Positions 1 to 64,000 of a DNA stretch of 64,000 nucleotides are shown in pieces. How positions within the stretch are numbered: the first letter of the stretch is position 1; every line of letters begins with the position of its first letter. The position numbers were made by a program, and so were the translations under genes. Below the pieces are notes generated by a model, which had not been told where the DNA came from, searched no databases, and was given only the letters and a program-made list of their open reading frames with translations. The DNA lies in NCBI GenBank assembly GCA_008690995.1, contig VRMN01000002.1:1-64000 (forward strand). The letters are read 5' to 3'. The DNA is from Porphyridium purpureum (lineage: Eukaryota).

Positions 1-2535
1 CCGTGGCAGGCTGTGAGGCCTCGTGGGCCGAGCCAGCTGGGCTGCTGCGGCACTTGGCGGGCAGTAATCACTCGGCTGAAACACTTGCCGCAGTGCCACC
101 GGACGCGCTCAGAGCGGTTGGGCTGGCACGCCGGGCGTGCGGCGCGATGTGCTTGCTGCCTGCGCTGTCCGTGCGCCACCAGCGCAGTCGATGCCGGGAT
201 CCTGCGCGTTGTGCTGTGGCATTTGACGGGCAGGGTGGTCGCGTGCAGTCTGCACAGCAAACGGGCGCAAGCCGGAGCGTGCGATGACACTCGCAGTGGC
301 TCCGACACGGCCGCAGACACGCATGTGTCGACGGCGCGTCACGCCGCTGCGCATCCGCCGTCGCCGCTGCTCGACGCCCCCATACTCACCATTCTTCAAA
401 CGGTAGATTGGGTGCTGGGGCTGCGCGTGCGCACGTGGAAGCGCGTACCGGCAAAGTTTGCGCCGGACGTTGCGCTCGAGTTCAGCAGCATGCTCACGGA
501 GCTGGCCGAAGCCGCGTCCGAGGCCGCACAAGTCCGCGCGCTCGGAAAGCTGTGGGTGTTTCCGACTTTGGTGCTGTGCCTGCCCATGGAGCGCCAGAGC
601 ACGCGCGCGCGGGCAAGATACCTGGCGACGCGGCTCAAGATGTGGCGCTCCGATGCGCTCGAGCCACTGCTCGACTCGGTGCCTGTGGTGGACGGTCAAC
701 ACCTCAGACCCATACCACCAGAGGCCGTGGAGCACCGCATCGTGCAGCATGTGCGCGCCAACCACATTGGCGCCGCGGCGCGACTGGTCGAGTCGGCGGG
801 TGTGCACGACGTCACGGACTCGGTGCTGGCGCGCTTGCGCGAGCTGCATCCAGAGGCAGGGGCTCGCAGCGGCAGCCACGACGCAGCGCTCGTCGCACCA
901 GTCGAGTCGGTCAGTATCGACCAGCTGCAGTGCATGCGCGTGCCGTGGGACGCGCAGGCGGTGCGCAAGTCCATTCTGGCCATTCCGCACACCAGCGGGT
1001 GCGGACCGTCGCGGTGGTCCATAGGCGTGCTGCAGCAGGTCATCCGCACGCCCGTGGCGGGTGACACGGCGCTCGGGGCCGTGGCTCTCGCGTTCAAGCG
1101 CATCGCCAGTGTTGGTCTGCATCCGCAAGCTGGCGCGCTGTGGAGCCACGCACGCCTCATCCCGCTCAAGAAGAAGGACGGCGGCGTCCGACCGATTGCA
1201 GTGGGCGAGCTGCTGCGGCGCGTGCTGGGCAAGCTGGTGCTGGCACACCTGGGCAGCGACGCAGCCGAGTCGCTCCGGCCCGACCAGTACGGCGTGGGAC
1301 GCCCGGCCGGGCTCGAAGGCGCGGTGCTGGGGACCTTGCCGCGGTACAGAGTCAGGCACAGCCATTGCTGCTCGTCGACATTGCGAACGCATTCAACTTC
1401 TGCGATCGACCGGCCCACGCTGATGCGCATCGTGCAGGGCCGTTTCCCCGCGCTGTGGCCGCTGGTGCGCTCAACGTACGCGCATCCGGCTCCGCTGCGA
1501 GTGGGCGCCCATGTGCTGGCCAGCGCGTGCGGCGTGCAGCAGGGCGACCCGCTGGGGCCCTTGCTGTTCTCGCTGGTGCTGCACAAGGTGCTGGCAGACA
1601 CCGAGTCGCCGGGTCTGTCGTCGTTCTGGTACTTGGACGACGGCAGCATTGTGGGGCCGCTCGCGCAGCTGGAAGGCTTCCTGGACGCCTTTTCGAGCGA
1701 CGCGGCCGCGTACGGCATGCGCGTGAACCGCACCAAGACGCAGCTGGTGCTTCCGCCAGGAACGCAACCGGCAGTCGTGCCCGCGGGGCTCGCCGACCTG
1801 CCGCGTCTGGCGTGGGACCAAGCACAGCTGCTCGGTGTGCCGCTCGACTTTACCGGCAGTGGCGAGTCGCTCGTGCCGATCACCAACGCGAGCGCGCAGG
1901 TGCTCCAGCTGGCGGAGCAGGTGGCCAAGCTCAGCCACCCCGAAGAGGCGTTCTACCTCCTGCGGGGCAGCGTCGGGCCAAAGCGCCTGATGCACCTGGC
2001 GCGCACCATGCCTCCGCCCGTCGTGACTCGCATCTTTGCCGAGTTTGACCGCGCGTGGCGCAGCATTGTCGCGCGCGCGCTGGGTGTGATGGCACACGAG
2101 GTCGGCGAGCCGTGCAAGGCCGAGTGGCGGCTGCCGTGCTCGCTTGGCGGCTTGGGACTGACCGCAGTGGCAGACATTGCGCCGTTTGCGTTTGCCGCCG
2201 GCAGTCGTGCTGCCGCGCGCGTGGTGGACAACCCGCCCGCACGCGTGTACCCTCCGTCGCTCGCGCAGTGGTGGCGAAGGTTTGACGGAGACGCACACGC
2301 CGTGGCGCAGTGGCGCCTGGAGCCAGACGAAGATGTGGAAGCCCTGCTGGACTCGCAGGCACGTGGGAGCCGTCGCTTTTATCGACAATGGTGCTCAGAT
2401 TGGTCCCACGCGCCGGCCCCGTCCGACCCAGACTTTCACCGACGTCGCAGCGTCAGCTCGCCGCACGCGCTGGCGTGGCTCGGGATGCCGTCTGCCACGC
2501 AGCTGGCCGGCACGCACGGAAGCGCGCCGCTGAGC
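1..2535 (+). mobile_element. CRE-like non-LTR retrotransposon, family A copy 1 (cut by the window start; 3'-truncated before the endonuclease)
   Basis: Near-identical to 4437-6967. RT motifs RLIPLKKKDGGVRPIAVGE, QYGVG, GVQQGDPLGPLLF, WYLDDG and LPCSLGGLGL are present. Identity ends at ...gcgccgctgagc (2535). Confidence 0.85.
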
Positions 2536-3745
2536 TGCACAGATGCATGGCGCGTGGCCGTGCCAGCAGCAGCAGCAGCAGCATGCGTGGCCCGACCAAC
2601 TCCTGCGGACAAGGTGGCTTCTGTGCCCGATGCTGCACGAGCTTCTGGGCGTCCGCCAGCATCGGCCGCGCCCAGAAATCAGCGCGGCCCACAGCTCGGG
2701 CCCGCTGAATGCGCCGGCATGCATGCCGCCTGTCGTGCCCGGGGTGGATGGAGCTGCAGTCTCCGACCCACGGTATGGGACAAGGAGTCAAGGACGCCGT
2801 CCGGATGATAATGTCGACGAGCATGCAGAGCCGCACGGGCCGGACGGAGCACACGGGCTCAGCGCTGCAGCCGCATTCGTTCCCGGAGTTGAGCAGCTTG
2901 GCTCGCCGGAAGACCGTGACGACGGTGACGCCGCGACCGGTGACGAGGCCATGCCGTCAGCTGGGTCAGACTCGCAAGGCGAACCGGACGGAGGACAGCT
3001 CGTCGACGCTGCAGGCGGCTCTGCTCAGCCAGATGCCGCCCTTTCACGCAGCGCCGAGTCTGTGGTCGGCGATGCAGAGGCTTCAGATGCCCCCGGACGC
3101 AAGAATGATGCTGCTCCGGGGATGGCCCACGCTAAGCGACCCGCCGCTGCCGCGTTATCGCGCACGGTGTCTCCGTCCCGGGCTACTCTGCCCAAGCGTT
3201 CCCGGGCGGCTGCAGAAGTGCCTAGCGTGACGGCGGAAGCAGCGCAGCAAGAGTCTGCAGCAGACAGAGGCGTCGCGCAGGCGCAGCAGAACAGTGCGGG
3301 TCTGAGCACTGCCGCCTGTCTGTTGAATGACGCTGTGCAGCATGCACCAGTCGCCGGAACTTGACGCCGGCGACTCGAGCCGTTCCGAAAGCTCGACGAG
3401 GCGCTGGTGCCGCCCGTTTCCGGCCCGTTTGTTCCGGAGCGGCGCGCGAGGCAAGCATGGTGCGCCACGCGTCCGCGCCACTGTGGCGCGCATGGCATCA
3501 CGCGGTCTCGACAGACGCGCTTGCCGAGGCAGGACTCGCTGCAGACCCGTGTGGAGCATGGCATGCGCTCAGCGGCTCTGCGCACTCTCGGGACCAGCAC
3601 CGCGCACGCTGCATGCAGTGCAAGACGGCCCACGCCCACCGTTCCGCAGTGGGCCGTGCCAGCGGCCAAGAGTTTGCCGCTCCCGCACTTCCGGAGGTCC
3701 ACGCTGTGACTCCGGCTCCCTCGGCGGCTTCGCCCTTCGGGGCTC

Positions 3746-6700
3746 ATGAGTGAGACACTTTCTGACTCGTGGGAAGGGCCCGGTCCGCGCGGCGCAAGTC
3801 TTCTAGCCTCAAGTGAGGAAAGCGACGCGGAATGGGCTCCCGCACGCCCCCGCGCTCGTCGAGCGTCTGGGCGAGGCCGGCTACAAAGTCGGCCGGGTGG
3901 ACCAGTGGAACTGCGTGAGCGTGCTGGTCCTGCGCGAGAGAGTGCGGTGGTGGATGCGCACATCTCCAGCTCTAGGGTGCTGGCAGCCACGCACGCGCCA
4001 GTGGCATCTCCGCACAGTGTCGCAGACTCGGCAGACGGTCGCGCCACACGTCGGTCCGCACGACGACCGCGCCAGCGTGCGGGGCCTGCCGCACACATAG
4101 CGGTCAGGGATGCCGTGCTTGGCCACAGCGCATCTGTTCGCAGCTCTGCTCGCATGCTCCGTCCGGCGGGCTTTGACATTTCGCGACGCAGCGTGGCTCG
4201 GATGGCGCAGCTCGAAGCGCCGCACGCATGTCCGGCCGCCGAGTGCATGCGACGCTACCAGAGTGCGGCTCAGCTGGGCAAGCACTGGCGTGCGGCACAT
4301 CCGACGGAGCCAGCGAGTGCCGAGCTTCTGTCCAGCCTGCACTTGAGGCGAAACGCGTGCGGATGGGCGGTGCGAGACGTGCAGCCCCAAGACGCGTGCC
4401 AGTGTCCAGCGTGCCGAGCGCTGTGGAACGCGTGCCCCGTGGCAGGCTGTGAGGCCTCGTGGGCCGAGCCAGCTGGACTGCTGCGGCACTTGGCGGGCAG
4501 TAATCACTCGGCTGAAACACTTGCCGCAGTGCCACCGGACGCGCTCAGAGCGGTTGGGCTGGCACGCCGGGCGTGCGGCGCGATGTGCTTGCTGCCTGCG
4601 CTGTCCGTGCGCCACCAGCGCAGTCGATGCCGGATCCTGCGCGTTGTGCTGTGGCATTTGAAGGGCAGGGTGGTCGCGTGCAGTCTGCACAGCGAGCGGG
4701 CGCAAGCGGGCATGCGATGACACTCGCAGTGGCTCCGACACGGCCGCAGACACGCATGTGTCGACGGCGCGTCACGCCGCTGCGCATCCGCCGTCGCCGC
4801 TGCTCGACGCCCCCATACTCACCATTCTTCAAACGGTAGATTGGGTGCTGGGGCTGCGCGTGCGCACGTGGAAGCGCGTACCGGCAAAGTTTGCGCCGGA
4901 CGTTGCGCTCGAGTTCAGCAGCATGCTCACGGAGCTGGCCGAAGCCGCGTCCGAGGCCGCACAAGTCCGCGCGCTCGGAAAGCTGTGGGTGTTTCCGACT
5001 TTGGTGCTGTGCCTGCCCATGGAGCGCCAGAGCACGCGCGCGCGGGCAAGATACCTGGCGACGCGGCTCAAGATGTGGCGCTCCGATGCGCTCGAGCCAC
5101 TGCTCGACTCGGTGCCTGTGGTGGACGGTCAACACCTCAGACCCATACCACCAGAGGCCGTGGAGCACCGCATCGTGCAGCATGTGCGCGCCAACCACAT
5201 TGGCGCCGCGGCGCGACTGGTCGAGTCGGCGGGTGTGCACGACGTCACGGACTCGGTGCTGGCGCGCTTGCGCGAGCTGCATCCAGAGGCAGGGGCTCGC
5301 AGCGGCAGCCACGACGCAGCGCTCGTCGCACCAGTCGAGTCGGTCAGTATCGACCAGCTGCAGTGCATGCGCGTGCCGTGGGACGCGCAGGCGGTGCGCA
5401 AGTCCATTCTGGCCATTCCGCACACCAGCGGGTGCGGACCGTCGCGGTGGTCCATAGGCGTGCTGCAGCAGGTCATCCGCACGCCCGTGGCGGGTGACAC
5501 GGCGCTCGGGGCCGTGGCTCTCGCGTTCAAGCGCATCGCCAGTGTTGGTCTGCATCCGCAAGCTGGCGCGCTGTGGAGCCACGCACGCCTCATCCCGCTC
5601 AAGAAGAAGGACGGCGGCGTCCGACCGATTGCAGTGGGCGAGCTGCTGCGGCGCGTGCTGGGCAAGCTGGTGCTGGCACACCTGGGCAGCGACGCAGCCG
5701 AGTCGCTCCGGCCCGACCAGTACGGCGTGGGACGCCCGGCCGGGCTCGAAGGCGCGGTGCTGGGACGCGCCTTGCCGCGACGCAGAGTCCAGGCACAGCC
5801 GTGCTGCTCGTCGACATTGCGAACGCGTTCAGCTGCGTCGACCGGCCCACGCTGATGCGCATCGTGCAGGGCCGTTTCCCCGCGCTGTGGCCGCTGGTGC
5901 GCTCAACGTACGCGCATCCGGCTCCGCTGCGAGTGGGCGCCCATGTGCTGGCCAGCGCGTGCGGCGTGCAGCAAGGCGACCCGCTGGGGCCCTTGCTGTT
6001 CTCGCTGGTGCTGCACAAGGTGCTGGCAGACACCGAGTCGCCGGGCTTGTCGTCGTTCTGGTACTTGGACGACGGCAGCATTGTGGGGCCGCTCGCGCAG
6101 CTGGAAGGCTTCCTGGACGCCTTTTCGAGCGACGCGGCCGCGTACGGCATGCGCGTGAACCGCACCAAGACGCAGCTGGTGCTTCCGCCAGGAACGCAAC
6201 CGGCAGTCGTGCCCGCGGGGCTCGCCGACCTGCCGCGTCTGGCGTGGGACCAAGCACAGCTGCTCGGTGTGCCGCTCGACTTTACCGGCAGTGGCGAGTC
6301 GCTCGTGCCGATCACCAACGCGAGCGCGCAGGTGCTCCAGCTGGCGGAGCAGGTGGCCAAGCTCAGCCACCCCGAAGAGGCGTTCTACCTCCTGCGGGGC
6401 AGCGTCGGGCCAAAGCGCCTGATGCACCTGGCGCGCACCATGCCTCCGCCCGTCGTGACTCGCATCTTTGCCGAGTTTGACCGCGCGTGGCGCAGCATTG
6501 TCGCGCGCGCGCTGGGTGTGATGGCACACGAGGTCGGCGAGCCGTGCAAGGCCGAGTGGCGGCTGCCGTGCTCGCTTGGCGGCTTGGGACTGACCGCAGT
6601 GGCAGACATTGCGCCGTTTGCGTTTGCCGCCGGCAGTCGTGCTGCCGCGCGCGTGGTGGACAACCCGCCCGCACGCGTGTACCCTCCGTCGCTCGCGCAG

Positions 6701-7687
6701 TGGTGGCGAAGGTTTGACGGAGACGCACACGCCGTGGCGCAGTGGCGCCTGGAGCCAGACGAAGATGTGGAAGCCCTGCTGGACTCGCAGGCACGTGGGA
6801 GCCGTCGCTTTTATCGACAATGGTGCTCAGATTGGTCCCACGCGCCGGCCCCGTCCGACCCAGACTTTCACCGACGTCGCAGCGTCAGCTCGCCGCACGC
6901 GCTGGCGTGGCTCGGGATGCCGTCTGCCACGCAGCTGGCCGGCACGCACGGAAGCGCGCCGCTGAGCGCAGATGCGGCGCGTACGTGCGGCACATGCTGG
7001 AGCCGTCTGTGAGCCACGCAGCGCAGCGTCCGTGCCTGGCGCATCGGGCAGCCTGGATGCCGTCTGCGGGGCCGCGCGCTGGACCAGCACGGTCACCACG
7101 CGCCAAGTGCCATCTCGGGCCGTCGCGGTACGGTCGGCACGCGCTGGTGGTCGACGCCGTGGCAGCCTTTGCGCGCGCCGCTGGCTTCGGTGGGAGCGCG
7201 AGGCGCCTCCCGGCGCGGCAGACCTGCACGCCGGCCGGGCGACCTGCGCGTGGACAGCACGTGGGTCGATGTGGCGGTGGTGGTGCCCGACCGCACCGGC
7301 ACCAGGCGGTCCGACGGAGCGGCACTCGCGGCAGCGGCGCGTCGCAAGCAGGCCTCCTTCCAGGCTGCTGCGCGCACCGGCGACGCTGCTGGCGTGTCGT
7401 TCCAGGCGGTCATTCTGGACACGTACGGCCGGCGCGAACAGTGCGGAGCCGCGTTTCTGGAGACTCTGGTGGCGGCGTACATGCGGCACCGTGGAGTCAG
7501 CAAGATGCTGGCGAGCACGGCGCTCCACCGGTCGCTGTCGCTCGCGGTGTACCGCTCGGTGGCGGCGGCGGTGCTTCTACGGCACCCGGGCCCGACTCTG
7601 CCAGTTGCCTCGCAGCACTGGCTGGAGACGGGCAGGCGCCTCTTTGTAGGCGAGGTACTCTCGGAATCGGAAGCAGAGTCGCACTGA
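3746..7687 (+). pseudogene. Family A zinc finger-RT-RLE polyprotein, split by frameshifts
   Basis: The ORF pieces 3746-4720, 4758-5855, 5573-7012, ~7100-7200 and 7169-7687 join into one CRE-type ORF with domains in the expected order. Confidence 0.8.
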
Positions 7688-7744
7688 CTTTGCTGATACA
7701 TAGGTACAGAGCTTAGGCCCTTTAGATTTATAATGTAAAACGAT

Positions 7745-7768
7745 TTCAGAGTAACCCTAGAGTAACCC
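7745..7768 (+). repeat. 11-nt tandem unit (AGAGTAACCCT) x~2 at the family A 3' junction
   Basis: ttcAGAGTAACCCTAGAGTAACCC read directly from the sequence. Confidence 0.9.
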
Positions 7769-7959
7769 GGTTTGATCTGGGAAACCGGTATGTGTGTCAT
7801 CTGTCACGGCCAACCTCCACCTTCTCTTCTTTGCTGTATCCTGGCGGCCGCACGCTGCTCGGCATCTCAGAAAGTCAAAGCATCACAAAAATATGGTCAC
7901 AGTCTCAAGTGCACTCACGGCTGGATCGGAGATCCGGCAGCGGGGCTGAAGACTGAAGC

Positions 7960-8760
7960 TCAGCCCAGCACTATGATCGGGTCAGAACTATCTGTACACC
8001 CAATGCGGCTCTTGCCCTCTCGCGAGAACCCCGAGCTAAACACTTCCGGAGACCGCGGAACAGTGAAAACACGTGCATGGAACGGTGACACTGACAAGAT
8101 CATGGTGTTTTCGGAATCTTTTTGGCTCGAAGTCGACGGCGCTGAAAAGCGAGTATTGCCTTCGTGCGCGCGTGTGGCCGTATCGAAGAAAGAATCATCC
8201 GCAATGGCGTCGAGAGTCTGCTTCAACTCGCCCACATAAAGTTCGAGCGCTGCGCGCTACCTCCGCTCGTCGAGCTTGTTCTCCACACACCGCATCTCGG
8301 ACATCTGTGACTACCTTTGATCTGCAGCTCGTCACCGACGAGCACGCCTACAAACTGTCTAGCAACACGCACTCTTGGCGTCGCGTACTCACCCGCCTGG
8401 AAGTCGTCCCCGACACAGCCACCGATTCCAACCAATACTCCGCCGCCGAAACTCCCACGAGACCCGCAAGGTGCTCGACGCGCCTCATTCAAGCTGCGCG
8501 TTTAGCCGTTCCCAAGCGCGTGCCTTTGGAATCACTTGACTGCCTCTTCTGCTGGCCTGCATGCCTCGCGTTTGCCACACTTTCAGCGCCTAACACGCGA
8601 TTATGCTGGTACAGCAAGCGCGATAACTCGGTGCACATGCTTCACTTCTTCAACTTATCAAGATGCGCTTTCTTCTTCGTAAGCACTTCATTGGTTCCTA
8701 TACCACACCCTCCAAACTGACGTTTACACCACTGCACAGCCTGCGCGACCATGCACATGG
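7960..8760 (-). pseudogene. Decayed ORF of a dispersed repeat family of unknown identity (copy 1)
   Basis: Minus-strand peptides ELKQTLDA..TRAHEGNTRFSAP..SQ and GSFGGGVLVG..VLVGDELQ align with peptides at ~20.9-21.6 kb and ~63.5-64.0 kb. Confidence 0.55.
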
Positions 8761-8972
8761 TTCATCGAATACGTAAAGCATCCCGAGAACGCGCGGCATG
8801 GACTCCACCTTCAGGAGTATAACGAGCGGGTACCTCCAGGAGCCCGCTTATTGTACTGACTGCAGAGAATTCTGCGTCCATCTTGTATCGCAGCCCCAAA
8901 ATTAAACCTTCGCGTTTCTTCCGTTGCCATTCTCCCCCGACCTTCTTCACGGCGGCCAATTTGTTCACCGCG

Positions 8973-9523
8973 CTGTGCGTCGTCTCAGCACGTGTGGCGT
9001 ACGTGGCGTGGCTCTTTGGCAGCTCGGGCGCGTCGGTCAGGTTCTCGGTGCGTGCGTGCGCGCGGCGCGGCTCTGCGACGGGGCGCGCCGACGGGTCCTG
9101 GTGTCATTACTGTGCGTCGGTCAGGTTCTCGGTGCGTGTGTGGCGTGGCGCGGCTCTCCGACAGGAGCGCGCCGACTGGGTCCTGGTGCTCGTGCTGTGC
9201 GTCGTCCGGTGGTGCGGCGTGCGTGGCGCGGCTCTCCTGCGACAGGAGCGCGCGCCGACTGGGTGCTCGTGCTGTGCGTCGTCTCGGTGCGTGCGGCGGC
9301 GTGGCGCGGCTCCTGCGACAGGAGCGCGCCGACTGGGTGCTCGTGCTGTGCGTCGTCTCGGTGCGTGGCGTGCGTGGCGCGAAGCTCTGCGCTCCTGCGA
9401 CAGAAGCGCGCCGACTGGGTCCTGGTGCTCGTGCTGTGCGTCGTCTCGGTGCGTGCGGCGTGCGTGGCGCGGCTCTTGCGACAGGAGCGCGCCGACTGGC
9501 TTTGTGCTGTGCGTCGTCTCGGT
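8973..9523 (+). repeat. ~80-bp tandem repeat, about 6 copies, in the family B 5' UTR
   Basis: Recurring gtgctgtgcgtcgtctcggtgcgtg..gctcctgcgacaggagcgcgccgactggg, with cores near 9071, 9152, 9235, 9309, 9391 and 9472. Confidence 0.9.
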
Positions 9524-9980
9524 ACTTGCGGCGAGCGTGGCGCGGGCGCAGCGGGGATTTCTTGCGGTGTGTCGGCTATGGAGAGGGCAGGTGACGACGA
9601 CCGTAGCGCTGGTGCGCATCCGGCTCTTGGGTGCATCGTGGCACAGCGCGATAAGGCGAACCAGATGCAGCAGGACCTAGAGGCGGCCGCGGTATGCCGC
9701 GGCTTGGTCGACACGGTCACGCAGTGCGTGGCACGGATGGCCGCTCTGGGAGGGGCGCGCGCTGACGGCATGCGCGCGGCCATGTGGTCGTATGCCTGCA
9801 GCCAAGCGGTGGAGATGCTTGCGGTCTCCTGGCTGAAGTGGAACAGCGCTGAGACGCGCCCACAGTGGCAGGCGCGCAGCCGGCCCGTCCCGTGCAGTGG
9901 GCTGACCCGGTAGTGGCGGCGCAAGCAACAGCGTCACGACCGCGCAGCTGGGCGGTGGTGGCGGCCGGCCACGGCTCGCC

Positions 9981-11594
9981 GTGCTCCGCGTGCGGGTCCG
10001 GCTGCCGGCGCAGCCGAGGTTGCTTGACCCGGCTGCGCCGGCAGCCATATCAAGCGGTGCGCAAGGCAGGACCGGGTGGACGGCCCGGCAGGCCAAGCCG
10101 GCTGCCGCGAAAGGCCAGCAGACGCGCACGCCCGACAAGCGCAGAGCGGTGGAGCGCAGGCCAGCTGCTGCTCGAGCAGGCCCGGCAGGACCGGCCAATG
10201 CACTGCCCGCCAGTGCATTCGAGTGGGTGGTGGTGCGCAACTGCGACCCCACGGCGAGGCCGCAGTCGGTGCGCCAGGCGCTGAATGCGGTGGTGCGACC
10301 CAGCACACTGGTGCCGGGCGGTCCGTTTCCCGTGGAGGTGCTGAGCCTCACGGCCACCTCGTTCTTGGTGCTCGCGCCGGCTGCGTCGGTCCACCAGCTG
10401 GTCGACGTGCTGCTAACCTTGACGAGCCGGGACGCCGCGCTCCCGCTGTGGAGCGGTGCCACGAGAGCACCTGCAGTGATGGAGCGTCTCGCAGCCGACG
10501 GCTCCTGGTTGGCCGGAGTGCACCCGGACCAGCGCCGCCTGCTGGTGAGCAGTGTCCCCAAGCTGCAGAGCCGCATTGCTCTGCTCGAGGCACGCCGCTA
10601 CCCGAGCAAGCAGGCGGTGCTCTCGCGCCTGGGCCGTCTGTTGGCTGCATTGCAGGCCACGGACAACAGCAGTGGGGCAGACCGTGCCGAGAGCGCTGCT
10701 GCCGGACTTATGCTCGTGCATGTGCCTCGAGCGAGCGCGGTCGCCATGGAGGCCGAGCCGCAAGGGGTGGCCCAGGCTGAGACCCGAAAGCACGCGGCTC
10801 CAGAGCTCGCGGCTCCAGCGCGTGTGGACGCAGAGCCGGAGAATGCAGAGCTTGCGACTCCAATTCGCGCGGCAGCAGAGCCTGCGAATCCAGGTCTCGA
10901 GGCCCCCGTTCGTGCGGCTGCAGAGCCTGAAAATGCAGGACACGGGTTGGCAGAGCAGGAGACCCCCGAGCATGCTGCTTGGGAGCACGTGGCTCCAGAG
11001 GAAACTGCTGCAATGGGGACTGGGGATGGGCCCAGTGCAGCAGGGGCCGGTGCAGGTGCGTCCCATCTGCAACCGGCAATGCCCGTGGTGGAGCAGGTGC
11101 ATGGGACGCTGCGGGCCAATACAGACCCGAAGCGAGCAGCTGCCTTGCCGCTGTCGCAGTCCCAGAGCCCAACGGCAGCGGTCCGGGCTCCCAAACGCGT
11201 GTGCACCGTGACGGAGCACAGCGGGAGCGAGGACGAGTCTGAAGAGGACGTCCCGCTCTCGCAGCCGAGCCAGGGCTTCACGTGCCCAGTGGCTGCGTGC
11301 TCACACACCTGCTTCGACGCGAAGCAGTTCGGGTGGCACCTGCGGACGGCGCATTCGCAGCAGGAGCAGGCCGCGGTGCCGGCCCACTGCTATGCAGACT
11401 GCGGACTGGGCGTCTACAGTTGTGGACGGCCAAGGCCCCCCACTGTGACCAGCCAGGTGGCCAGCAACCACCGCAGGCGGTGCGACCTGTGCATGGGCTT
11501 GACGGGAGCCCCTGCTTCACAGGCAGAGCCCGACACCGCCGCTGCCACTGCAGCGGAGTCCGTGCTGCCTCAGGGCGGCGCGGCCGCGCAGTGA
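9981..11594 (+). CDS. Family B upstream ORF (ORF1-like) with a C2H2 zinc finger
   Basis: 537-aa ORF with CPVAACSHTCFDAKQFGWHLRTAH and three ~15-aa AEPENA-type repeats. The true start is probably upstream (~9578) across a frameshift. Confidence 0.55.
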   Translation: MLRVRVRLPAQPRLLDPAAPAAISSGAQGRTGWTARQAKPAAAKGQQTRTPDKRRAVERRPAAARAGPAGPANALPASAFEWVVVRNCDPTARPQSVRQALNAVVRPSTLVPGGPFPVEVLSLTATSFLVLAPAASVHQLVDVLLTLTSRDAALPLWSGATRAPAVMERLAADGSWLAGVHPDQRRLLVSSVPKLQSRIALLEARRYPSKQAVLSRLGRLLAALQATDNSSGADRAESAAAGLMLVHVPRASAVAMEAEPQGVAQAETRKHAAPELAAPARVDAEPENAELATPIRAAAEPANPGLEAPVRAAAEPENAGHGLAEQETPEHAAWEHVAPEETAAMGTGDGPSAAGAGAGASHLQPAMPVVEQVHGTLRANTDPKRAAALPLSQSQSPTAAVRAPKRVCTVTEHSGSEDESEEDVPLSQPSQGFTCPVAACSHTCFDAKQFGWHLRTAHSQQEQAAVPAHCYADCGLGVYSCGRPRPPTVTSQVASNHRRRCDLCMGLTGAPASQAEPDTAAATAAESVLPQGGAAAQ

Positions 11595-11916
11595 GACCCT
11601 GCATGTCCGGCCCGTTTGGGGCACAATGTTGGACTCAGGGGAAAATGACTCTGCTGCCACCCACGCCGGGCAGTCAGAGCAAAATGGGGCCTCCACAAGG
11701 GATGGCACATTGGACCAGCCACGGGCTGGAGGCGTGGGAAGCCTGCAGGGGCAGGCGGTGTCCATGCGACGCGTGACGCGGTCACAGACGCAGGCCCGCC
11801 AGGCCGTCTCCGAACCCGGCTTGGTCGCGGACCCAGCTGCGCGCGCGAAGCAGACGCGGACCGGGCAGCCAATGTGCCGGTGGACCGGGTCGCGCGCAGA
11901 GTGACCAGGCCGACTC

Positions 11917-14900
11917 GTGCACGGAGCTGCACGAGCAGGAGACGGTCCAGGGCCGTGGACCGGGGTGCTGCAGCGGTGGCCGCGAGTCACGATACCCGGG
12001 CCGCAGGCGAAGCGGCCGACGAGGAAGCGTCTGGCCCTGACCCGGTGCATGTACGCGCAGAAACGGCAGGTCGCCGCCAGCACGCGAGGCGCGGTCAACG
12101 CCGGCAAAGCAGGCCACAATGCCTTCCGTGCCCGCTGGCCCACTGCTTGTTCTCACATCTTGCCGACGCCAGCGGGCAGCCGGGTCGCCATTGGGCAGCC
12201 ATGCACTCGGCAGAGCCCGCGGGCCGTGAGCAGCTGGAGGCCATGGCCTGGTCAGGAACGCGCACGGCCACGCAGTGCAGGTGACGTGCACAATGCGCCG
12301 TGCCCGTGCGCATCGTGTGTGGACGCCCGACGCGCGCGCCGGTGTCCGGTGGCAGAATGCCCGGCGGCGTTCCCGGCCGCAGAGCCCCTGTTGTTACACA
12401 TGAACCAACATGCTTCTGCCGCACGGGACGCGGTGGACCCCAGCACATGGACGAGCCTGGGCCTGTGGCGATGGCCGTGCGGCAAGCTTGCGTTGCTTCG
12501 GAGCCTGCAAACGGGGTCAAATGCAGCCACCATGCACTTGACCCGGTGCACTGACGACCGGGAGGCCTGCAGGCTTGCTGCTGAGCGCCTGCGGCACGCG
12601 TCCGAGCAGGTCGAAGTCACGCCGCTGGAGTGGGACCTGCGACCCGGTGTGCATGCACCCGCTCTGCTTCATGCCGAGCAAGATGCTGCACCTACTCCAC
12701 CCGCCCCTCTTGGTGACGAAGATGCAGCGGACGACGCAGAACGCATTTTTGCCGGGCTGCCGGTGTCCACAGTGCACGCGTACCTGGACAGGATACTTGC
12801 ACTGCGGGTCCACCTGTGGAAGCGGATGGCGCCGGCTCTGGCGACGCACGTGGCCCTGGAGTTGGCTGGTCTTCTGGCCGGCGTGCAGGAGGCCGAGACC
12901 GAGGAGGACCAGGTGCGCGCCATTGCACGCCTGTGGGCGTTTCCGACGCTTGTGCTCTGCCTTCCGGGGGCCCAGCAGCCGTCCCGTGAGCGCGTCCGAT
13001 TCACGATGGCGCGGCTCAAGCAGTGGCGGCAGGGAGAGCTGCCCGCGCTGCTGGCGTCCGTGCCAGAGCTGACTGGCGGGCAGCCCACCGACCTGCCGTG
13101 GCAGACGGTCAGCAGCAAGGTGGTCAAGCACGTGCGCGCCCGACACCTCGGTGCGGCGGCACGGCTGGTGGAGTCTGCCGGTGTCCACGACACCACGGAC
13201 GCGGTGCTCGCTCGGCTCCGGGAGTTGCACCCGCCAGCGACCGACGCGGCTGCCCGCTTGCAGGCCCCGTCGCACAAGCCCAGGCGCGCGATGCGCAGCC
13301 ACCGCTGGCCGAACGTGCAGTGGTGAAGAATGCAGTGATGGGTATCCCGCACACCAGTGCAGCGGGACCCTCACGGTGGTCTCCGAGCCTCCTGCACCAG
13401 GCGCTCAGCTTGCCAGCTGCGGGTGCTGAAGTGCTGACGGCCATGTGTGGGCTGTTCGACCGCGTGGTGCATCGAGGCCTGGAGCCGCAGGCTGGCGCGC
13501 TTTGGGCGCACGCCAGGCTCATTCCTCTGCGCAAGCCAGATGGGGGCGTGCGGCCCATTGCCATCGGCGAGATCTTCCGCCGCGTGCTGGGCCGCCTGGC
13601 CGTGACGAGCCTCGCACATGACGCAGTGGAGACGCTCGCCCCGGACCAGTATGGCGTGGGCCGCATGGCCGGGCTCGAGGCTATGGTGATGCGCACCCGC
13701 CTCGCCGTGCTGGAGAACCCCGGGTGGGGCGTGCTCAAGGTGGACATTTCGAACGCCTTTAATACGGTGCGCCGCCCCGCCTTTATGCGACTCGTGCAGG
13801 CCCAGTTTCCGCACCTGTGGCCGCTGGTCCGCACGTGCTACGCGAGTCCTGCGCCGCTGCGAGCAGGCAAACACGTCCTGAAGAGCGAGTCTGGGGTGCA
13901 GCAAGGCGACCCGCTGGCCCCACTCCTCTTCTCGCTGGCGCTGCACCGTCAGACCAGGGACATCACGCACGCACCCGGGCAGGCGCTGGTGCAATGCTGG
14001 TACCTGGATGACGGCGCCATTGCAGGTCCAGTCCACTCCCTGGTGGCGTTCCTGGAGGTGCTCGACCACTGTGCGCGCGAAATCGACTTGTCGATTAATC
14101 GGCGCAAGTCGGAGCTAGTCCTGCCGCCGGGTAGATGTGAGACAGACATTACGGCGCTGTCGAGCCTGCATGGCTTACCTGTGGTGCCGTGGTGCAGTGC
14201 CACTCTGCTTGGCACTGTCCTGGACACCAGCGGCGACATGGGCTGCGTGGACAGGACGCTGGCTGCGACTCTCGAGCTGGCCGACAAGGTGGCCGGCATT
14301 CACGAGCCCGAGGAGGCATACCACCTGCTCCGGGCAAGCGTGGGGCCCGCGCGAGTCGTGCATCTGGCCCGCACGCTCCCGCCAGAGGCGGTGCTGGACC
14401 GGTTCGCCGCGTTTGATGACGCGTGGCGGCACATTGTGGCGCGTACGCTCGGCGTAACGGCAGCCGACGGCCAGAACGCAGATGGCTCCTGGCGCGCAGA
14501 ATGGCGCCTGCCGCTGCGGTGTGGCGGCCTGGGCCTGACCAGCCTGCGCGACATGAGCCTGCCAGGCTTCGTTGCCGGCAGCCGCGCTGCTGCTCGCACA
14601 CTGGACGAGGGTGAGGTGCTACGCGCTCAGCGGGAAGCCGTGCCTCCGATGGCGCCTCTGTCGCGGCAACCGCGGGAGCCCCGCCGCCGCCGCGCTCGTC
14701 CGTCGCACCTGGCCAGGTGGCGACAGTTCCACGACCTCGAGGAGGCGTGGCTGCAACAGGTGCCGGGCGTCCCGGACGCCGAAGTCGAAGACCTGCTGGA
14801 TTCCCAGGCCCGAGGCCTCAGTCGCTTTATTCACTCCTGAAGAGAGACTGGGTCTCGGCGCCAGGCTCCACGCCGTCTGAACGCCTCCGCCGCCAGAGCT

Positions 14901-15708
14901 TGTCGTCGCCGCACGCAGCGGCCTGGCTGGGCATGCCGTCCGGCACAGTGCTCGGTGGCATTCCGTGGTCACCAGCATTGGGCTGCGACACGTGGTTTGC
15001 AGCCGTGCGCCACTGCCTGGGCCTCCTGTGGCTGGCGTCACGAGCGCTGTGGGCCTCCGCTGCCCGGCCATTGTCCGTGGGACAACGGCCACGTGCAACG
15101 CGCCACTGGACGCACACGGCCACCATGCGCAAAACTGCGCAATGGGGCCGACCCGGTACGGCCGCCATGCCGCGGTCATTGACGTGCTCGTCCGCTTTGC
15201 AAACCTCCGCGGGCACAGGTCCGCCGCGAGGTTCGCCTCGAGGACGCACCCCGGCACAACGGGAAGCACGACCGGCGACTTTTCCTTCGACAACAATGTC
15301 GTCGATGTTGCCGTGGTCGCGCCAGACGGTCGCCGCTCGCGCTCGGAAGCGCGGCTCTTTGCCCGCTCGCGCTGCGGCACCAGTTGGCTGCTCGGGCCAC
15401 GCAGCCAACATGGTGGCCTTTATCGTCACCACGTACGGCAACGTGGATGCGCCCGCACGTGCGCTTCTTTCCGGCTCGCGCGCGACTTTGCTCGCGTGCG
15501 CCAGGTCCGCCCCGCTTGGGCGCTGACCGTCCTTTCGCGGGCTGTGTCCCTCGCTGTGTACCGCGCCGCCGCACATGGCATTCTTTTGCGGTACCCGGCG
15601 GGACACTCGGCCCTCACGGCGAGCGGGCTGCGCTGGCTCCCCCATGTGGCGCGAATGCTCAGCTCCTCTGACCCGAGCGCCCCAATTCACGAGGTCGGCG
15701 TCCTCTAA
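11917..15708 (+). pseudogene. Family B zinc finger-RT-RLE polyprotein, split by frameshifts
   Basis: Pieces 11917-13326, 13023-14840, 14717-~15050 and 14965-15708 are homologous along their length to the family A protein (LWAFPTLVLCLP, HLGAAARLVESAGVHD). Confidence 0.82.
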
Positions 15709-15813
15709 TTCAGCTCCTGAGCTGATCCAAATTCAGCTCCGATCCGGCTGAGTCACCAATTTCCTGGATTGTTTAAATTCTAAAAATAAACTCAATTCAG
15801 AGTAACCCTAGAG

Positions 15814-16053
15814 CTCTGTTGGATGCGAAGGCCACCCAGTTCCAACGTCTTCATTGTAATGGGCAAGCACATACCTCAGAAACTTGCACTGACTGGACAG
15901 GTACGTTTTGCGTGTCCCTGCGGTAATATGGCCACGCGCTAGCTCCGCAACCCTTGCACTCGCCCGCTCACGCCGCACAGCCTCCGCGAATCCCTCCATC
16001 TTTCGAACCTTGTTCGACGGCGAGCATGCGAGCGCCAGCGCGGTTCGGCGCAA
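15814..16053 (-). pseudogene. Possible N-terminal fragment of a tyrosine recombinase (Crypton-like)
   Basis: HITAGTRKTYLSSQCKFLRYV resembles the T..Y....F..(W/Y) helix of integrase core-binding domains. The ORF is cut at the family B 3' junction. Confidence 0.25.
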
Positions 16054-16682
16054 TCGGTTCAGTGGTTTATCAAGGAGCGCAAGTAAAAAGGGATCATTTC
16101 AGTACAAGAAAAGGTGCCAGAACAAGCGGCACGTGTCTGCATTTATTACTGGGTAACTCGTGCGACCAATCATTTTTGCTAGTATGTTGTACAAACATAA
16201 TCTTGGCATAAACACAAAATGTTCCGGTCTCACCGGCACCTTCAACCTGAATAAATGGTCTAAAATGGCACGAAATGTAATAAACCTAGAGTAACCAACG
16301 TGCTCGACAGGAAAATCGCGCAGAGCCGCTGTCGATGTACTCGCTGCGAACGCGTCGACACAACCCTCCAGAACAGGTTCATCAGGGCGCATGCGCGAAC
16401 AAGCAACAGTGCGGCAGATGGCTAGACAATCTTCGCATCCAATGCTCACTGAGGTCTCGCTTCAGCGCAGGTGCGTCAGACTCAACGGACACCGCTGACT
16501 GAGCAGCGTAAGACTCTGTTCTGCTCACCCCTTTACGCGTCATGGTTGATTGGCCACCTCCGCACATGGATGACCATGCAAAGCGGCAGACTTCGGCCCG
16601 GAAAGCCCTTTGATCTTCACGTTTGGTTCAGAAACGCGAAAGCAGTCACGTTATTCTAATTTCATTTCGCCTTTGAACAACG

Positions 16683-19100
16683 CTAGCAGCCTAGTCTTTC
16701 CAAACTACTCTGCGCCGCTGCGAATCCCTGGTCTGCGGCCTTGCGGTACCACTCGACCGCGGCGCGCTCGTCCTGCGGCAGCCCGCCCCACCCGTTCTCG
16801 TAATAACAGCCCAAATAGACCTGCGCCGCTGCGTACCTCTGCTCCGCGGCCTTCTGAAACCACTCGACCGCGGCGCGCTCGTCCTGCGGCAGCCCGCCCT
16901 CCCCTTTCAGGTAACAAACGCCCAAAAGAAACTGCGCGTTTGCGTCTCCCTGTTCCGCGGCCTTGCGAAACCACTCGACCGCGGCGCGCTCGTCCTGCGG
17001 CAGCCCGCCCTCCCCGTTCTTGTACCTAACGCCCAAATTATTCTGCGCCGCTGCGAGTCCCTGGTCTGCGGCCTTGCGGTACCACTCGACCGCGGCGCGC
17101 TCGTCCTGCGGCAGCCCGCCCTTCCCGTCCTTGTAACTAACGCCCAAATTATTCTGCGCCGCTGCGAATCCCTGGTCTGCGGCCTTGCGAAACCACTCGA
17201 CCGCGGCGCGCTCGTCCTGCGGCAGCCCGCCCGACCCATCCTCGTAACAAACGCCCAAATTATTCTGCGCCGCTGCGAATCCCTGGTCTGCGGCCTTGCG
17301 GTACCACTCGACCGCGGCGCGCTCGTCCTGCGGCAGCCCGCCCTCCCCGTTCTTGTAACAAACACCCAAATTGAACTGCGCTTCTGCGTCTCCCTGCTCC
17401 GCGGCCTTGCGAAACCACTCGACCGCGGCGCGCTCGTCCTGCGGCAGCCCGCCCTTCCCGTTCTTGTAACTAACGCCCAAATTGAACTGCGCCTCTGCGT
17501 CTCCCTGCTCCGCGGCCTTGCGGTACCACTCGACCGCGGCGCGAGTGTCCTGCGGCAGCCCGCCCTCCCCGTTCTTGTAACTAACGCCCAAATTGTACTG
17601 CGCGTGTGCGTTTCCCTGCTCCGCGGCCTTGCGAAACCACTCGACCGCGGCGCGAGTGTCCTGCGGCAGCCCGCCCTTCCCGTCCTTGTAACTAACGCCC
17701 AAATTATTCTGCGCCGCTGCGTGTCCCTGCTCCGCGGCCTTGCGAAACCACTCGACCGCGGCGCGCTCGTCCTGCGGCAGCCCGCCCTCCCCGTTCTCGT
17801 AACTAACGCCCAAATTATACTGCGCCGCTGCGAATCCCTGGTCTGCGGCCTTGCGAAACCACTCGACCGCGGCGCGCTCGTCCTGCGGCAGCCCGCCCCA
17901 TCCGTTCTCGTAACAAACGCCCAAATTGAACTGCGCGTGTGCGTTTCCCTGCTCCGCGGCCTTGCAGAAACCACTCGACCGCGGCGCGCCTGTCCTGCAG
18001 CCCGCCCTCCCCTTCAGGTAACAAACGCCCAAAAGAAACTGCGCGTTTGCGTCTCCCCTGTTCCGCGGCCTTGCGAAACCACTCGACCGCGCGCGCTCTG
18101 TCCTGCGGCAGACCGCCCTCTCGTAACCCAAATTAAACTGCGCCGCTGCGAGTCCCTGCTCCGCGGCCTTGCGGTACCACTCGACCGCGGCGCGCTCGTC
18201 CTGCGGCAGCCCGCCCTTCCCGTCCTTGTAACTAACGCCCAAATTGATTCTGCGCCGCTGCGGCCTTGCGGTACCACTCGACCGCGGCGCGCTCGTCCTG
18301 CGGCAGCCCGCCCTCTGCGGCGCCGCTTCCCTGCGAAACCACTCGACCGCGGCGCGCTCGTCCTGCGGCAGCCCGCCCGACCCATCCTCGTAACAAACGC
18401 CCAAATTATTCTGCGCCGCTGCGAATCCCTGGTCTGCGGCCTTGCGGTACCACTCGACCGCGGCGCGCTCGTCCTGCGGCAGCCCGCCCTCCCCGTTCTT
18501 GTAACAAACACCCAAATTGAACTGCGCTTCTGCGTCTCCCTGCTCCGCGGCCTTGCGAAACCACTCGACCGCGGCGCGCTCGTCCTGCGGCAGCCCGCCC
18601 TTCCCGTTCTTGTAACTAACGCCCAAATTGAACTGCGCCTCTGCGTCTCCCTGCTCCGCGGCCTTGCGGTACCACTCGACCGCGGCGCGAGTGTCCTGCG
18701 GCAGCCCGCCCTCCCCGTTCTTGTAACTAACGCCCAAATTGTACTGCGCGTGTGCGTTTCCCTGCTCCGCGGCCTTGCGAAACCACTCGACCGCGGCGCG
18801 CTCGTCCTGCGGCAGCCCGCCCTCCCCGTTCTTGTAACCAACGCCCAAATTATTCTGCGCCGCTGCGAATCCCTGGTCTGCAGCCTTGCGAAACCACTCG
18901 ACCGCGGCGCCCTCGTCCTGCGGCAGCCCGCCCCACCCGTTCTTGTAACTAACGCCCAAATTGAACTGCGCCTCTGCGTCTCCCTGGTCCGCGGCCGTGC
19001 GGTACCACTCGACCGCGGCGCGCTCGTCCTGCGGCAGCCCGCCCCACCCGCTCTCGTAGCAAACCCCAAACGACATTGAGCGTCTGCGTCTCCATGCTCA
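16683..19100 (-). CDS. Sel1-like repeat (SLR) array, ~21-22 units of 37 aa (111 bp); possibly a pseudogene or cassette
   Basis: Repeats AQ(F/N/Y)NLGVxYxxGxGGLPQDERAAVEW(Y/F)RKAA(E/D)QG. There is a frameshift near 19070 (EHGDADAQCRLG / FGVCYE) and indel-garbled units at ~17960-18330. Confidence 0.88.
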
Positions 19101-20899
19101 TTCCTTGATACGGAAATAAAGAAACCATTATTCCCTCGTGCGGTTTCCTCCGTTCCAAAGCAAGGCACACCGGAGAGCGTTTTGCCGGCGCGCTCAGCGC
19201 CTGTTTTTCGCAGCTGCCGCGAGTTTCGAGGGGACTTGCGCTGAATTCATCCCTCAGCAGCCCCGTTTCGCGGTTTTCTGGCGGCGTGCGGTACAGCTCG
19301 GGGCGCCGTTGCAGTCGCGTGGAAGGGGCACGCGCGGTTGTTGTTAAAACGCGCCGTTTTGATAAACCGCGAGCGGTGGGCTGAATTAAAAGAATAAGTA
19401 CAGTGAATCCGTTAAGTGCTTGCGTACACTTCAATTGCAGGACGCTGTACATCAGATATTAATTAATGCGCGGACTCGCGTTGTTTAACAATGTGCGCTG
19501 ATGTGGGTGGCCAGCTGGATGGCTTGCCGGCTTCCAAGCATGTGCACACGGTCGCTCTTCTTCGGCCGTCTCAGCGCCGCGACTGCATGCCGCTGGGTTC
19601 TCACGCGAATGTCGGGTGCATGTTTGCCTTCAGAGGCACAGCGACACTGCATTCTGTGTCGCAGTCTTGCATCATTCCTCCCCGACGCATCTGCGTCGCT
19701 CGAGCTCGACCGCCCAACGTAGTGTACTAGGTTGCACGTGACACGCTGCCACGGCGCATGTGTTTATGGCGACACATCGGTCCTTTTGCGAGTGGGTCAT
19801 CAGCTGCGATGCCGAAAACAGGCCTGGGTGTCGAGTGAACAATTCGGAAGGGTCCAAAGAACAGCCGACATTCGCAGGCTTCTCACAGCGCAACTGGGGC
19901 ACACAAGGGAGCTGCTCAAGCCGTGCATGCTGCTGTACAATGTGGCTGGGTTCGAGCGGTTTGCGCAAGCACCATCGCGATAGAACGCTGCCGACTTAAA
20001 AGCACACCTTGATACATTCACACATGTGGGACAGCCACACTGCGTACACCCTCTAGAAGTTCCGAAGGGCAGAGCTTGACTCCATGTGGACAATTGTTGC
20101 GCAGCAGACGCATCAGCTGTTACTTTTTATACGTACCATGTGACGCATATTCGAATGGAGTCGGAAGAGGCCCCCATTGGGCCGTGCGATCGGTTCGTCA
20201 AGCTGCAGCTGCCAGAGCATGTAGCCTCCGAAACTGGATTTCGGGTTGCCTTGCAATTGAATCTGGAGGAGCATGTACGTCTTGTCAACTTGCATGTGGG
20301 GACTTTCAAGGCAGTTGCAATCACGTGACACGGACATCTCTTAGCCATGAGCTCGCTGCTGAGGCACAAGACAGCAGTCTTGTTCGCACGGGATAATTTC
20401 ACGCGGAAACCTGAGCTAAAGCTGCTTAACAAGGCGCCCTTGGACGTGACTCTGATTACGGTTCCACAAGGCATGCCTGACGCGCTGTCTCCTGGACCGC
20501 AATCTGCCTGTAAGCGGATGCATCTGGAGTCACACCAACTTACACCTCACTTGCCAGCCGCACAATGTACGCCGCGAGGATCGCACTTTCTTCACCCATC
20601 TAGGTGCCCATGACGACATGTGCGCTTCTCAACATTGACTGTTGAAGTGACGCTCATGCCAGTCAACTATCATCTTCTCTCCTTTGCCCTATCCTGGAGG
20701 CCGCATGTCAATCGACATGTCGCCAACCCACAGTATTCCAATGCCAATGTTACAAGGTACATTGCATTCACGCCTGGACGAGAAACCAGGCGACAGGGCT
20801 AAAAAAATGAAGGCCATGTTGGATCTCTGTTGTAGTGAGGGTCACAAGTAGGCCAAGCAGATTTCTTGCCGTCACGCGGGAAACCAAAGCCATGCCATT

Positions 20900-21630
20900 T
20901 CGGTGGCTGCAAGACCATGGACACACGTACGTCGAAAGTTCACGCCGACGTGGGTCATGCTATTCTCGGAATCACCTTGGCTCGGAAGCGGCGGCACTGG
21001 AAGGCGTACATTACCTTTGCGAGCTTGTGTCGCCAAGTAGAAAAAAGCATTGCGCGAAGTGGCGTCGAGACTCTGCTACACCTCGCCCAGACAAAGCTCG
21101 AGCGCTGCGCGATACCTATGCTCGTTCTCGAGCTCGTTTCCCGGACATCTTATCTGGACAACTTTTTCCGCCTCCACCTCTGACTCGTCGCCGACAAGCA
21201 CGTCTACATACTTGCCTGGCAACATGCCACCTCCCGCGTTGAAGTCTTCCGCTTGGATTTCGACCCGGTCAAAGTCAGCGCTTCCAACTAATGATCGACA
21301 AGCGAAGCTCCCGGTACACCTACTGGGTGCTAGATGAGCGTCATGCGCGCTGCACTTTGGGCCGTCTCCAAGCATGTGTCCTTACAACCACTTTGCTGTC
21401 GTCTCTGCTTGCCTGCGGCGATTGCCTCTGCCGCCTTCTTAGCGCTCGGCGTATGGCCATGCAGTCAAAGGAATTGCGTCGTCCCGGTGTGTACACTCCA
21501 ACTCTTCAGCATGTCGACCAGTGCCTTCTTTTTGGCGAGCAATTCCTCAGCTCATGCGTCGCAGCCTGCAAATTATCGATTGTACTATCGCATAGCCAGC
21601 GTGTGCTTGCACTCACGTAGCACAACCACG
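20900..21630 (-). pseudogene. Decayed ORF of the dispersed unknown family (copy 2)
   Basis: GSFACRSLVG..GGMLPGKYVDVLVGDESEVEA..AALELCLGE aligns with copies 1 and 3. Confidence 0.55.
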
Positions 21631-21663
21631 TGACATATCACAATGATGCGCAGCATGGGCGAC

Positions 21664-22046
21664 TGTGAAGAGAACTTCCAAACCCTCGCGACGAGCTCGA
21701 CGTTGACCCGTGGCGGGGCCCACGCTTGAACCCGCGATTGCGATTACCCGAGGGGTCATCGCCAATGGGGGGCATCAAAGCGACGATCGGTACGCGCAGC
21801 GGACCACCACGAGCGTGCGCTTTGCGAGCCTCAGCCCGCCTCGTTCCGGGGGCGCGAGGCTGAGGTATAAAAAGAGGTGCCCGAGTCCTTGTCATGATGC
21901 TTGTCTAGACTGCGAGGCAGAGATGAATAGGTACTGACGTATAAAGGTACCTTTGTAACCAGAAAGTCATCATCTCTCGGTAAGGAGACGGCACGCACCA
22001 TGGCATTCATCTACGTTCGTGTCCGCGATCATAATCCTGTTTCACA
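21664..22046 (+). mobile_element. Putative solo LTR
   Basis: Inverted termini TGTGAA...TTCACA and an internal TATAAAAAG. The first ~220 bp recur at 25286-25498. No TSD seen. Confidence 0.5.
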
Positions 22047-22593
22047 GTGTTCTTGTGGAAGCTACTTAATCTCTCCTTCATTGCGCCTATTTGGTCAGTT
22101 CAGAATGCACAGGAACGCATGTGATCTCATACGTCGTTCCAAGGTTGATCCACGTTTCGATCCACACAAACACATACGCACACACCTATGAGAAGCGCAT
22201 CAGTTCGTCGCAAACTTGGCAAACACCGCTCGCGCCGTAATGTACCAGCCCAACTCTACAGAAAAATGCACAGTATTTCTGGACTCTGGTCGTCTCTATT
22301 GGCCAGCTTGAATATCATATCGTAGCCATCTATCTCCATGGTGTGTTCCTTCTAGCAAGAGAAAGAGGCACGAGTGCGCATTAATTGTGCGACGATGTGA
22401 GCGTGTCAGCTCGGCATACCTTTCAGGCGCGACCCACTTGCCACGCGCATGTCGCCGCATAGAACAAACACATCTTCACGATGGACTCTGGGACACTGAC
22501 AAATCCCAAAACTCCACAATCATGCAGGACGTGTCTGTCGGGAAGTGCCACCAAACCCTCAAGGCGAAATGCAGCCGACCTGTCACCGCGTGC

Positions 22594-23775
22594 TCACGCA
22601 CACGTTAGTGTCGCACAATTATTGGAAAAAGAGCATGCCAGCGCAGAATAATTATTGAAGTAATCGCAATTCACGACATTTCGTACGTCCCAAGCCGCAA
22701 GGTCCTGATTGAAAGATTCGGCCACAGAAAACAGTAAGCCCATGTTTGTCACTCTGCTCACGTCCCAACCAAAAATATCTTGGTTGAAAGAAGCGGCGTT
22801 GTAAAACATGGCGGACATGTCAGTCACGTTGCTGACGTCCCAACCAGAAATATCCTGGTTAAAATGTACGGCCCAGTAAAACATATAGGACATGTCTGTC
22901 ACACTGCTGATGTTCCAGCCAGAAATATCCTGATCAAAAGAAGAGGCTTTCTGAAACATGGAGCGCATGTCTGTCACACTGCTGACGTCCCAGCCAGAAA
23001 TTTCCTGGTTGAAAGAAGAGGCTTTCTGAAACATGGAGCGCATGTCTGTCACACTGCTGACGTCCCAGCCAGAAATTTCCTGGTTGAAAGAAGCGGCGCC
23101 GCAAAACATGGAGCCCATGTTTGCCACACGGCTTACGTCCCACGAGCCAATCTCGCCGTTGAAGTTCGACCCCGCAAACATGCAGCTCAGATCGGTGACG
23201 CTGCGCGGAATGTTGGCGGGAAGACTCTGCAGTGAACGCACTTCAAAGAAAGCTGCATCCAATGTGGTCAGGCCGAGCTTACCCGACGAAGCCACACGAG
23301 CAATGCCGTCCATGAACCTGATTCCACCAAGACTTCCCGTGATCACGACTGCGTGCTCTCCTTGAGATTTGTAAGCATGTACGAATGTCCCCATGCTCCC
23401 GTACGTCGCTGCCGTTCCATCGCCGTTGTCGACCACGACGTCCACTGGCGAAGCAGAAAAATCCAACGATACCTCAGAAACGTCGTCGTACTCGAGCACC
23501 ATCTTCTCCTGGCTTTCGTCAGACTCGACGTATTTCAGGCAGGGCTGTAACGCGTAGTCGGGGAACCCACTGAGACACGTCGCGGAGATGGACGTGCAAG
23601 CGACCGGTCCTTCTGCGTCTGGAACCAGGCCCAGCGTTCCTTCCACCGAGCACGGGTCACTGAGCTCGACCACTCGGCAGATCTCCCGGGCAACCACATT
23701 GTAATACAAAGACAGCCTTGCTAGCAGCGCGATGGTCAAAGCCAAAGACCAAGCCAAAGGAAACATGAGCGTCAT
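22594..23775 (-). CDS. Secreted DUF285/BspA-like surface repeat protein
   Basis: Signal-like MFPLAWSLALTIALLA, a Cys-containing N-domain, PKD-like VDVVVDNGDG, and 25-aa repeats FNQEISGWDVSSVTDMRSMFQKASS. Confidence 0.88.
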   Translation of the reverse strand: MTLMFPLAWSLALTIALLARLSLYYNVVAREICRVVELSDPCSVEGTLGLVPDAEGPVACTSISATCLSGFPDYALQPCLKYVESDESQEKMVLEYDDVSEVSLDFSASPVDVVVDNGDGTAATYGSMGTFVHAYKSQGEHAVVITGSLGGIRFMDGIARVASSGKLGLTTLDAAFFEVRSLQSLPANIPRSVTDLSCMFAGSNFNGEIGSWDVSRVANMGSMFCGAASFNQEISGWDVSSVTDMRSMFQKASSFNQEISGWDVSSVTDMRSMFQKASSFDQDISGWNISSVTDMSYMFYWAVHFNQDISGWDVSNVTDMSAMFYNAASFNQDIFGWDVSRVTNMGLLFSVAESFNQDLAAWDVRNVVNCDYFNNYSALACSFSNNCATLTCA

Positions 23776-25285
23776 TTCAAATGCGTACTTTGCGTTTCGA
23801 CCCAGATAAGCAGCGGCGTGCGCGTCCCGGGGAGCCCCTCAAAATCAGGTTACAATACGTTTCCGACACATCCGTTCAGCCGCGAATTCCCACGAACACT
23901 ATTCTGCGCCGCCAGTTCTGCGCCGTGCTCCTCTCGTTCCGCCGCACTGCCCCACGCCACCTTATTCCCTCGGCGAGCGCCTACTATGCCCGCTTGCGCT
24001 CACGATGCCCGCTCGCGCTCAGCTGCGCATCCCCATCCCCAGCCAAGCGCGCCGGTGTGTGCCACACATTGCAGACCTTGGGCGGGGCCGTGGGTGCGGC
24101 GAACGTCTTCAAAGACATTCAACGAATCTACCGCGCGACACATAGATGCTGCGAACACCGATGGCGCGTGTCCCCCGCCACCATCGCCAAACAAACTGAC
24201 AATGTCGAAACGTGTGATAGTGGCGCGAAGCAGTTCCAGCGCAATACTTTGTCAATCCTGCATTTGGAGCGGACAGCACAGCACAATCCGGAAGGAACAG
24301 CTATTTTTGGAAAATAGCTTGGACACGCGTACCCGTGCACGTGTCGCGTGTCCAACTTCTTTGCACCGTGTCCCCCACCTACAGTGTCGTCCACACCTCC
24401 TCGCGTCACGTATAAAGGCGAGTACCTAAAGGCGGAGGAACTAGACCTTCGCGAAGACCGGAACAGGTAGAGTAAATGTTTTGTGTGTAAAAGAATATAC
24501 ATTCTGTGACTTCTGTTGTTCGGGAGAGAACAGATATCACCTCACGCTTCCCACCTCACTGGCACGCTTGTCGGGAGACTCGCAGACCAGGGGTGAGCGG
24601 CGGATCATTTACTCTCTGTTGGAAAACAAAAACCGGTTACCTTTGACAGAGAAAAAGAGAAAATCGTTGTGGCGCTGCGCATCCGCGTGTATCCGAACAA
24701 CGGGGTGCTCAGGTTCGTTTTTAGACGAGAGCAACCACCCGTGGGTCTCGGGCGGTAGCTCCCAGTTACTTGGCTGAGCGAAATAAGTTGGGATAGAGCG
24801 TCCCGCTCGAGTCCCAGTGCACTGCAAGGATCCCAATCCTTGCTATGTCCTCTGCCAGGCTCCCGCAAGGCAGTAGATAGCTTAAACTCCCGTTTCAGCT
24901 CCACAAATTGTCAACTTTATAGTTGTCAACACCATCGACTATTTCGCTACCTATCTTTTTTCCTCGCTTGGGCGGTGGTTACTCCGCTGCATTTATACGA
25001 CCTTCGGGCCTACGAAGATGCCAACGTCTCGCCACGAACTCCAGCTGGCAGAGCTGGCGTGTCTCGCCTGGCCGTTAGTCGCTCGAGGTACTGCGATTAC
25101 CTTGCGCGAGTCTGAATGATACTGTTGTGTGGATTTCCCGACAGCGTGCCCTAATTTTGACGCGCACCGACCGCACGTTTGTGCCACGCGACCCGTCTAG
25201 TGCACGCAACAAAGACACCTACACAAGAGGCTCTGCTTCGAGCGAGCGTCGGGTCAGCGCAACTCTGAGCAAAGTGCTCGCTGAG

Positions 25286-25498
25286 TGTGGAGAAAACTTC
25301 CAAATCCTCGCGACGAGCTCGACGATGACCTGTGGGGGCGCCACGCTTGAACCCGCGATTACCCGAGGGGTCATCGCGAATGGGGGGCATCAAAGCGACG
25401 ATCAGTGCGCGCAGCGGACCACCACGAGCGCACGCTTTGCGGGCCTCAGCCCGCCTCGTTCCGGGGGCGCGAGACTGAGGTATAAAAAGAGGTGCCCG
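25286..25498 (+). repeat. Second, truncated copy of the 21664 LTR-like repeat
   Basis: Close sequence match to 21664-21884, ending just after TATAAAAAGAGGTGCCCG. Confidence 0.8.
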
Positions 25499-25501
25499 TG
25501 C

Positions 25502-28309
25502 TGTGAATCACGGATTACGCTAGAGATGAGAAATGATATCCCAGCTGTGCGGGGTTTGCACGGTTGAACTTAATCTACTGGTGCAATGAACTCAATCCTA
25601 GAACAATACAATTTCTCATTTGGTACTTTTCATCATCTTTGCCACTTTTTTAAACTACTCAAGCTAGCTCGTCGTCGACGAGCATGTCGTTTTGTACCCT
25701 GTTCGCGGATGAGGCCCGCTCGTGCGTGGTTCCGGTGCATCATATGCAGAGTGTTACCAATGCTGTGCCTTTTACTCTCTGCTTCTCTGCCTATCTCTTC
25801 TCTCTCCGAGTAAGACCTGACCGGCTAGTCCGGGCAGGCGCGTCGCCTTTTTATACCCTTACTTCCGCTAGGGACAGCAAGGCGCCAAGAGAAATGACAA
25901 TACAAATCATTGGCATTTCTGCGCACGTGTAGAAGGTTCTGGAACCTCTAGAAGCTTCTAGAAACGGTTAAACGGTCTACCGGTTTAACGGCTTACCGTT
26001 TTCAGATTAACCGAACCGTTCTAGGTCACTGGGGTCGAACGGATAACATTGCAAGGGCCGCGCGCACCGTGTGACGTACTTCCTCGCTGGCCGACCCCGT
26101 GCAGCCCCTGGAATGCTTTCATTTTAACCGTTTTTTCATTTGTTGTTGCCTTTTTGATTGTCGTTGTTAATGTTTTTCTTAATTTCGTTACCCAATGGAA
26201 ACCCTATGAAGGTCTTTCGGTCCGTATGGGGGATGTGTTATGTCGGACCAATAAACCGTTTGCTACCCGGTCGCTGTAGCATTAGGTACAGCGATAGCCT
26301 TCAATATAACTGAGGGATTGTAGTGACCTCCAAGGTCCCACTTTAGCATAAGCGTCGTCGCTTCTCGACGGCGCGCCTAATTTGAAAAGAGGAAGTGAAG
26401 TGGGATTTTCGTATTGTGTCTGTGAGGTTTGCTGGCGTGGTCCTTAGTGTGACCCGAGTTGATCGTAGCACCAGAACACCCTTGTTTGCGAACACATGTA
26501 TGGACGCCATTGTGTCCAGCCCGACACCACCGAGCAGCCTTTCCGTCGCCCGGTGCACGCGAACGTGCAACGGGCCGCGCCCTCATTTCTTCGCATCCAT
26601 GCCTTCCTTCAGTCCCTTGATTTCCCGCCGACACTCTTCGAGCTTGCCTACCAGCTCGTTTATCTGCGCGTCTCGAGCCTTAACTTTGCATATCCTCGCA
26701 ATATGACCCAAGCCGTCACAATAGCGACACTGTATTGGGTCTCCGTTTGCAGTGCGCCTCACAGCGGAAGGCATGGTCCCGCGTCCTTCTGCCAGCCGTG
26801 TAGCTTCGTACTCGTCAGTCCCAGCCCTCAACACCTGCGTGGACAGGGCGATGGCCGATGCCGCCGCATATTTGTACGTGCTGAGATAGATCATAATCTC
26901 ACGGACATTCCCAAACATCCGCTGGTTGTTGAACGCCTGTCTCACGGCCTGAGCGAATCGGCTTTTCTCAAGTCGATGCAGAAACTCCTCGGCCTGGCGA
27001 GAGGCGGTCAACTCTGGTTCGTCCACCAAAGTCATGCCCATCATCGCGGCTTCCAAGCGCCCCTTGAATGCCCCTAGGGCCTCGTTGTTTCCCATGCGAA
27101 CGAGCTGGAAACGCTCGCGGGCGAATGCTCGGCAACGGTCTGCTGTTGCCCCGGGCGGAGTCAGGTGTACTACGACGCTCAGGTTTTTTAGTCCTAGCGG
27201 ATCATCACGACCAATTTCAAGCTGCTCCCACTGGGCCCTCGCGCTCATAGCTTCCACTGACGAGACTGACAGCGGACCTCTCATAACAGCGTACAACTTT
27301 GATCTGGCCAGTTTTATGTCCGAGTTCCACTTCAGCGCTGCGGTCAGCTGCAACTTTGCTAGATCGCGTGCCACGTCACGGTCCCGCGCGACCCACGACG
27401 CTACTTGCCCCCCACCCCCAGCCTCACAGCTACGGAGCACCCAAGTTATACCCCTCTCCCACTGGCCCAATCGGCCCTCCTTTTACAAAACAACAAGCGC
27501 GCCGTGGGCGACGCGCTTAAATACTTTAACCTACCCTACTGTGGAAACCCTGGAATAAGTGGAGGCCCCAATTAGAACGAGGGTGGGGTGTAGTGGGTAC
27601 TGTTTAGTGGTGCAGTGGAAGGGACAGTGAGGTGGAGCGTATCATAACACGCGTGCTCGCCAGGTGGACGGTTCCTCGTCTTCAGGTACACCGGGGCCAT
27701 CCGGGTACCTAGCATTATTCATGTCAAATATTGTCCCCAATGGACCAAATTCCACTTGTGCGAAATTTCCCACTTCACGCAACCAATCGATGACTTCCAC
27801 CGCCGGCCTCATGTCGGCAGCGTTGTACTTGAGCAAGGGTAGGCCCTCCGTGGCCCCCTTGTCCTCTGCGTCGACCAGATTTCTCTTTACGCGACCCGCC
27901 ATGGTGCTTGGTTGCTTCCGCCCCGTGTCTCGATTAGCGCCGCACCCACGCAATCGTTTCCGCACACGCCGGTACGCTAACCCGTTAAGCTCACTTCCGC
28001 GCGTCCCACGTCGAAGGAAGTTGTGCATGTTTTTGTGTTGAAACTCCGCGCACGGGAGGAGCCACTTTTATCCTCAAAATGTTGAACGTAGTCCTTTTAC
28101 ACCCACTGGCGGCAAAAAGATATAAATCTACCTCTTTGCCCCTACCTCACGCCGGCCGCTCCGTCTGCCGTGATACTTAAGTATCACTCGGTCCACCGAA
28201 TCGCCCATTTCTTTCACCTTGTCACGCAAGTAGACGATGATTCGCCGGACGCTTCGTGCACACTCTACCGAAAGTACAGCACCCACTGATTCCCACGCCA
28301 ACATTCACA
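25502..28309 (-). mobile_element. Degenerate LTR retrotransposon remnant (gag plus protease, pol deleted)
   Basis: Gag-like ORFs 27642-27902 and 26583-27470 with the CCHC knuckle CRYCDGLGHIARIC, followed by protease-like VGLDTMASIHVF. Outer ends are TGTGAAT/ATTCACA. PBS-like TGGCTCC near 28064. Boundaries are uncertain. Confidence 0.55.
26583..27400 (-). pseudogene. Gag-like protein fragment with a CCHC zinc knuckle
   Basis: CX2CX4HX4C motif followed by a coiled segment; a shifted frame then gives the LDTMAS protease-like motif. Confidence 0.65.
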
Positions 28310-29239
28310 AGGGGCGGGGGGGAAACGATCTGTGAAAGTACAGTGCACGCGCGGCCACAAGAAAGCCTTTAGTGGATAGGCTTATTATGTGATGTGGAAG
28401 AACAATAAACCGAAGTTCGCTGCCGAAAGACCGAACCATGCAGATTCCCCAAAGCAACCGCTTAGTCTCCACACTCTAGATCTCTCTACCTTAAAGCGAA
28501 GTGGTTGCGCCTGCGGCAGGGGTGAAGTGGTGTTCCAATATACCTGTGTGGCGCCGTCGACGACGGCTCGCGACAGCTCTGCTGTCGCCCAATGCGGGCA
28601 CACATGAGCATGAGCATGAGCCTGCATCGTCTGCCTCGACATGCATGTAGTGGCTCACTCAGCTTACCGGAGCAGAACACCCGCGCTCGATACTAGGTAC
28701 AGGTTGACCCCCAAATCACGAGCCAGGCTGTGCAAATCACGCTGCTCTACTGCAGAAATAGTTTATCACAAGAATGCATATTTTACTATGCGTTTCGTCG
28801 TTGCGAAAGAAGCGGGTTTGTAGGGTGAAGTTGTGAGTCCTTGCGCCGGAGCAACATGCTTGGCTGCTTCAGTATGGCAACAGCTATATCATATGCGACT
28901 CTAGCCACAGATTTCGTGCGTGAGCGGCGCGATGTCTTTCTGTCGTGCTCTGTTTAATGAATGTCTCGCGAAGGAATCATGCGCGTGAACCTAATGTGCA
29001 AAAGTGCACTGCCTTTACTTTTTGCACGTTCTCATCGGATACAGAACGTATCCGCGCGAGAATGTCGGAGGGGAATACAAGGCAACGATTCGAAATGCTT
29101 AACTCCAGAAACATACCCCATTGTCAGAGAACGCAAGTTTTGTAAGGGCACATTGTCTTTTTTAATTCTCCAATCACACAATCATGCATTTCACTTCCAC
29201 ATGTAAAATATGTCCTGACTTGCTGTCCTGCTTTCTTAT

Positions 29240-30949
29240 CTACTTCCTCTTCGCCACTTTGGCGTCAGATTCCGATTCGCTCCCACTGCCTTTGCCGCTG
29301 CCTTTGCCGCTGCCTTTGCCGCTGCCTTTGCCGCTGCCTTTGCCGCTGCCTTTGCCGCTGCCTTTGCCGCTGCCTTTGCCGCTGCCTTTGCCGCTACTTT
29401 CGCTGCTGCTTTTGCCGCTACTTTCGCTGCTGCTTTTGCCGCTACTTTCGCTTTCACACACTGGAGGCTTTGGCGGCGGTCGCGGGCATAAGCATGGGCA
29501 ACATGGCACCTCTTCGTCCGAGTCGGAGGATGAGCTGCAGCGGCAGTGCTGACCATGACCATGGCCGTGGCCATGGCCGTGGCCGTGGCCGCGGTTGCTG
29601 TGCTTGCGCATGCTCGCACCCATTTTCATGCTCTCATAGTCGCTGTCCGAGCTTTCTTCCGGCATGTCTGACGCCATCTCGCAGACTGCGCCTTCGTCAT
29701 CTGGCGAGCAACAGTATTGAGGCGTTGGCGTTGGCGTTGGCATTGCCGTTGGCGTTGGCGTTGGCATTGCCGTTGGCGTTGGAGTTGGCATTGCCGTTGG
29801 CGTTGGCGTTGGCATTGCCGTTGGCGTTGGAGTTGGCATTGCCGTTGGCGTTGGAGTTGGCATTGCCGTTGGCGTTGGCACTTCGCAGCTCAGAGAGGAG
29901 GAAAGGTCTGCAAACGTGCGCAGCATGCCCATCTCATACAGCCGGATGTAATCCACACCCTCGACGCCCAGCTCACCATTTGCTCCTGTCGCAGGGTCCA
30001 CGATACTAAAGACGCCAAGCTCGCTGTCTTGGCTAATCAATCTCCCCGCCATGTCAAACGCCAGCTGATCTGCAGTTGCAAACCCGGTCAATGTGCTCAC
30101 CTGACTGGGGTCATCAGGTGGGTCTGCGTGGATGAGTCGGTACTCGTACGCCATACCAGGAGTTGCGCCGAGGTCTCCGGCAGCATAGTTCAAATCGATT
30201 GTAAAGAAGTATTTGAAGCCACCGCCCGTCCCGACGCTGCTGCCGTACAGCATGCCGTCGCAGTTGATTGCCATATCGCCGCCTCGGAACGTGAACGGCA
30301 ACTCGGCAGCCGGTGCATTCGGGTCCGTTGTCACGTTGCGGAACATGGTGTTGGTCACCCGCTCCATGATCTGGCCCGTCGTTCTGTCCAGTCGCGCGAA
30401 CTGGAGGACCAGAATACCGCCCATGTTTTGCTGCTCGCCTTGGTCGATCCACACATACTGGTAGGTTTTCGCGTCAAAGGCGGCACCCATCACAGGCTCG
30501 CCAAGGTTGACAGCAAACTCGAACGAATCGGTCACAATTGAGTAGAAGCACAGTCGTGATGTCGTCATGCCATATTGGTCAAATGCGACGAAATACAGGC
30601 GCGAGTCGCCATCGTACGCCAGTCCATTCGGTGAGAATTCGTACAGCGGTCCTGTGCGCGTCACTCCATTCTCGTACCCAAAGCAATCCATAGGGAACCC
30701 ATCTGGATCATCGGCGGCGGCCTTTGTCATGTTTGCGACCAGGGTGGTAGTCTGCTCCATACCTACACCGGCGGAAAAGTCCAGCGCAAAAATATTCTTT
30801 TGCACGTTGTCGCGCTCAATGGCGTAAACAATACCTGCATTCGACAGGGCCTGCGTGCGTCGGACGAGGACATGCAGTACACAAAGGAGGAGCAACCACG
30901 AAGCCATTGCACGACGCTTGCAATTGTCCATTCTGTCAAGCGAATGCAT
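29240..30949 (-). CDS. Secreted protein: globular (possibly beta-propeller) domain, Pro/Thr stalk, His-Gly and Cys cluster, (SGKG)n tail
   Basis: 569-aa intact ORF with hydrophobic signal WLLLLCVLHVLV, PNGLAYD/GDMAI/QLAFD blade-like motifs, (PTPTPTAM)n, (HG)n, CCPCLC and SGKG repeats. Confidence 0.85.
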   Translation of the reverse strand: MHSLDRMDNCKRRAMASWLLLLCVLHVLVRRTQALSNAGIVYAIERDNVQKNIFALDFSAGVGMEQTTTLVANMTKAAADDPDGFPMDCFGYENGVTRTGPLYEFSPNGLAYDGDSRLYFVAFDQYGMTTSRLCFYSIVTDSFEFAVNLGEPVMGAAFDAKTYQYVWIDQGEQQNMGGILVLQFARLDRTTGQIMERVTNTMFRNVTTDPNAPAAELPFTFRGGDMAINCDGMLYGSSVGTGGGFKYFFTIDLNYAAGDLGATPGMAYEYRLIHADPPDDPSQVSTLTGFATADQLAFDMAGRLISQDSELGVFSIVDPATGANGELGVEGVDYIRLYEMGMLRTFADLSSSLSCEVPTPTAMPTPTPTAMPTPTPTAMPTPTPTAMPTPTPTAMPTPTPTAMPTPTPTPQYCCSPDDEGAVCEMASDMPEESSDSDYESMKMGASMRKHSNRGHGHGHGHGHGHGQHCRCSSSSDSDEEVPCCPCLCPRPPPKPPVCESESSGKSSSESSGKSSSESSGKGSGKGSGKGSGKGSGKGSGKGSGKGSGKGSGKGSGSESESDAKVAKRK

Positions 30950-32068
30950 CTGGAGCCTCTACTGTTGCTTCTCTTGCTGCTTCAATCCCGGTACCACGGG
31001 CTCTGTCCCTTCCTGCGTATGCCCGAATTCTCCTTCTTCTCTCTTCTTCTTGTCCTTCTTCTTCTGCTCCTTGCCGACTCTGCTCTGTGCCCAGCACTCT
31101 TCGACTTTTTGCACTAATCCACGCGCGCAGTCCCCATTATATACCCGATGCGCGGCGCGAAGCAGGCTTCAGACGGTCGCAACTTGCGCCACGACACTCG
31201 TGATCTTGGGACGTTCCACAGTACAAACTGCGGATAGATACGTCAGTTAGATTCATCGCATTTGGCTGAAAGATCGTCAGTCAACCATTCCCACGGTGCC
31301 AACAAGTCTTTCCCCTTCCGCCAACTACCACGCAACCAACCCAGGTATCCGCCAGAGTTCTATCCATTCCACTGCTCTGAGTATCCTCTGACTGCAGCTT
31401 GTTCACACCAATGACCATTGTTTTCCCAAGCGCGCCACGTAATCCACAACAACAGCGAAAGCGTCACACAATACGCACGTGCACCAGGCGGCACGCGTCG
31501 TCACGCTTCCGGCGTCTCTGGAATGTGCTCAATTCACGCAGTTCCACGTGTCGCAAGGAGTAAGCGTGAAGATTTTTCCGTTGCTGGATTTTTTTTGCCG
31601 CGTGCTCGTTTGCACACGCCTTCGTCTGCTTTTTCTGTAGCCAATACGGCTCGCGTACACATCGCAGTGCAAGCGCGTGCCACGAGTTTGAAAATCTCTG
31701 GCATTTCTCCTCTGTCCTTTGGCTCTTACATGCGTGTAAATGTATGTGTGTGTGTGATTCATGTCATTGTGGGCATCACCTTACCGCTGTTGTGCTGTTG
31801 ACGTTCCGCGCGCTGCGACTCACGCTTGTGCGCACGCCAACAAGTGCGCTCGCCTCGCCGCGATTCCGCGACGTGCCACGCACCCGCGGCACGTGCGGCA
31901 CGTACAGTGTCTGCGCGCGTGTGTACATTTCGTGGAGTATGTACAGTGACTGTACATCGATCCCGTACAAATAACGCCACGTTCACGTGAATGCGGCTGA
32001 GGGAAGCAGCGGTTGTGTTGTTCAAGGTCGTTGGTTCTCAGCAGGCGGAACGATCGTGCTGTATGCGT

Positions 32069-32092
32069 CTGTGTGTGTGTGTGTGTGTGTGT
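32069..32092. repeat. (GT)n microsatellite
   Basis: Direct reading. Confidence 0.9.
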
Positions 32093-32636
32093 GCTGCGGC
32101 ATGCATGTGTGGCGTCCCTTCGCCGAATGCGCAACTTGGTCAGCTGCTTCCATGTGGTGAACACACCCAACTGAACTCGTGCCATGTATTTCTTGCGCGA
32201 CGGGCGCGAGATCGTGATGCGCGGCGCTGGTCGATGTTTCGACAAGGCAGCACAGTGTGGCATTTTCGCACGAAAGTGATCTTTCTCCCTTCATGTTTTG
32301 CTTCCGCACCCGCTCTTCAGATGACCTGGGTGCACTGGCGGGAAACTCAGAATGGGAAACGAGGCCACACATCGGAAAGATTAAAGCTTCAACGACAGCA
32401 TAGATCGGACCAGGCATTCAATCATGGACCCGATGACAGATGTGACTGATGCACACACATTTAAAGGAATAGAGACTGACCATTGCACGCGATGTCATTC
32501 GGCCCGGAAGGCGCTCCAGGCCCAAAGAACGTGATTTCTGCAAAGGAATACTTAATCCTTTACTTCTCGTTCACGTTTCCAGTCTTTTCAACTGTTGCAG
32601 GTTCACTTTCAATAGCTTGGCGTTAAACTGATCCTT

Positions 32637-34288
32637 CTAGTGACTCTCCGAGCCACTACTGTTGGACTCCGAATCGCTACCACTGCTGCCACTGCTGCCA
32701 CTGCTGCCACTGCTGTCACTGCTGCCACTGCTGCCACTGCTGCCACTGCTGCCACTGCTGTCACTCCTGTCACTCCTGGCACTCCTGGCACTCCTGGCAC
32801 TCCTGGCACTCCTGGCACTCCTGGCACTCCTGTCACTCCTGTCACTCCTGTCACTCCTGACGCTTCCTACATTTCCACGCGCTGGAGCCTTTGGTCGCGG
32901 TTTCAGGCACGTGCACGGACAGCATGGCACCTCTGTCGACTCTGCGTCCGACTGGGAGCCTGAGTTTGAACGTCCACCGCGACCGTGACCAAGGCCACGA
33001 CCTCGACCGTAAAGGTAGTGAATGCTCGTAGGCATCTTCTTGCTCTCATCGTCACTATCCGAGCTCCCATCGTCACTGTCCGAGGTAATTTTCCGGCAAT
33101 TGTGTTACCACGTCGCACTCAGCACCTTCGTCATCTGGGGAGCAGCAAAACTCTGGCGCTGGCGTTGGCACTGGCACTGGCGCTGGCGGCGGTGATGGTA
33201 TCGGCATCGGCATCGGCATCGGCATCGGCATCGGCATCGGCGCTTCAAAGACCAGAGCCGACGCAAGGTCTGCAAACGTGTGCAGCGTGCCCATCTGGAA
33301 CAGCCTGACGTAATCCACACCCTCGACGCCCACTTCACCATTCGCGCCTGTCGCAGTGTCCACGACACTAAAGATGCCTCGCTCGCTCTTTTGGCTGATC
33401 AATCTCCCATCCGCGTCAAATGCCTCCCGATCTGCAGTTGCAAACCTGGTCAAAGTGCTCACCTGAGTGGAGTCCTTTGGATCTGCGTGGATCAGGCGGG
33501 AAGCGTACGGCGTTCCGGGAGTTGTGCGGAGGTCTCCAGCAGCATAGTTCAAGTCGATGGAAAAGAAATACTTGAAGCCATCGCCCGTTCCGACGCTGCT
33601 GCCGTGCAACATACCGGTAGCGTCAATCGCTATATCTCCGCCACGATAAGTGAAAGGCAGCTCGGCAGCTGGAGCATTCGGGTCCGTCGTCACGGTGCGG
33701 AACATAGTGTTTGTGACTCGCTCCATAATCTAGCCCGTCGTTCTGTTCAGTCGCTCGAACTGGAGGACCAGAATACGGCCCTCAGATTGTAGCGCGCCTT
33801 GGTCTATCCACACATACTGGTACGTATTCGGGTTGAAGGCGGCGCCCGTCACAGTCCCGCCAAGGGGTGGCAGCAAACCCGAACGAATCCGTCTCGAATG
33901 AGGACAAGCACAATCGTGATGCCTTCATGCCAAATCGGTCAAATAAGGCGAAATACAGAAGGGAGTCGCCGTCGTAAGCCAGTCCACTCGGACTACATTC
34001 ATACAGAGGCCCTGTGCGCGTCACCCTGTTCACCTATCCAATGCACTGTACTGGGTAATCTGGATCCTCGGCCGCCGCCGTTGTCACGTTTGCGACTAGC
34101 GTGATGCTGGGCTCAATGCCCAAGCCGGCGAAAAAGTCCAGGGCAAAGATGTTCTTCTCCGCGATATCGTGCTCAATGCCGTAGACTATACCTGCACTTG
34201 CCTGGGTCTGGGTGCTTCCGACGAAAACATGGAGGACGCAGGGGAGCAGCAGGCCCGAAGCCAGCACACCCTGCTTGCGAGTGTCCAT
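32637..34288 (-). pseudogene. Frameshifted tandem paralog of the 29240-30949 secreted protein
   Basis: Fragments 34034-34288, 33782-34033, 33073-33726 and 32637-33035 match the paralog (MERVTNTMFR..DPNAPAAELPFT; VPCCPC). The tail repeats differ (PM, SDR/SAR, SSG). Confidence 0.85.
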
Positions 34289-34518
34289 GGAACTGTATCA
34301 ATGCTGACCGAGTTTTTGCTGCTGATTTCCTACTCTTGCGCAACCCACCCTTTACCCCTACTTTCGTTTTCTCCTGCTGGCAGCCGCGCAGCTGTTTCGC
34401 CTTCTAATTCGCGGCCCCATATCCCTATCTCCCCTCCTGACCGCAGTCCTCCTTCTCGATTTACAGCTTGCCCTTCGCTCGTGTCGGCGTGTCCGGGTCT
34501 GTGTGCCTTCATATAATA

Positions 34519-35957
34519 AGGTGCGACCAGAACGGATAGGGGAAAGTCGAATTTCTAAGAAAAATTAGACAGTTCATGTTACATTTTGACCTTTTACTAA
34601 GACAATATTTGGGGCGGGGCGGATGGTGCCGGAGTGCAAGAAATTTGTTGCACAAATGGGATAGGGAACAGTCAAGGGAAGCCTTATATCTCGGGAAAGG
34701 ATAATGGAAAGGAAGAGGAGAAAAGCGCATCGAGCGACTCTCGCGAAGAGCTTCATTTCGACACCATACATCGCAATATTGACTGCTCAGATGAGAAGAT
34801 ATGACGTTTTCAGGGCCTTTGGGAGTGGGACAAAAAGTGAGAGCTGTTGTGACACAAATTAGGTGCTCCATGCAATGCGGTTTGTTCTAGGTAGATGCTC
34901 CCATCGTACACGTACGTAGTACCTCTACTGCGGACGCTCCAAACCGCACAAAGGCATGAAAAATCAAGACTTCTGATATCAAAAGGATTCGGCCCGTAAA
35001 TAAGGGCCGTCAAATTCGTGCTGCACAGCGCAATTGCGGTCTGATTCGGGTCCTAAATTCAATGAAAATCAGGACAGCAATGAGTTTGACCTATGCATGC
35101 GGGAGAAATCCAGCTGAAGTACCTGTGACACTCAAATTCGACCTCACGTGGCTCGCCTTGAAAAGACGGCATGTGCTGGAACGAATGAATTGGGCAACAG
35201 TTGCGGTCACGGACGAAATAATTTGCAATCTGGATGGGCCAGATGCTTTCCACAAGACATGGCATGAGCGTACATGGGATCTTTCAAACGTTTGGTCGTG
35301 ACATTTGGGCGGCGGTCGGTGTACGGTTCGGTGCGCCATTTTTGTGGCAGGAGATATGCAATTTCAACTCATTGACGGTATCTTCGCCGCTGCCAATTCT
35401 GTTTCCATGCTTCAGAATGACGGCATGCTGGACCGCTGCCGCCAGATGGTGGACCCGAACGTGGTTTTTCTGCAGGATATCGCGCTGCTGCACAAAAGTC
35501 GCCTGGTTAAGAATTTCATGAATGACAAGAATGTGGAGCTTCTAGACTGGCCAGCGTACTCGCCGGACTTCAATATTATCGAGAACCTGTGGAGAATACT
35601 AGCGCGCAAGGTTTACGTGGGTGCAAGGGAGTTTCAGATGGTGCTAGAGCTGAAAAATACCATCTTACTGGCTTGGGAGACTTTGGACCAGCCTGTGATG
35701 GCCAATTTGTACGCGTCGCTGCCGAAACGCATATTTGACTGTGCGTATCTTCAAGGCGCATACGCACAAGGAAAGGGCGACCAATTCCGACCTTTCATTG
35801 CTGAGTAATGGCTGGAACTGTGTCGTGTCCCCTATCCGTTTTGACCTCTTCCACATTCCCTTTTCACCGGACCTCTTTCCCTTTTATAGTAAAGCAGATC
35901 ATTTTACTGGTAAAACTTGGAAAATGGTACTGTCCCCTTTCTGATTTGATCGCCCCT
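34519..35957 (+). mobile_element. Degenerate Tc1/mariner transposon
   Basis: TA-flanked imperfect TIRs (AGGTGCGACCAGAACGGATAGGGGAAAGT vs reverse complement AGGGGCGATCAAATCAGAAAGGGGACAGT). Transposase fragments TDEIICNLDGPD, FLQDIALLH and WPAYSPDFNIIENLW. Confidence 0.8.
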
Positions 35958-36013
35958 TAGGAGGCCACCCTTTTACTGAACCCAAAGACCTTTCCTTTTC
36001 GACTCTATACATG

Positions 36014-36277
36014 TGGAGCCGAGTCGCCAGGTGAGAGGAGGCTGGCGCTTAAATACAGCCTCTGCACTGCTCTTCGTGTCTGCAGTGCGGGCACGGCCCT
36101 GCGGAGGGGTCGCCCGAGTGGAGGTCAGGGGGTCGCGCCCCCTCCCGCGTCATCGCCGTCGGGCGGACTAGCTGCCTCAACGGAGCGTATCCATCTAGCC
36201 AGACCGGTTGCGGCGCCCTGGTGACAGGGACCGAACCGCTGTCGGTCTCGCCGTTGGGGCGTACAGCGATAGTATCA
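36014..36277. mobile_element. Possible short solo LTR or structured insertion
   Basis: TG...CA ends flanked by CATG on both sides, a TATA-like TTAAATA and several GC-rich hairpins. Confidence 0.3.
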
Positions 36278-36307
36278 CATGCATCGGTACCTAAGTTTTA
36301 AAATGTA

Positions 36308-37850
36308 CAGTCCTGGCAAAGATTTTTGCAACATCTGCATTTTAGTCCAACGAACTGGATCTTATAGTACAAGAGCTCATTTTGATTGAATGTTTACTTT
36401 TAACTCTTTTTTAACATTGTGAACATCAAGCATAACGATGAACCAAGGCGCGGCGCGCGCGTTTTTGTTTTCCCCAGACCATCAGAAGGTGCTCAAAGGA
36501 TCTTCGCTGGCTGATCCATCTCCTCGTGCGCAAGTGGAGAGTCTCCGGATCGAAAGTGAGCGCGCAACGGCCGGACAATGGCGCCGTGGCTGTTGGAACA
36601 CAAAAAAGGGCAGATCGACGCCCTTGCGGGCCAGGAGCTGTCGGTACGAGCCATTGCGAAGGCTCTGAAGCCTCGCCCAGATCGCTCGCGGCCGTTCTAT
36701 GCAACTGTGAGCCGTTATCTGACGTTAAGGGGTCGCCGAATTGTCCGCAAGAAGCCAGGTCCGAAACGGCTTTTGAGTCGCAAATCGGAACGCCGCATCA
36801 TTCGCGCCGTATCTGTTGATGCACTGACGTCCGGACAGGTGGTTCACGAGCTGCACTTGCAGTGCTCGGCCAGGACAGTGCGTCGGACGCTTCAAGCAGC
36901 AGGCTTTCTTCGCTACAAGCGAGTCTCGCGGAAACCTTCGCTGTCGTCTGACAACATCAGAAAGCGATTGGCGTTTGCCACTGCATTCATTGCGAAACCA
37001 ATGGCTTTCTGGCATCAAGTGGTCTTTTCAGACGAGAAGATTTGGAGCTGCGATGGTCCGTTCGGCTCCTCGCAGCGATGGGTCGACTGTCGCGCTAAGT
37101 CAAGTTCGTACGCCAGGCGCCAGCACTCTGGAGGTGGCAAGGTTCACATGTGGGCCGGTATGTCCCTGCGCGGCCTAACAATGGCCGTCTTCGTCGAGGG
37201 TGGCTTGAATGCCGTTAAGTATCAACAAGTCTTGCTGGAAGCCTTGCTTCCGTTCGGCCTGGAAATGTATGACTTCAATTTCACTTTCCAGCAAGACAAT
37301 GCCCCGGCACATACGGCCAACTCGACCAAGGCGTGGCTCGACGCACTCGGCGTCACTGTGCTGCCGTGGCCTGCAAGGTCTCCGGACCTTAACCCAATTG
37401 AAAACATTTGGGGCGTCTTGTCGCGCGTGGTTTACCGAAAAGGCCGCCAGTTCGCAGCGCGTCGCAGAACTTAAGGCTGCCGTCCTTGCGGCGTGGGCGA
37501 CCGAGGCCCAAAAGTACGTAGTTCCACTTTTGGAGTCCATGCCTCGCCGTCTTCAAGCTGTACTAGACGCGCGCGGCCACCACACCAAGTACTAAAGTCT
37601 CATCCTTCTTGATCTTCGTGTTTCTTTGTTACGTTCCAAAACCTGCGCCCCTCGCCAATACCCCCTTTTTGCTGTCTCCATTGCCCATGCGCTCTTTCCT
37701 TGCCTTTTCCTCCCGGTTGGACGATCCCGTGTTTCTTGGGACGCGCGATCGATTGGCGTGCTCAAAGCATACCCTTGTCTATCAAGATTCTTCACTTTTA
37801 CACGAATTTCACTTTTTATGAGGGTGTTGCAAACATTTTGGCCAGGACTG
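36308..37850 (+). mobile_element. Tc1-family DNA transposon (DD34E)
   Basis: 26-bp TIRs CAGTCCTGGC...TTTGCAACA (23/26 match) and TA target duplication at 36306-36307 and 37851-37852. Confidence 0.93.
36578..37595 (+). CDS. Tc1 transposase with one frameshift near 37460
   Basis: HTH region, FSDEK, FQQDNAPAH and WPARSPDLNPIENIW (34 residues between D and E). The C-terminus SMPRRLQAVLDARGHHTKY is in a shifted frame. Confidence 0.88.
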
Positions 37851-38814
37851 TAGTAGCTAATACTAAATCCTGAAAACCCGGATTACAGACTGCAGACATT
37901 GCCAAGTCAATACATGCCTTAACTTGCCATCATAACAATCATGTAAAGGCATTGACCACTGTCACCGCGAGCAAAGACGAAGGATAAGTGACAACATGAG
38001 AATGTGGTGGACCCAACTGGTGAAACGTCGCTCTCGCTGCGACCGCAGCCTCGCGGGTACAACAGCCGCCTACTCAAACTTGCGCATCTGCAACTCGGAA
38101 GCGCCCACAGTTCCACCACGCCGAATGAACTTTGGATAGCCGCGCGCGGGAGCAGATTCAGCGCGCAAGAAAAAAAGCATTCCGGGCGAAGCTGCTTGTA
38201 GTGACTTTTCTCACGGAAAAGACACAGCGGATGCGACAGCCTTCCTGTGCTTTTGAATGACTTCGTGAGGAAGATCGGTCCACCTCACGCAAGAACGCCT
38301 ACAAGGTTCTACGTCCAAATTATTCGAAGCGCGAGATATGCACTGCCGCGTAGCGAAGCAAAGACTCAAAGCACAAGGTAATTGCAAATCCAACCTTCCT
38401 CATCGTCCCAGACCAGAACAAGAAGATGCAGGTCCCTTCAATGCCAGCTCGCGAGCTCGGATTTTGACTTTCCACTGCAAGCTTTATCCGAGCCGTTCGT
38501 CTGACTGTCTGAGCCCTGGGCACCAGGACAAGCAATCCAGCGATAATGCTGCGGCGGCGTGGCTACCGCCGACACGAAACCGGCCATTTCCCTCTAGAGC
38601 TGTGCCGATTGCGTTCCTGCCATTATTCTGGTCATCCGATGTGACTTGCGTGCCCCTGCACTCGTCGCTGTGCTTTTGATACCGGTTCACATTTTGACAC
38701 AACGTCAGAAACAGACAAGGACATCGAAAAGAATCCAGGCAACATCTGAGCATCCGATGCTGACTTCCGGGCTTGAAGTGCGGCCGTATCGGCGCGTTCT
38801 TGCAGTTCAAGAGT

Positions 38815-39075
38815 TCAGCGGATTTCATCAGCAATTACCCTGATTCGCGAACTATTGGCCTGAAATAGCCCCGCCATGACCGTGGGGCCAAGACCGGTCT
38901 CGCCTTGCCTGGTCACATTCTTGATGCGGCGCTCAAGCAGGTCATCATACTTGGCGTGTCGATGATGCAGAATCGGCTCTGCATCAGATTTGATCAAGTG
39001 CTAGTGGATGTACTCAAGTATCTCAGCCACGAGCCCTGGCGGAAGCGCGTTCCATTTGCTGCAACGCAGCACATT
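38815..39075 (-). pseudogene. Possible F-box-like gene remnant
   Basis: KWNALPPGLVAEILEYI followed by an in-frame stop. A similar WTDLPHEVI lies near 38280. Confidence 0.25.
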
Positions 39076-41147
39076 TGTTCCTAACAGTTAGTTTGGCATG
39101 TCGAGCGAAGTACCGTGATGATCATGAAGCTTGCCAAAGACCGTCAATGCCGACTTTGCCTGTCCAGTCGCGCCTGTCACGTGCATGTACGCACTCCACA
39201 TCTCCACTTCCGCAAGTGATCTGCTGTTTAACGTCCACGGAATTGAAGGCTACCGTCGCCACACATGGTCATCCAAGTCGTCCTGGCAGCATGATAAATT
39301 CGATGGATAGTACAAACAATGATTGGTGTCATGTGGGTGCTTTGCGAACCAGCCCTCTGCCACGGCCGATGCAAAGTGGCACAAACAGAATTTCGGCTGT
39401 ACTCTCGAGCGCGCTGGACATGGAAGCAGCTTTTCAGCGCTCACGGCGAAAAAAAGGGGCGTTCAGAAATACTCCGTGGCCAGCAGAAAAATCATAATGT
39501 CGCATGATTACCATGACAGGGTGTCCCGAGTTACGCACCTCGATAATGCCTTGCTTTTCACGAACGCCATAATGGTCACCTTTGGTCACGAGCAGGTTGC
39601 CCGTGTCATTTTCGCACGAGTCCCCGCACGCCACCGCGTGTTTAGACAGGCTCTACGCCGATACACTAGAGTTTTGCCTCACCGCTTTCCCAGTTGCTGT
39701 AGTTGCGAGGCAAAAACAGATGCTATCGCTCAAACTGCTGCAATGACAGAGCGGCACAGGGCGGCACAGAGCGGCACAGGGCGGCACAGAGTGGCATAGA
39801 AAAACACAGACCAGCTCTAGTTCGGCTTCATCTGGCTTTTCCGACTGACACGTATGGGCGAGAACATTATCTTGCAGTACAGCTGCAGCAAGCCGCCGTT
39901 GACCATGCAAAGTATAGATTACCGCCATTTGACCCACGTTGTCTGCGTCGCCTAATCGACCAGAGTTCACAAAGGAATAAAAGTCCGGCTGCACGACAGG
40001 CGCGACCGGATTCGTGCACATGGACCGCCTTGCTCTTCGCTTGGAACTCTGCGATCCAGCCGAATGGCGTTTCAGCCCGTGCGGGACACGCCGAGCATGC
40101 TCTTTCCTGTACTGAACCTGAGAATCACACCATGGAATACGTCCAGTTCTTTTATACCAGGTGACTCTTGATAAGCTTCGAAGAGCCCGTGCATCCCGGC
40201 GTAGATCCACGAGGATGGCTGATCAGAGTGCACCATAAAATCTTTGAGAGTCTGGACGTAGGCGATCTCCTCGGGGTATTGCGTTGCGACACTTAAAACC
40301 CCAAAACTGAGCAAGACGATCGTTTCCGCGTCCAGAATGTCTTGCTAGCTCTCCAGAAAAGGCCAGACTCCCATGTACTTCAGTGCGTCCCGCAAAGACC
40401 GCACGTTGCCGGTGCCATAATCCTTGAGCGCGACTTTTATGCGCCTGGCACTGGTCGCCAGACATGCTCAGTTCTTCACCATTCGCGAAGCTCATGCACT
40501 AGCTAACACGATGATTGCCGCATTGGTGTGTGAAAAATCAGCACGCAGATGTCGCTCCGTACTGACCTAGCACACGCGCTCCCCATTTCCCTCTCACTAG
40601 AATCCTGTCCGTCCGCTGGCCGCAGTGCGATGCTCGTCAGGCTCGCCGGGCTCGCGGGCTTATCGGGCTTATCGGGCTCATCCATTCATGAGAAACGAGA
40701 TCGAGTGAGTCGTCCTAGTGTCCAGAGGCGTTTTATGCAAGAGGAGAAAGGATGGCGGAAAACGAGGCCCTCGCCACGCACAGAACTTCCGATTTCTGGG
40801 ACGCCTTTCCTCGGTTGGAGTAGCGATGGCGTGGATACGCAGGCGTTCGATCCAAGGTCTATTCCTCGGCGTAGGGCTGCACTCGAAATGGCTTTTCGCA
40901 TTGGGTTACCCAGAAGATCACGTAATTTGTTTGACAACTTGTTTCGCATCTGTCCATTTAAGGTGAAGCACGCAGCTTTCTGCAGGATGAGGGGCGACGT
41001 GGAAGTGTGTGCACGTTCAAGGACCGGAATACATCAGAGAGCATCATGAGAGGTAGCCGTCAATCAGCGTCGTCATGTGAGTTGCACGACGAATCGCGTC
41101 AGCATCGGCCAGGGGCTTGCTGGTGGTTAGGACTCGGGCGACATCGA

Positions 41148-42215
41148 CTATACGGGGGAAGCACCACTTCCTCCAACACGATTCAGAACGCTCGTAAATC
41201 CAAGCGAGCATTCCACAAATCCCTGCTCGTCCTGTGTTCCAGTAGGTACAAATGCAGCAGTCGCAACATACTCGCACACATCCGCCGCACCGGCAACATC
41301 CTGTTCACACAGGCACTTGTACGCCGCGCAGTCCTGAAACTCGCAGAGTCCCTCCGCCGCTCCGTTGACGGGTTGCGCGCATTGCGACCCGGTCTCTTCG
41401 ATGCAAGCACACTGCGGCGTCCCACATTCAGTCCGCACCGAATCTCCGCAAATCCCATTATTGCACACCAGGTCCCCCTGACAGTTGCAGTCTGAAGAGC
41501 ACGACTGGCCCTCGCTCTGCGCGCAAACGGAATTGGAAGAGCAATCGCAGGACTGGCAACACTCAGATTCGCATGTTTCACGCGAATCCGCGGGCAGCCC
41601 GCACTTGCGAAAGATGCAAGTGAGCTCGCCGGCGCAATTCTCATCGAATTCGCACGACTCACAACGGACTCTTGAATCAGTCCGGGCGCAGAAGCTGTTG
41701 ATGCACAAAGAGCTCGTTTCACACTCGCAATCATCAGTGCAGAAACTGCCAATACTCACTTGACAGTCGAAACTAGCAGCGCATCCACAGGACCTGCAAC
41801 ACCCAGATTCGCAACTTCGAGGAGTGTCCCAAGGCCCTAGGCAAAAGCTGTCAAAACATGTGAGACCAGTATTACACGGAAATTCGTCTTCAAAGCAGAA
41901 TTCACAGCGCCTGCCACGTGGAAATTGACGCTCAGTGACGTCGAGAAGCGAATCCTTTTCTAGGTCCCTGGTCAACAAGTCTGCATTCGGGACCTTGATC
42001 TTAGCCGTACGATCCGACGACGGCTCGATTGCTGTGTGCGCACGCGCCGGGTCATCACGCTTGGCGTCGTCGCCAGCTTTCGCACCAGTTGCCTTGGCGA
42101 ACAAACCAAGCACCGCAAGCGCAGCAACAAGCACGGCTGCCACACTGACCCGCGGAGCTGCGCGCCGCGGATGCTGAGCGCACGCGGCTGCGCCGACCTT
42201 GCTCAACAAAGCCAT
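41148..42215 (-). CDS. Secreted cysteine-rich repeat protein
   Basis: 355-aa ORF with hydrophobic leader VSVAAVLVAALAVLGLFA, two Cys-rich repeats (C..D..C...L.C....C; CESxCCxSCxC) and a C-terminal Cys domain. Confidence 0.8.
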   Translation of the reverse strand: MALLSKVGAAACAQHPRRAAPRVSVAAVLVAALAVLGLFAKATGAKAGDDAKRDDPARAHTAIEPSSDRTAKIKVPNADLLTRDLEKDSLLDVTERQFPRGRRCEFCFEDEFPCNTGLTCFDSFCLGPWDTPRSCESGCCRSCGCAASFDCQVSIGSFCTDDCECETSSLCINSFCARTDSRVRCESCEFDENCAGELTCIFRKCGLPADSRETCESECCQSCDCSSNSVCAQSEGQSCSSDCNCQGDLVCNNGICGDSVRTECGTPQCACIEETGSQCAQPVNGAAEGLCEFQDCAAYKCLCEQDVAGAADVCEYVATAAFVPTGTQDEQGFVECSLGFTSVLNRVGGSGASPV

Positions 42216-43715
42216 CCTCTACACCACCGTAGTGCGCGGCCGCCACACCAACACCGACGCTGCGCCTCTATGCCCTTCACCGAAGCCCTTTCCGTTCCGT
42301 TCCCCGATCCTAGCCCTGTCGTGCGTTCGACTGCCACCCCTCCACGACCTTGCACCACTGCTGCTCCACCTTCCTCTCGCCTCCCCGGCACCGACCGACC
42401 GACTGCCGCGCGCCAGCGGCGCGTTTATAAACACGCGAGCGCGTCATCCCAGACCTCACGCAAATGCGCCAGCAGAGCACATCGCCGCACGGTGCGCGCG
42501 GCGATTCCACAGCTCGCGCGCAGAACGCGCCATCACGGTGCCACGCGCAGCCGCAGCAGCGTTCGAGATTTTCATCGCAGCGCCGATGCGTGTCCACCAA
42601 ACCGCGGGGTTCCTGAAGGGCCACGGCGCGCGCTCGCTCCGGACGCCCGCGAATCGGCGACGAGTCCAGTGTGCCACGCGTCCAGTGGTGAGATTCATGT
42701 GCAAGCACGCGCTCGGCGCACGATAAAAATCGGCGCATGCTTCTTGGTAAACGATACGGCTCTACTATGGCGACGTGGGTTTGGCCACGCGCAGGGTGGA
42801 ACCAACACGCTCGAACCAGCAGCGTGCGCAGCGTCTTTCTGGGGGCAAGCGGTGGTTGCAGCCAGCCGCCGTATTGGGGGCGATATGAAAAAGCAGTTGC
42901 TTTGCTCACGTCGGCACGAGAGGCAAGGAGACCTTGTTTGGTCTTCGGTCTGTGCTTGTTGCTCTTGCGCGTCATCTCTCGAACTGGTCGAGAGTGTGGG
43001 ATCCGGTGGCAACCGGATTCTTTCTCTTTTTTTACAGCTTAACTTGTGCCCTCGCCAATTCGTTTTCTTCACCTTTCTGTCGCGCGACTGCGGCTTGTCA
43101 CGCGTTCGCATCCATACCTTAGGCCTCATGGCCTTGCGTTCTTCGACTGGTGATACGCGCCCAACAGTTGCTACTTTCCAGTGCGCGTCCAATGTGGCAG
43201 CGACGAATGGACATTTTGGTTTCTTGCAAGTTCTTACCACTCCTATTGTGTCACATGTTATGGCCAGTCCAGAATCGAGACGACATGTTCTCACATTGTC
43301 AAAAACAGCAAATATCGCCAACGGCAGCGAACACCCTTGCTTCTCCCTGATCCTGCACAGATGAGCCGAAGACCGATGCGTTGCACGTTTTGGCACCTGC
43401 ATGGGCGCAAAAAAAGCAGAAAGTGACTCGCATTCTCGGCTTTGGAGCATGATTATTACTATCGTGGGCGGTTTTGTCAGCACATGGAGCGATCAAAAAG
43501 GTTGCGAAACTACGTTTAAAAGTACGCTCAATACGCGCGCCGGTCTTTGCGGAATCACGTTTTATGCCCCACGCTGATCCTATGCACGATAGAGCAGGTT
43601 GGTGTGACCTGCTTCAAATGCCCTCTGACAAGCTCATTTTTCGCACTTTAGGCCTTTCATGGCGATCAGAGGCCACCAAGTGCCAGATCTCCTTTCGTCC
43701 CACCAGCTCCGTTTC

Positions 43716-44555
43716 TTAGAGCCGAAAGTCAAGGTGGGAGAGATCACAATCGCCATCAAGGTGAGTTTGTCGGTCCCGCTCAATCTGGAGATCTCTTGCA
43801 TGATTATCGTGGGGGTTTTCTCCGGTATATGATCCGTGGAGATTTGCACCGAGAATGCTGTTAAACGAGCAGTTCCGCACGCCAAGCAAGTTATGCAGCA
43901 CATCATTGTACAGCTGCACCGATAAATGCTCGACGGCCATAATGGATGTTGTCTTCGGGAAGCGTTTATGTACCGATTGCGCCATCTGTGCTTGTTCTGC
44001 CCACTCTCGGTGAAGCCGCGTTTGGTTCCATTTACGCACGTGAACTTCGGCATCCGCGACCTCGCGAACCGTAAAGATTATGCGCGCACACGGAAATACC
44101 TTGGACAAGAACTCAAGCATGTGCCTAGACACATAGCGAATCTCCTTGAAGCCAAGGACCCTTGTTCGCGGCTCGCGCGTTGCTCGCTCGGCGCCATACA
44201 CCATGATCTTTACGAGCTCCTGCGTATTGCAGCTTAGAGCGTGCATGTCGATCTTTGGGTGAGACCAAGCGAGCGAAGGGTGTGACAGGTCTGTGTACTG
44301 CTTATGGAGCTCCAGCTCCCGTTCCAAAGCTCCCGCGTGCTCACCGATAAGCTCGAAGCCGGGAATCATTCTGAACATGGACAACGCGGTCGTGCTTCCC
44401 GAGCGGCCGCCCGCCGCAAGAATAAACAACCAGTTGTCCGCGCACAAATCACATCCCGGGGCGCCCGCCGCGTCGCGAGGCGCAACCACGGGCAGCAGCA
44501 GTGCGCACGCCGCTACCCAAGCCACCAGCGCACGCCGTGCCTTGAACTCCATCAT
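43716..44555 (-). CDS. Sulfotransferase-like protein with a signal or anchor
   Basis: Probable start MMEFKARRALVAWVAACALLL, PAPS-binding-loop-like FILAAGGRSGSTT, and LGFKEIR..FPCARIIFTVRE. Confidence 0.7.
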   Translation of the reverse strand: MMEFKARRALVAWVAACALLLPVVAPRDAAGAPGCDLCADNWLFILAAGGRSGSTTALSMFRMIPGFELIGEHAGALERELELHKQYTDLSHPSLAWSHPKIDMHALSCNTQELVKIMVYGAERATREPRTRVLGFKEIRYVSRHMLEFLSKVFPCARIIFTVREVADAEVHVRKWNQTRLHREWAEQAQMAQSVHKRFPKTTSIMAVEHLSVQLYNDVLHNLLGVRNCSFNSILGANLHGSYTGENPHDNHARDLQIERDRQTHLDGDCDLSHLDFRL

Positions 44556-44699
44556 CCCCCGTTCTCCTCCACCGGCCCAAACCCGCCCAGTGACCGCATC
44601 CCGAACGCAGGGCTGAGCAACGCTGAGTGCAGCTGATGTCGTGGAAGCGCCCTCGCTGTACCCCCAATGATCGAGCGTCAAGCGCGTTCCGCCCTGACA

Positions 44700-45364
44700 A
44701 AACGCGACGGTTCTGTCTTTTACGTCACTCATTGCCCAGTCAGATGCATCGTGGTGGACGTGCGTTGTTGCGAACGTGAAGCTCATGACTGCCACGCTGG
44801 ACAAGTTCCACGAATCAATATCCTGATTCATGTGAGCACGAAAGAACATCGCGCGAGCCAGTACCTCCGTTCAAGCTCGAAGACGCAAACAGAACGATCA
44901 TGCTTGTCACGCAGCTGACATCCCAACCAGAAGTATCCCGGTTGAAAAAAGTGGAGTCAAACCTGCCGCTCATGCTTGTCACGCAGTTGGCACTTCACGA
45001 TCCAGTGTTTCCGTTGGAGTTTGAACTCGCAAACATGGCACTCAATTTGTGACTGTGCGCGGAATGTCGGTGGGTACACTTTGCGATGAGCTCGTACCCC
45101 AGCAAACCGTATTCAAAGTGTTCAGAACGAGTTCCCACCACAAAGCTACAGTAGTCAAGCTGTCCCTGAACCTCATTCCACCCAGACTTCCAGTGATCAT
45201 GTCTGCATGGCTTCCCTGCGAAGTAAAAATGTGTCTGAATTCCCTGTTCTCGAGTTTGCTGTGACCGGTCATAAGTCAGAATCGACCATGACGTCCGCAG
45301 GCGGTAAAGAAACTTCCAAGAATACCTCAGAAACGTCCTCGTCATCGAGCACCATACTTCTGAG
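44700..45364 (-). pseudogene. Decayed third PKD+DUF285 module after the stop of the large DUF285 gene
   Basis: After TAG the frame reads LRSMVLDDEDVSEVFLE. Later fragments ITGSLGGMRFRD, SVPTDIPRTVTN and FNRD/NQDIDSWNLSSV follow. Confidence 0.75.
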
Positions 45365-48300
45365 CTAGCAGGTCAAACCTCCATCACACGCACTAAAAGG
45401 CCCTGAAACAAAGTAACACTTCATCGGAGCCCTGACATTGAAATTGAAACACGTTCTGACACTGCCTACATCCCAGTTGGAGACGTCCTGGTCGAAAGCA
45501 CTAGCATTCTCAAACATGCCATCCATACTTCTCACATGACTCACTTCCCAGCCAGATATGTCCCAGTTGAAAGCACTAGAATTCTGAAACATATAGTGCA
45601 TACTCGTCACGCTAGACGTGTCCCAATTGCCAATATCTTGATTGAAAAAAGAATTCGCGAACATCATCCGCATGTCTCTCACGTTGGACGTATTCCATGT
45701 ACCAATATCTTGATTGAACAAAGAATCTGAGAACATTTTGCGCATGAATACCACGCCGGACGTGTCCCATGCGCCAATATTCTGATTGAACGAAGACTTA
45801 TAGAACATATTGCCCATGTCTGTCACGACGGATGTGTTCCATGCGCCAATGTATTGATTAAATGGAGAATACGCGAACATAGAGCGCATGTTCGTCACCC
45901 TGGACGTGTCCCACGAACCTATGAAATGATTGAACGGAGAAGACGTGAACATCTCGCGCATGTTTGTCACGCGAGACACGTCCCATTTCCCAATATCTTG
46001 GTTGAATAGAGACTCCTCGAATGTTCTGCTCATGAATATCACGCTGGACGTATTCCAGGCGCCAATATCTTGATTGAACGGAGACTTTGCGAATACAGAG
46101 CCCATGTCTGTCACGCTGGACGTGTCCCATGCGCCAATATATTGATTAAATGGGGAGTAGGCGAACATGGAGCGCATATTTGTCACTCTGGACGTGTCCC
46201 ACGCGCCAATATCTTCATTGAATGGAGAGTATGAGAAAATCTCGCGCATGTTTGTCACACTGAACGTGTTCCATGCGCCAATACTCTGATTGAACGAAGA
46301 ATACCAGAACATAGATTGCATGTTTGTCACGCTGGACGTGTCCCATGTGCCAATTTCTTGATTGAACGACGACTCCGCGAACATAAATCGCATATCTGCC
46401 ACACTTGACGTGTCCCATGCTCCAATATTTTGATTGAACGAAGATCTCGAGAACATAGCGCCCATGTCTGTCACGCTGGATGTGTTCCATGCACCAAGAT
46501 CTTGATTGTACGAAGAACACGCGAACGTCCCGCTCATGCCTCGCACACTACCCACATTCCAGCCAGATATATCCTGCTTGAAGATACTAACATTGTAGAA
46601 CATGCGGCTCATGTCCGTTACCCTTGAAACGTCCCACGCACCAATCTTCCGATTGAAGTTTGACGACGCAAACATTCTGCTCATATCTGTCACCCTCGAC
46701 ACGTCCCACATATGAATCTCTCCGTCAAAGTCTGCTCGCTCAAACATGCCGCTCAGATCTGTGACAGTGCGAGGTATGTCCGCGGGAACACTCTTTAGCG
46801 TCCTCACGCTCTGGAAAGCCCGACTCAATGTGGCTAGGCCAAGCTCGCCCCATGAACCCACACGAGTCAAGCCGTCCCTGAACCTGATTCCACCCAAACG
46901 TCCCGTGATCACGACGACATGGCTCCCCTCAGAGCTATACTCGTGCCTGAATTCCCCCATGCTCGTGTATGTCATTGCCGTTCCATCGCCATAGTCGACC
47001 ACAACGTCCACAGGCTGTGCAGAAAACTCCAAAGATACTGCAGAAACGTTTTCGTAATCGAGTACCATGTTCGAAAGTCCACAAGCCAAGCCTCCATCAC
47101 ACACATCAAGGGGCCCAGGGGCAAACGCACAATTCACGGCAGCTCCAAAGTCGAAAAGTTCACATGACTCGACCCGCCTTACATCCCAGCCATAGAGGTA
47201 CTGGTTAAAGGCACTCGCATTTTCAAACATGGAGTCCATGTTTGTCACGCTGGACGTATTCCATGCGATAATCTGTCGATTAAAGGACGAAAATGCGAAC
47301 ATCGCGCACATATCTGTCACGCTGGACGTGTCCCATGTGCCAATATCATGATTGAACGAAGAATTAAAGAACATATAGCCCATGTCTGTCACGGTGGACG
47401 TCTTCCACGCGCCAATATCTCGATTGAAGGAAGAGCCAAAGAACATATAGCCCATGTCTGTCACGCTGGACGTGTCCCACGTGCCAATATCTTGATTGAA
47501 AGAAGAAGAAGCGAACATCCCATTCATGTCTGTCACGCCAGACGTGTTCCACGTGCCAATTTCTTGATTGAACGAAGAACTGAAGAACAAATAGCCCATG
47601 TCTGTCACGCTGGACGTGTTCCACGCGCCAATATCTTGATTGAACGAAGAATACGCGAACATGCCGTGCATGTCTGTCACGCTGGACAAGTCCCAGCTGC
47701 CTATATCTCTACTAAAAGATGAGTTCTGAAACATAGCTTTCATGGTGGTCACCGTGGAAACGTCCCATGATTCAATATCTCCGCTGAAGCTTGACCCCGC
47801 AAACATGGCGCTGAGATTTGTGACCGTGCGCGGTATGTCGGCGGGAACATTTTGCAGTGAGCTCAAATCAGAGAAAGCCCCATTCAAAGTGGTCAGGCCG
47901 AGCTCGCCCCACGAAGCTACAGCAGCCAAGCCGTCCGTGAACCTGATTCCACCCAGACTTCCGGAGATTGCGACTTGATAGCTTCCCTGATGTCGGTATG
48001 TGTGCACAAACGTTCCCATGCTCGTGTGTGCCTTTACCATTCCGTCACCATAATCGACCGAAACGTCCACGGGCGGTTCAGAAAATTCCAAAGATACCTC
48101 AGAAACATCCTCATACTCGAGCACCATCTTCTGCTGGGTTTCCTCAGACTCGACGAATTTCTGGCAGGGCTGGAACGCGCAGTTGGGGAACCCGCTGAGA
48201 CATGTCGCGGGGACGGCCGCGCATGCAATCGCCCCTGCGGCGTCTGGAACCAGGGCCAGCATTCCCGCAGCCGAGCACGGTTCGATCTGCGTAACCCAAT

Positions 48301-48394
48301 GGCAGAGCTCCTGAGCAACCACAGTGGGCAACGAAGACCAGGTCGCAAGCAGCGCGATGGCCAAAGCCCAAGCCAAAGGAAACATTCGCGCCAT
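45365..48394 (-). CDS. Large secreted DUF285/BspA-like protein with two PKD+repeat modules
   Basis: Probable start MARMFPLAWALAIALLA (matches the 23775 paralog). Two modules, each VDYGDG..GSLGGIRF..DIPRTVT plus mostly 24-aa FNQDIGAWDTSSVTDM repeats. Confidence 0.9.
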   Translation of the reverse strand: MARMFPLAWALAIALLATWSSLPTVVAQELCHWVTQIEPCSAAGMLALVPDAAGAIACAAVPATCLSGFPNCAFQPCQKFVESEETQQKMVLEYEDVSEVSLEFSEPPVDVSVDYGDGMVKAHTSMGTFVHTYRHQGSYQVAISGSLGGIRFTDGLAAVASWGELGLTTLNGAFSDLSSLQNVPADIPRTVTNLSAMFAGSSFSGDIESWDVSTVTTMKAMFQNSSFSRDIGSWDLSSVTDMHGMFAYSSFNQDIGAWNTSSVTDMGYLFFSSSFNQEIGTWNTSGVTDMNGMFASSSFNQDIGTWDTSSVTDMGYMFFGSSFNRDIGAWKTSTVTDMGYMFFNSSFNHDIGTWDTSSVTDMCAMFAFSSFNRQIIAWNTSSVTNMDSMFENASAFNQYLYGWDVRRVESCELFDFGAAVNCAFAPGPLDVCDGGLACGLSNMVLDYENVSAVSLEFSAQPVDVVVDYGDGTAMTYTSMGEFRHEYSSEGSHVVVITGRLGGIRFRDGLTRVGSWGELGLATLSRAFQSVRTLKSVPADIPRTVTDLSGMFERADFDGEIHMWDVSRVTDMSRMFASSNFNRKIGAWDVSRVTDMSRMFYNVSIFKQDISGWNVGSVRGMSGTFACSSYNQDLGAWNTSSVTDMGAMFSRSSFNQNIGAWDTSSVADMRFMFAESSFNQEIGTWDTSSVTNMQSMFWYSSFNQSIGAWNTFSVTNMREIFSYSPFNEDIGAWDTSRVTNMRSMFAYSPFNQYIGAWDTSSVTDMGSVFAKSPFNQDIGAWNTSSVIFMSRTFEESLFNQDIGKWDVSRVTNMREMFTSSPFNHFIGSWDTSRVTNMRSMFAYSPFNQYIGAWNTSVVTDMGNMFYKSSFNQNIGAWDTSGVVFMRKMFSDSLFNQDIGTWNTSNVRDMRMMFANSFFNQDIGNWDTSSVTSMHYMFQNSSAFNWDISGWEVSHVRSMDGMFENASAFDQDVSNWDVGSVRTCFNFNVRAPMKCYFVSGPFSACDGGLTC

Positions 48395-49077
48395 TTCAAT
48401 CGCGTGCTGCGCCTTTCGACCACGGCGGGCAGCAGTGCGCCCGTCGCGGAATGCCCCTCCCCGTACGACCATAAAATTATTCACTCGATATCGTCAGTTG
48501 CGACCACCCACACACGCTCTTCTGCGCCGCCACATCTATTTCGTGCTCGTTATGTTCCGCCGCACCGCTCCACGGAATCCCGTCGCTTGGTGAGCACCTT
48601 GCCAGCCCGCTCGCGCCCAGCTACGCCCTCTTAAACCTCTGCGCCGGAGCGCGCGCAACATACCTGTCAGGCATGAGGGTGAATACAGCCAAACTCTCCA
48701 CGCGCGCATCGAATCCATTGCGAAACACATGCATCTCGCGCACACCGGTAACGCGCGTGTCCACCGCGCGCATCGGCAAAACCAGCCCGGAAAAGCGGAA
48801 CGCGGTGGGACCGCCAGCCAGCGTCACACGTTGTACTGCGTTCGTGCGTGCACGGCCGTTTGCGTGGAACGCGCGAGGTCGGCGCACGCAGGAACGCCAG
48901 CAGATGCGCACACTCGGCCAGCCGGCCACTCGTCCAATAAGCAGCCGCCGCGCGTCGAGATCAAGCTTTTGAATCGAGCCGCGCCGCGTTCACGCCGTTT
49001 GCGGCACGCTATGCGCAACAGGTGCATTTTAAACCGATTGTTACATGCCATACGTGGAAGTAAATACGGTTTTGGAC

Positions 49078-49538
49078 TGTAAGCACACTGTACACATCTC
49101 GTGTACCCACGTCGCACTGTACCAAGCGGTACACTGTACACGAGGAGTTCGGGTGTACAGCGTAAGTGCGTCACGGTAGCGCGACATTGGGGAGCGAGGT
49201 CTTCGAGTGTGGCACGGATTGGATGTCCGTGACTGGATCCATGAGGATCTTTCGAGGCCTCCTGGAGTGCATTCGCGGTCGGCGACCAGGGTCAGCCGAC
49301 ATCTCGAACCTATGCGGGTGTGATGCTCTTTGACCGGGAAGCGGGTCATAAAAGGCTGAGCAGCGCGGGCGCTGCGAGTGGAGTAGAACCTAGGTTCGAG
49401 GTAGAGACGTTGCAGGGTTGTGTAACAAGGGGTTTCTCGCCATTTACTGCGTCTCTCATTTGCTACCCCGTTCTACCTAAGGAATGCGCGCTGGGGTGCA
49501 CGCTATCTCGTACACCCATCAAAGTTATACTCATTACA
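49078..49538. mobile_element. Possible solo LTR
   Basis: TGTAA...TTACA termini and an internal CATAAAAGG. No TSD seen. Confidence 0.25.
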
Positions 49539-49599
49539 AAATGTAAATGAGAAGCTTTCCACCGAGCACCTGGCGTCCGCGACTACTGCCTTATCCCAC

Positions 49600-49627
49600 C
49601 ACACACACACACACACACACACACACA
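49600..49627. repeat. (CA)n microsatellite
   Basis: Direct reading. Confidence 0.9.
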
Positions 49628-50222
49628 AGGACTTATTTGTTCACAACCGAGTTTTTACTGATCAGCCTGTCGTCAAACAAACCACGACCACTCCTTACCC
49701 GACCGTACTTAACCGCGACGAACGCTACCGATGACAACCGCTCTTAAATAGACCTTTGCTCATGCCACACTCGCTCGTCCGACAGCGGTGCACCTCAAAC
49801 ACGCACGTGCACACCTGCTCGACGCACTGTACTACACGTTTGCGCCAACACAAAGCTACCATATGGTGATGATGCAGGGCGGGAGAGTTGTGTCTGGTCA
49901 GCGCTTCGATCTTCACGTTTGGAATGTACACGCGGACGCGGGCGTCTTTCTAGACGCATTAAGCCACAAGTTAGCGCTAGGAATCTAGTCATGTCAACCG
50001 AATTTTTGCTCCTGCGTCTCGCTGTTCCGCGACGTTGCGCCACCACTCGAACGCCGCACGCTTGTCCCGCGGCAGCCCGCGCCGCCCGGTTCCGTGACAA
50101 AAGCCCTAATTAAATTGCGCCTTTGCGTGTCCCTGTTCCGCGGCCTTGATGTACCACACTATCGCTGCGCGCTGATCCTGCAGCAGCCCTCACCAAGCGT
50201 TCTCGAAATAAAGGGCCAACAT

Positions 50223-53200
50223 TTATTGCGCGTCCGCTTGTCCTTGCTCCGCGGCCTTGGTGTACCACTCGATCGCCGCGCCCGTATACTGTGGCAGTCC
50301 GCCCTCCCTGTTGCTGTAACACGGGCCAATATTAAACTGCGCCGCTGCGTGTCCCTGTTTGGCGGCCTTGGTGTACCAGTCGACCGCCGCGCGCTTGTCC
50401 TGCTTCAGCCCACCCCACCCGTTCTCGTAACACCAGCCCAAATTGTACTGGGCGTCTGCTCGTCCCTGCTTCGCAGCCTTGGTGTACCACTCGACCGCCG
50501 CGCGCTTGTCCTGCGCCAGCCCGCCCTCCCCGTATTGGTAACAAACGCCCAAATTATACTGCGCAGTTGCGTATCCCTGTTCCGCGGCCTTGCGGTACCA
50601 CTCGACCGCCGCGCGCTTGTCCTTGCGCAGCCCGCCCCACCCGTTTTCGTAGCAAAGGCCTAAATTACACTGTGCCCTAGCGTATCTCTGCTCCGCGGCC
50701 TTCCGGTACCATTCGACCGCCGCGCGCTTGTCCTGCGGCAGCCCGCCCTCCCCGTTCTCGTAACGAACGCCCAAATTAAACTGCGCCGTTGCGTGCCCCT
50801 GTTCCGCGGCCCTGCGGTACCATTCGGCCGCCGCGCGCTTGGTCTGCGGCAGCCCGCCCCACCCGTTGTCGTAGCAAACACCCAAATTAAACTGCGCCTC
50901 TGCGTGTCTCTGTTCCGCGGCCTTGGTGTACCACTCGACCGCCGCACGCTTGTCCTGCGGCAGCCCGCCCGCCCCTTTCATGCAACAAATTCCCAAATTA
51001 TTCTGCGCCGCTGCGTCTCCCTGTTCCGCGGCCCTGCGGTACCACTCGACCGCCACGGAATCGTCCTTGCGCGCACCGCCCAAACCCTTGTCATAAAAAT
51101 AGCCCAGCTTGAACTGCGAGTGGGCGTCTCCCACGTGCGCCGCCTTGCGGTACCACTCCAGCGCTGCCGTGAGGTTCTTGTTGAACTCTTCAATCTGGCC
51201 ACGTTGCGACCAGTCCGCGGCGTCGCGGCGTGCTTGTCGCTCTTCGGTCTCCAACGTCTTGAGCCTTTCGGGCCCCGCCGGGCTGCCGAGCTTCACGGCC
51301 TTTGCATACCGCTCCTTCGCAAGGCTCAAGTTCTGCGGCATTCCCCGCCCAGAGCGGTGGTAGCGACCATACTCAATCGTGGCATCCATGTGTTCTTGCT
51401 CAGCAGCTGCGCGAACCCAACGCGCGCCATGCTCCACCTGCTGGCCCATGCCGTGCGAGCCCTCAAGCAAAATCTCGCCCGGCCGGAACTGGCCTTGCGC
51501 GGCACCTGCTTCCGCTGCTAGCTTGAAATACTCATACACGTGCGCCATGTTTGCTGCTTTCTCCCGTCCTTCTGCGTAGTGGAGCTTATCATCAGCACTC
51601 AGCGATTGCGCTTGCACAGGCCGGGATCCACTTGGCTCCACCGAATAACCTCCGTTGCTTGATGATGGGGCTCCTGACCGACCAGATTCCACCGTAATCT
51701 GTGAAACGCTTGCAATCAATGCATCAATCTCTACCGTGCTCGCGCCGGAAGAGGATGCAATGGCAGAGACATAGGTCTGCTGCTTGCGAAATGTTACCAA
51801 TACTTCCGCCATGCTCGGGCGTTCTCGAGCATGCATTCTTAAGCATGCTTTGGCAGTGTCTATTAACCACGTCGGCCAGGCATTTGCGTATGCACTCTTC
51901 TTTAGTCTGTGCCACGGTACTCCCTTCGTCGGATCGCTGAGCGTCCTGTCGATTTCTGCCGATGTCGCCGAGCCAAACATGAGCTCGCCCAACACCATCT
52001 CATACAACATGACTCCGAACGACCACACGTCACAAGTCCGGTCATGCTTGTCACCACGCATGACCTCTGGCGCCATGTAAGCATCTGTGCCAGCTCTTGC
52101 TTTCGCACATGACCCGGTGTTCTTCACGGTTGCCAACCCAAAATCGCTGATCTTGGCTGTGTATTCCTCCGTGAGCAGAATATTCTGAGGCTTGATGTCT
52201 CGGTGGATCACTTTTGCAGAGTGCAGGTACTTGAGACCATTCACGATACCACCAAAGATATCCAAAAGCTGCGCGCGAGGCAGCACACCTTGCATACCAT
52301 TTCGAAACATATGTTTGTCCAGCGAGCCGTTTGCTGCGTATTCTAAAAGAATGAATGGCTTCCTGCGACGCTGTGCACCGCTCTCGAGAGGATAGAACCC
52401 ACCACGCGTTTGGATGATGTTCGTATGAGTGAGCCGCCACATGGTCCCAAGTTCGTTCTTCAGTTGAAAGAGCCCATCCATCGTGTCCGCCGGTACTTCC
52501 TTAATGGCCACCGTTGACCCAAAGCACGTGCCTTTGTAAACAATTCCGAAACCTCCAGAGCCCAGCACAACGTACTCGTCGAATTCGTCACGCTCTTTTC
52601 GGACATGCGACACGTCGACGTACCATGGCTCTGTTTTCGTGGGTCCGGTCGACAAGCCGCCGGAATTGCAAGCGTCTGTACACGGCTTGTGGATATCCAC
52701 ACGAAGACTGTGCATCTGAAGAATAGCGCTCTTCTCTGGTTCGGAACCAAGTTGCTCTTCGAGCTTGGGTCGATCATTGACCTTATCCTTCTCCAGAGCC
52801 ATAAGTATTTGCTGGTGTCTGCGTTCTTGCACGTGTTTGCCTCGTTTGTGAGAGTCCGCAAGCTTGAACAAAACGATGCGCGACAACTGAGCTTCGAGCT
52901 TGTCCAGCGTATCGCTGCAGGTCTGAAATTCGGCCTGGTAGTTTTTCGCCCTCATCACGCGCCAAACCTTCTCATTCCAGCGGTCTGCGGACGAGAACTT
53001 TTCCAGAAGCGAGCAGGTGGATTCGAGCGCGGACGTCAGATCCGCCAGGCACTCGAGCAGGCGACCGTGCTGCACCTGGTCTGTACCCGACCTTATCTTT
53101 TCGCCTTGGCCACCAAAATAATCAAGCAACACGCTCTCAATGCCGGCGGCCTGCTTTGCCAGCTGCTTACATGTGTCGTGCATGGCTCGCGCGGCCTGCG

Positions 53201-53339
53201 CCAGCTCCACGATGACCTTGATGACCGCGTACGCCGCCGCAACGTACGGCAAAACCTCGCCCACATCTTTGGCGATTGTTCCTCCGAGTTTGAGGGCTTC
53301 CTCACACGCCGCGTGCTCCGCTGCGCGGCCTGCCGCCAT
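50223..53339 (-). CDS. MLKL-like N-terminal helical bundle + TKL-type protein kinase + Sel1 repeats
   Basis: N-terminus LPYVAAAYAVIKVIVELAQAARAMHDTCKQLAKQ... Kinase motifs GSGGFG, VAIK, HRDIKPQN, DFG, APE and DVWSFG are intact. About 9 canonical plus 2-3 divergent SLRs follow. Confidence 0.88.
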   Translation of the reverse strand: MAAGRAAEHAACEEALKLGGTIAKDVGEVLPYVAAAYAVIKVIVELAQAARAMHDTCKQLAKQAAGIESVLLDYFGGQGEKIRSGTDQVQHGRLLECLADLTSALESTCSLLEKFSSADRWNEKVWRVMRAKNYQAEFQTCSDTLDKLEAQLSRIVLFKLADSHKRGKHVQERRHQQILMALEKDKVNDRPKLEEQLGSEPEKSAILQMHSLRVDIHKPCTDACNSGGLSTGPTKTEPWYVDVSHVRKERDEFDEYVVLGSGGFGIVYKGTCFGSTVAIKEVPADTMDGLFQLKNELGTMWRLTHTNIIQTRGGFYPLESGAQRRRKPFILLEYAANGSLDKHMFRNGMQGVLPRAQLLDIFGGIVNGLKYLHSAKVIHRDIKPQNILLTEEYTAKISDFGLATVKNTGSCAKARAGTDAYMAPEVMRGDKHDRTCDVWSFGVMLYEMVLGELMFGSATSAEIDRTLSDPTKGVPWHRLKKSAYANAWPTWLIDTAKACLRMHARERPSMAEVLVTFRKQQTYVSAIASSSGASTVEIDALIASVSQITVESGRSGAPSSSNGGYSVEPSGSRPVQAQSLSADDKLHYAEGREKAANMAHVYEYFKLAAEAGAAQGQFRPGEILLEGSHGMGQQVEHGARWVRAAAEQEHMDATIEYGRYHRSGRGMPQNLSLAKERYAKAVKLGSPAGPERLKTLETEERQARRDAADWSQRGQIEEFNKNLTAALEWYRKAAHVGDAHSQFKLGYFYDKGLGGARKDDSVAVEWYRRAAEQGDAAAQNNLGICCMKGAGGLPQDKRAAVEWYTKAAEQRHAEAQFNLGVCYDNGWGGLPQTKRAAAEWYRRAAEQGHATAQFNLGVRYENGEGGLPQDKRAAVEWYRKAAEQRYARAQCNLGLCYENGWGGLRKDKRAAVEWYRKAAEQGYATAQYNLGVCYQYGEGGLAQDKRAAVEWYTKAAKQGRADAQYNLGWCYENGWGGLKQDKRAAVDWYTKAAKQGHAAAQFNIGPCYSNREGGLPQYTGAAIEWYTKAAEQGQADAQ

Positions 53340-53967
53340 GACGCCGTAGACGAGCCGCAGCGAGCCGCACAGAATTCGACGTTGTTCTCGCCGCTTGCGA
53401 GCGTGTGAACCCGGCTTTCCAAAGACAGTGCAACATAGATTTCCCCGTCCACTCTATGCCCAATCACCATTCGCATCGACAGCGGCAAACGGTCTCAACC
53501 CCGCTTGCACTTGCTGCTTGATTCAAGCCGCGACGCAGGTGTCACGGGAGATGCCGAAGCGATTCATGCTCTGCTCGGGGCACAGCGCTCTACTCACCGT
53601 TCACACTGCGCGTAGCCATAGACGCATGCCACCAAAACAACGGCATGCAAATCAGCCGCGCAACTCGGACACGCGCAACTCGGACACGCGCAACAGAAAT
53701 CGCATTCTGCTAGTCCAAACAGTGCCCAAAACGGCCCCGCTCAGGGCAAAGCGCCAACGGCGCGTGTAGAAACGGTGGCCACCAGGGCGGAAGTCGCCGC
53801 GGTGTATGGCAAAGCCGGGCGCTTTAGAAGACGCGCACTCGCTCACGCAAAAACGCACCAGGCGCGGGAGGGAATAAACGACCCGAGTTAGCAGCTGCGT
53901 GCCGAACGCGTTTCGACGTGATTCGGCCGCCTCAGGGTTGCGTATCAGCGCCGCGCGGTTTCGCGCG

Positions 53968-54764
53968 CTTGGAATTTCTCCCTCTCCGCTTTGTAACCGA
54001 ATCAACAAAACCGGACCGCTTCACCGATAACAGGAACTGGAAACCACCACACCCCGGAAACTGACAAACCGATGACGAACCGACACACCGAAACGAACGG
54101 AAGGACAAGCAGGACAATCAGAGAAAAGTGGCTAGAAAGGAAGAGAGGACAGAAAATTCAACTTATAGGGGACTACGAGAGGGAGTGGACCGGTCTTGAC
54201 AAGTGAAGGGTGATGGAAGGTACGTTTAAACCCCAGCTGCCTTTTTAAAAACACTCCAGACCGATATCCGCTCGCACAACACGCTAGCGTGCCTCTCCCG
54301 CAAATCCAACCCAAGTCTTCCAACGACTGCCTCAATCCAACTAACCAATTCTCTTTTTATTCTATTTGCCCTTACCTCTTCTTCTACCTTGACCTGGAAA
54401 TTCCTGGGAACCAGCTTGCCCCTTCGTCCTTTTATACCCTTCGTCCTTGCTCTTTCCAGCAAGGACGGGAGAACAAATTTCTCCAACAGGACGAATTTCC
54501 ACCACAGGTTTTGATTCGTTCCACAACTCGCAACCACAGCCGGCCACGTATCCGAAAAATGGCCGGGAAGGCGCGTCAAGAACGAATCCAGAAGCTTCGG
54601 CCGGCCTTTGACCTTTGCACAAGGTCACACAAAACGACAATGACAAACATTTCGCAGGTCCGAGATCATCACGCTTCTCGAACAATCTTTCATCATAGAA
54701 CTTTCTAGGGTTTTGTACTCAAAACCCTACGGCGTCTCTCGGGGCGGAACCCTAAAATTCCACG
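53968..54764 (-). repeat. 3' LTR
   Basis: Core TGGAATTT...AATTCCA at 53970-54762 plus shared flanking CT and CG dinucleotides. Confidence 0.93.
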
Positions 54765-57700
54765 CTCCTCCTTCCGGTCTGAGGGACGCGTAACTTCTCC
54801 CAGCACTTAATGTGGCCCTCCGGAAATAAGGCCTTGGTCATTAAGTCCGCCACATTTTCGTCCGTCTTCACAAATGCCAGTTTCACAAGTTTCTGCTTTT
54901 CGCACACCTGATGCAACCAGGCCAAATCTGTTGCTCGGGTTATCGCCATATGATGCAACTTTGGCGAGTACCCCATCTCTATTGCTCGCATCACAGCTTG
55001 ATTGTCACACATCAAAATCACCGAGAACTCTCCGTCACGTATACTTCGCAAGAAAGACAATGCAGGAAACAACGAGAGTTGCACAGTTTCCTCTAGGGCG
55101 GCCAGCTCCGACTCTGAAGTCGACGAGCTCACGAAACGCTGCTTTCTTGAAGACCAATCCACTAGGTACTTGTAATCTCCAGCAACTAAGTACGTTGCTC
55201 TTCCAGAAGTCGACACACGACTCTCTGGACAACCAGCAAAGTCAGCATCCGTGTATCCAAGAATGTTCACCCCTCTGATGCCTTCCTTGAGATTCCCCAA
55301 CACGTGATACTCCAATGCTTCCCGAGGTGTTTTCAAATACTGCACGACTCGTACGAGCAGCCTTTCTGCTGCCACATTCCACTTGTCAACGTACCGGGCA
55401 ATCATACCGACTGCATACGCAATATCAGGTCGAACCGTTCTGGCGAGCCACATCAGCCTCCCGACGTGTTCTCTTACTTTCAAAGTCTTCCAGATGACTT
55501 GATAATTCAGAACTTCCTCGCCATCTAGCTTCTCAGATGGTGACTTCACGGCACGCAATACGCGTCTAATATCCTGCTCAAATTCCCGAATGACCACATC
55601 TTGATACTCTTGATTCGCCAAACTCACGCTCCCATTTTTGAGGGAAATGCTCGTCCCCAGGAATCTCAAGGATCCTCCTTCCGTCAATAGTTCTGGTGCT
55701 TTTTCTATGAGAAACTCTTGTTTCAATTCTTCGATGATTCCTGGGCGTTCCTCCTCTCGACAGGCTAATAGACCATCATCCACGTACAGAGCCAACAACG
55801 CAACTGACGAACTTGCAGCATTTCTCCGGACGTACACATTCTTTTCACCATGCACGAGCTTCCACTGGAACTTTTGCAATCTCCTCCGAGCATCTTGTGA
55901 GAAATCCGAGCCGCTCCTGGGCAAGCCATACAGCGCCTTTCTCAGCCTGACTACTGTGTCTTTTGAATCACAAATTTCACGCGGTAAGTATGCAAACGTA
56001 GGTGGCCCAGACAGGTCCGCATGGAGGTATGCCGAGCTGATGTCGAAACTAACAATCTGAAGGCCCAGAATTGCAGCCACAGCTATTATCATTCGGATAG
56101 CTGACAAACCAGCAGGCGTCTCATAATCAAAAATGTCATTCGTCGCAGCTCCATCGGACCCCCATATCCTGTTTCCCCCGGCCACCAAGCGGCACTTCAC
56201 CTTGCGAAATTCTTCCGGCATCTCAGCAAATTTCAGACCGAAAATGAAATGTGTGCGTACGAAACGAGCACCAGGTTGCCTCCGGGCCTCCTCCAGCGTC
56301 AAGGGATTCTCATCCCATACCCCAAATCTCAGCATGGATTTGACTTCTTTTTCCATCGCGGCTCGTCCTTGCTCAGACGCTAACGCCGCTCCAGTTTTCA
56401 GCAAAGTCGTTAAGTTCAACTGTGGGATCGTCACTGGACCACCCGTGCCTGCTGCCCGTTCCTCGTCAACCACTCTCACTTTCAATGCCTCGATCTCTTT
56501 CTCAAGCTCCGCTTCTCGAGCTCTGAGAGCATCGATACGACGATCCAAGTCCTGCACCGCTTCAACCGCGGATGGTTCGTCCACTTCTGGCAACTCTTCC
56601 TGCTGGCTCAGGCTCACCATCTCTCGTTCAATTCCCTTTAAAGGGAACTCATGGGTAAATGCCTTAAAATCCTGAGTGCGAATTACTTTTGGGGTCTCAC
56701 TCGTCCAGTCATCCCGAGGAAGCACCAAAATTGCCATCGGATGCTCTCCAACGCCGACGAGAATGCCAACTTTTCCTCGCGGTGCATACTTATTGTCAGG
56801 CTGATCATCTTTGTAGACCACCTTGCACCCGAATGGCAAACTAAGATTTCTCGGCGACCATTTTTCACCACGTCGTAATTCAAACGGCGTCTTTCCAGAC
56901 TTCCTGCCCACGTGAAGTCTATTCGTCATGAACGCAAAATGCTGCGCGGCGTGCATGAACCAACGCTTCCCGAGTCCGGCCTGCACAAGATTCGCACGGA
57001 TTCCCTGATTCAGCGTGTGGTGAAACCGCTCCTGTTCAGCATGACTGTTTGGCCTGTACGGAATCCCCACCTCGTGCTTTATGAGGTGTTCACGCACCAG
57101 TCTCCCCACATCTCCCTTGAACTCATTCCCATCATCCGTTCGCAAAACCTTCGGCCATCCTCTCCCGGCTTGCACACTTTTCCAAGCGTCCGCAACCGCC
57201 GTGTGGGTTTTCGCACGTAGCCCCGCCAATGTCACCCATCCTGTGGCTCTGTCGATATGCGTCAAAATAAACTTTGAACCATCTACCGACTTCACATTTC
57301 GCCCAGGCTCCACCAAGTCAATTCCGACTTCATCATTGAATGACAATGCACTGACATCTTTCTCCAGCCTTCGGGCCGGGCGTCGCTTTATCTTCGCCAC
57401 GACACACGTCTCACAGTCTCTTTGCATAGGCATGTGAGTCAACTCGTGTTCCGAAGCAGCCACGCTCTGATTTTTCCCGTCAAGCTCGGGAACCACTTCT
57501 TCAACATTTTCCAACGTGCATATTTCCTTCCCCTCGGGCCTCGTTTCCATCAGTCCCTTCTGCCAATCAATCTTAGGATTCACCATCTTGAGCCATTTCC
57601 ACCCTAAGATGGCATCCATACGAATGGGACCGATATAAAACTCGACGTTCCCTATCCAGAAACCGAGGTCCACCGCAAGCACAATGGGGCCGTGCACCTT

Positions 57701-57964
57701 CATTCTCTGTCCTCCCGCAAGCTCGACCATGCATTCATCGCAACTGGACTTTACGCTTGCGTCCAAGAATCGGGACCCCAGGAAATTATGCGACGCTCCA
57801 CTGTCAATCAAGAAGTCGATTTTTGAACCACTCACTTTCCCATGTTTGTAGAAGAGCCTTGACCTCGCACCCTCGTGCGCAACACCTTCCACAACACCCA
57901 TTACAGGAGGCTCCATTCCCCTCGAGATCTCCTCCTGTCTTGGCTCTCGAGGTCTTAGTTTTCC
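54752..57964 (-). CDS. pol: Pol: protease-integrase-reverse transcriptase-RNase H (Copia order), entered by -1 frameshift
   Basis: FLIDSGASHNF; HELTHMP..CETC; LRTDDGNEF..EQERF; FDISSAYL, LRKALYGL, LYVDDG; YTDADFAG, CDNQA, ADLMTKAL. The frame is open upstream of ATG 57916 through the gag stop. Confidence 0.93.
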   Translation of the reverse strand, partial: GKLRPREPRQEEISRGMEPPVMGVVEGVAHEGARSRLFYKHGKVSGSKIDFLIDSGASHNFLGSRFLDASVKSSCDECMVELAGGQRMKVHGPIVLAVDLGFWIGNVEFYIGPIRMDAILGWKWLKMVNPKIDWQKGLMETRPEGKEICTLENVEEVVPELDGKNQSVAASEHELTHMPMQRDCETCVVAKIKRRPARRLEKDVSALSFNDEVGIDLVEPGRNVKSVDGSKFILTHIDRATGWVTLAGLRAKTHTAVADAWKSVQAGRGWPKVLRTDDGNEFKGDVGRLVREHLIKHEVGIPYRPNSHAEQERFHHTLNQGIRANLVQAGLGKRWFMHAAQHFAFMTNRLHVGRKSGKTPFELRRGEKWSPRNLSLPFGCKVVYKDDQPDNKYAPRGKVGILVGVGEHPMAILVLPRDDWTSETPKVIRTQDFKAFTHEFPLKGIEREMVSLSQQEELPEVDEPSAVEAVQDLDRRIDALRAREAELEKEIEALKVRVVDEERAAGTGGPVTIPQLNLTTLLKTGAALASEQGRAAMEKEVKSMLRFGVWDENPLTLEEARRQPGARFVRTHFIFGLKFAEMPEEFRKVKCRLVAGGNRIWGSDGAATNDIFDYETPAGLSAIRMIIAVAAILGLQIVSFDISSAYLHADLSGPPTFAYLPREICDSKDTVVRLRKALYGLPRSGSDFSQDARRRLQKFQWKLVHGEKNVYVRRNAASSSVALLALYVDDGLLACREEERPGIIEELKQEFLIEKAPELLTEGGSLRFLGTSISLKNGSVSLANQEYQDVVIREFEQDIRRVLRAVKSPSEKLDGEEVLNYQVIWKTLKVREHVGRLMWLARTVRPDIAYAVGMIARYVDKWNVAAERLLVRVVQYLKTPREALEYHVLGNLKEGIRGVNILGYTDADFAGCPESRVSTSGRATYLVAGDYKYLVDWSSRKQRFVSSSTSESELAALEETVQLSLFPALSFLRSIRDGEFSVILMCDNQAVMRAIEMGYSPKLHHMAITRATDLAWLHQVCEKQKLVKLAFVKTDENVADLMTKALFPEGHIKCWEKLRVPQTGRRSVEF
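54765..54775 (-). other. Polypurine tract
   Basis: GGAAGGAGGAG on the minus strand, directly before the 3' LTR. Confidence 0.8.
57903..57964 (-). promoter_or_regulatory. -1 ribosomal frameshift signal (slippery G_GAA_AAC plus H-type pseudoknot)
   Basis: GGAAAAC-TAAGA-CCTCGAGA-GCCAAG-ACAGGAGG-AGA-TCTCGAGG-GGAATGGAG-CCTCCTGT, giving two perfect 8-bp interleaved stems. Confidence 0.82.
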
Positions 57965-58932
57965 GGCTCTGGCGGACCACCTGCCAAGCGCTCCTTCAAT
58001 TTAGGGCATTTGGGCTTAATGTGTCCACGTTCTCCACAATGGTAACACTTCACTTTGGTCTTGCCAGACTTCCGCTTGTCCATGGCTCCCAAATCCATTG
58101 GTGCGCTACCAGAATGCGACGAGAACGCCCTGCTATGAGTCGATGACGAGTTCTTGATCACTTGACTCATATCTCCTCCGAACTTTGCAACCTGCTCAGC
58201 TGCCAACGCAACTTTCAGTGATTCTTCCAAGGTCCTTGTGTCCTGACGGGCCACCTCAATACGCAGTTTCTCCTTCAAGCCCAGCGTGAAGATGGTGTTC
58301 AGTTCTGCATCTGTCACATCTTCAACTGACAACGCTGTCATCCTGAGATTCTGCTCAAATTCTGCGACCGTCATTTTCCCTTGCTTCAACTGATACAGAT
58401 TGGTGCGCGCTGTCAAATGCGCCTGCGGCGGCTCAAACGCTGTGCGCACGAAGTTTGCGAACGCATCCCATCCGGCCTCTGCAAGGCCCTTTCTCTGCTC
58501 CTCCGGACGAGCTGCCCAAAGCAGCGCTGCGTCCCTCTCGAAAAAGCGACTTGCAACAATCACTTTCTGCGAGTCCAAAGCACCTGCGGGCATGCAGATA
58601 TCCAGGTCGCTCTTCATTCGCATCAGCCATTCATTGACAACGAGCTTGTCACGCTGACCATCAAACTTTCTCAAACTGCGCCCAATTAACGCGGCCATGG
58701 CACGATCGTTGTCACCAGACCCAGACGCCACGGTCTGCTGGCGCAACAAAACTTGCATCATTTCATGGAGGTTACGATTCGCTTCCTGCACTTGTGCCAT
58801 CATCATCTCCTGTCCCGCAATGCGCGCATGCAGCTGATTAGCTGCCTCAATCCATGCCGCATTCTCCTGCGGGACATTCATTTCCATTTCATGGCTTTCC
58901 ATTCTCTCCAAACAACCGGGCGATGATACCAC
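57955..58932 (-). CDS. gag: Gag, Ty3/gypsy type, with CCHC knuckle
   Basis: FDG..EWL, LYQLKQGKMTVAEF, FTLGLKEKLR, SAPMDLG and CYHCGERGHIKPKC. The first ATG is somewhat downstream of 58932. Confidence 0.9.
   Translation of the reverse strand: MVSSPGCLERMESHEMEMNVPQENAAWIEAANQLHARIAGQEMMMAQVQEANRNLHEMMQVLLRQQTVASGSGDNDRAMAALIGRSLRKFDGQRDKLVVNEWLMRMKSDLDICMPAGALDSQKVIVASRFFERDAALLWAARPEEQRKGLAEAGWDAFANFVRTAFEPPQAHLTARTNLYQLKQGKMTVAEFEQNLRMTALSVEDVTDAELNTIFTLGLKEKLRIEVARQDTRTLEESLKVALAAEQVAKFGGDMSQVIKNSSSTHSRAFSSHSGSAPMDLGAMDKRKSGKTKVKCYHCGERGHIKPKCPKLKERLAGGPPEPEN
58914..58931 (-). other. Primer binding site, initiator-Met tRNA type
   Basis: TGGTATCATCGCCCGGTT directly after the 5' LTR, with the same layout as the plant iMet PBS TGGTATCAGAGCCAGGTT. 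Confidence 0.85.
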
Positions 58933-59728
58933 TTGGAATTTCTCCCTCTCCGCTTTGTAACCGAATCAACAAAACCGGACCGCTTCACCGATAACAGGAA
59001 CTGGAAACCACCACACCCCGGAAACTGACAAACCGATGACGAACCGACACACCGAAACGAACGGAAGGACAAGCAGGACAATCAGAGAAAAGTGGCTAGA
59101 AAGGAAGAGAGGACAGAAAATTCAACTTATAGGGGACTACGAGAGGGAGTGGACCGGTCTTGACAAGTGAAGGGTGATGGAAGGTACTTTTAAACCCCAG
59201 CTGCCTTTTTAAAAACACTCCAGACCGATATCCGCTCGCACAACACGCTAGCGTGCCTCTCCCGCAAATCCAACCCAAGTCTTCCAACGACTGCCTCAAT
59301 CCAACTAACCAATTCTCTTTTTATTCTGTTTGCCCTTACCTCTTCTTCTACCTTGACCTGGAAATTCCTGGGAACCAGCTTGCCCCTTCGTCCTTTTATA
59401 CCCTTCGTCCTTGCTCTTTCCAGCAAGGACGGGAGAACAAATTTCTCCAACAGGACGAATTTCCACCACAGGTTTTGATTCGTTCCACAACTCGCAACCA
59501 CAGCCGGCCACGTATCCGAAAAATGGCCGGGAAGGCGCGTCAAGAACGAATCCAGAAGCTTCGGCCGGCCTTTGACCTTTGCACAAGGTCACACAAAACG
59601 ACAATGACAAACATTTCGCAGGTCCGAGATCATCACGCTTCTCGAACAATCTTTCATCATAGAACTTTCTAGGGTTTTGTACTCAAAACCCTACGGCGTC
59701 TCTCGGGGCGGAACCCTAAAATTCCACG
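58932..59728 (-). repeat. 5' LTR
   Basis: Near-identical to 53968-54764. Confidence 0.93.
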
Positions 59729-60000
59729 GCGCGCGTCGAAAATCAGTGTGGGCTAGGGGGGGTACACTGGTGAGCGACAAGATGGTTTGACGGGCGACGC
59801 GCGCATGGCGCGAGCGGAACCGCTCGTGCGCGGTGGCTACCGTGTCCCACACAAGGCACTAGTCACGTGTCGCGCAAGGTCCTCAGTGGCCAGCCCGAAG
59901 AACACACGGTGCATCTTGGTTTGCCACATGCAAGCAGCGTGGCGGAAGTAGAGACGCGTGCACTCTAACCTTTTCAAACGCCTTTCATATTCACATGCCC

Positions 60001-61450
60001 CTAAGCACAGTCTAGCCCTTCGCGGACGCGTCGATAGACACTTTCAAAAGCTGCCACCAGTTGATCGCGGCCGCGAGCTCGATGGGGTGCGACCGCGAGT
60101 AGTAGACAATGCATTTTCCACGCAATTGGAGTCACTGCGTCCAAACCCTTTCCGTCCAGCAAAGCCTCGACCCGCGCAACCAGCGTTCTCATGCCTTGCA
60201 TCGGTGCGGTCTGCTTGCTCGCCATCTCCACGTATTGCATGGCGTCCGCAATCAAGCGCGTTTGTCCCAATTCAGCGAGCTGCTCGAGCGCGCGAAGATT
60301 AATCCCAAACTCCTCCGAGCCAAACTGGATTCGCCCCGTGTCACGCACATACACCCTGCTACCGCCGGCCGGTACCAGCGAGCGCAAGTCGATCTTCCTG
60401 TTCGAAAACAGCGAGGTCGATTGTCCCGCGTCATTGTCTAACACGGCCGTGCTCACCTGGTGCACGCACCGCGATCTTGCGCACACGATATGCTTTTCGT
60501 TTCGTCCAAGACATCATACGCTTTGTATCAGTCCATCATGATCACGATATCAGCAACATCAAAGAAGGCACTGCAGCTGCCCACCACCAAAAGGCTCGAG
60601 ATCCCGTCCGATTTATAAAGCACGCAGACACGTTCCAAAAAGGGCGTGATTAACTCTTTGTGCTTGCCTACGTGAACCGACATGACCGCATCCCGATACA
60701 TAAAGTTGGTCGCGCACGTGTCCTCGTCAAAGATAAGCAGCTCACATCCCATGCCCAGCGCCTCGGCGATATTCGCCGCTTGGCTCGTAGTGCCAGATGC
60801 GTCGGCAGTCCGAAAGCCATTTGTGGCACACCCGAACGGCAACTTCGAAATGAATGGCGAGATGTCGAGCGTCGTCACTGCGCGACCATCTTTGGTGCGC
60901 ATTTGGACGCAAAAGCCAGGCATGAGACTATTTCACGTCCGTCACCGGGCACACGGCCATCAATGCCCAGCTCAATCGCCTGCAACAGCGTCGGTTTTCC
61001 GTGAAAGCAACCTCCGACAATGAGATTGACTCGCTTACGAATGCCCATGCCGGTCAGCGTATTGCCGCGCGGCGGAGTCATACTGACACACAGCGCGTCT
61101 GGCGAGGAAAAGGGGAGCGCAGACGCTGAAGGCATCGGAAGCTCACTCGCACCATGCAGACGCGGCAAAATGGCGCCATCCGGAACGAAAGCCACGAGGC
61201 CAGCCGGTTCGAGCATGACTCGCAGTGCGCGTTTCGTCCTTCGATCGTACGACCCGCTGCGGGCAGGCCGAGCTCAAAGCGTACCCCCAACGTCCACTCT
61301 GACGAATCATTGGCGCGCAAACGCTACAGGGACGACCGCTTTGAATTGCACGCGCCTCGTTCCACCATCCGCAAATTGCAACCCTTTCACGCCGCTCTGC
61401 AGCAACCGAGCGTGCTTGGCGCTTTGCCCAAACTGCTCAAGAGTTGAGCT
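60001..61450 (-). pseudogene. Pseudogene of a predicted ABC-class ATPase (ABC_ATPase family)
   Basis: Fragments VRFELGLPAAGRTI, VAFVPDGAILPR, IVGGCFHGKPTLL (degraded Walker A), PGDGRE, DASGTTSQAANI and LIFDEDTCATNFMYRD lie in different frames. Confidence 0.82.
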
Positions 61451-61603
61451 CGCTCTATATATTGATGCATTACGATATAGCAGTGTCGTTCCAGAAAGTC
61501 GCAAAGAGCGACGCGGCGCACGTGGGACGCCTGTACCTATACGTGTACTACGAACTCTCCTGTTATGCACTTGACAACCACGCGGCTTGGTGCAGCGTAC
61601 GCG

Positions 61604-63100
61604 TCACTTTAAACCGTGCGCGATGCTGTGCTCAATGCGCAGCGCGCCGCGCCGCTCGCAGCAACAATAAACTAGCGCGATCCCAGCTGCTTGTACGCTC
61701 AATGCGCTGAAGCAGCAGAGCAAGAGCGGCCGCTGTGTCTTCCGCGTCACTGCCAATAGAGTCCATTCGTGTCTCGTAAACATAGCCACCGGCAGAAATA
61801 TCGTCGCACAGCTTGAATCCAGCACCAATAGCGACACCAACGCCACGGCGACCACCGCCGCGCCGGCCACTGCCCCACGCCAGTTCAAAACAAGCGCCCT
61901 GTTTTCCAAGAGACGCACGCGCCCAGCCCAGATCGCCGCGTGCGAGGCACCGTTGACGAGCACGGGCGCTCGACAGAGCACCAGCGCCTCAGAGAAATGG
62001 CAAGCAAAAAGGTCCACCCGCTGCTACAGTGGGCGCGCCACGAGGCCGGCACAAAGTGAAACGCGGACGTGCTCCAGTATGGCGCGGTCGAGGTGGGCGT
62101 TCTTGGCATCCAAGAACAGTATGACATTCAGCCACCGCAGACGTTGTTTCACGTGTCACGCAGCGCGCTGCTGCACCCCCAGGTCTTAATGAGATATAGC
62201 GCGAAGGCGCAGACATACGGGCATGAGCGCGACCTGCCGTTCAGCCACATTGCCGAAGCGAATCGGATACCGATGGCGCTTGTCGCGCAGTGCTTTGTGC
62301 CGCACAAGCGGGCATCTGAGCGCGTCGAGCGATTGTCCGCACAGATGTGCCGATCGCTTCGGGCCTAGTCGATAACGAGACGCAGCAGCACGAAAAATGC
62401 GACCGCAACGTTGACCGAGATGCAATGCAACCCTGCGGTGCAAATCACACCGCAGCGCTTTCTAAAGATGCCGCTGCTGCGTAATCGCGAAACTGTCACA
62501 AAACCCGGTTTTACGGGGTTTTGTGCCCCGGAGAGACCGCGAAGGCGTAGGGAAGAACTGCTACACGTCAGGCAGTGGGCCCGCCACCACGGATGTGAGG
62601 TCGGTCTGCAGGAGGTGATCTTCAGAATCCCTTGCTGCTTATGAGGACAACAAACCCTTTTTAGCTGAATGTTCTTCACCACGCTCATCTCTGGTCCTCT
62701 TTTTCTCCCGTCACTCGCTCGCAGGAGACGGGGTCCAATTTATATACTTCGCACGAGGTGACCGCTGTACGCCGGGCTGGCGTGGGACGAGATCCTGCAT
62801 GGGAACGATCTTGCGAGGCTCGGCATAATCCCGTGCCTGTCGACAGCCCGGAGAAGCGATGCGAGGTGCATCTCTTAGTACAGTGGCTTGAAAGAGTGAA
62901 CTTTCTGACAGAAACGGTGCTTTTTCACTATGCTCGTTCGAGCCCATATGCGAGAATGGCCATGCAATGCATCACCACTGTGACAACCTCGAGCAGGGTT
63001 CCTCTTCGAGATGCTCGCGAAGGGACGCAAGTTGATTACTGTGCAGATTTCAAAACACGCACCCGAGGGGTCGCCGCACAGGAGCAAATGGGTCGCGGCA
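61604..63100 (-). pseudogene. Possible heavily decayed ABCG-type transporter remnant
   Basis: Weak motif echoes (GDALHGHSR, ALMPVCLRLRAI) and hydrophobic segments, with many stops. Confidence 0.25.
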
Positions 63101-63519
63101 CAGGCACAATGCACTGACCATTTGCCGCGAACGCGACTATAAAATGCGGCACGCCTGTGGCGGGGTGGAGCAAAGTAGAAGAGACACAATGAAGAAGCAC
63201 AGAAGAAGAGACAAAAGGTAAGTTGTTAAGATAAAAGAGTTTTATGCTGAAACTCATCGTTCTCAAACTTCCATCGTAATCGGAGTTAAGAACGAGACGA
63301 ACGGGCCATCGCGATCGCCTATTCGTCAGAAGCGGACAAGAATTGCAACAGTCACAGCCTGTCAAGCATTCACGCCTGGATCATAGACCCGGCGGCGGGA
63401 CTGGAAATCGAAGGCTGGCTTGACGCTGCCGTCGGGTGAGCGCCACGTGTAGGTTAATCAGGACCCTTGTCGCCGCGCGGGGAGCCTGAGCCATTCACTT
63501 TCGGAGACGGCACGACAAT

Positions 63520-64000
63520 TGGACACACGTGCGTCGAACGGTGACGCCGGCGTGGGTCATGCTGTTCCCGGAAACATCTTGGCTCGGGAGCGGCGGCGCT
63601 GAAAAGCGTACACTACCTTTGCGTGCGCGCGTCGCCATGGAGAAGGAAGCATTCCGCGAAGTGGCGTCGGGACTCTGCTTCAGTTCGCTTAGACAAAGTT
63701 CGAGCGCTGCTTTCTAGATCTGCACGTTCTCGAGCTTGTTGTCCGGACGCCGCAGCTGGACAACTGTGACCGCTTCAACCTGTGGCTCGTCGCGAGCACG
63801 AACGTCTACAAACCTACCGAGCAACATGCCGCCTCGCGTCACGAACTCATCCGCTTGGATGCCGTCCCGGACAGAGCCAGTGCTTGCAATCAATGATTGA
63901 ACACCGAAACTCCCAGTAGACCCACTGGGCATTAGACACGCGTCATACTCCCGGCGCTTTGAGCCGTCTCCAGGAATACGCCATTACACCTATTTTGCTG
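63520..64000 (-). pseudogene. Decayed ORF of the dispersed unknown family (copy 3)
   Basis: GSFGVQSLI..GGMLLGRFVDV..EPQVEA..AALELCLSELKQSPDATSRN..RFSAPPLPSQ aligns with copies 1 and 2. Confidence 0.55.

Follow-up and report, generated by a model that had tools for sequence, protein, structure and literature searches.

Organization of the locus

The window analysed here is a stretch of 64,000 nucleotides (nt) of the red alga Porphyridium purpureum (contig VRMN01000002.1 of assembly GCA_008690995.1, positions 1 to 64,000, forward strand). It contains copies of two retrotransposon families, A and B, and three short tracts of an 11-nt unit, arranged as follows:

1..2555, + strand: family A copy 1, extending past the left window end, reverse transcriptase (RT) present (RVT_1, E 8.8e-12)
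2556..7747, + strand: family A copy 2 (5´ boundary approximate), with zinc-finger region, RT and restriction-like endonuclease
7748..7768, + strand: 11-mer tract 1, 1.9 units, C-rich strand on +
7769..8940, no strand: non-element spacer, low-copy, right boundary approximate
8940..15798, + strand: family B, near full length, 5´ end approximate (RVT_1, E 3.6e-19)
15799..15813, + strand: 11-mer tract 2, 15 nt, starting in the same register as tract 1
15814..16284, no strand: non-coding segment, joined by B's tract through a 1-nt overlap
16285..16296, + strand: 11-mer tract 3, 12 nt, without an attached RT element
16683..64000, no strand: flank rich in Sel1-repeat, DUF285 and kinase-Sel1 genes, Tc1-like and LTR elements

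Copy 1 of family A stops short of the endonuclease domain and is 98.6% identical to 4437-6982. In copy 2, which matches the P. purpureum proteins P0005 and P0006, RVT_1 is found with an E of 3.2e-12, the C2H2 match is weak and the endonuclease motifs are read across frames; its stop codon (7685-7687) is followed by an AT-rich 3´ UTR of 60 nt with TTC at its end. Family B, 96-99% identical to P0001-P0004, includes a tandem repeat of 81-83 bp (9030-9553), an upstream ORF (about 9906-11594), an RT/endonuclease ORF (about 11905-15708) and a 3´ UTR of 90 nt that also has TTC at its end. The gene model P0003 fuses B to the C-terminus of A.

The window was compared with short-read contigs from runs X1, X2, X3 and X5 (three studies), X1 possibly not being independent of the window. 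Many of the frameshifts of B are probably errors of the window sequence, and several indels in its 3´ half read the opposite way in all four runs (12 indels listed, 45 further). Element decay was rejected as the origin of most frameshifts in B.

About 1.2 kb of non-element DNA separates family A from family B. The spacer has paralogs (68-69%) at 20864-21416 and 63351-63967. Positions 7928-9183 are without cover in X5 and 16406-16700 in X2, where filter or depth effects are possible. The segment 15814..16284 has no second copy in the window and no Rfam match; it occurs in other contexts in an X2 record of 4103 nt and at X3 loose ends (15813, 16286 and 16287). The flank from 16683 to 64000 may be subtelomere-like.

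Families A and B as non-LTR retrotransposons with a restriction-like endonuclease

Both families carry a non-LTR RT, as indicated by RVT_1, a YLDD motif and conserved blocks, and their sole PDB matches are R2 proteins. A C-terminal CCHC / RH / E / RPD / D endonuclease motif series is present in A, in B and in a third family, represented by P0007, which is 41-47% identical and clusters with them in named records. The series deviates in the first C-C spacing, about 10 compared with 1-3 in the available part of PMC12857005, and in an RH without a following D/N. None of the 57 ORFs of the window contains an APE domain.

The closest named matches outside Porphyridium include proteins labelled SLACS (automatic labels; Diplonema, 34% identical). 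A profile search matched 13 proteins, 10 of them from P. purpureum, with no reference CRE element among them. The endonuclease-region query matched only itself, an Atlas search for reference CRE elements gave unnamed RVT_1 clusters, and a search of viral loci gave none.

It had been claimed from the sequence that A and B have diverged proteins and unrelated 3´ UTRs, and both points are borne out: P0004 and P0005 share 43% identity across 904 aligned residues, and the 3´ UTRs align no better than shuffled sequences (p = 0.25).

The shared 18-mer and its 11-nt unit

Despite these unalignable UTRs, positions 7745-7762 and 15796-15813 are both TTCAGAGTAACCCTAGAG, as the sequence-only reading had stated. 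These are the only two matches in the window with up to three mismatches allowed; shuffled sequences gave a mean of 0.01 matches, and two were reached in 0 of 100. The 18-mer begins 58 nt after the stop codon of A and 88 nt after that of B (15706-15708). Its leading TTC lies outside the periodic unit and belongs to the element ends.

The unit on the G strand is TTACTCTAGGG. Its telomere-like form, also noted earlier, is upheld: it is TxAyGz-like with a G-rich strand and has 8 nt in common with (TTAGGG)n, for which the chance with a random 11-mer is 0.0015. The tandem repetition described at A does exist, but extends to just 1.9 units (21 nt), and B's tract measures 15 nt. An 11-mer array is absent from the 64-kb window, in which only tracts of 21, 15 and 12 nt are found. 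No 11-mer or telomere-like run was found at the 5´ junction of B.

Tract 3, missing from the earlier reading, lies on the same strand as the other two with no RT element directly upstream. When the 500 nt located 3´ of B were shuffled 20,000 times, a comparable run arose in 7 cases, and contigs from X1, X3 and X5 bridge the tract. It is a candidate scar of an earlier healed chromosome end. At tract 1, the final three nucleotides (CCC) are common to the tract and the DNA joined to it, and an X2 contig matches 7766-8001 and then runs leftwards into different DNA. Both the element-free tract 3 and the three nucleotides (CCC) that tract 1 shares with the X2 allele at 7766-7768 have the appearance of healed breaks.

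Family-wide tails and flanks

The A ends found in the contigs continue into 4-37 nt of the unit, always in one fixed register and without poly(A), and the register TTC|AGAG is common to both families. Endings in unrelated sequence, envisaged as a contrary outcome in the earlier reading, were not encountered: no A end seen has less than 4 nt of the unit. In X1, the depth of A-end contigs reaching 7759 is 8,500 and of those reaching 7767 is 4,525, compared with about 10,000 in the A UTR and 182-290 for single-locus contigs. Taking depth as just a rough proxy for copy number, this corresponds very roughly to 35-55 A ends in X1, most with at least 12 nt and about half with at least 20 nt of the unit.

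The DNA that follows the A tract is either unrelated DNA or a 5´-truncated copy of A or B. Among the 20 of 23 loose-end rows listed, all ten for DNA behind the tract in the three DNA runs leave the window sequence after a tract of 4-21 nt; about eight distinct flanks are found among these ten, none of them starting with poly(A). Two loose-end flanks searched in the window gave no match each. Since post-tract DNA varies between copies, the elements do not target a single uniform array. The longest tract observed in the contigs is 37-39 nt; array-only contigs could not appear against a 21-nt tract, because the smallest listed match is 30 nt, and the lack of a depth spike therefore carries no weight.

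One A-end relic of 46 nt lies in a single-locus, transcribed context. A-end transcripts are rare (26 reads in 10.9 million), and about half of them come from a relic locus. Five RNA reads continue past the tract into different DNA, in most cases with the first mate on the + strand, which would correspond to the G-strand direction were the library stranded.

Among the loci of distant relatives, 0 of 48 carry 12 nt of the unit, so a clade-wide 11-mer tail was rejected. At least 6 of the 17 ends listed for these relatives consist of poly(A) plus (TA)n or (TAA)n, which indicates that the group is able to use non-telomeric simple repeats.

Head-to-tail joints

Six joints in which a tract leads into a truncated A or B copy were found in X1, X2, X3 and X5, together with an additional B-to-A loose end in X5; in several of these joints the short side has only 21-31 letters. 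All are head to tail and of one polarity, with short tracts between copies (the strand of the X3 joint is not displayed). At the joints into internal element positions, the element and the repeat that continues beyond it overlap by 2 nt in five of five cases (null 0.13 each), and the sixth joint has a 1-nt overlap. Short 3´ overlaps also occur in tail-primed LINE insertion. A plain TAACCC unit is present inside two joints.

The proposal that the elements target a repeat array, perhaps the telomere, is partly supported by the family-wide fixed-register tail, the truncated head-to-tail copies and the lack of poly(A), but the long array it envisaged was not seen.

Comparison with known systems

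According to the available parts of PMC7367193 and PMC12857005, MoTeR1 and MoTeR2 of Magnaporthe oryzae and FoTeR of Fusarium oxysporum resemble A and B in combining an RT with a C-terminal restriction-like endonuclease, in forming head-to-tail arrays with short tracts between copies and a sense strand that leads into the C-rich strand, and in having 5´-truncated copies, short-tailed internal relics and tandem repeats in the 5´ part. The former source, as far as available, describes MoTeR arrays as head-to-tail, their tracts ranging from half a unit to over 20 units, and as leaving relics with short tails. Unlike these fungal elements, A and B reside in a red alga, have an 11-nt unit instead of TTAGGG and are only candidates for a telomeric position. 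They also represent two autonomous-looking families with 43% identity and one target, B having an upstream ORF and, in contrast with full-length MoTeR, no telomere-like run at its 5´ end.

Cnl1 of Cryptococcus neoformans likewise forms arrays of full and truncated copies; the accessible text of PMC12810828 places it at chromosome ends beside telomeric repeats, with target sites that resemble the telomere seed. Its sequence specificity is described there as undefined, whereas a fixed-register tract follows every A end seen. The trypanosomatid elements CRE1, CRE2, SLACS and CZAR share domain order and the endonuclease motif series with A and B, but insert at one site of the spliced-leader gene, while A and B are without a constant flank or RNA gene.

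TRAS1 and SART1 (silkworm) and HeT-A and TART (Drosophila) are telomere-resident non-LTR elements, and the polarity of A and B is TRAS-like and HeT-A-like. Those elements have an APE endonuclease or none, and poly(A) tails; A and B differ in their restriction-like endonuclease and in the absence of genomic poly(A). SART1 is treated in PMC7265360. As for red algae, the Galdieria candidate telomere TTTATT(T)AGGG is, like TTACTCTAGGG, a 10-11 nt unit with a TAGGG end, identical at 8 of 11 positions; it was found at scaffold ends, whereas TTACTCTAGGG has so far been found only at element junctions.

Probable telomere targeting and alternative explanations

Families A and B share an 11-nt register and stack head to tail, and the unit is probably a telomerase-made telomere repeat that both target in a MoTeR-like manner. 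The endonuclease would nick the G strand, or the element would use a free end, and the primer end ...GGGTTACTCT would pair with AGAGTAA at the RNA 3´ end. This pairing is proposed to account for the fixed register in both families and for the absence of poly(A). Early stop of cDNA synthesis, or later breakage of the inserted copy, would give 5´-truncated copies, which could be joined to repeat DNA by 1-3 nt overlaps through a template jump or through telomerase healing of a break. Repeated cycles would leave short interstitial tracts of one polarity, with element 5´ ends facing the chromosome end on the left, and occasional repair would internalise copies as relics. From the orientation of this scheme, we infer a chromosome end to the left of the window.

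Heterogeneous post-tract DNA is also expected of an element that inserts widely and carries its tail with it, which counts against telomere targeting. In this rather unlikely alternative, the 11-mer would not be telomeric but a tail that the elements inherit, or else a small minisatellite at internal sites; the tails would prime insertion through short overlaps, grow by slippage and be re-targeted by the endonuclease of the elements, so that internal clusters arise. Tail-primed insertion fits the variable tail length, the 1-3 nt overlaps and the many flanks, as well as the lack of any long array and the non-telomeric microsatellites at the ends of distant relatives; moreover, Cnl1 is reported to insert into its own copies (PMC12810828, available part). 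A rough calculation from the gene numbers of named records, with gene density taken as even, places one or more element sites of the largest contig at least 210 genes from either end, while two other copies lean towards contig boundaries; at least one element cluster may be internal, on a 5.7-Mb contig. However, a non-telomeric tail has to account for its identity in two families with unalignable UTRs, for the 8-nt identity with (TTAGGG)n (chance 0.0015) and the TAACCC variants, for the element-free third tract and for the single orientation of joints at arbitrary internal positions.

It is improbable, on the other hand, that the elements themselves extend chromosome ends as HeT-A and TART do, each new copy being reverse-transcribed onto an eroded 5´ end via the 11-mer tail, with telomerase absent or minor and the 11-mer a relic of a former telomere unit. 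Such end-attachment predicts what the joints display, tracts of a single polarity that overlap the truncated copies by 2 nt and meet them at arbitrary points; only short tracts are seen, and element gene models lie on at least nine contigs longer than 200 kb. Telomerase activity was not found in three red algal strains (PMC3622300), but the primers of that 2013 assay matched other repeats, so the absence of telomerase is not established. The endonuclease motifs are kept, A-end transcripts are scarce, and the element-free tract and TAACCC variants are simpler with telomerase, all of which weigh against capping by elements. There is only a small chance that a guild of two or three families with a restriction-like endonuclease (RLE) is the main builder of Porphyridium chromosome ends, adding copies to eroded ends through a common telomere-derived tail of 11 nt, so that the ends of this red alga would be telomerase-poor and Drosophila-like. 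That the target is a multicopy RNA gene, such as a spliced-leader or snRNA gene, in the manner of CRE1 and SLACS, is very improbable and was largely refuted: it has family precedent only (PMC4640811 and the available part of PMC7367193), the flank should be constant if a gene were targeted whereas flanks differ between copies, and Rfam gives no match at gathering score within the window, nor at E ≤1 near either junction. The sequence-only reading had named an RNA gene as the case in which the motif would be a non-telomeric target; no Rfam gene lies at the junctions.

Implications for red algal telomeres

Red algal telomeres have been described as mostly unknown, and the direct experimental survey of 2013 failed on P. 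purpureum, in which neither human-type nor Cyanidioschyzon-type probes produced a signal and whose telomere was not identified (PMC3622300). The literature found names no telomere unit for this species, and the main text of PMC8287931 does not mention Porphyridium. The 11-nt candidate makes the question testable, and supplies a template for seeking the red algal telomerase RNA, which was not found in the published survey.

The mechanism as such belongs to a known kind. Telomere targeting by A and B would carry the MoTeR type beyond fungi into Archaeplastida, where two or more families that diverged long ago would share a target, and it would account for strain-to-strain instability of these regions in a biotechnology alga. 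Chromosome ends built by an element guild, if true, would be a role without known precedent for the RLE clade.

Scans for the 11-mer repeat gave no match in prokaryote genomes or viral contigs. Like the metagenomes, these collections did not return the A junction either; they do not include Porphyridium and are uninformative here. A metagenome scan gave one match, a 34-nt run in the end region of a T7-like phage, which is unrelated.

Repeat Tracts in the Window

Perfect runs of at least 10 nt were scored against the periodic unit CCCTAGAGTAA over the whole window, and three tracts of the 11-mer were found, all on the + strand:

7748-7768, +: tract 1, after the 3' end of family A; 21 nt, 1.9 units, perfect run of CCCTAGAGTAA
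15799-15813, +: tract 2, after the 3' end of family B; 15 nt, 1.4 units, perfect run
16285-16296, +: tract 3; 12 nt, 1.1 units, perfect run

The identical 18-mer that a sequence-only reading had placed at both ends (7745-7762 and 15796-15813) was recovered, with no other site within 3 mismatches and 0.01 matches in shuffles. The leading shared TTC is non-periodic and element-derived. The same reading had called the 18-mer tandemly repeated at A, but the window contains no array, its tracts reaching only 1.9, 1.4 and 1.1 units. Tract 3 was absent from that claim; when the 500 nt after B were shuffled 20,000 times, a 12-mer run of this kind arose in 7 shuffles. Between the A tract and B lies some 1.2 kb of low-copy, unrelated DNA, and no 11-mer was found at the B 5' junction in the window. 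The 11-mer at the element ends is a real feature.

Element Families and Their Distribution

RVT_1 matches were obtained for 3 of the 57 ORFs scanned, corresponding to two A copies and B. The RT region of B matched 147 proteins, the best 120 of which were examined. The top 12 (10 labelled Porphyridium purpureum and 2 encoded by the window) sort into three families, A, B and a third, with identities to the B region that are 96-99% within family B and 44-51% outside it. At the protein level, A and B are 43% identical, B and the third family 41%, and A and the third family 47%. The clear divergence of the A and B proteins proposed earlier is thus borne out, as is the unrelatedness of their 3' UTRs (60 and 90 nt; alignment no better than shuffles, p = 0.25).

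All three families carry the C-terminal motifs of a restriction-like endonuclease (zinc-knuckle, RH, E, RPxD, D), and none of the 57 ORFs gave an APE match. Among the matches listed, the next RT homologues are 27-45% identical, some being automatically labelled SLACS-like. By endonuclease motifs and automatic labels, rather than by an RT tree, A and B would be placed in the CRE clade.

The third family (P0007 and P0125-P0128, 41-47% identical to A and B) has apparently intact gene models and clusters with A in named records. Near the 5' end of B lies a tandem repeat of 81-83 bp, and B also has a long upstream ORF (9906-11594) with a zinc-finger-like tail and no Pfam match; MoTeR-type elements are described as single-ORF. 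The first A copy breaks off ahead of its endonuclease domain; at 2555/2556 it is joined, through a short CAG run without the 11-mer, to sequence from the A 5' region, reflecting recombination or an assembly error.

The evidence from gene numbers on element position is mixed. There are 18 named gene models for elements, spread over 14 scaffolds; 10 of them fall on contigs shorter than 100 kb. Named records also place elements on nine or more contigs longer than 200 kb, one of which has A and the third family at most 9 gene numbers apart. Assuming even gene density, a pair of copies has a combined distance of 27-287 genes to contig boundaries, against about 700 expected, whereas on the largest contig 210 or more genes separate at least one site from each end.

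Junctions in Sequencing Runs

Runs containing part of 7000-16400 came from nine studies (20 of 24 listed), and five were compared with the window: the DNA runs X1, X2, X3 and X5 and the RNA run X21. Joints, where a contig leaves the window order, were surveyed in the four DNA runs (three studies; X1 is possibly not independent of the window). Eight were listed, five of which run from the A tract into B:

9443, 13069, 13809, 14319 and 15791: A-tract joints into B

A sixth tract joint, in X3, goes back into A at 7618, and three other joints are deletions within B. A loose end in X5 leads from the B tract to A near 3284. Joints into internal element positions showed a 2-nt overlap with the continuing repeat in five of five cases (null 0.13 each for at least 2 nt), and the joint to 15791 overlapped by 1 nt only. 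The short sides of the tract joints span just 21-31 letters; no tract exceeds 37 nt plus overlap, and two joints enclose TAACCC, a unit of 6 nt. In P0003, a named gene model, B is fused to an A C-terminus.

The loose-end survey covered X1, X2, X3 and X21 (20 of 23 rows listed). In 10 listed rows, DNA contigs depart from the window 4-21 nt into the tract and enter about eight distinct flanks, none of the 10 starting with a poly(A) tail. In X2, the spacer between the A tract and B runs leftward from 7766 into different DNA, so the tract meets the spacer at a shared CCC. Contig depth in X1 was 8,500 to 7759 and 4,525 to 7767, compared with about 10,000 for the UTR and 182-290 for single-locus contigs; taken loosely, these depths correspond to 35-55 A ends, most with at least 12 nt of the unit.

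The DNA runs X1, X2 and X3 all contain a 46-nt relic (7714-7759) derived from the A 3' end, which carries 2-3 changes and lies between unique flanks. This locus is transcribed, being the source of 12 of the 26 RNA reads matched in X21. In five RNA reads, derived either from the relic or from full elements, poly(A) follows 7754, within the first repeat unit; a host transcript may thus obtain a polyadenylation site from the relic.

The Repeat as a Candidate Telomere Unit

The G strand of the unit, TTACTCTAGGG, has 8 consecutive bases in common with (TTAGGG)n, as do 0.15% of random 11-mers, and the candidate telomere of Galdieria is the same at 8 of 11 positions. In the accessible text of PMC3622300, human-type and Cyanidioschyzon-type probes gave no signal in P. 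purpureum and rhodophyte telomeres are termed recalcitrant; that of PMC7046594 describes red algal telomere data as mostly missing, and that of PMC10250338 reports telomeres in Rhodosorus with no repeat unit given. No red algal telomere work appeared by title among the literature matches listed for the unit in six rotations, and only PMC3622300 was on topic among those listed for Porphyridium and telomere. Porphyridium is unmentioned in the TeloBase paper and one supplement, and in the main text of PMC8287931. The other literature covered, from which most subscription papers were missing along with Repbase, contributed nothing about the unit or the elements, and either may already have been described elsewhere. 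The 11-mer is a good but unproven candidate for the telomere unit of P. purpureum.

We consider it probable that the unit is telomerase-made and that target-primed reverse transcription inserts both families into it. Telomerase would synthesize the 11-nt unit, and a G-strand primer would pair with the first unit bases at the end of the A or B RNA, which would account for the fixed register and the lack of poly(A) and would turn the 5' ends towards the chromosome end. Tracts abutting truncated elements or ordinary DNA with overlaps of 1-3 nt would arise when DNA breaks and is healed, and so would tract 3 at 16285, which has no element attached.

No long array of the unit appeared in the window or the runs, where contigs of pure array would have escaped notice. 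The varied flanks and the short overlaps are also expected from tail-primed insertion, if the unit were an inherited, non-telomeric element tail with self-targeting, an explanation we regard as rather unlikely. As for its breadth, the unit is not a clade-wide tail, because 12 nt of it occurred in none of the 48 loci of distant relatives, several of which finish with a poly(A) stretch and then (TA)n or (TAA)n. That the elements themselves cap chromosome ends seems less likely still, and targeting of an RNA gene is very improbable, no such gene having been found near the junctions.

With telomerase-made target repeats as the favoured reading, the A/B system would resemble MoTeR, whose head-to-tail copies, in the accessible text of PMC7367193, have between half a unit and over 20 units separating them, with distal 5' ends and relics with short tails. 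The corresponding part of PMC12857005 describes the same arrangement for FoTeR, and that of PMC12810828 places CNL1 arrays at chromosome ends. B here lacks the telomere-like 5' run of the MoTeR functional group, and the terminal position of A and B is putative, so their membership in that group is not established.

Other Features

The non-coding segment 15814-16284, whose flanks differ in X2 and X3, ends in an A-rich stretch with AATAAA and is possibly a non-autonomous mobile unit. An LTR-type element (54755-58965, -) has gag/Ty3-capsid and protease matches, the latter directly followed by an RVT_2 (copia-type) match, and direct repeats near 54704 and 59668. Expanded Sel1-repeat, DUF285 and MLKL-N-like/kinase/Sel1 genes occupy 16683-19097, 22594-23838, 43716-48493 and 50223-53453. 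One DUF285 gene carries a PKD and one adjoins a sulfotransferase-like region; the MLKL-N-like genes resemble immune or cell-death architectures, with a weak MLKL_N match (E 5e-4).

A 34-nt run of the same 11-mer in the terminal short-repeat region of a T7-like phage (L001:2816-2860) was taken as coincidence. The 48 loci of distant relatives (L002-L049), eukaryote-type RT/endonuclease retroelements in prokaryote genome bins, are probably host contamination.

What the first reader, a model, noticed from the sequence alone, without database searches (positions are those of the whole stretch)
50223..53339. MLKL-like bundle + active kinase + Sel1 sensor: candidate one-protein immune or cell-death receptor
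Seen: an N-terminal ~150-aa amphipathic helical domain, a kinase with all catalytic motifs, and homogeneous Sel1 repeats. Known: MLKL (4HB plus pseudokinase), RPW8 and HeLo domains disrupt membranes, and fungal NLRs use highly conserved variable repeats as sensors. Inference: an NLR-like effector-switch-sensor layout with a kinase replacing the NTPase. The MLKL_NTD call is by eye.
Basis: partly seen in the sequence, partly recalled or inferred. Interest (0 to 1): 0.75.

Follow-up and report, generated by a model that had tools for sequence, protein, structure and literature searches.

The report
Red-algal MLKL-kinase-Sel1 receptor family
A single-celled red alga carries an expanded gene family that joins a domain predicted to fold like the cell-death executioner of MLKL, a kinase with all catalytic motifs and a variable tail of Sel1 repeats, which would likely make each protein a self-contained defence receptor; this particular copy has a premature stop and a decaying repeat block.

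Summary
Confirmed: a 1038-aa ORF (50223-53339, minus) with helical N-domain, kinase with all catalytic motifs, and Sel1 repeats. Close paralogs are named Porphyridium purpureum. The MLKL call survives testing, short of proof: Pfam MLKL_N E=3e-5 (below cut-off), 10 of 11 family N-domains hit it, and an AlphaFold model overlays MLKL 1-122 (Z 12, rmsd 2.4 A, tied with unrelated bundles). I saw 16 Porphyridium-type family sequences plus one from Erythrolobus; Sel1 matches range 2-12; 5 of 17 lack kinase motifs. It has no NTPase, so it is not an NLR but a Pm13/R3AK-type MLKL-kinase fusion with a repeat tail; look-alike kinase-Sel1 proteins are abundant in Mucoromycota and noted in print. Killing by the bundle is untested (about 40%); kinase-as-output and non-immune roles remain open. 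My paper searches showed no red-algal report. The scan earlier noted a different ROCO-MLKL protein in a protist.

The parts
50223..53339 (-). ORF, 1038 aa: 4HB-brace-kinase-Sel1 protein (P0001)
   Evidence: exact sequence is in public protein collections
53256..53339 (-). N-terminal extension (aa 1-28) ahead of the MLKL-aligned region; predicted helix 3-18 at low confidence
   Evidence: model pLDDT <50 for aa 1-22; model residue 30 aligns to MLKL residue 1
52854..53255 (-). MLKL_NTD-like four-helix bundle (aa 29-162); first helix aa 29-47 is hydrophobic (Kyte-Doolittle 1.84 over 19 aa)
52710..52853 (-). helical brace-like connector (aa 163-210)
   Evidence: predicted helices 124-197 and 203-210; 'brace' is an inference from position
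51798..52574 (-). Ser/Thr-type RD protein kinase with all catalytic motifs (aa 256-514)
   Evidence: family profile's best solved kinase matches were EGFR, IRAK4 and B-Raf
51609..51773 (-). Ser/Gly-rich linker (aa 523-577), predicted disordered
51240..51599 (-). first, divergent Sel1-like block (aa 581-700), decaying in this copy
   Evidence: 24 of 108 scored sites derived here versus 2 of 108 in paralog P0002
50238..51125 (-). eight complete 37-aa Sel1 repeats (aa 739-1034)
49980..50237 (-). premature TAA (50223-50225) inside repeat 9, then two dead Sel1 repeats with three stops in all and a C-terminal cap remnant
   Evidence: identical in contigs of X1, X2, X13
53968..59728 (-). young LTR retroelement ending about 630 bp upstream of the ATG (context, not part of the protein)
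   Evidence: 797-bp LTRs 99.75% identical; Gag and Pol ORFs

Best explanation
The gene is one member of an expanded Porphyridiales family that fuses a predicted MLKL-type four-helix bundle, an intact-motif kinase and a variable Sel1 tail, and the family likely works as self-contained intracellular defence receptors. Shown: the domain order, kinase motifs, family expansion, repeat-number variation and the lesions in this copy. Predicted: the MLKL-type fold and a membrane-grade hydrophobic first helix. Inferred, untested: the Sel1 solenoid binds a foreign or modified-self ligand through variable residues on helix A; binding changes kinase/brace conformation or autophosphorylation, the proteins oligomerise, and the hydrophobic first helix is released into a membrane to cause ion flux or cell death, collapsing the RIPK3-MLKL relay into one chain. 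This copy itself is probably a decaying one at its sensor end.
For: Fold: model residues 30-162 align to MLKL 1-122, Z 12.0, rmsd 2.4 A, 118 residues, ranks 1-2 of 48,161 chains; Foldseek TM 0.62-0.68 by target length for 6 MLKL rows, the highest values among the rows shown; AtMLKL3 Z 10.6, Rx-CC 9.3, NRG1 CC-R 9.2 also listed. Sequence: 10 of 11 family N-domains hit MLKL_N at E<=0.1; Atlas top hit 0.94, cluster with MLKL_N in 36% of members. First helix KD >=1.5 in 13 of 16 sequences. Family shows birth and death: 16 Porphyridium-type sequences + 1 Erythrolobus; Sel1 stretches 2-12 among the 9 with a Pfam Sel1 hit; 5 of 17 lack kinase motifs. Repeat variation sits at the same positions in independent sets (Spearman 0.59-0.77). 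Precedent: wheat R3AK, 4HB + intact-motif kinase, kills through its first helix (10.64898/2026.08.07.743466, abstract and passages).
Against: No functional data. MLKL_N scores stay under the curated cut-off (24.1 < 27); Foldseek E-values were not significant (best MLKL 0.099) and IncA and p150glued tie with MLKL in Z; the tool warns Z<13 is common for helical bundles. Cbl-N (Z 10.9), DUF7792 (7 of 11) and PUB10_N (2 of 11) also match, and these are not known killers (recalled). An extra ~28-aa extension precedes helix 1; for fungal domains with such an extension the authors withhold a killing claim (10.1101/2022.03.16.484565 section 10). In Pm13 the 4HB alone did not kill and the brace-kinase did (PMC11297308 passages). 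pN/pS at the eight variable repeat positions was 0.47/0.52 in this gene, not above 1, and the positions were picked after the fact.
Confidence: 0.4

Rival explanations
1. Pm13-like logic: still a defence receptor, but the four-helix bundle is an autoinhibitory or decoy domain and the kinase is the output, phosphorylating downstream targets.
For: Kinase motifs are intact in 12 of 17 family sequences; in Pm13 only Brace-Kinase122-476 killed, dependent on kinase function (PMC11297308 passages); the extension ahead of helix 1 could mask it.
Against: The first helix is strongly hydrophobic in most members, more than a soluble decoy needs; a separate repeat tail already offers a sensor.
Confidence: 0.25
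2. A non-immune signalling kinase family: the bundle is an adaptor of the Cbl-N/PUB/DUF7792 kind, the Sel1 tail a scaffold, and the expansion largely neutral duplication in repeat-rich DNA.
For: Matches to Cbl TKB, DUF7792 and PUB10_N; no excess of nonsynonymous change shown; window is rich in retroelements and duplicated genes; in Rhizophagus, kinase and Sel1-like families are enriched next to Mutator-like elements and highly methylated (PMC8647823 passages).
Against: The family predates the Porphyridium/Erythrolobus split, N-domain and kinase remain conserved while the repeats turn over, and members are transcribed.
Confidence: 0.25
3. The N-domain is a generic helical bundle with only chance likeness to MLKL.
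For: Sub-threshold Pfam scores; Z ties with IncA and p150glued; profile search of PDB sequences found no MLKL at E<=10; phmmer over 1.84 billion representatives found only 7 proteins, all from the two algae.
Against: Sequence profile, language-model features and predicted fold all point to the same family; the structural match is end to end (MLKL 1-122) at rmsd 2.1-2.6 A, tighter than IncA (2.8-3.2 A); position before a brace and kinase is the MLKL layout.
Confidence: 0.1

Closest known systems
Plant MLKL_NTD-kinase fusion proteins: wheat/Aegilops Pm13 (PMC10951266, PMC11297308) and R3AK (10.64898/2026.08.07.743466)
   Same: N-terminal four-helix bundle, helical brace, kinase with intact catalytic residues; multi-copy families; immune cell-death function shown for those proteins.
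   Different: They lack a C-terminal repeat tail (Pm13 is 476 aa); R3AK needs a partner NLR; Pm13's kinase is an RLK-family one and plant kinases fell outside the Porphyridiales group in my tree; the algal protein has a ~28-aa extension before helix 1.
Glomeromycotina/Mucoromycota MLKL-family kinase-Sel1 proteins (PMC8778642; expansions in PMC8647823)
   Same: Kinase + Sel1 in expanded families; Atlas top hit for the whole protein is a 1012-aa kinase-Sel1 cluster of 777 members, mostly Mucoromycota, score 0.98; top hit for the N-domain is a Mucoromycota cluster with MLKL_N in 36%.
   Different: Function unknown there too; no fungal sequence was retrieved by sequence search (listing, 42, 57), so homology of whole proteins versus parallel assembly is untested; I could not confirm that single fungal proteins hold all three domains.
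Animal MLKL and Arabidopsis AtMLKLs
   Same: 4HB-brace-kinase-fold order; best structural match of the N-domain.
   Different: Those are pseudokinases activated by upstream components; no repeats.
Fungal NLRs with HeLo-like/Goodbye-like/MLKL_NTD N-termini and conserved repeats
   Same: Effector-switch-repeat order; extra N-terminal helix as in basidiomycete MLKL-likes; framework-plus-variable-site repeats.
   Different: No NACHT/NB-ARC domain; repeats are Sel1 at about 81% DNA identity.

Membership tests
MLKL_NTD / 4HB superfamily | Pfam MLKL_N match at the curated cut-off (27 bits) | tested here: not met
   best 24.2 bits, E 2.7e-5; 10 of 11 members hit at E<=0.1
MLKL_NTD / 4HB superfamily | four-helix bundle superposable on MLKL 1-122 | tested here: met
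   predicted model only: Z 11.8-12.3, rmsd 2.1-2.5 A, 100-119 residues; tied with IncA
MLKL_NTD / 4HB superfamily | membrane-permeabilising N-terminal helix | not testable with these tools
   helix aa 29-47 is hydrophobic; activity needs experiment
MLKL-kinase fusion proteins (Pm13/R3AK type) | 4HB + brace + kinase retaining catalytic residues | tested here: met
MLKL-kinase fusion proteins (Pm13/R3AK type) | kinase from the plant RLK/Pelle group (orthology) | tested here: inconclusive
   11 algal kinases form one group (99/99) apart from 8 plant kinases, but Pm13 and R3AK were not in the tree
MLKL-kinase fusion proteins (Pm13/R3AK type) | triggers immune cell death; oligomerises on activation | not testable with these tools
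Animal MLKL / AtMLKL | pseudokinase domain | tested here: not met
   VAIK, HRD, DFG, APE all present
NLR (STAND) receptors | central NACHT/NB-ARC NTPase | tested here: not met
   no such family among the 8 Pfam hits at E<=1; the centre is a kinase
Fungal highly conserved repeat sensors | near-identical repeats with a few sites under positive selection | tested here: inconclusive
   77-85% DNA identity; pN 0.47 at 8 variable sites vs 0.09 elsewhere, but pS 0.52 at those sites
Glomeromycotina MLKL-family kinase-Sel1 proteins | common descent of N-domain and kinase with the fungal proteins | not tested
   only feature-level look-alikes; no fungal sequences were retrieved

The most novel reading that the evidence does not exclude
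A unicellular red alga runs a necroptosis-like defence from single-chain receptors in which a shuffled Sel1 sensor and an active kinase directly license an MLKL-type pore-forming bundle, the same design as thousands of unexplained kinase-Sel1 genes of arbuscular mycorrhizal fungi; together they would be an NTPase-free counterpart of NLRs spanning distant eukaryotes.
Probability: 0.3. Interest if true: 0.8.

Novelty: new variant of a known kind. Interest (0 to 1): 0.52.

Why it matters
If the family kills or signals on ligand binding, it would show lytic, MLKL-type immunity in a unicellular red alga and give a first function to a very large, unexplained class of kinase-Sel1 genes in mycorrhizal fungi. 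Porphyridium is culturable and the family is small enough to test, which AM fungi are not. If the bundle is inert, the finding is a lineage-specific kinase family with a decaying copy at this locus.

Tried and rejected
No whole genome was held for this window, so the paralog count comes from protein databases and is a floor. Sequence searches of PDB with the N-domain or its family profile gave no MLKL match. No N-domain relatives in metagenome contigs (0 of 377 pattern matches), viral contigs (0 of 43) or prokaryotic genomes (0 of 59): no sign of a recent bacterial or viral donor at this sensitivity. The full-length model was uninformative for domain contacts (pTM 0.40; kinase mostly pLDDT <50). 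Positive selection on repeats was not shown. 'Assembly error' for the premature stop was rejected. 'Whole-gene pseudogene' was not adopted: N-domain plus kinase carry 16 derived changes of 404 scored sites against 24 of 108 in the first Sel1 block (Fisher p 2e-8; P0002 control 5 of 404 vs 2 of 108, p 0.64), and RNA-library contigs match this copy. The source name 'Secretory immunoglobulin A-binding protein EsiB' on paralogs is an automatic Sel1 transfer. Ten paper searches (only the top 20 listed where 35-609 papers matched) showed no report of this family in red algae; 10.64898/2026.04.11.717937 (passages) and PMC6811547 (passages; no 'Sel1' or 'kinase' in main text) did not bear on it.

Full report
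Observation. The interval is one open frame on the minus strand, 53339 to 50223, 1038 aa, present letter for letter in public collections. Pfam gives Pkinase aa 256-514 (E 2e-52), nine Sel1 stretches (E 5e-87) and a weak MLKL_N match at aa 81-156 (E 4.8e-4). The kinase has GSGGFG, VAIK, the helix-C glutamate E296, HRDIKPQN, DFG and APE; 'active' is inferred from motifs only. Paralogs 90-94% identical over the N-terminal region are named Porphyridium purpureum by their sources, so the window is very likely from this unicellular red alga.

Is the N-domain MLKL-like? Three lines agree. (a) Profiles: the isolated domain scores 24.1 bits against MLKL_N (E 2.8e-5; cut-off 27) and 10 of 11 family N-domains hit MLKL_N at E<=0.1, 7 of 11 DUF7792, 2 of 11 PUB10_N. 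(b) Language-model features of aa 1-200: best clusters 0.94, the first with MLKL_N in 36% of members, mostly Mucoromycota, the next Basidiomycota. (c) An AlphaFold2 model from 7 sequences (mean pLDDT 75.5; the other four models 50-64) is a four-helix bundle. Against 48,161 PDB representatives the first two rows are human and mouse MLKL (Z 12.0, rmsd 2.4 A, 118 residues, model 30-162 on chain 1-122; Z 11.8, rmsd 2.1 A), tied with IncA and p150glued (11.7), then Cbl-N 10.9, AtMLKL3 10.6, Rx-CC 9.3, NRG1 CC-R 9.2 (similar, where IncA ties for first). Foldseek gave no E<=0.001, but MLKL rows had the highest target-normalised TM, 0.62-0.68; fungal MLKL-likes were reported at 0.51-0.64 (10.1101/2022.03.16.484565 section 10; normalisation may differ). 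Against: helical bundles reach such Z by chance, and sequence searches of PDB found no MLKL. I put an MLKL-type fold at 85-90%. The helix that aligns with MLKL helix 1 (aa 29-47) has Kyte-Doolittle mean 1.84; 13 of 16 family sequences have a window >=1.5 in their first 63 residues. About 28 residues precede it, as in basidiomycete MLKL-likes, for which killing is unproven.

The family. Searches returned 16 distinct Porphyridium-type sequences including this one, and one from an Erythrolobus australicus transcriptome. phmmer of aa 1-210 over 1.84 billion representatives found 7 proteins at E<=0.001, all from these two algae. Twelve of 17 keep HRD, DFG and APE; five are truncated or altered. Pfam Sel1 stretches range from 2 to 12 among the nine scanned proteins with a Sel1 hit, and a charged coiled-coil insert between the two Sel1 blocks is present in some and absent in P0001 and P0006. 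Eleven algal kinase domains form one group (99/99) against 8 plant kinases and 4 presumed bacterial ones (my label, from domain content), chosen from the 120 listed hits; no fungal kinase was available.

The repeats. Eight complete 37-aa repeats lie at aa 739-1034; repeats 2-7 are 77-85% identical in DNA. Over 55 repeats, variation concentrates at positions 2, 5, 9, 10, 12, 13, 15 and 37, reproducibly between independent sets (Spearman 0.59-0.77). Positions 2, 5, 9, 12-13 follow one face of helix A, which lines the binding groove in TPR-like solenoids (recalled). pN there is 0.47 against 0.09 elsewhere, but pS is 0.52, so diversifying selection is not shown.

This copy is damaged at its sensor end. 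The stop falls at position 5 of a ninth repeat; two dead repeats with three stops and a remnant of the cap seen in paralogs follow. The first Sel1 block (aa 581-700) has 24 derived changes in 108 scored sites, including three W to R and two to proline, against 2 in P0002; N-domain plus kinase have 16 of 404 against 5. Contigs from X1, X2 and X13 match these regions with no differences. An LTR element with 99.75% identical LTRs ends about 630 bp upstream; any effect on expression is unknown.

Expression. Raw RNA reads of X23 and X24 cover the gene patchily (depth up to about 20), nearly all in the orientation expected for a minus-strand RNA, and carry other letters at diagnostic sites (e.g. 16 of 16 reads at 52836-52837); by hand these give K168T, R173H and L112V, as in P0002. 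Those runs also differ at neighbouring genes (47 of 47 reads at 43646), so they are another strain and show only that close family members are transcribed. RNA-library run X13 has contigs identical to this copy at 49648-50302, 51144-51527 and 51607-52023 (depth 6-10) and nothing over intergenic 48686-49539, part of which X1 and X2 do cover. Low-level transcription of this copy is likely, though contigs cannot show strand or exclude DNA.

Mechanism. Best model (0.40): Sel1 tail senses, kinase/brace switches, the bundle's hydrophobic first helix attacks a membrane. Precedent is wheat R3AK, a 4HB plus intact-motif kinase that kills through helix 1 and oligomerises (abstract and passages). Rival (0.25): Pm13 logic, where the 4HB alone did not kill and brace-kinase did (passages). 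Rival (0.25): non-immune adaptor kinase family expanded by drift. Rival (0.10): chance fold likeness. All functional steps are inferred.

Comparison and novelty. It is not an NLR (no NTPase) and not a pseudokinase MLKL. 4HB-brace-active kinase is established in plants (PMC10951266 passages: 714 MLKL_NTD-kinase proteins retrieved). A Sel1 tail on MLKL-family proteins is noted in one sentence for Glomeromycotina, 'no clear function' (PMC8778642 passages), and the Atlas's best match to the whole protein is a 777-member, 1012-aa Mucoromycota kinase-Sel1 cluster (0.98; another kinase-Sel1 cluster is mostly Parabasalia). Sel1 proteins are already tabulated as potential pathogen receptors in a red seaweed (PMC12115072 passages); HeLo/4HB background is from PMC10197012 (passages). 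None of my ten paper searches listed a red-algal MLKL-kinase-Sel1 family. The scan's notes held no look-alike by sequence and one different ROCO-MLKL protein from a protist (unchecked).

Verdict. Real feature; a new variant of MLKL-kinase fusion proteins in a lineage where I found none reported, with fungal look-alikes and no tested function; this locus is a truncated, partly decayed member, so intact paralogs are the better test objects. Interest 0.52.

Noticed in passing
window 16683-19076 (-): A second Sel1 array of about 21 repeats of the same type (88% mean DNA identity among 13 distinct units, with exact block duplications), garbled at about 17960-18320, with no kinase or N-domain remnant elsewhere in the window.
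   Followed up: partly
window 53968-59728 (-): Young LTR retroelement: 797-bp LTRs 99.75% identical; Gag matches Retrotrans_gag/Ty3_capsid while Pol matches protease and the Copia-type RVT_2 with RT toward the C-terminus; its LTR end is heavily covered by RNA reads that run on into other sequence.
   Followed up: partly
window 45365-48484 (-) and 22594-23775 (-): Putative secreted DUF285 (BspA-like) repeat proteins with PKD domains, another repeat family in the same neighbourhood.
   Followed up: no
window 1-15000: GC-rich (63-69%) tandem copies of non-LTR retrotransposon-like ORFs, 2.56 kb duplicated at 98.8%, suggesting a repeat-rich or subtelomeric setting.
   Followed up: no
protein P0128 (172 aa) and P0125, P0126: Family members annotated as N-domain only or N-domain plus kinase fragment; could be pseudogenes or stand-alone bundles.
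   Followed up: no
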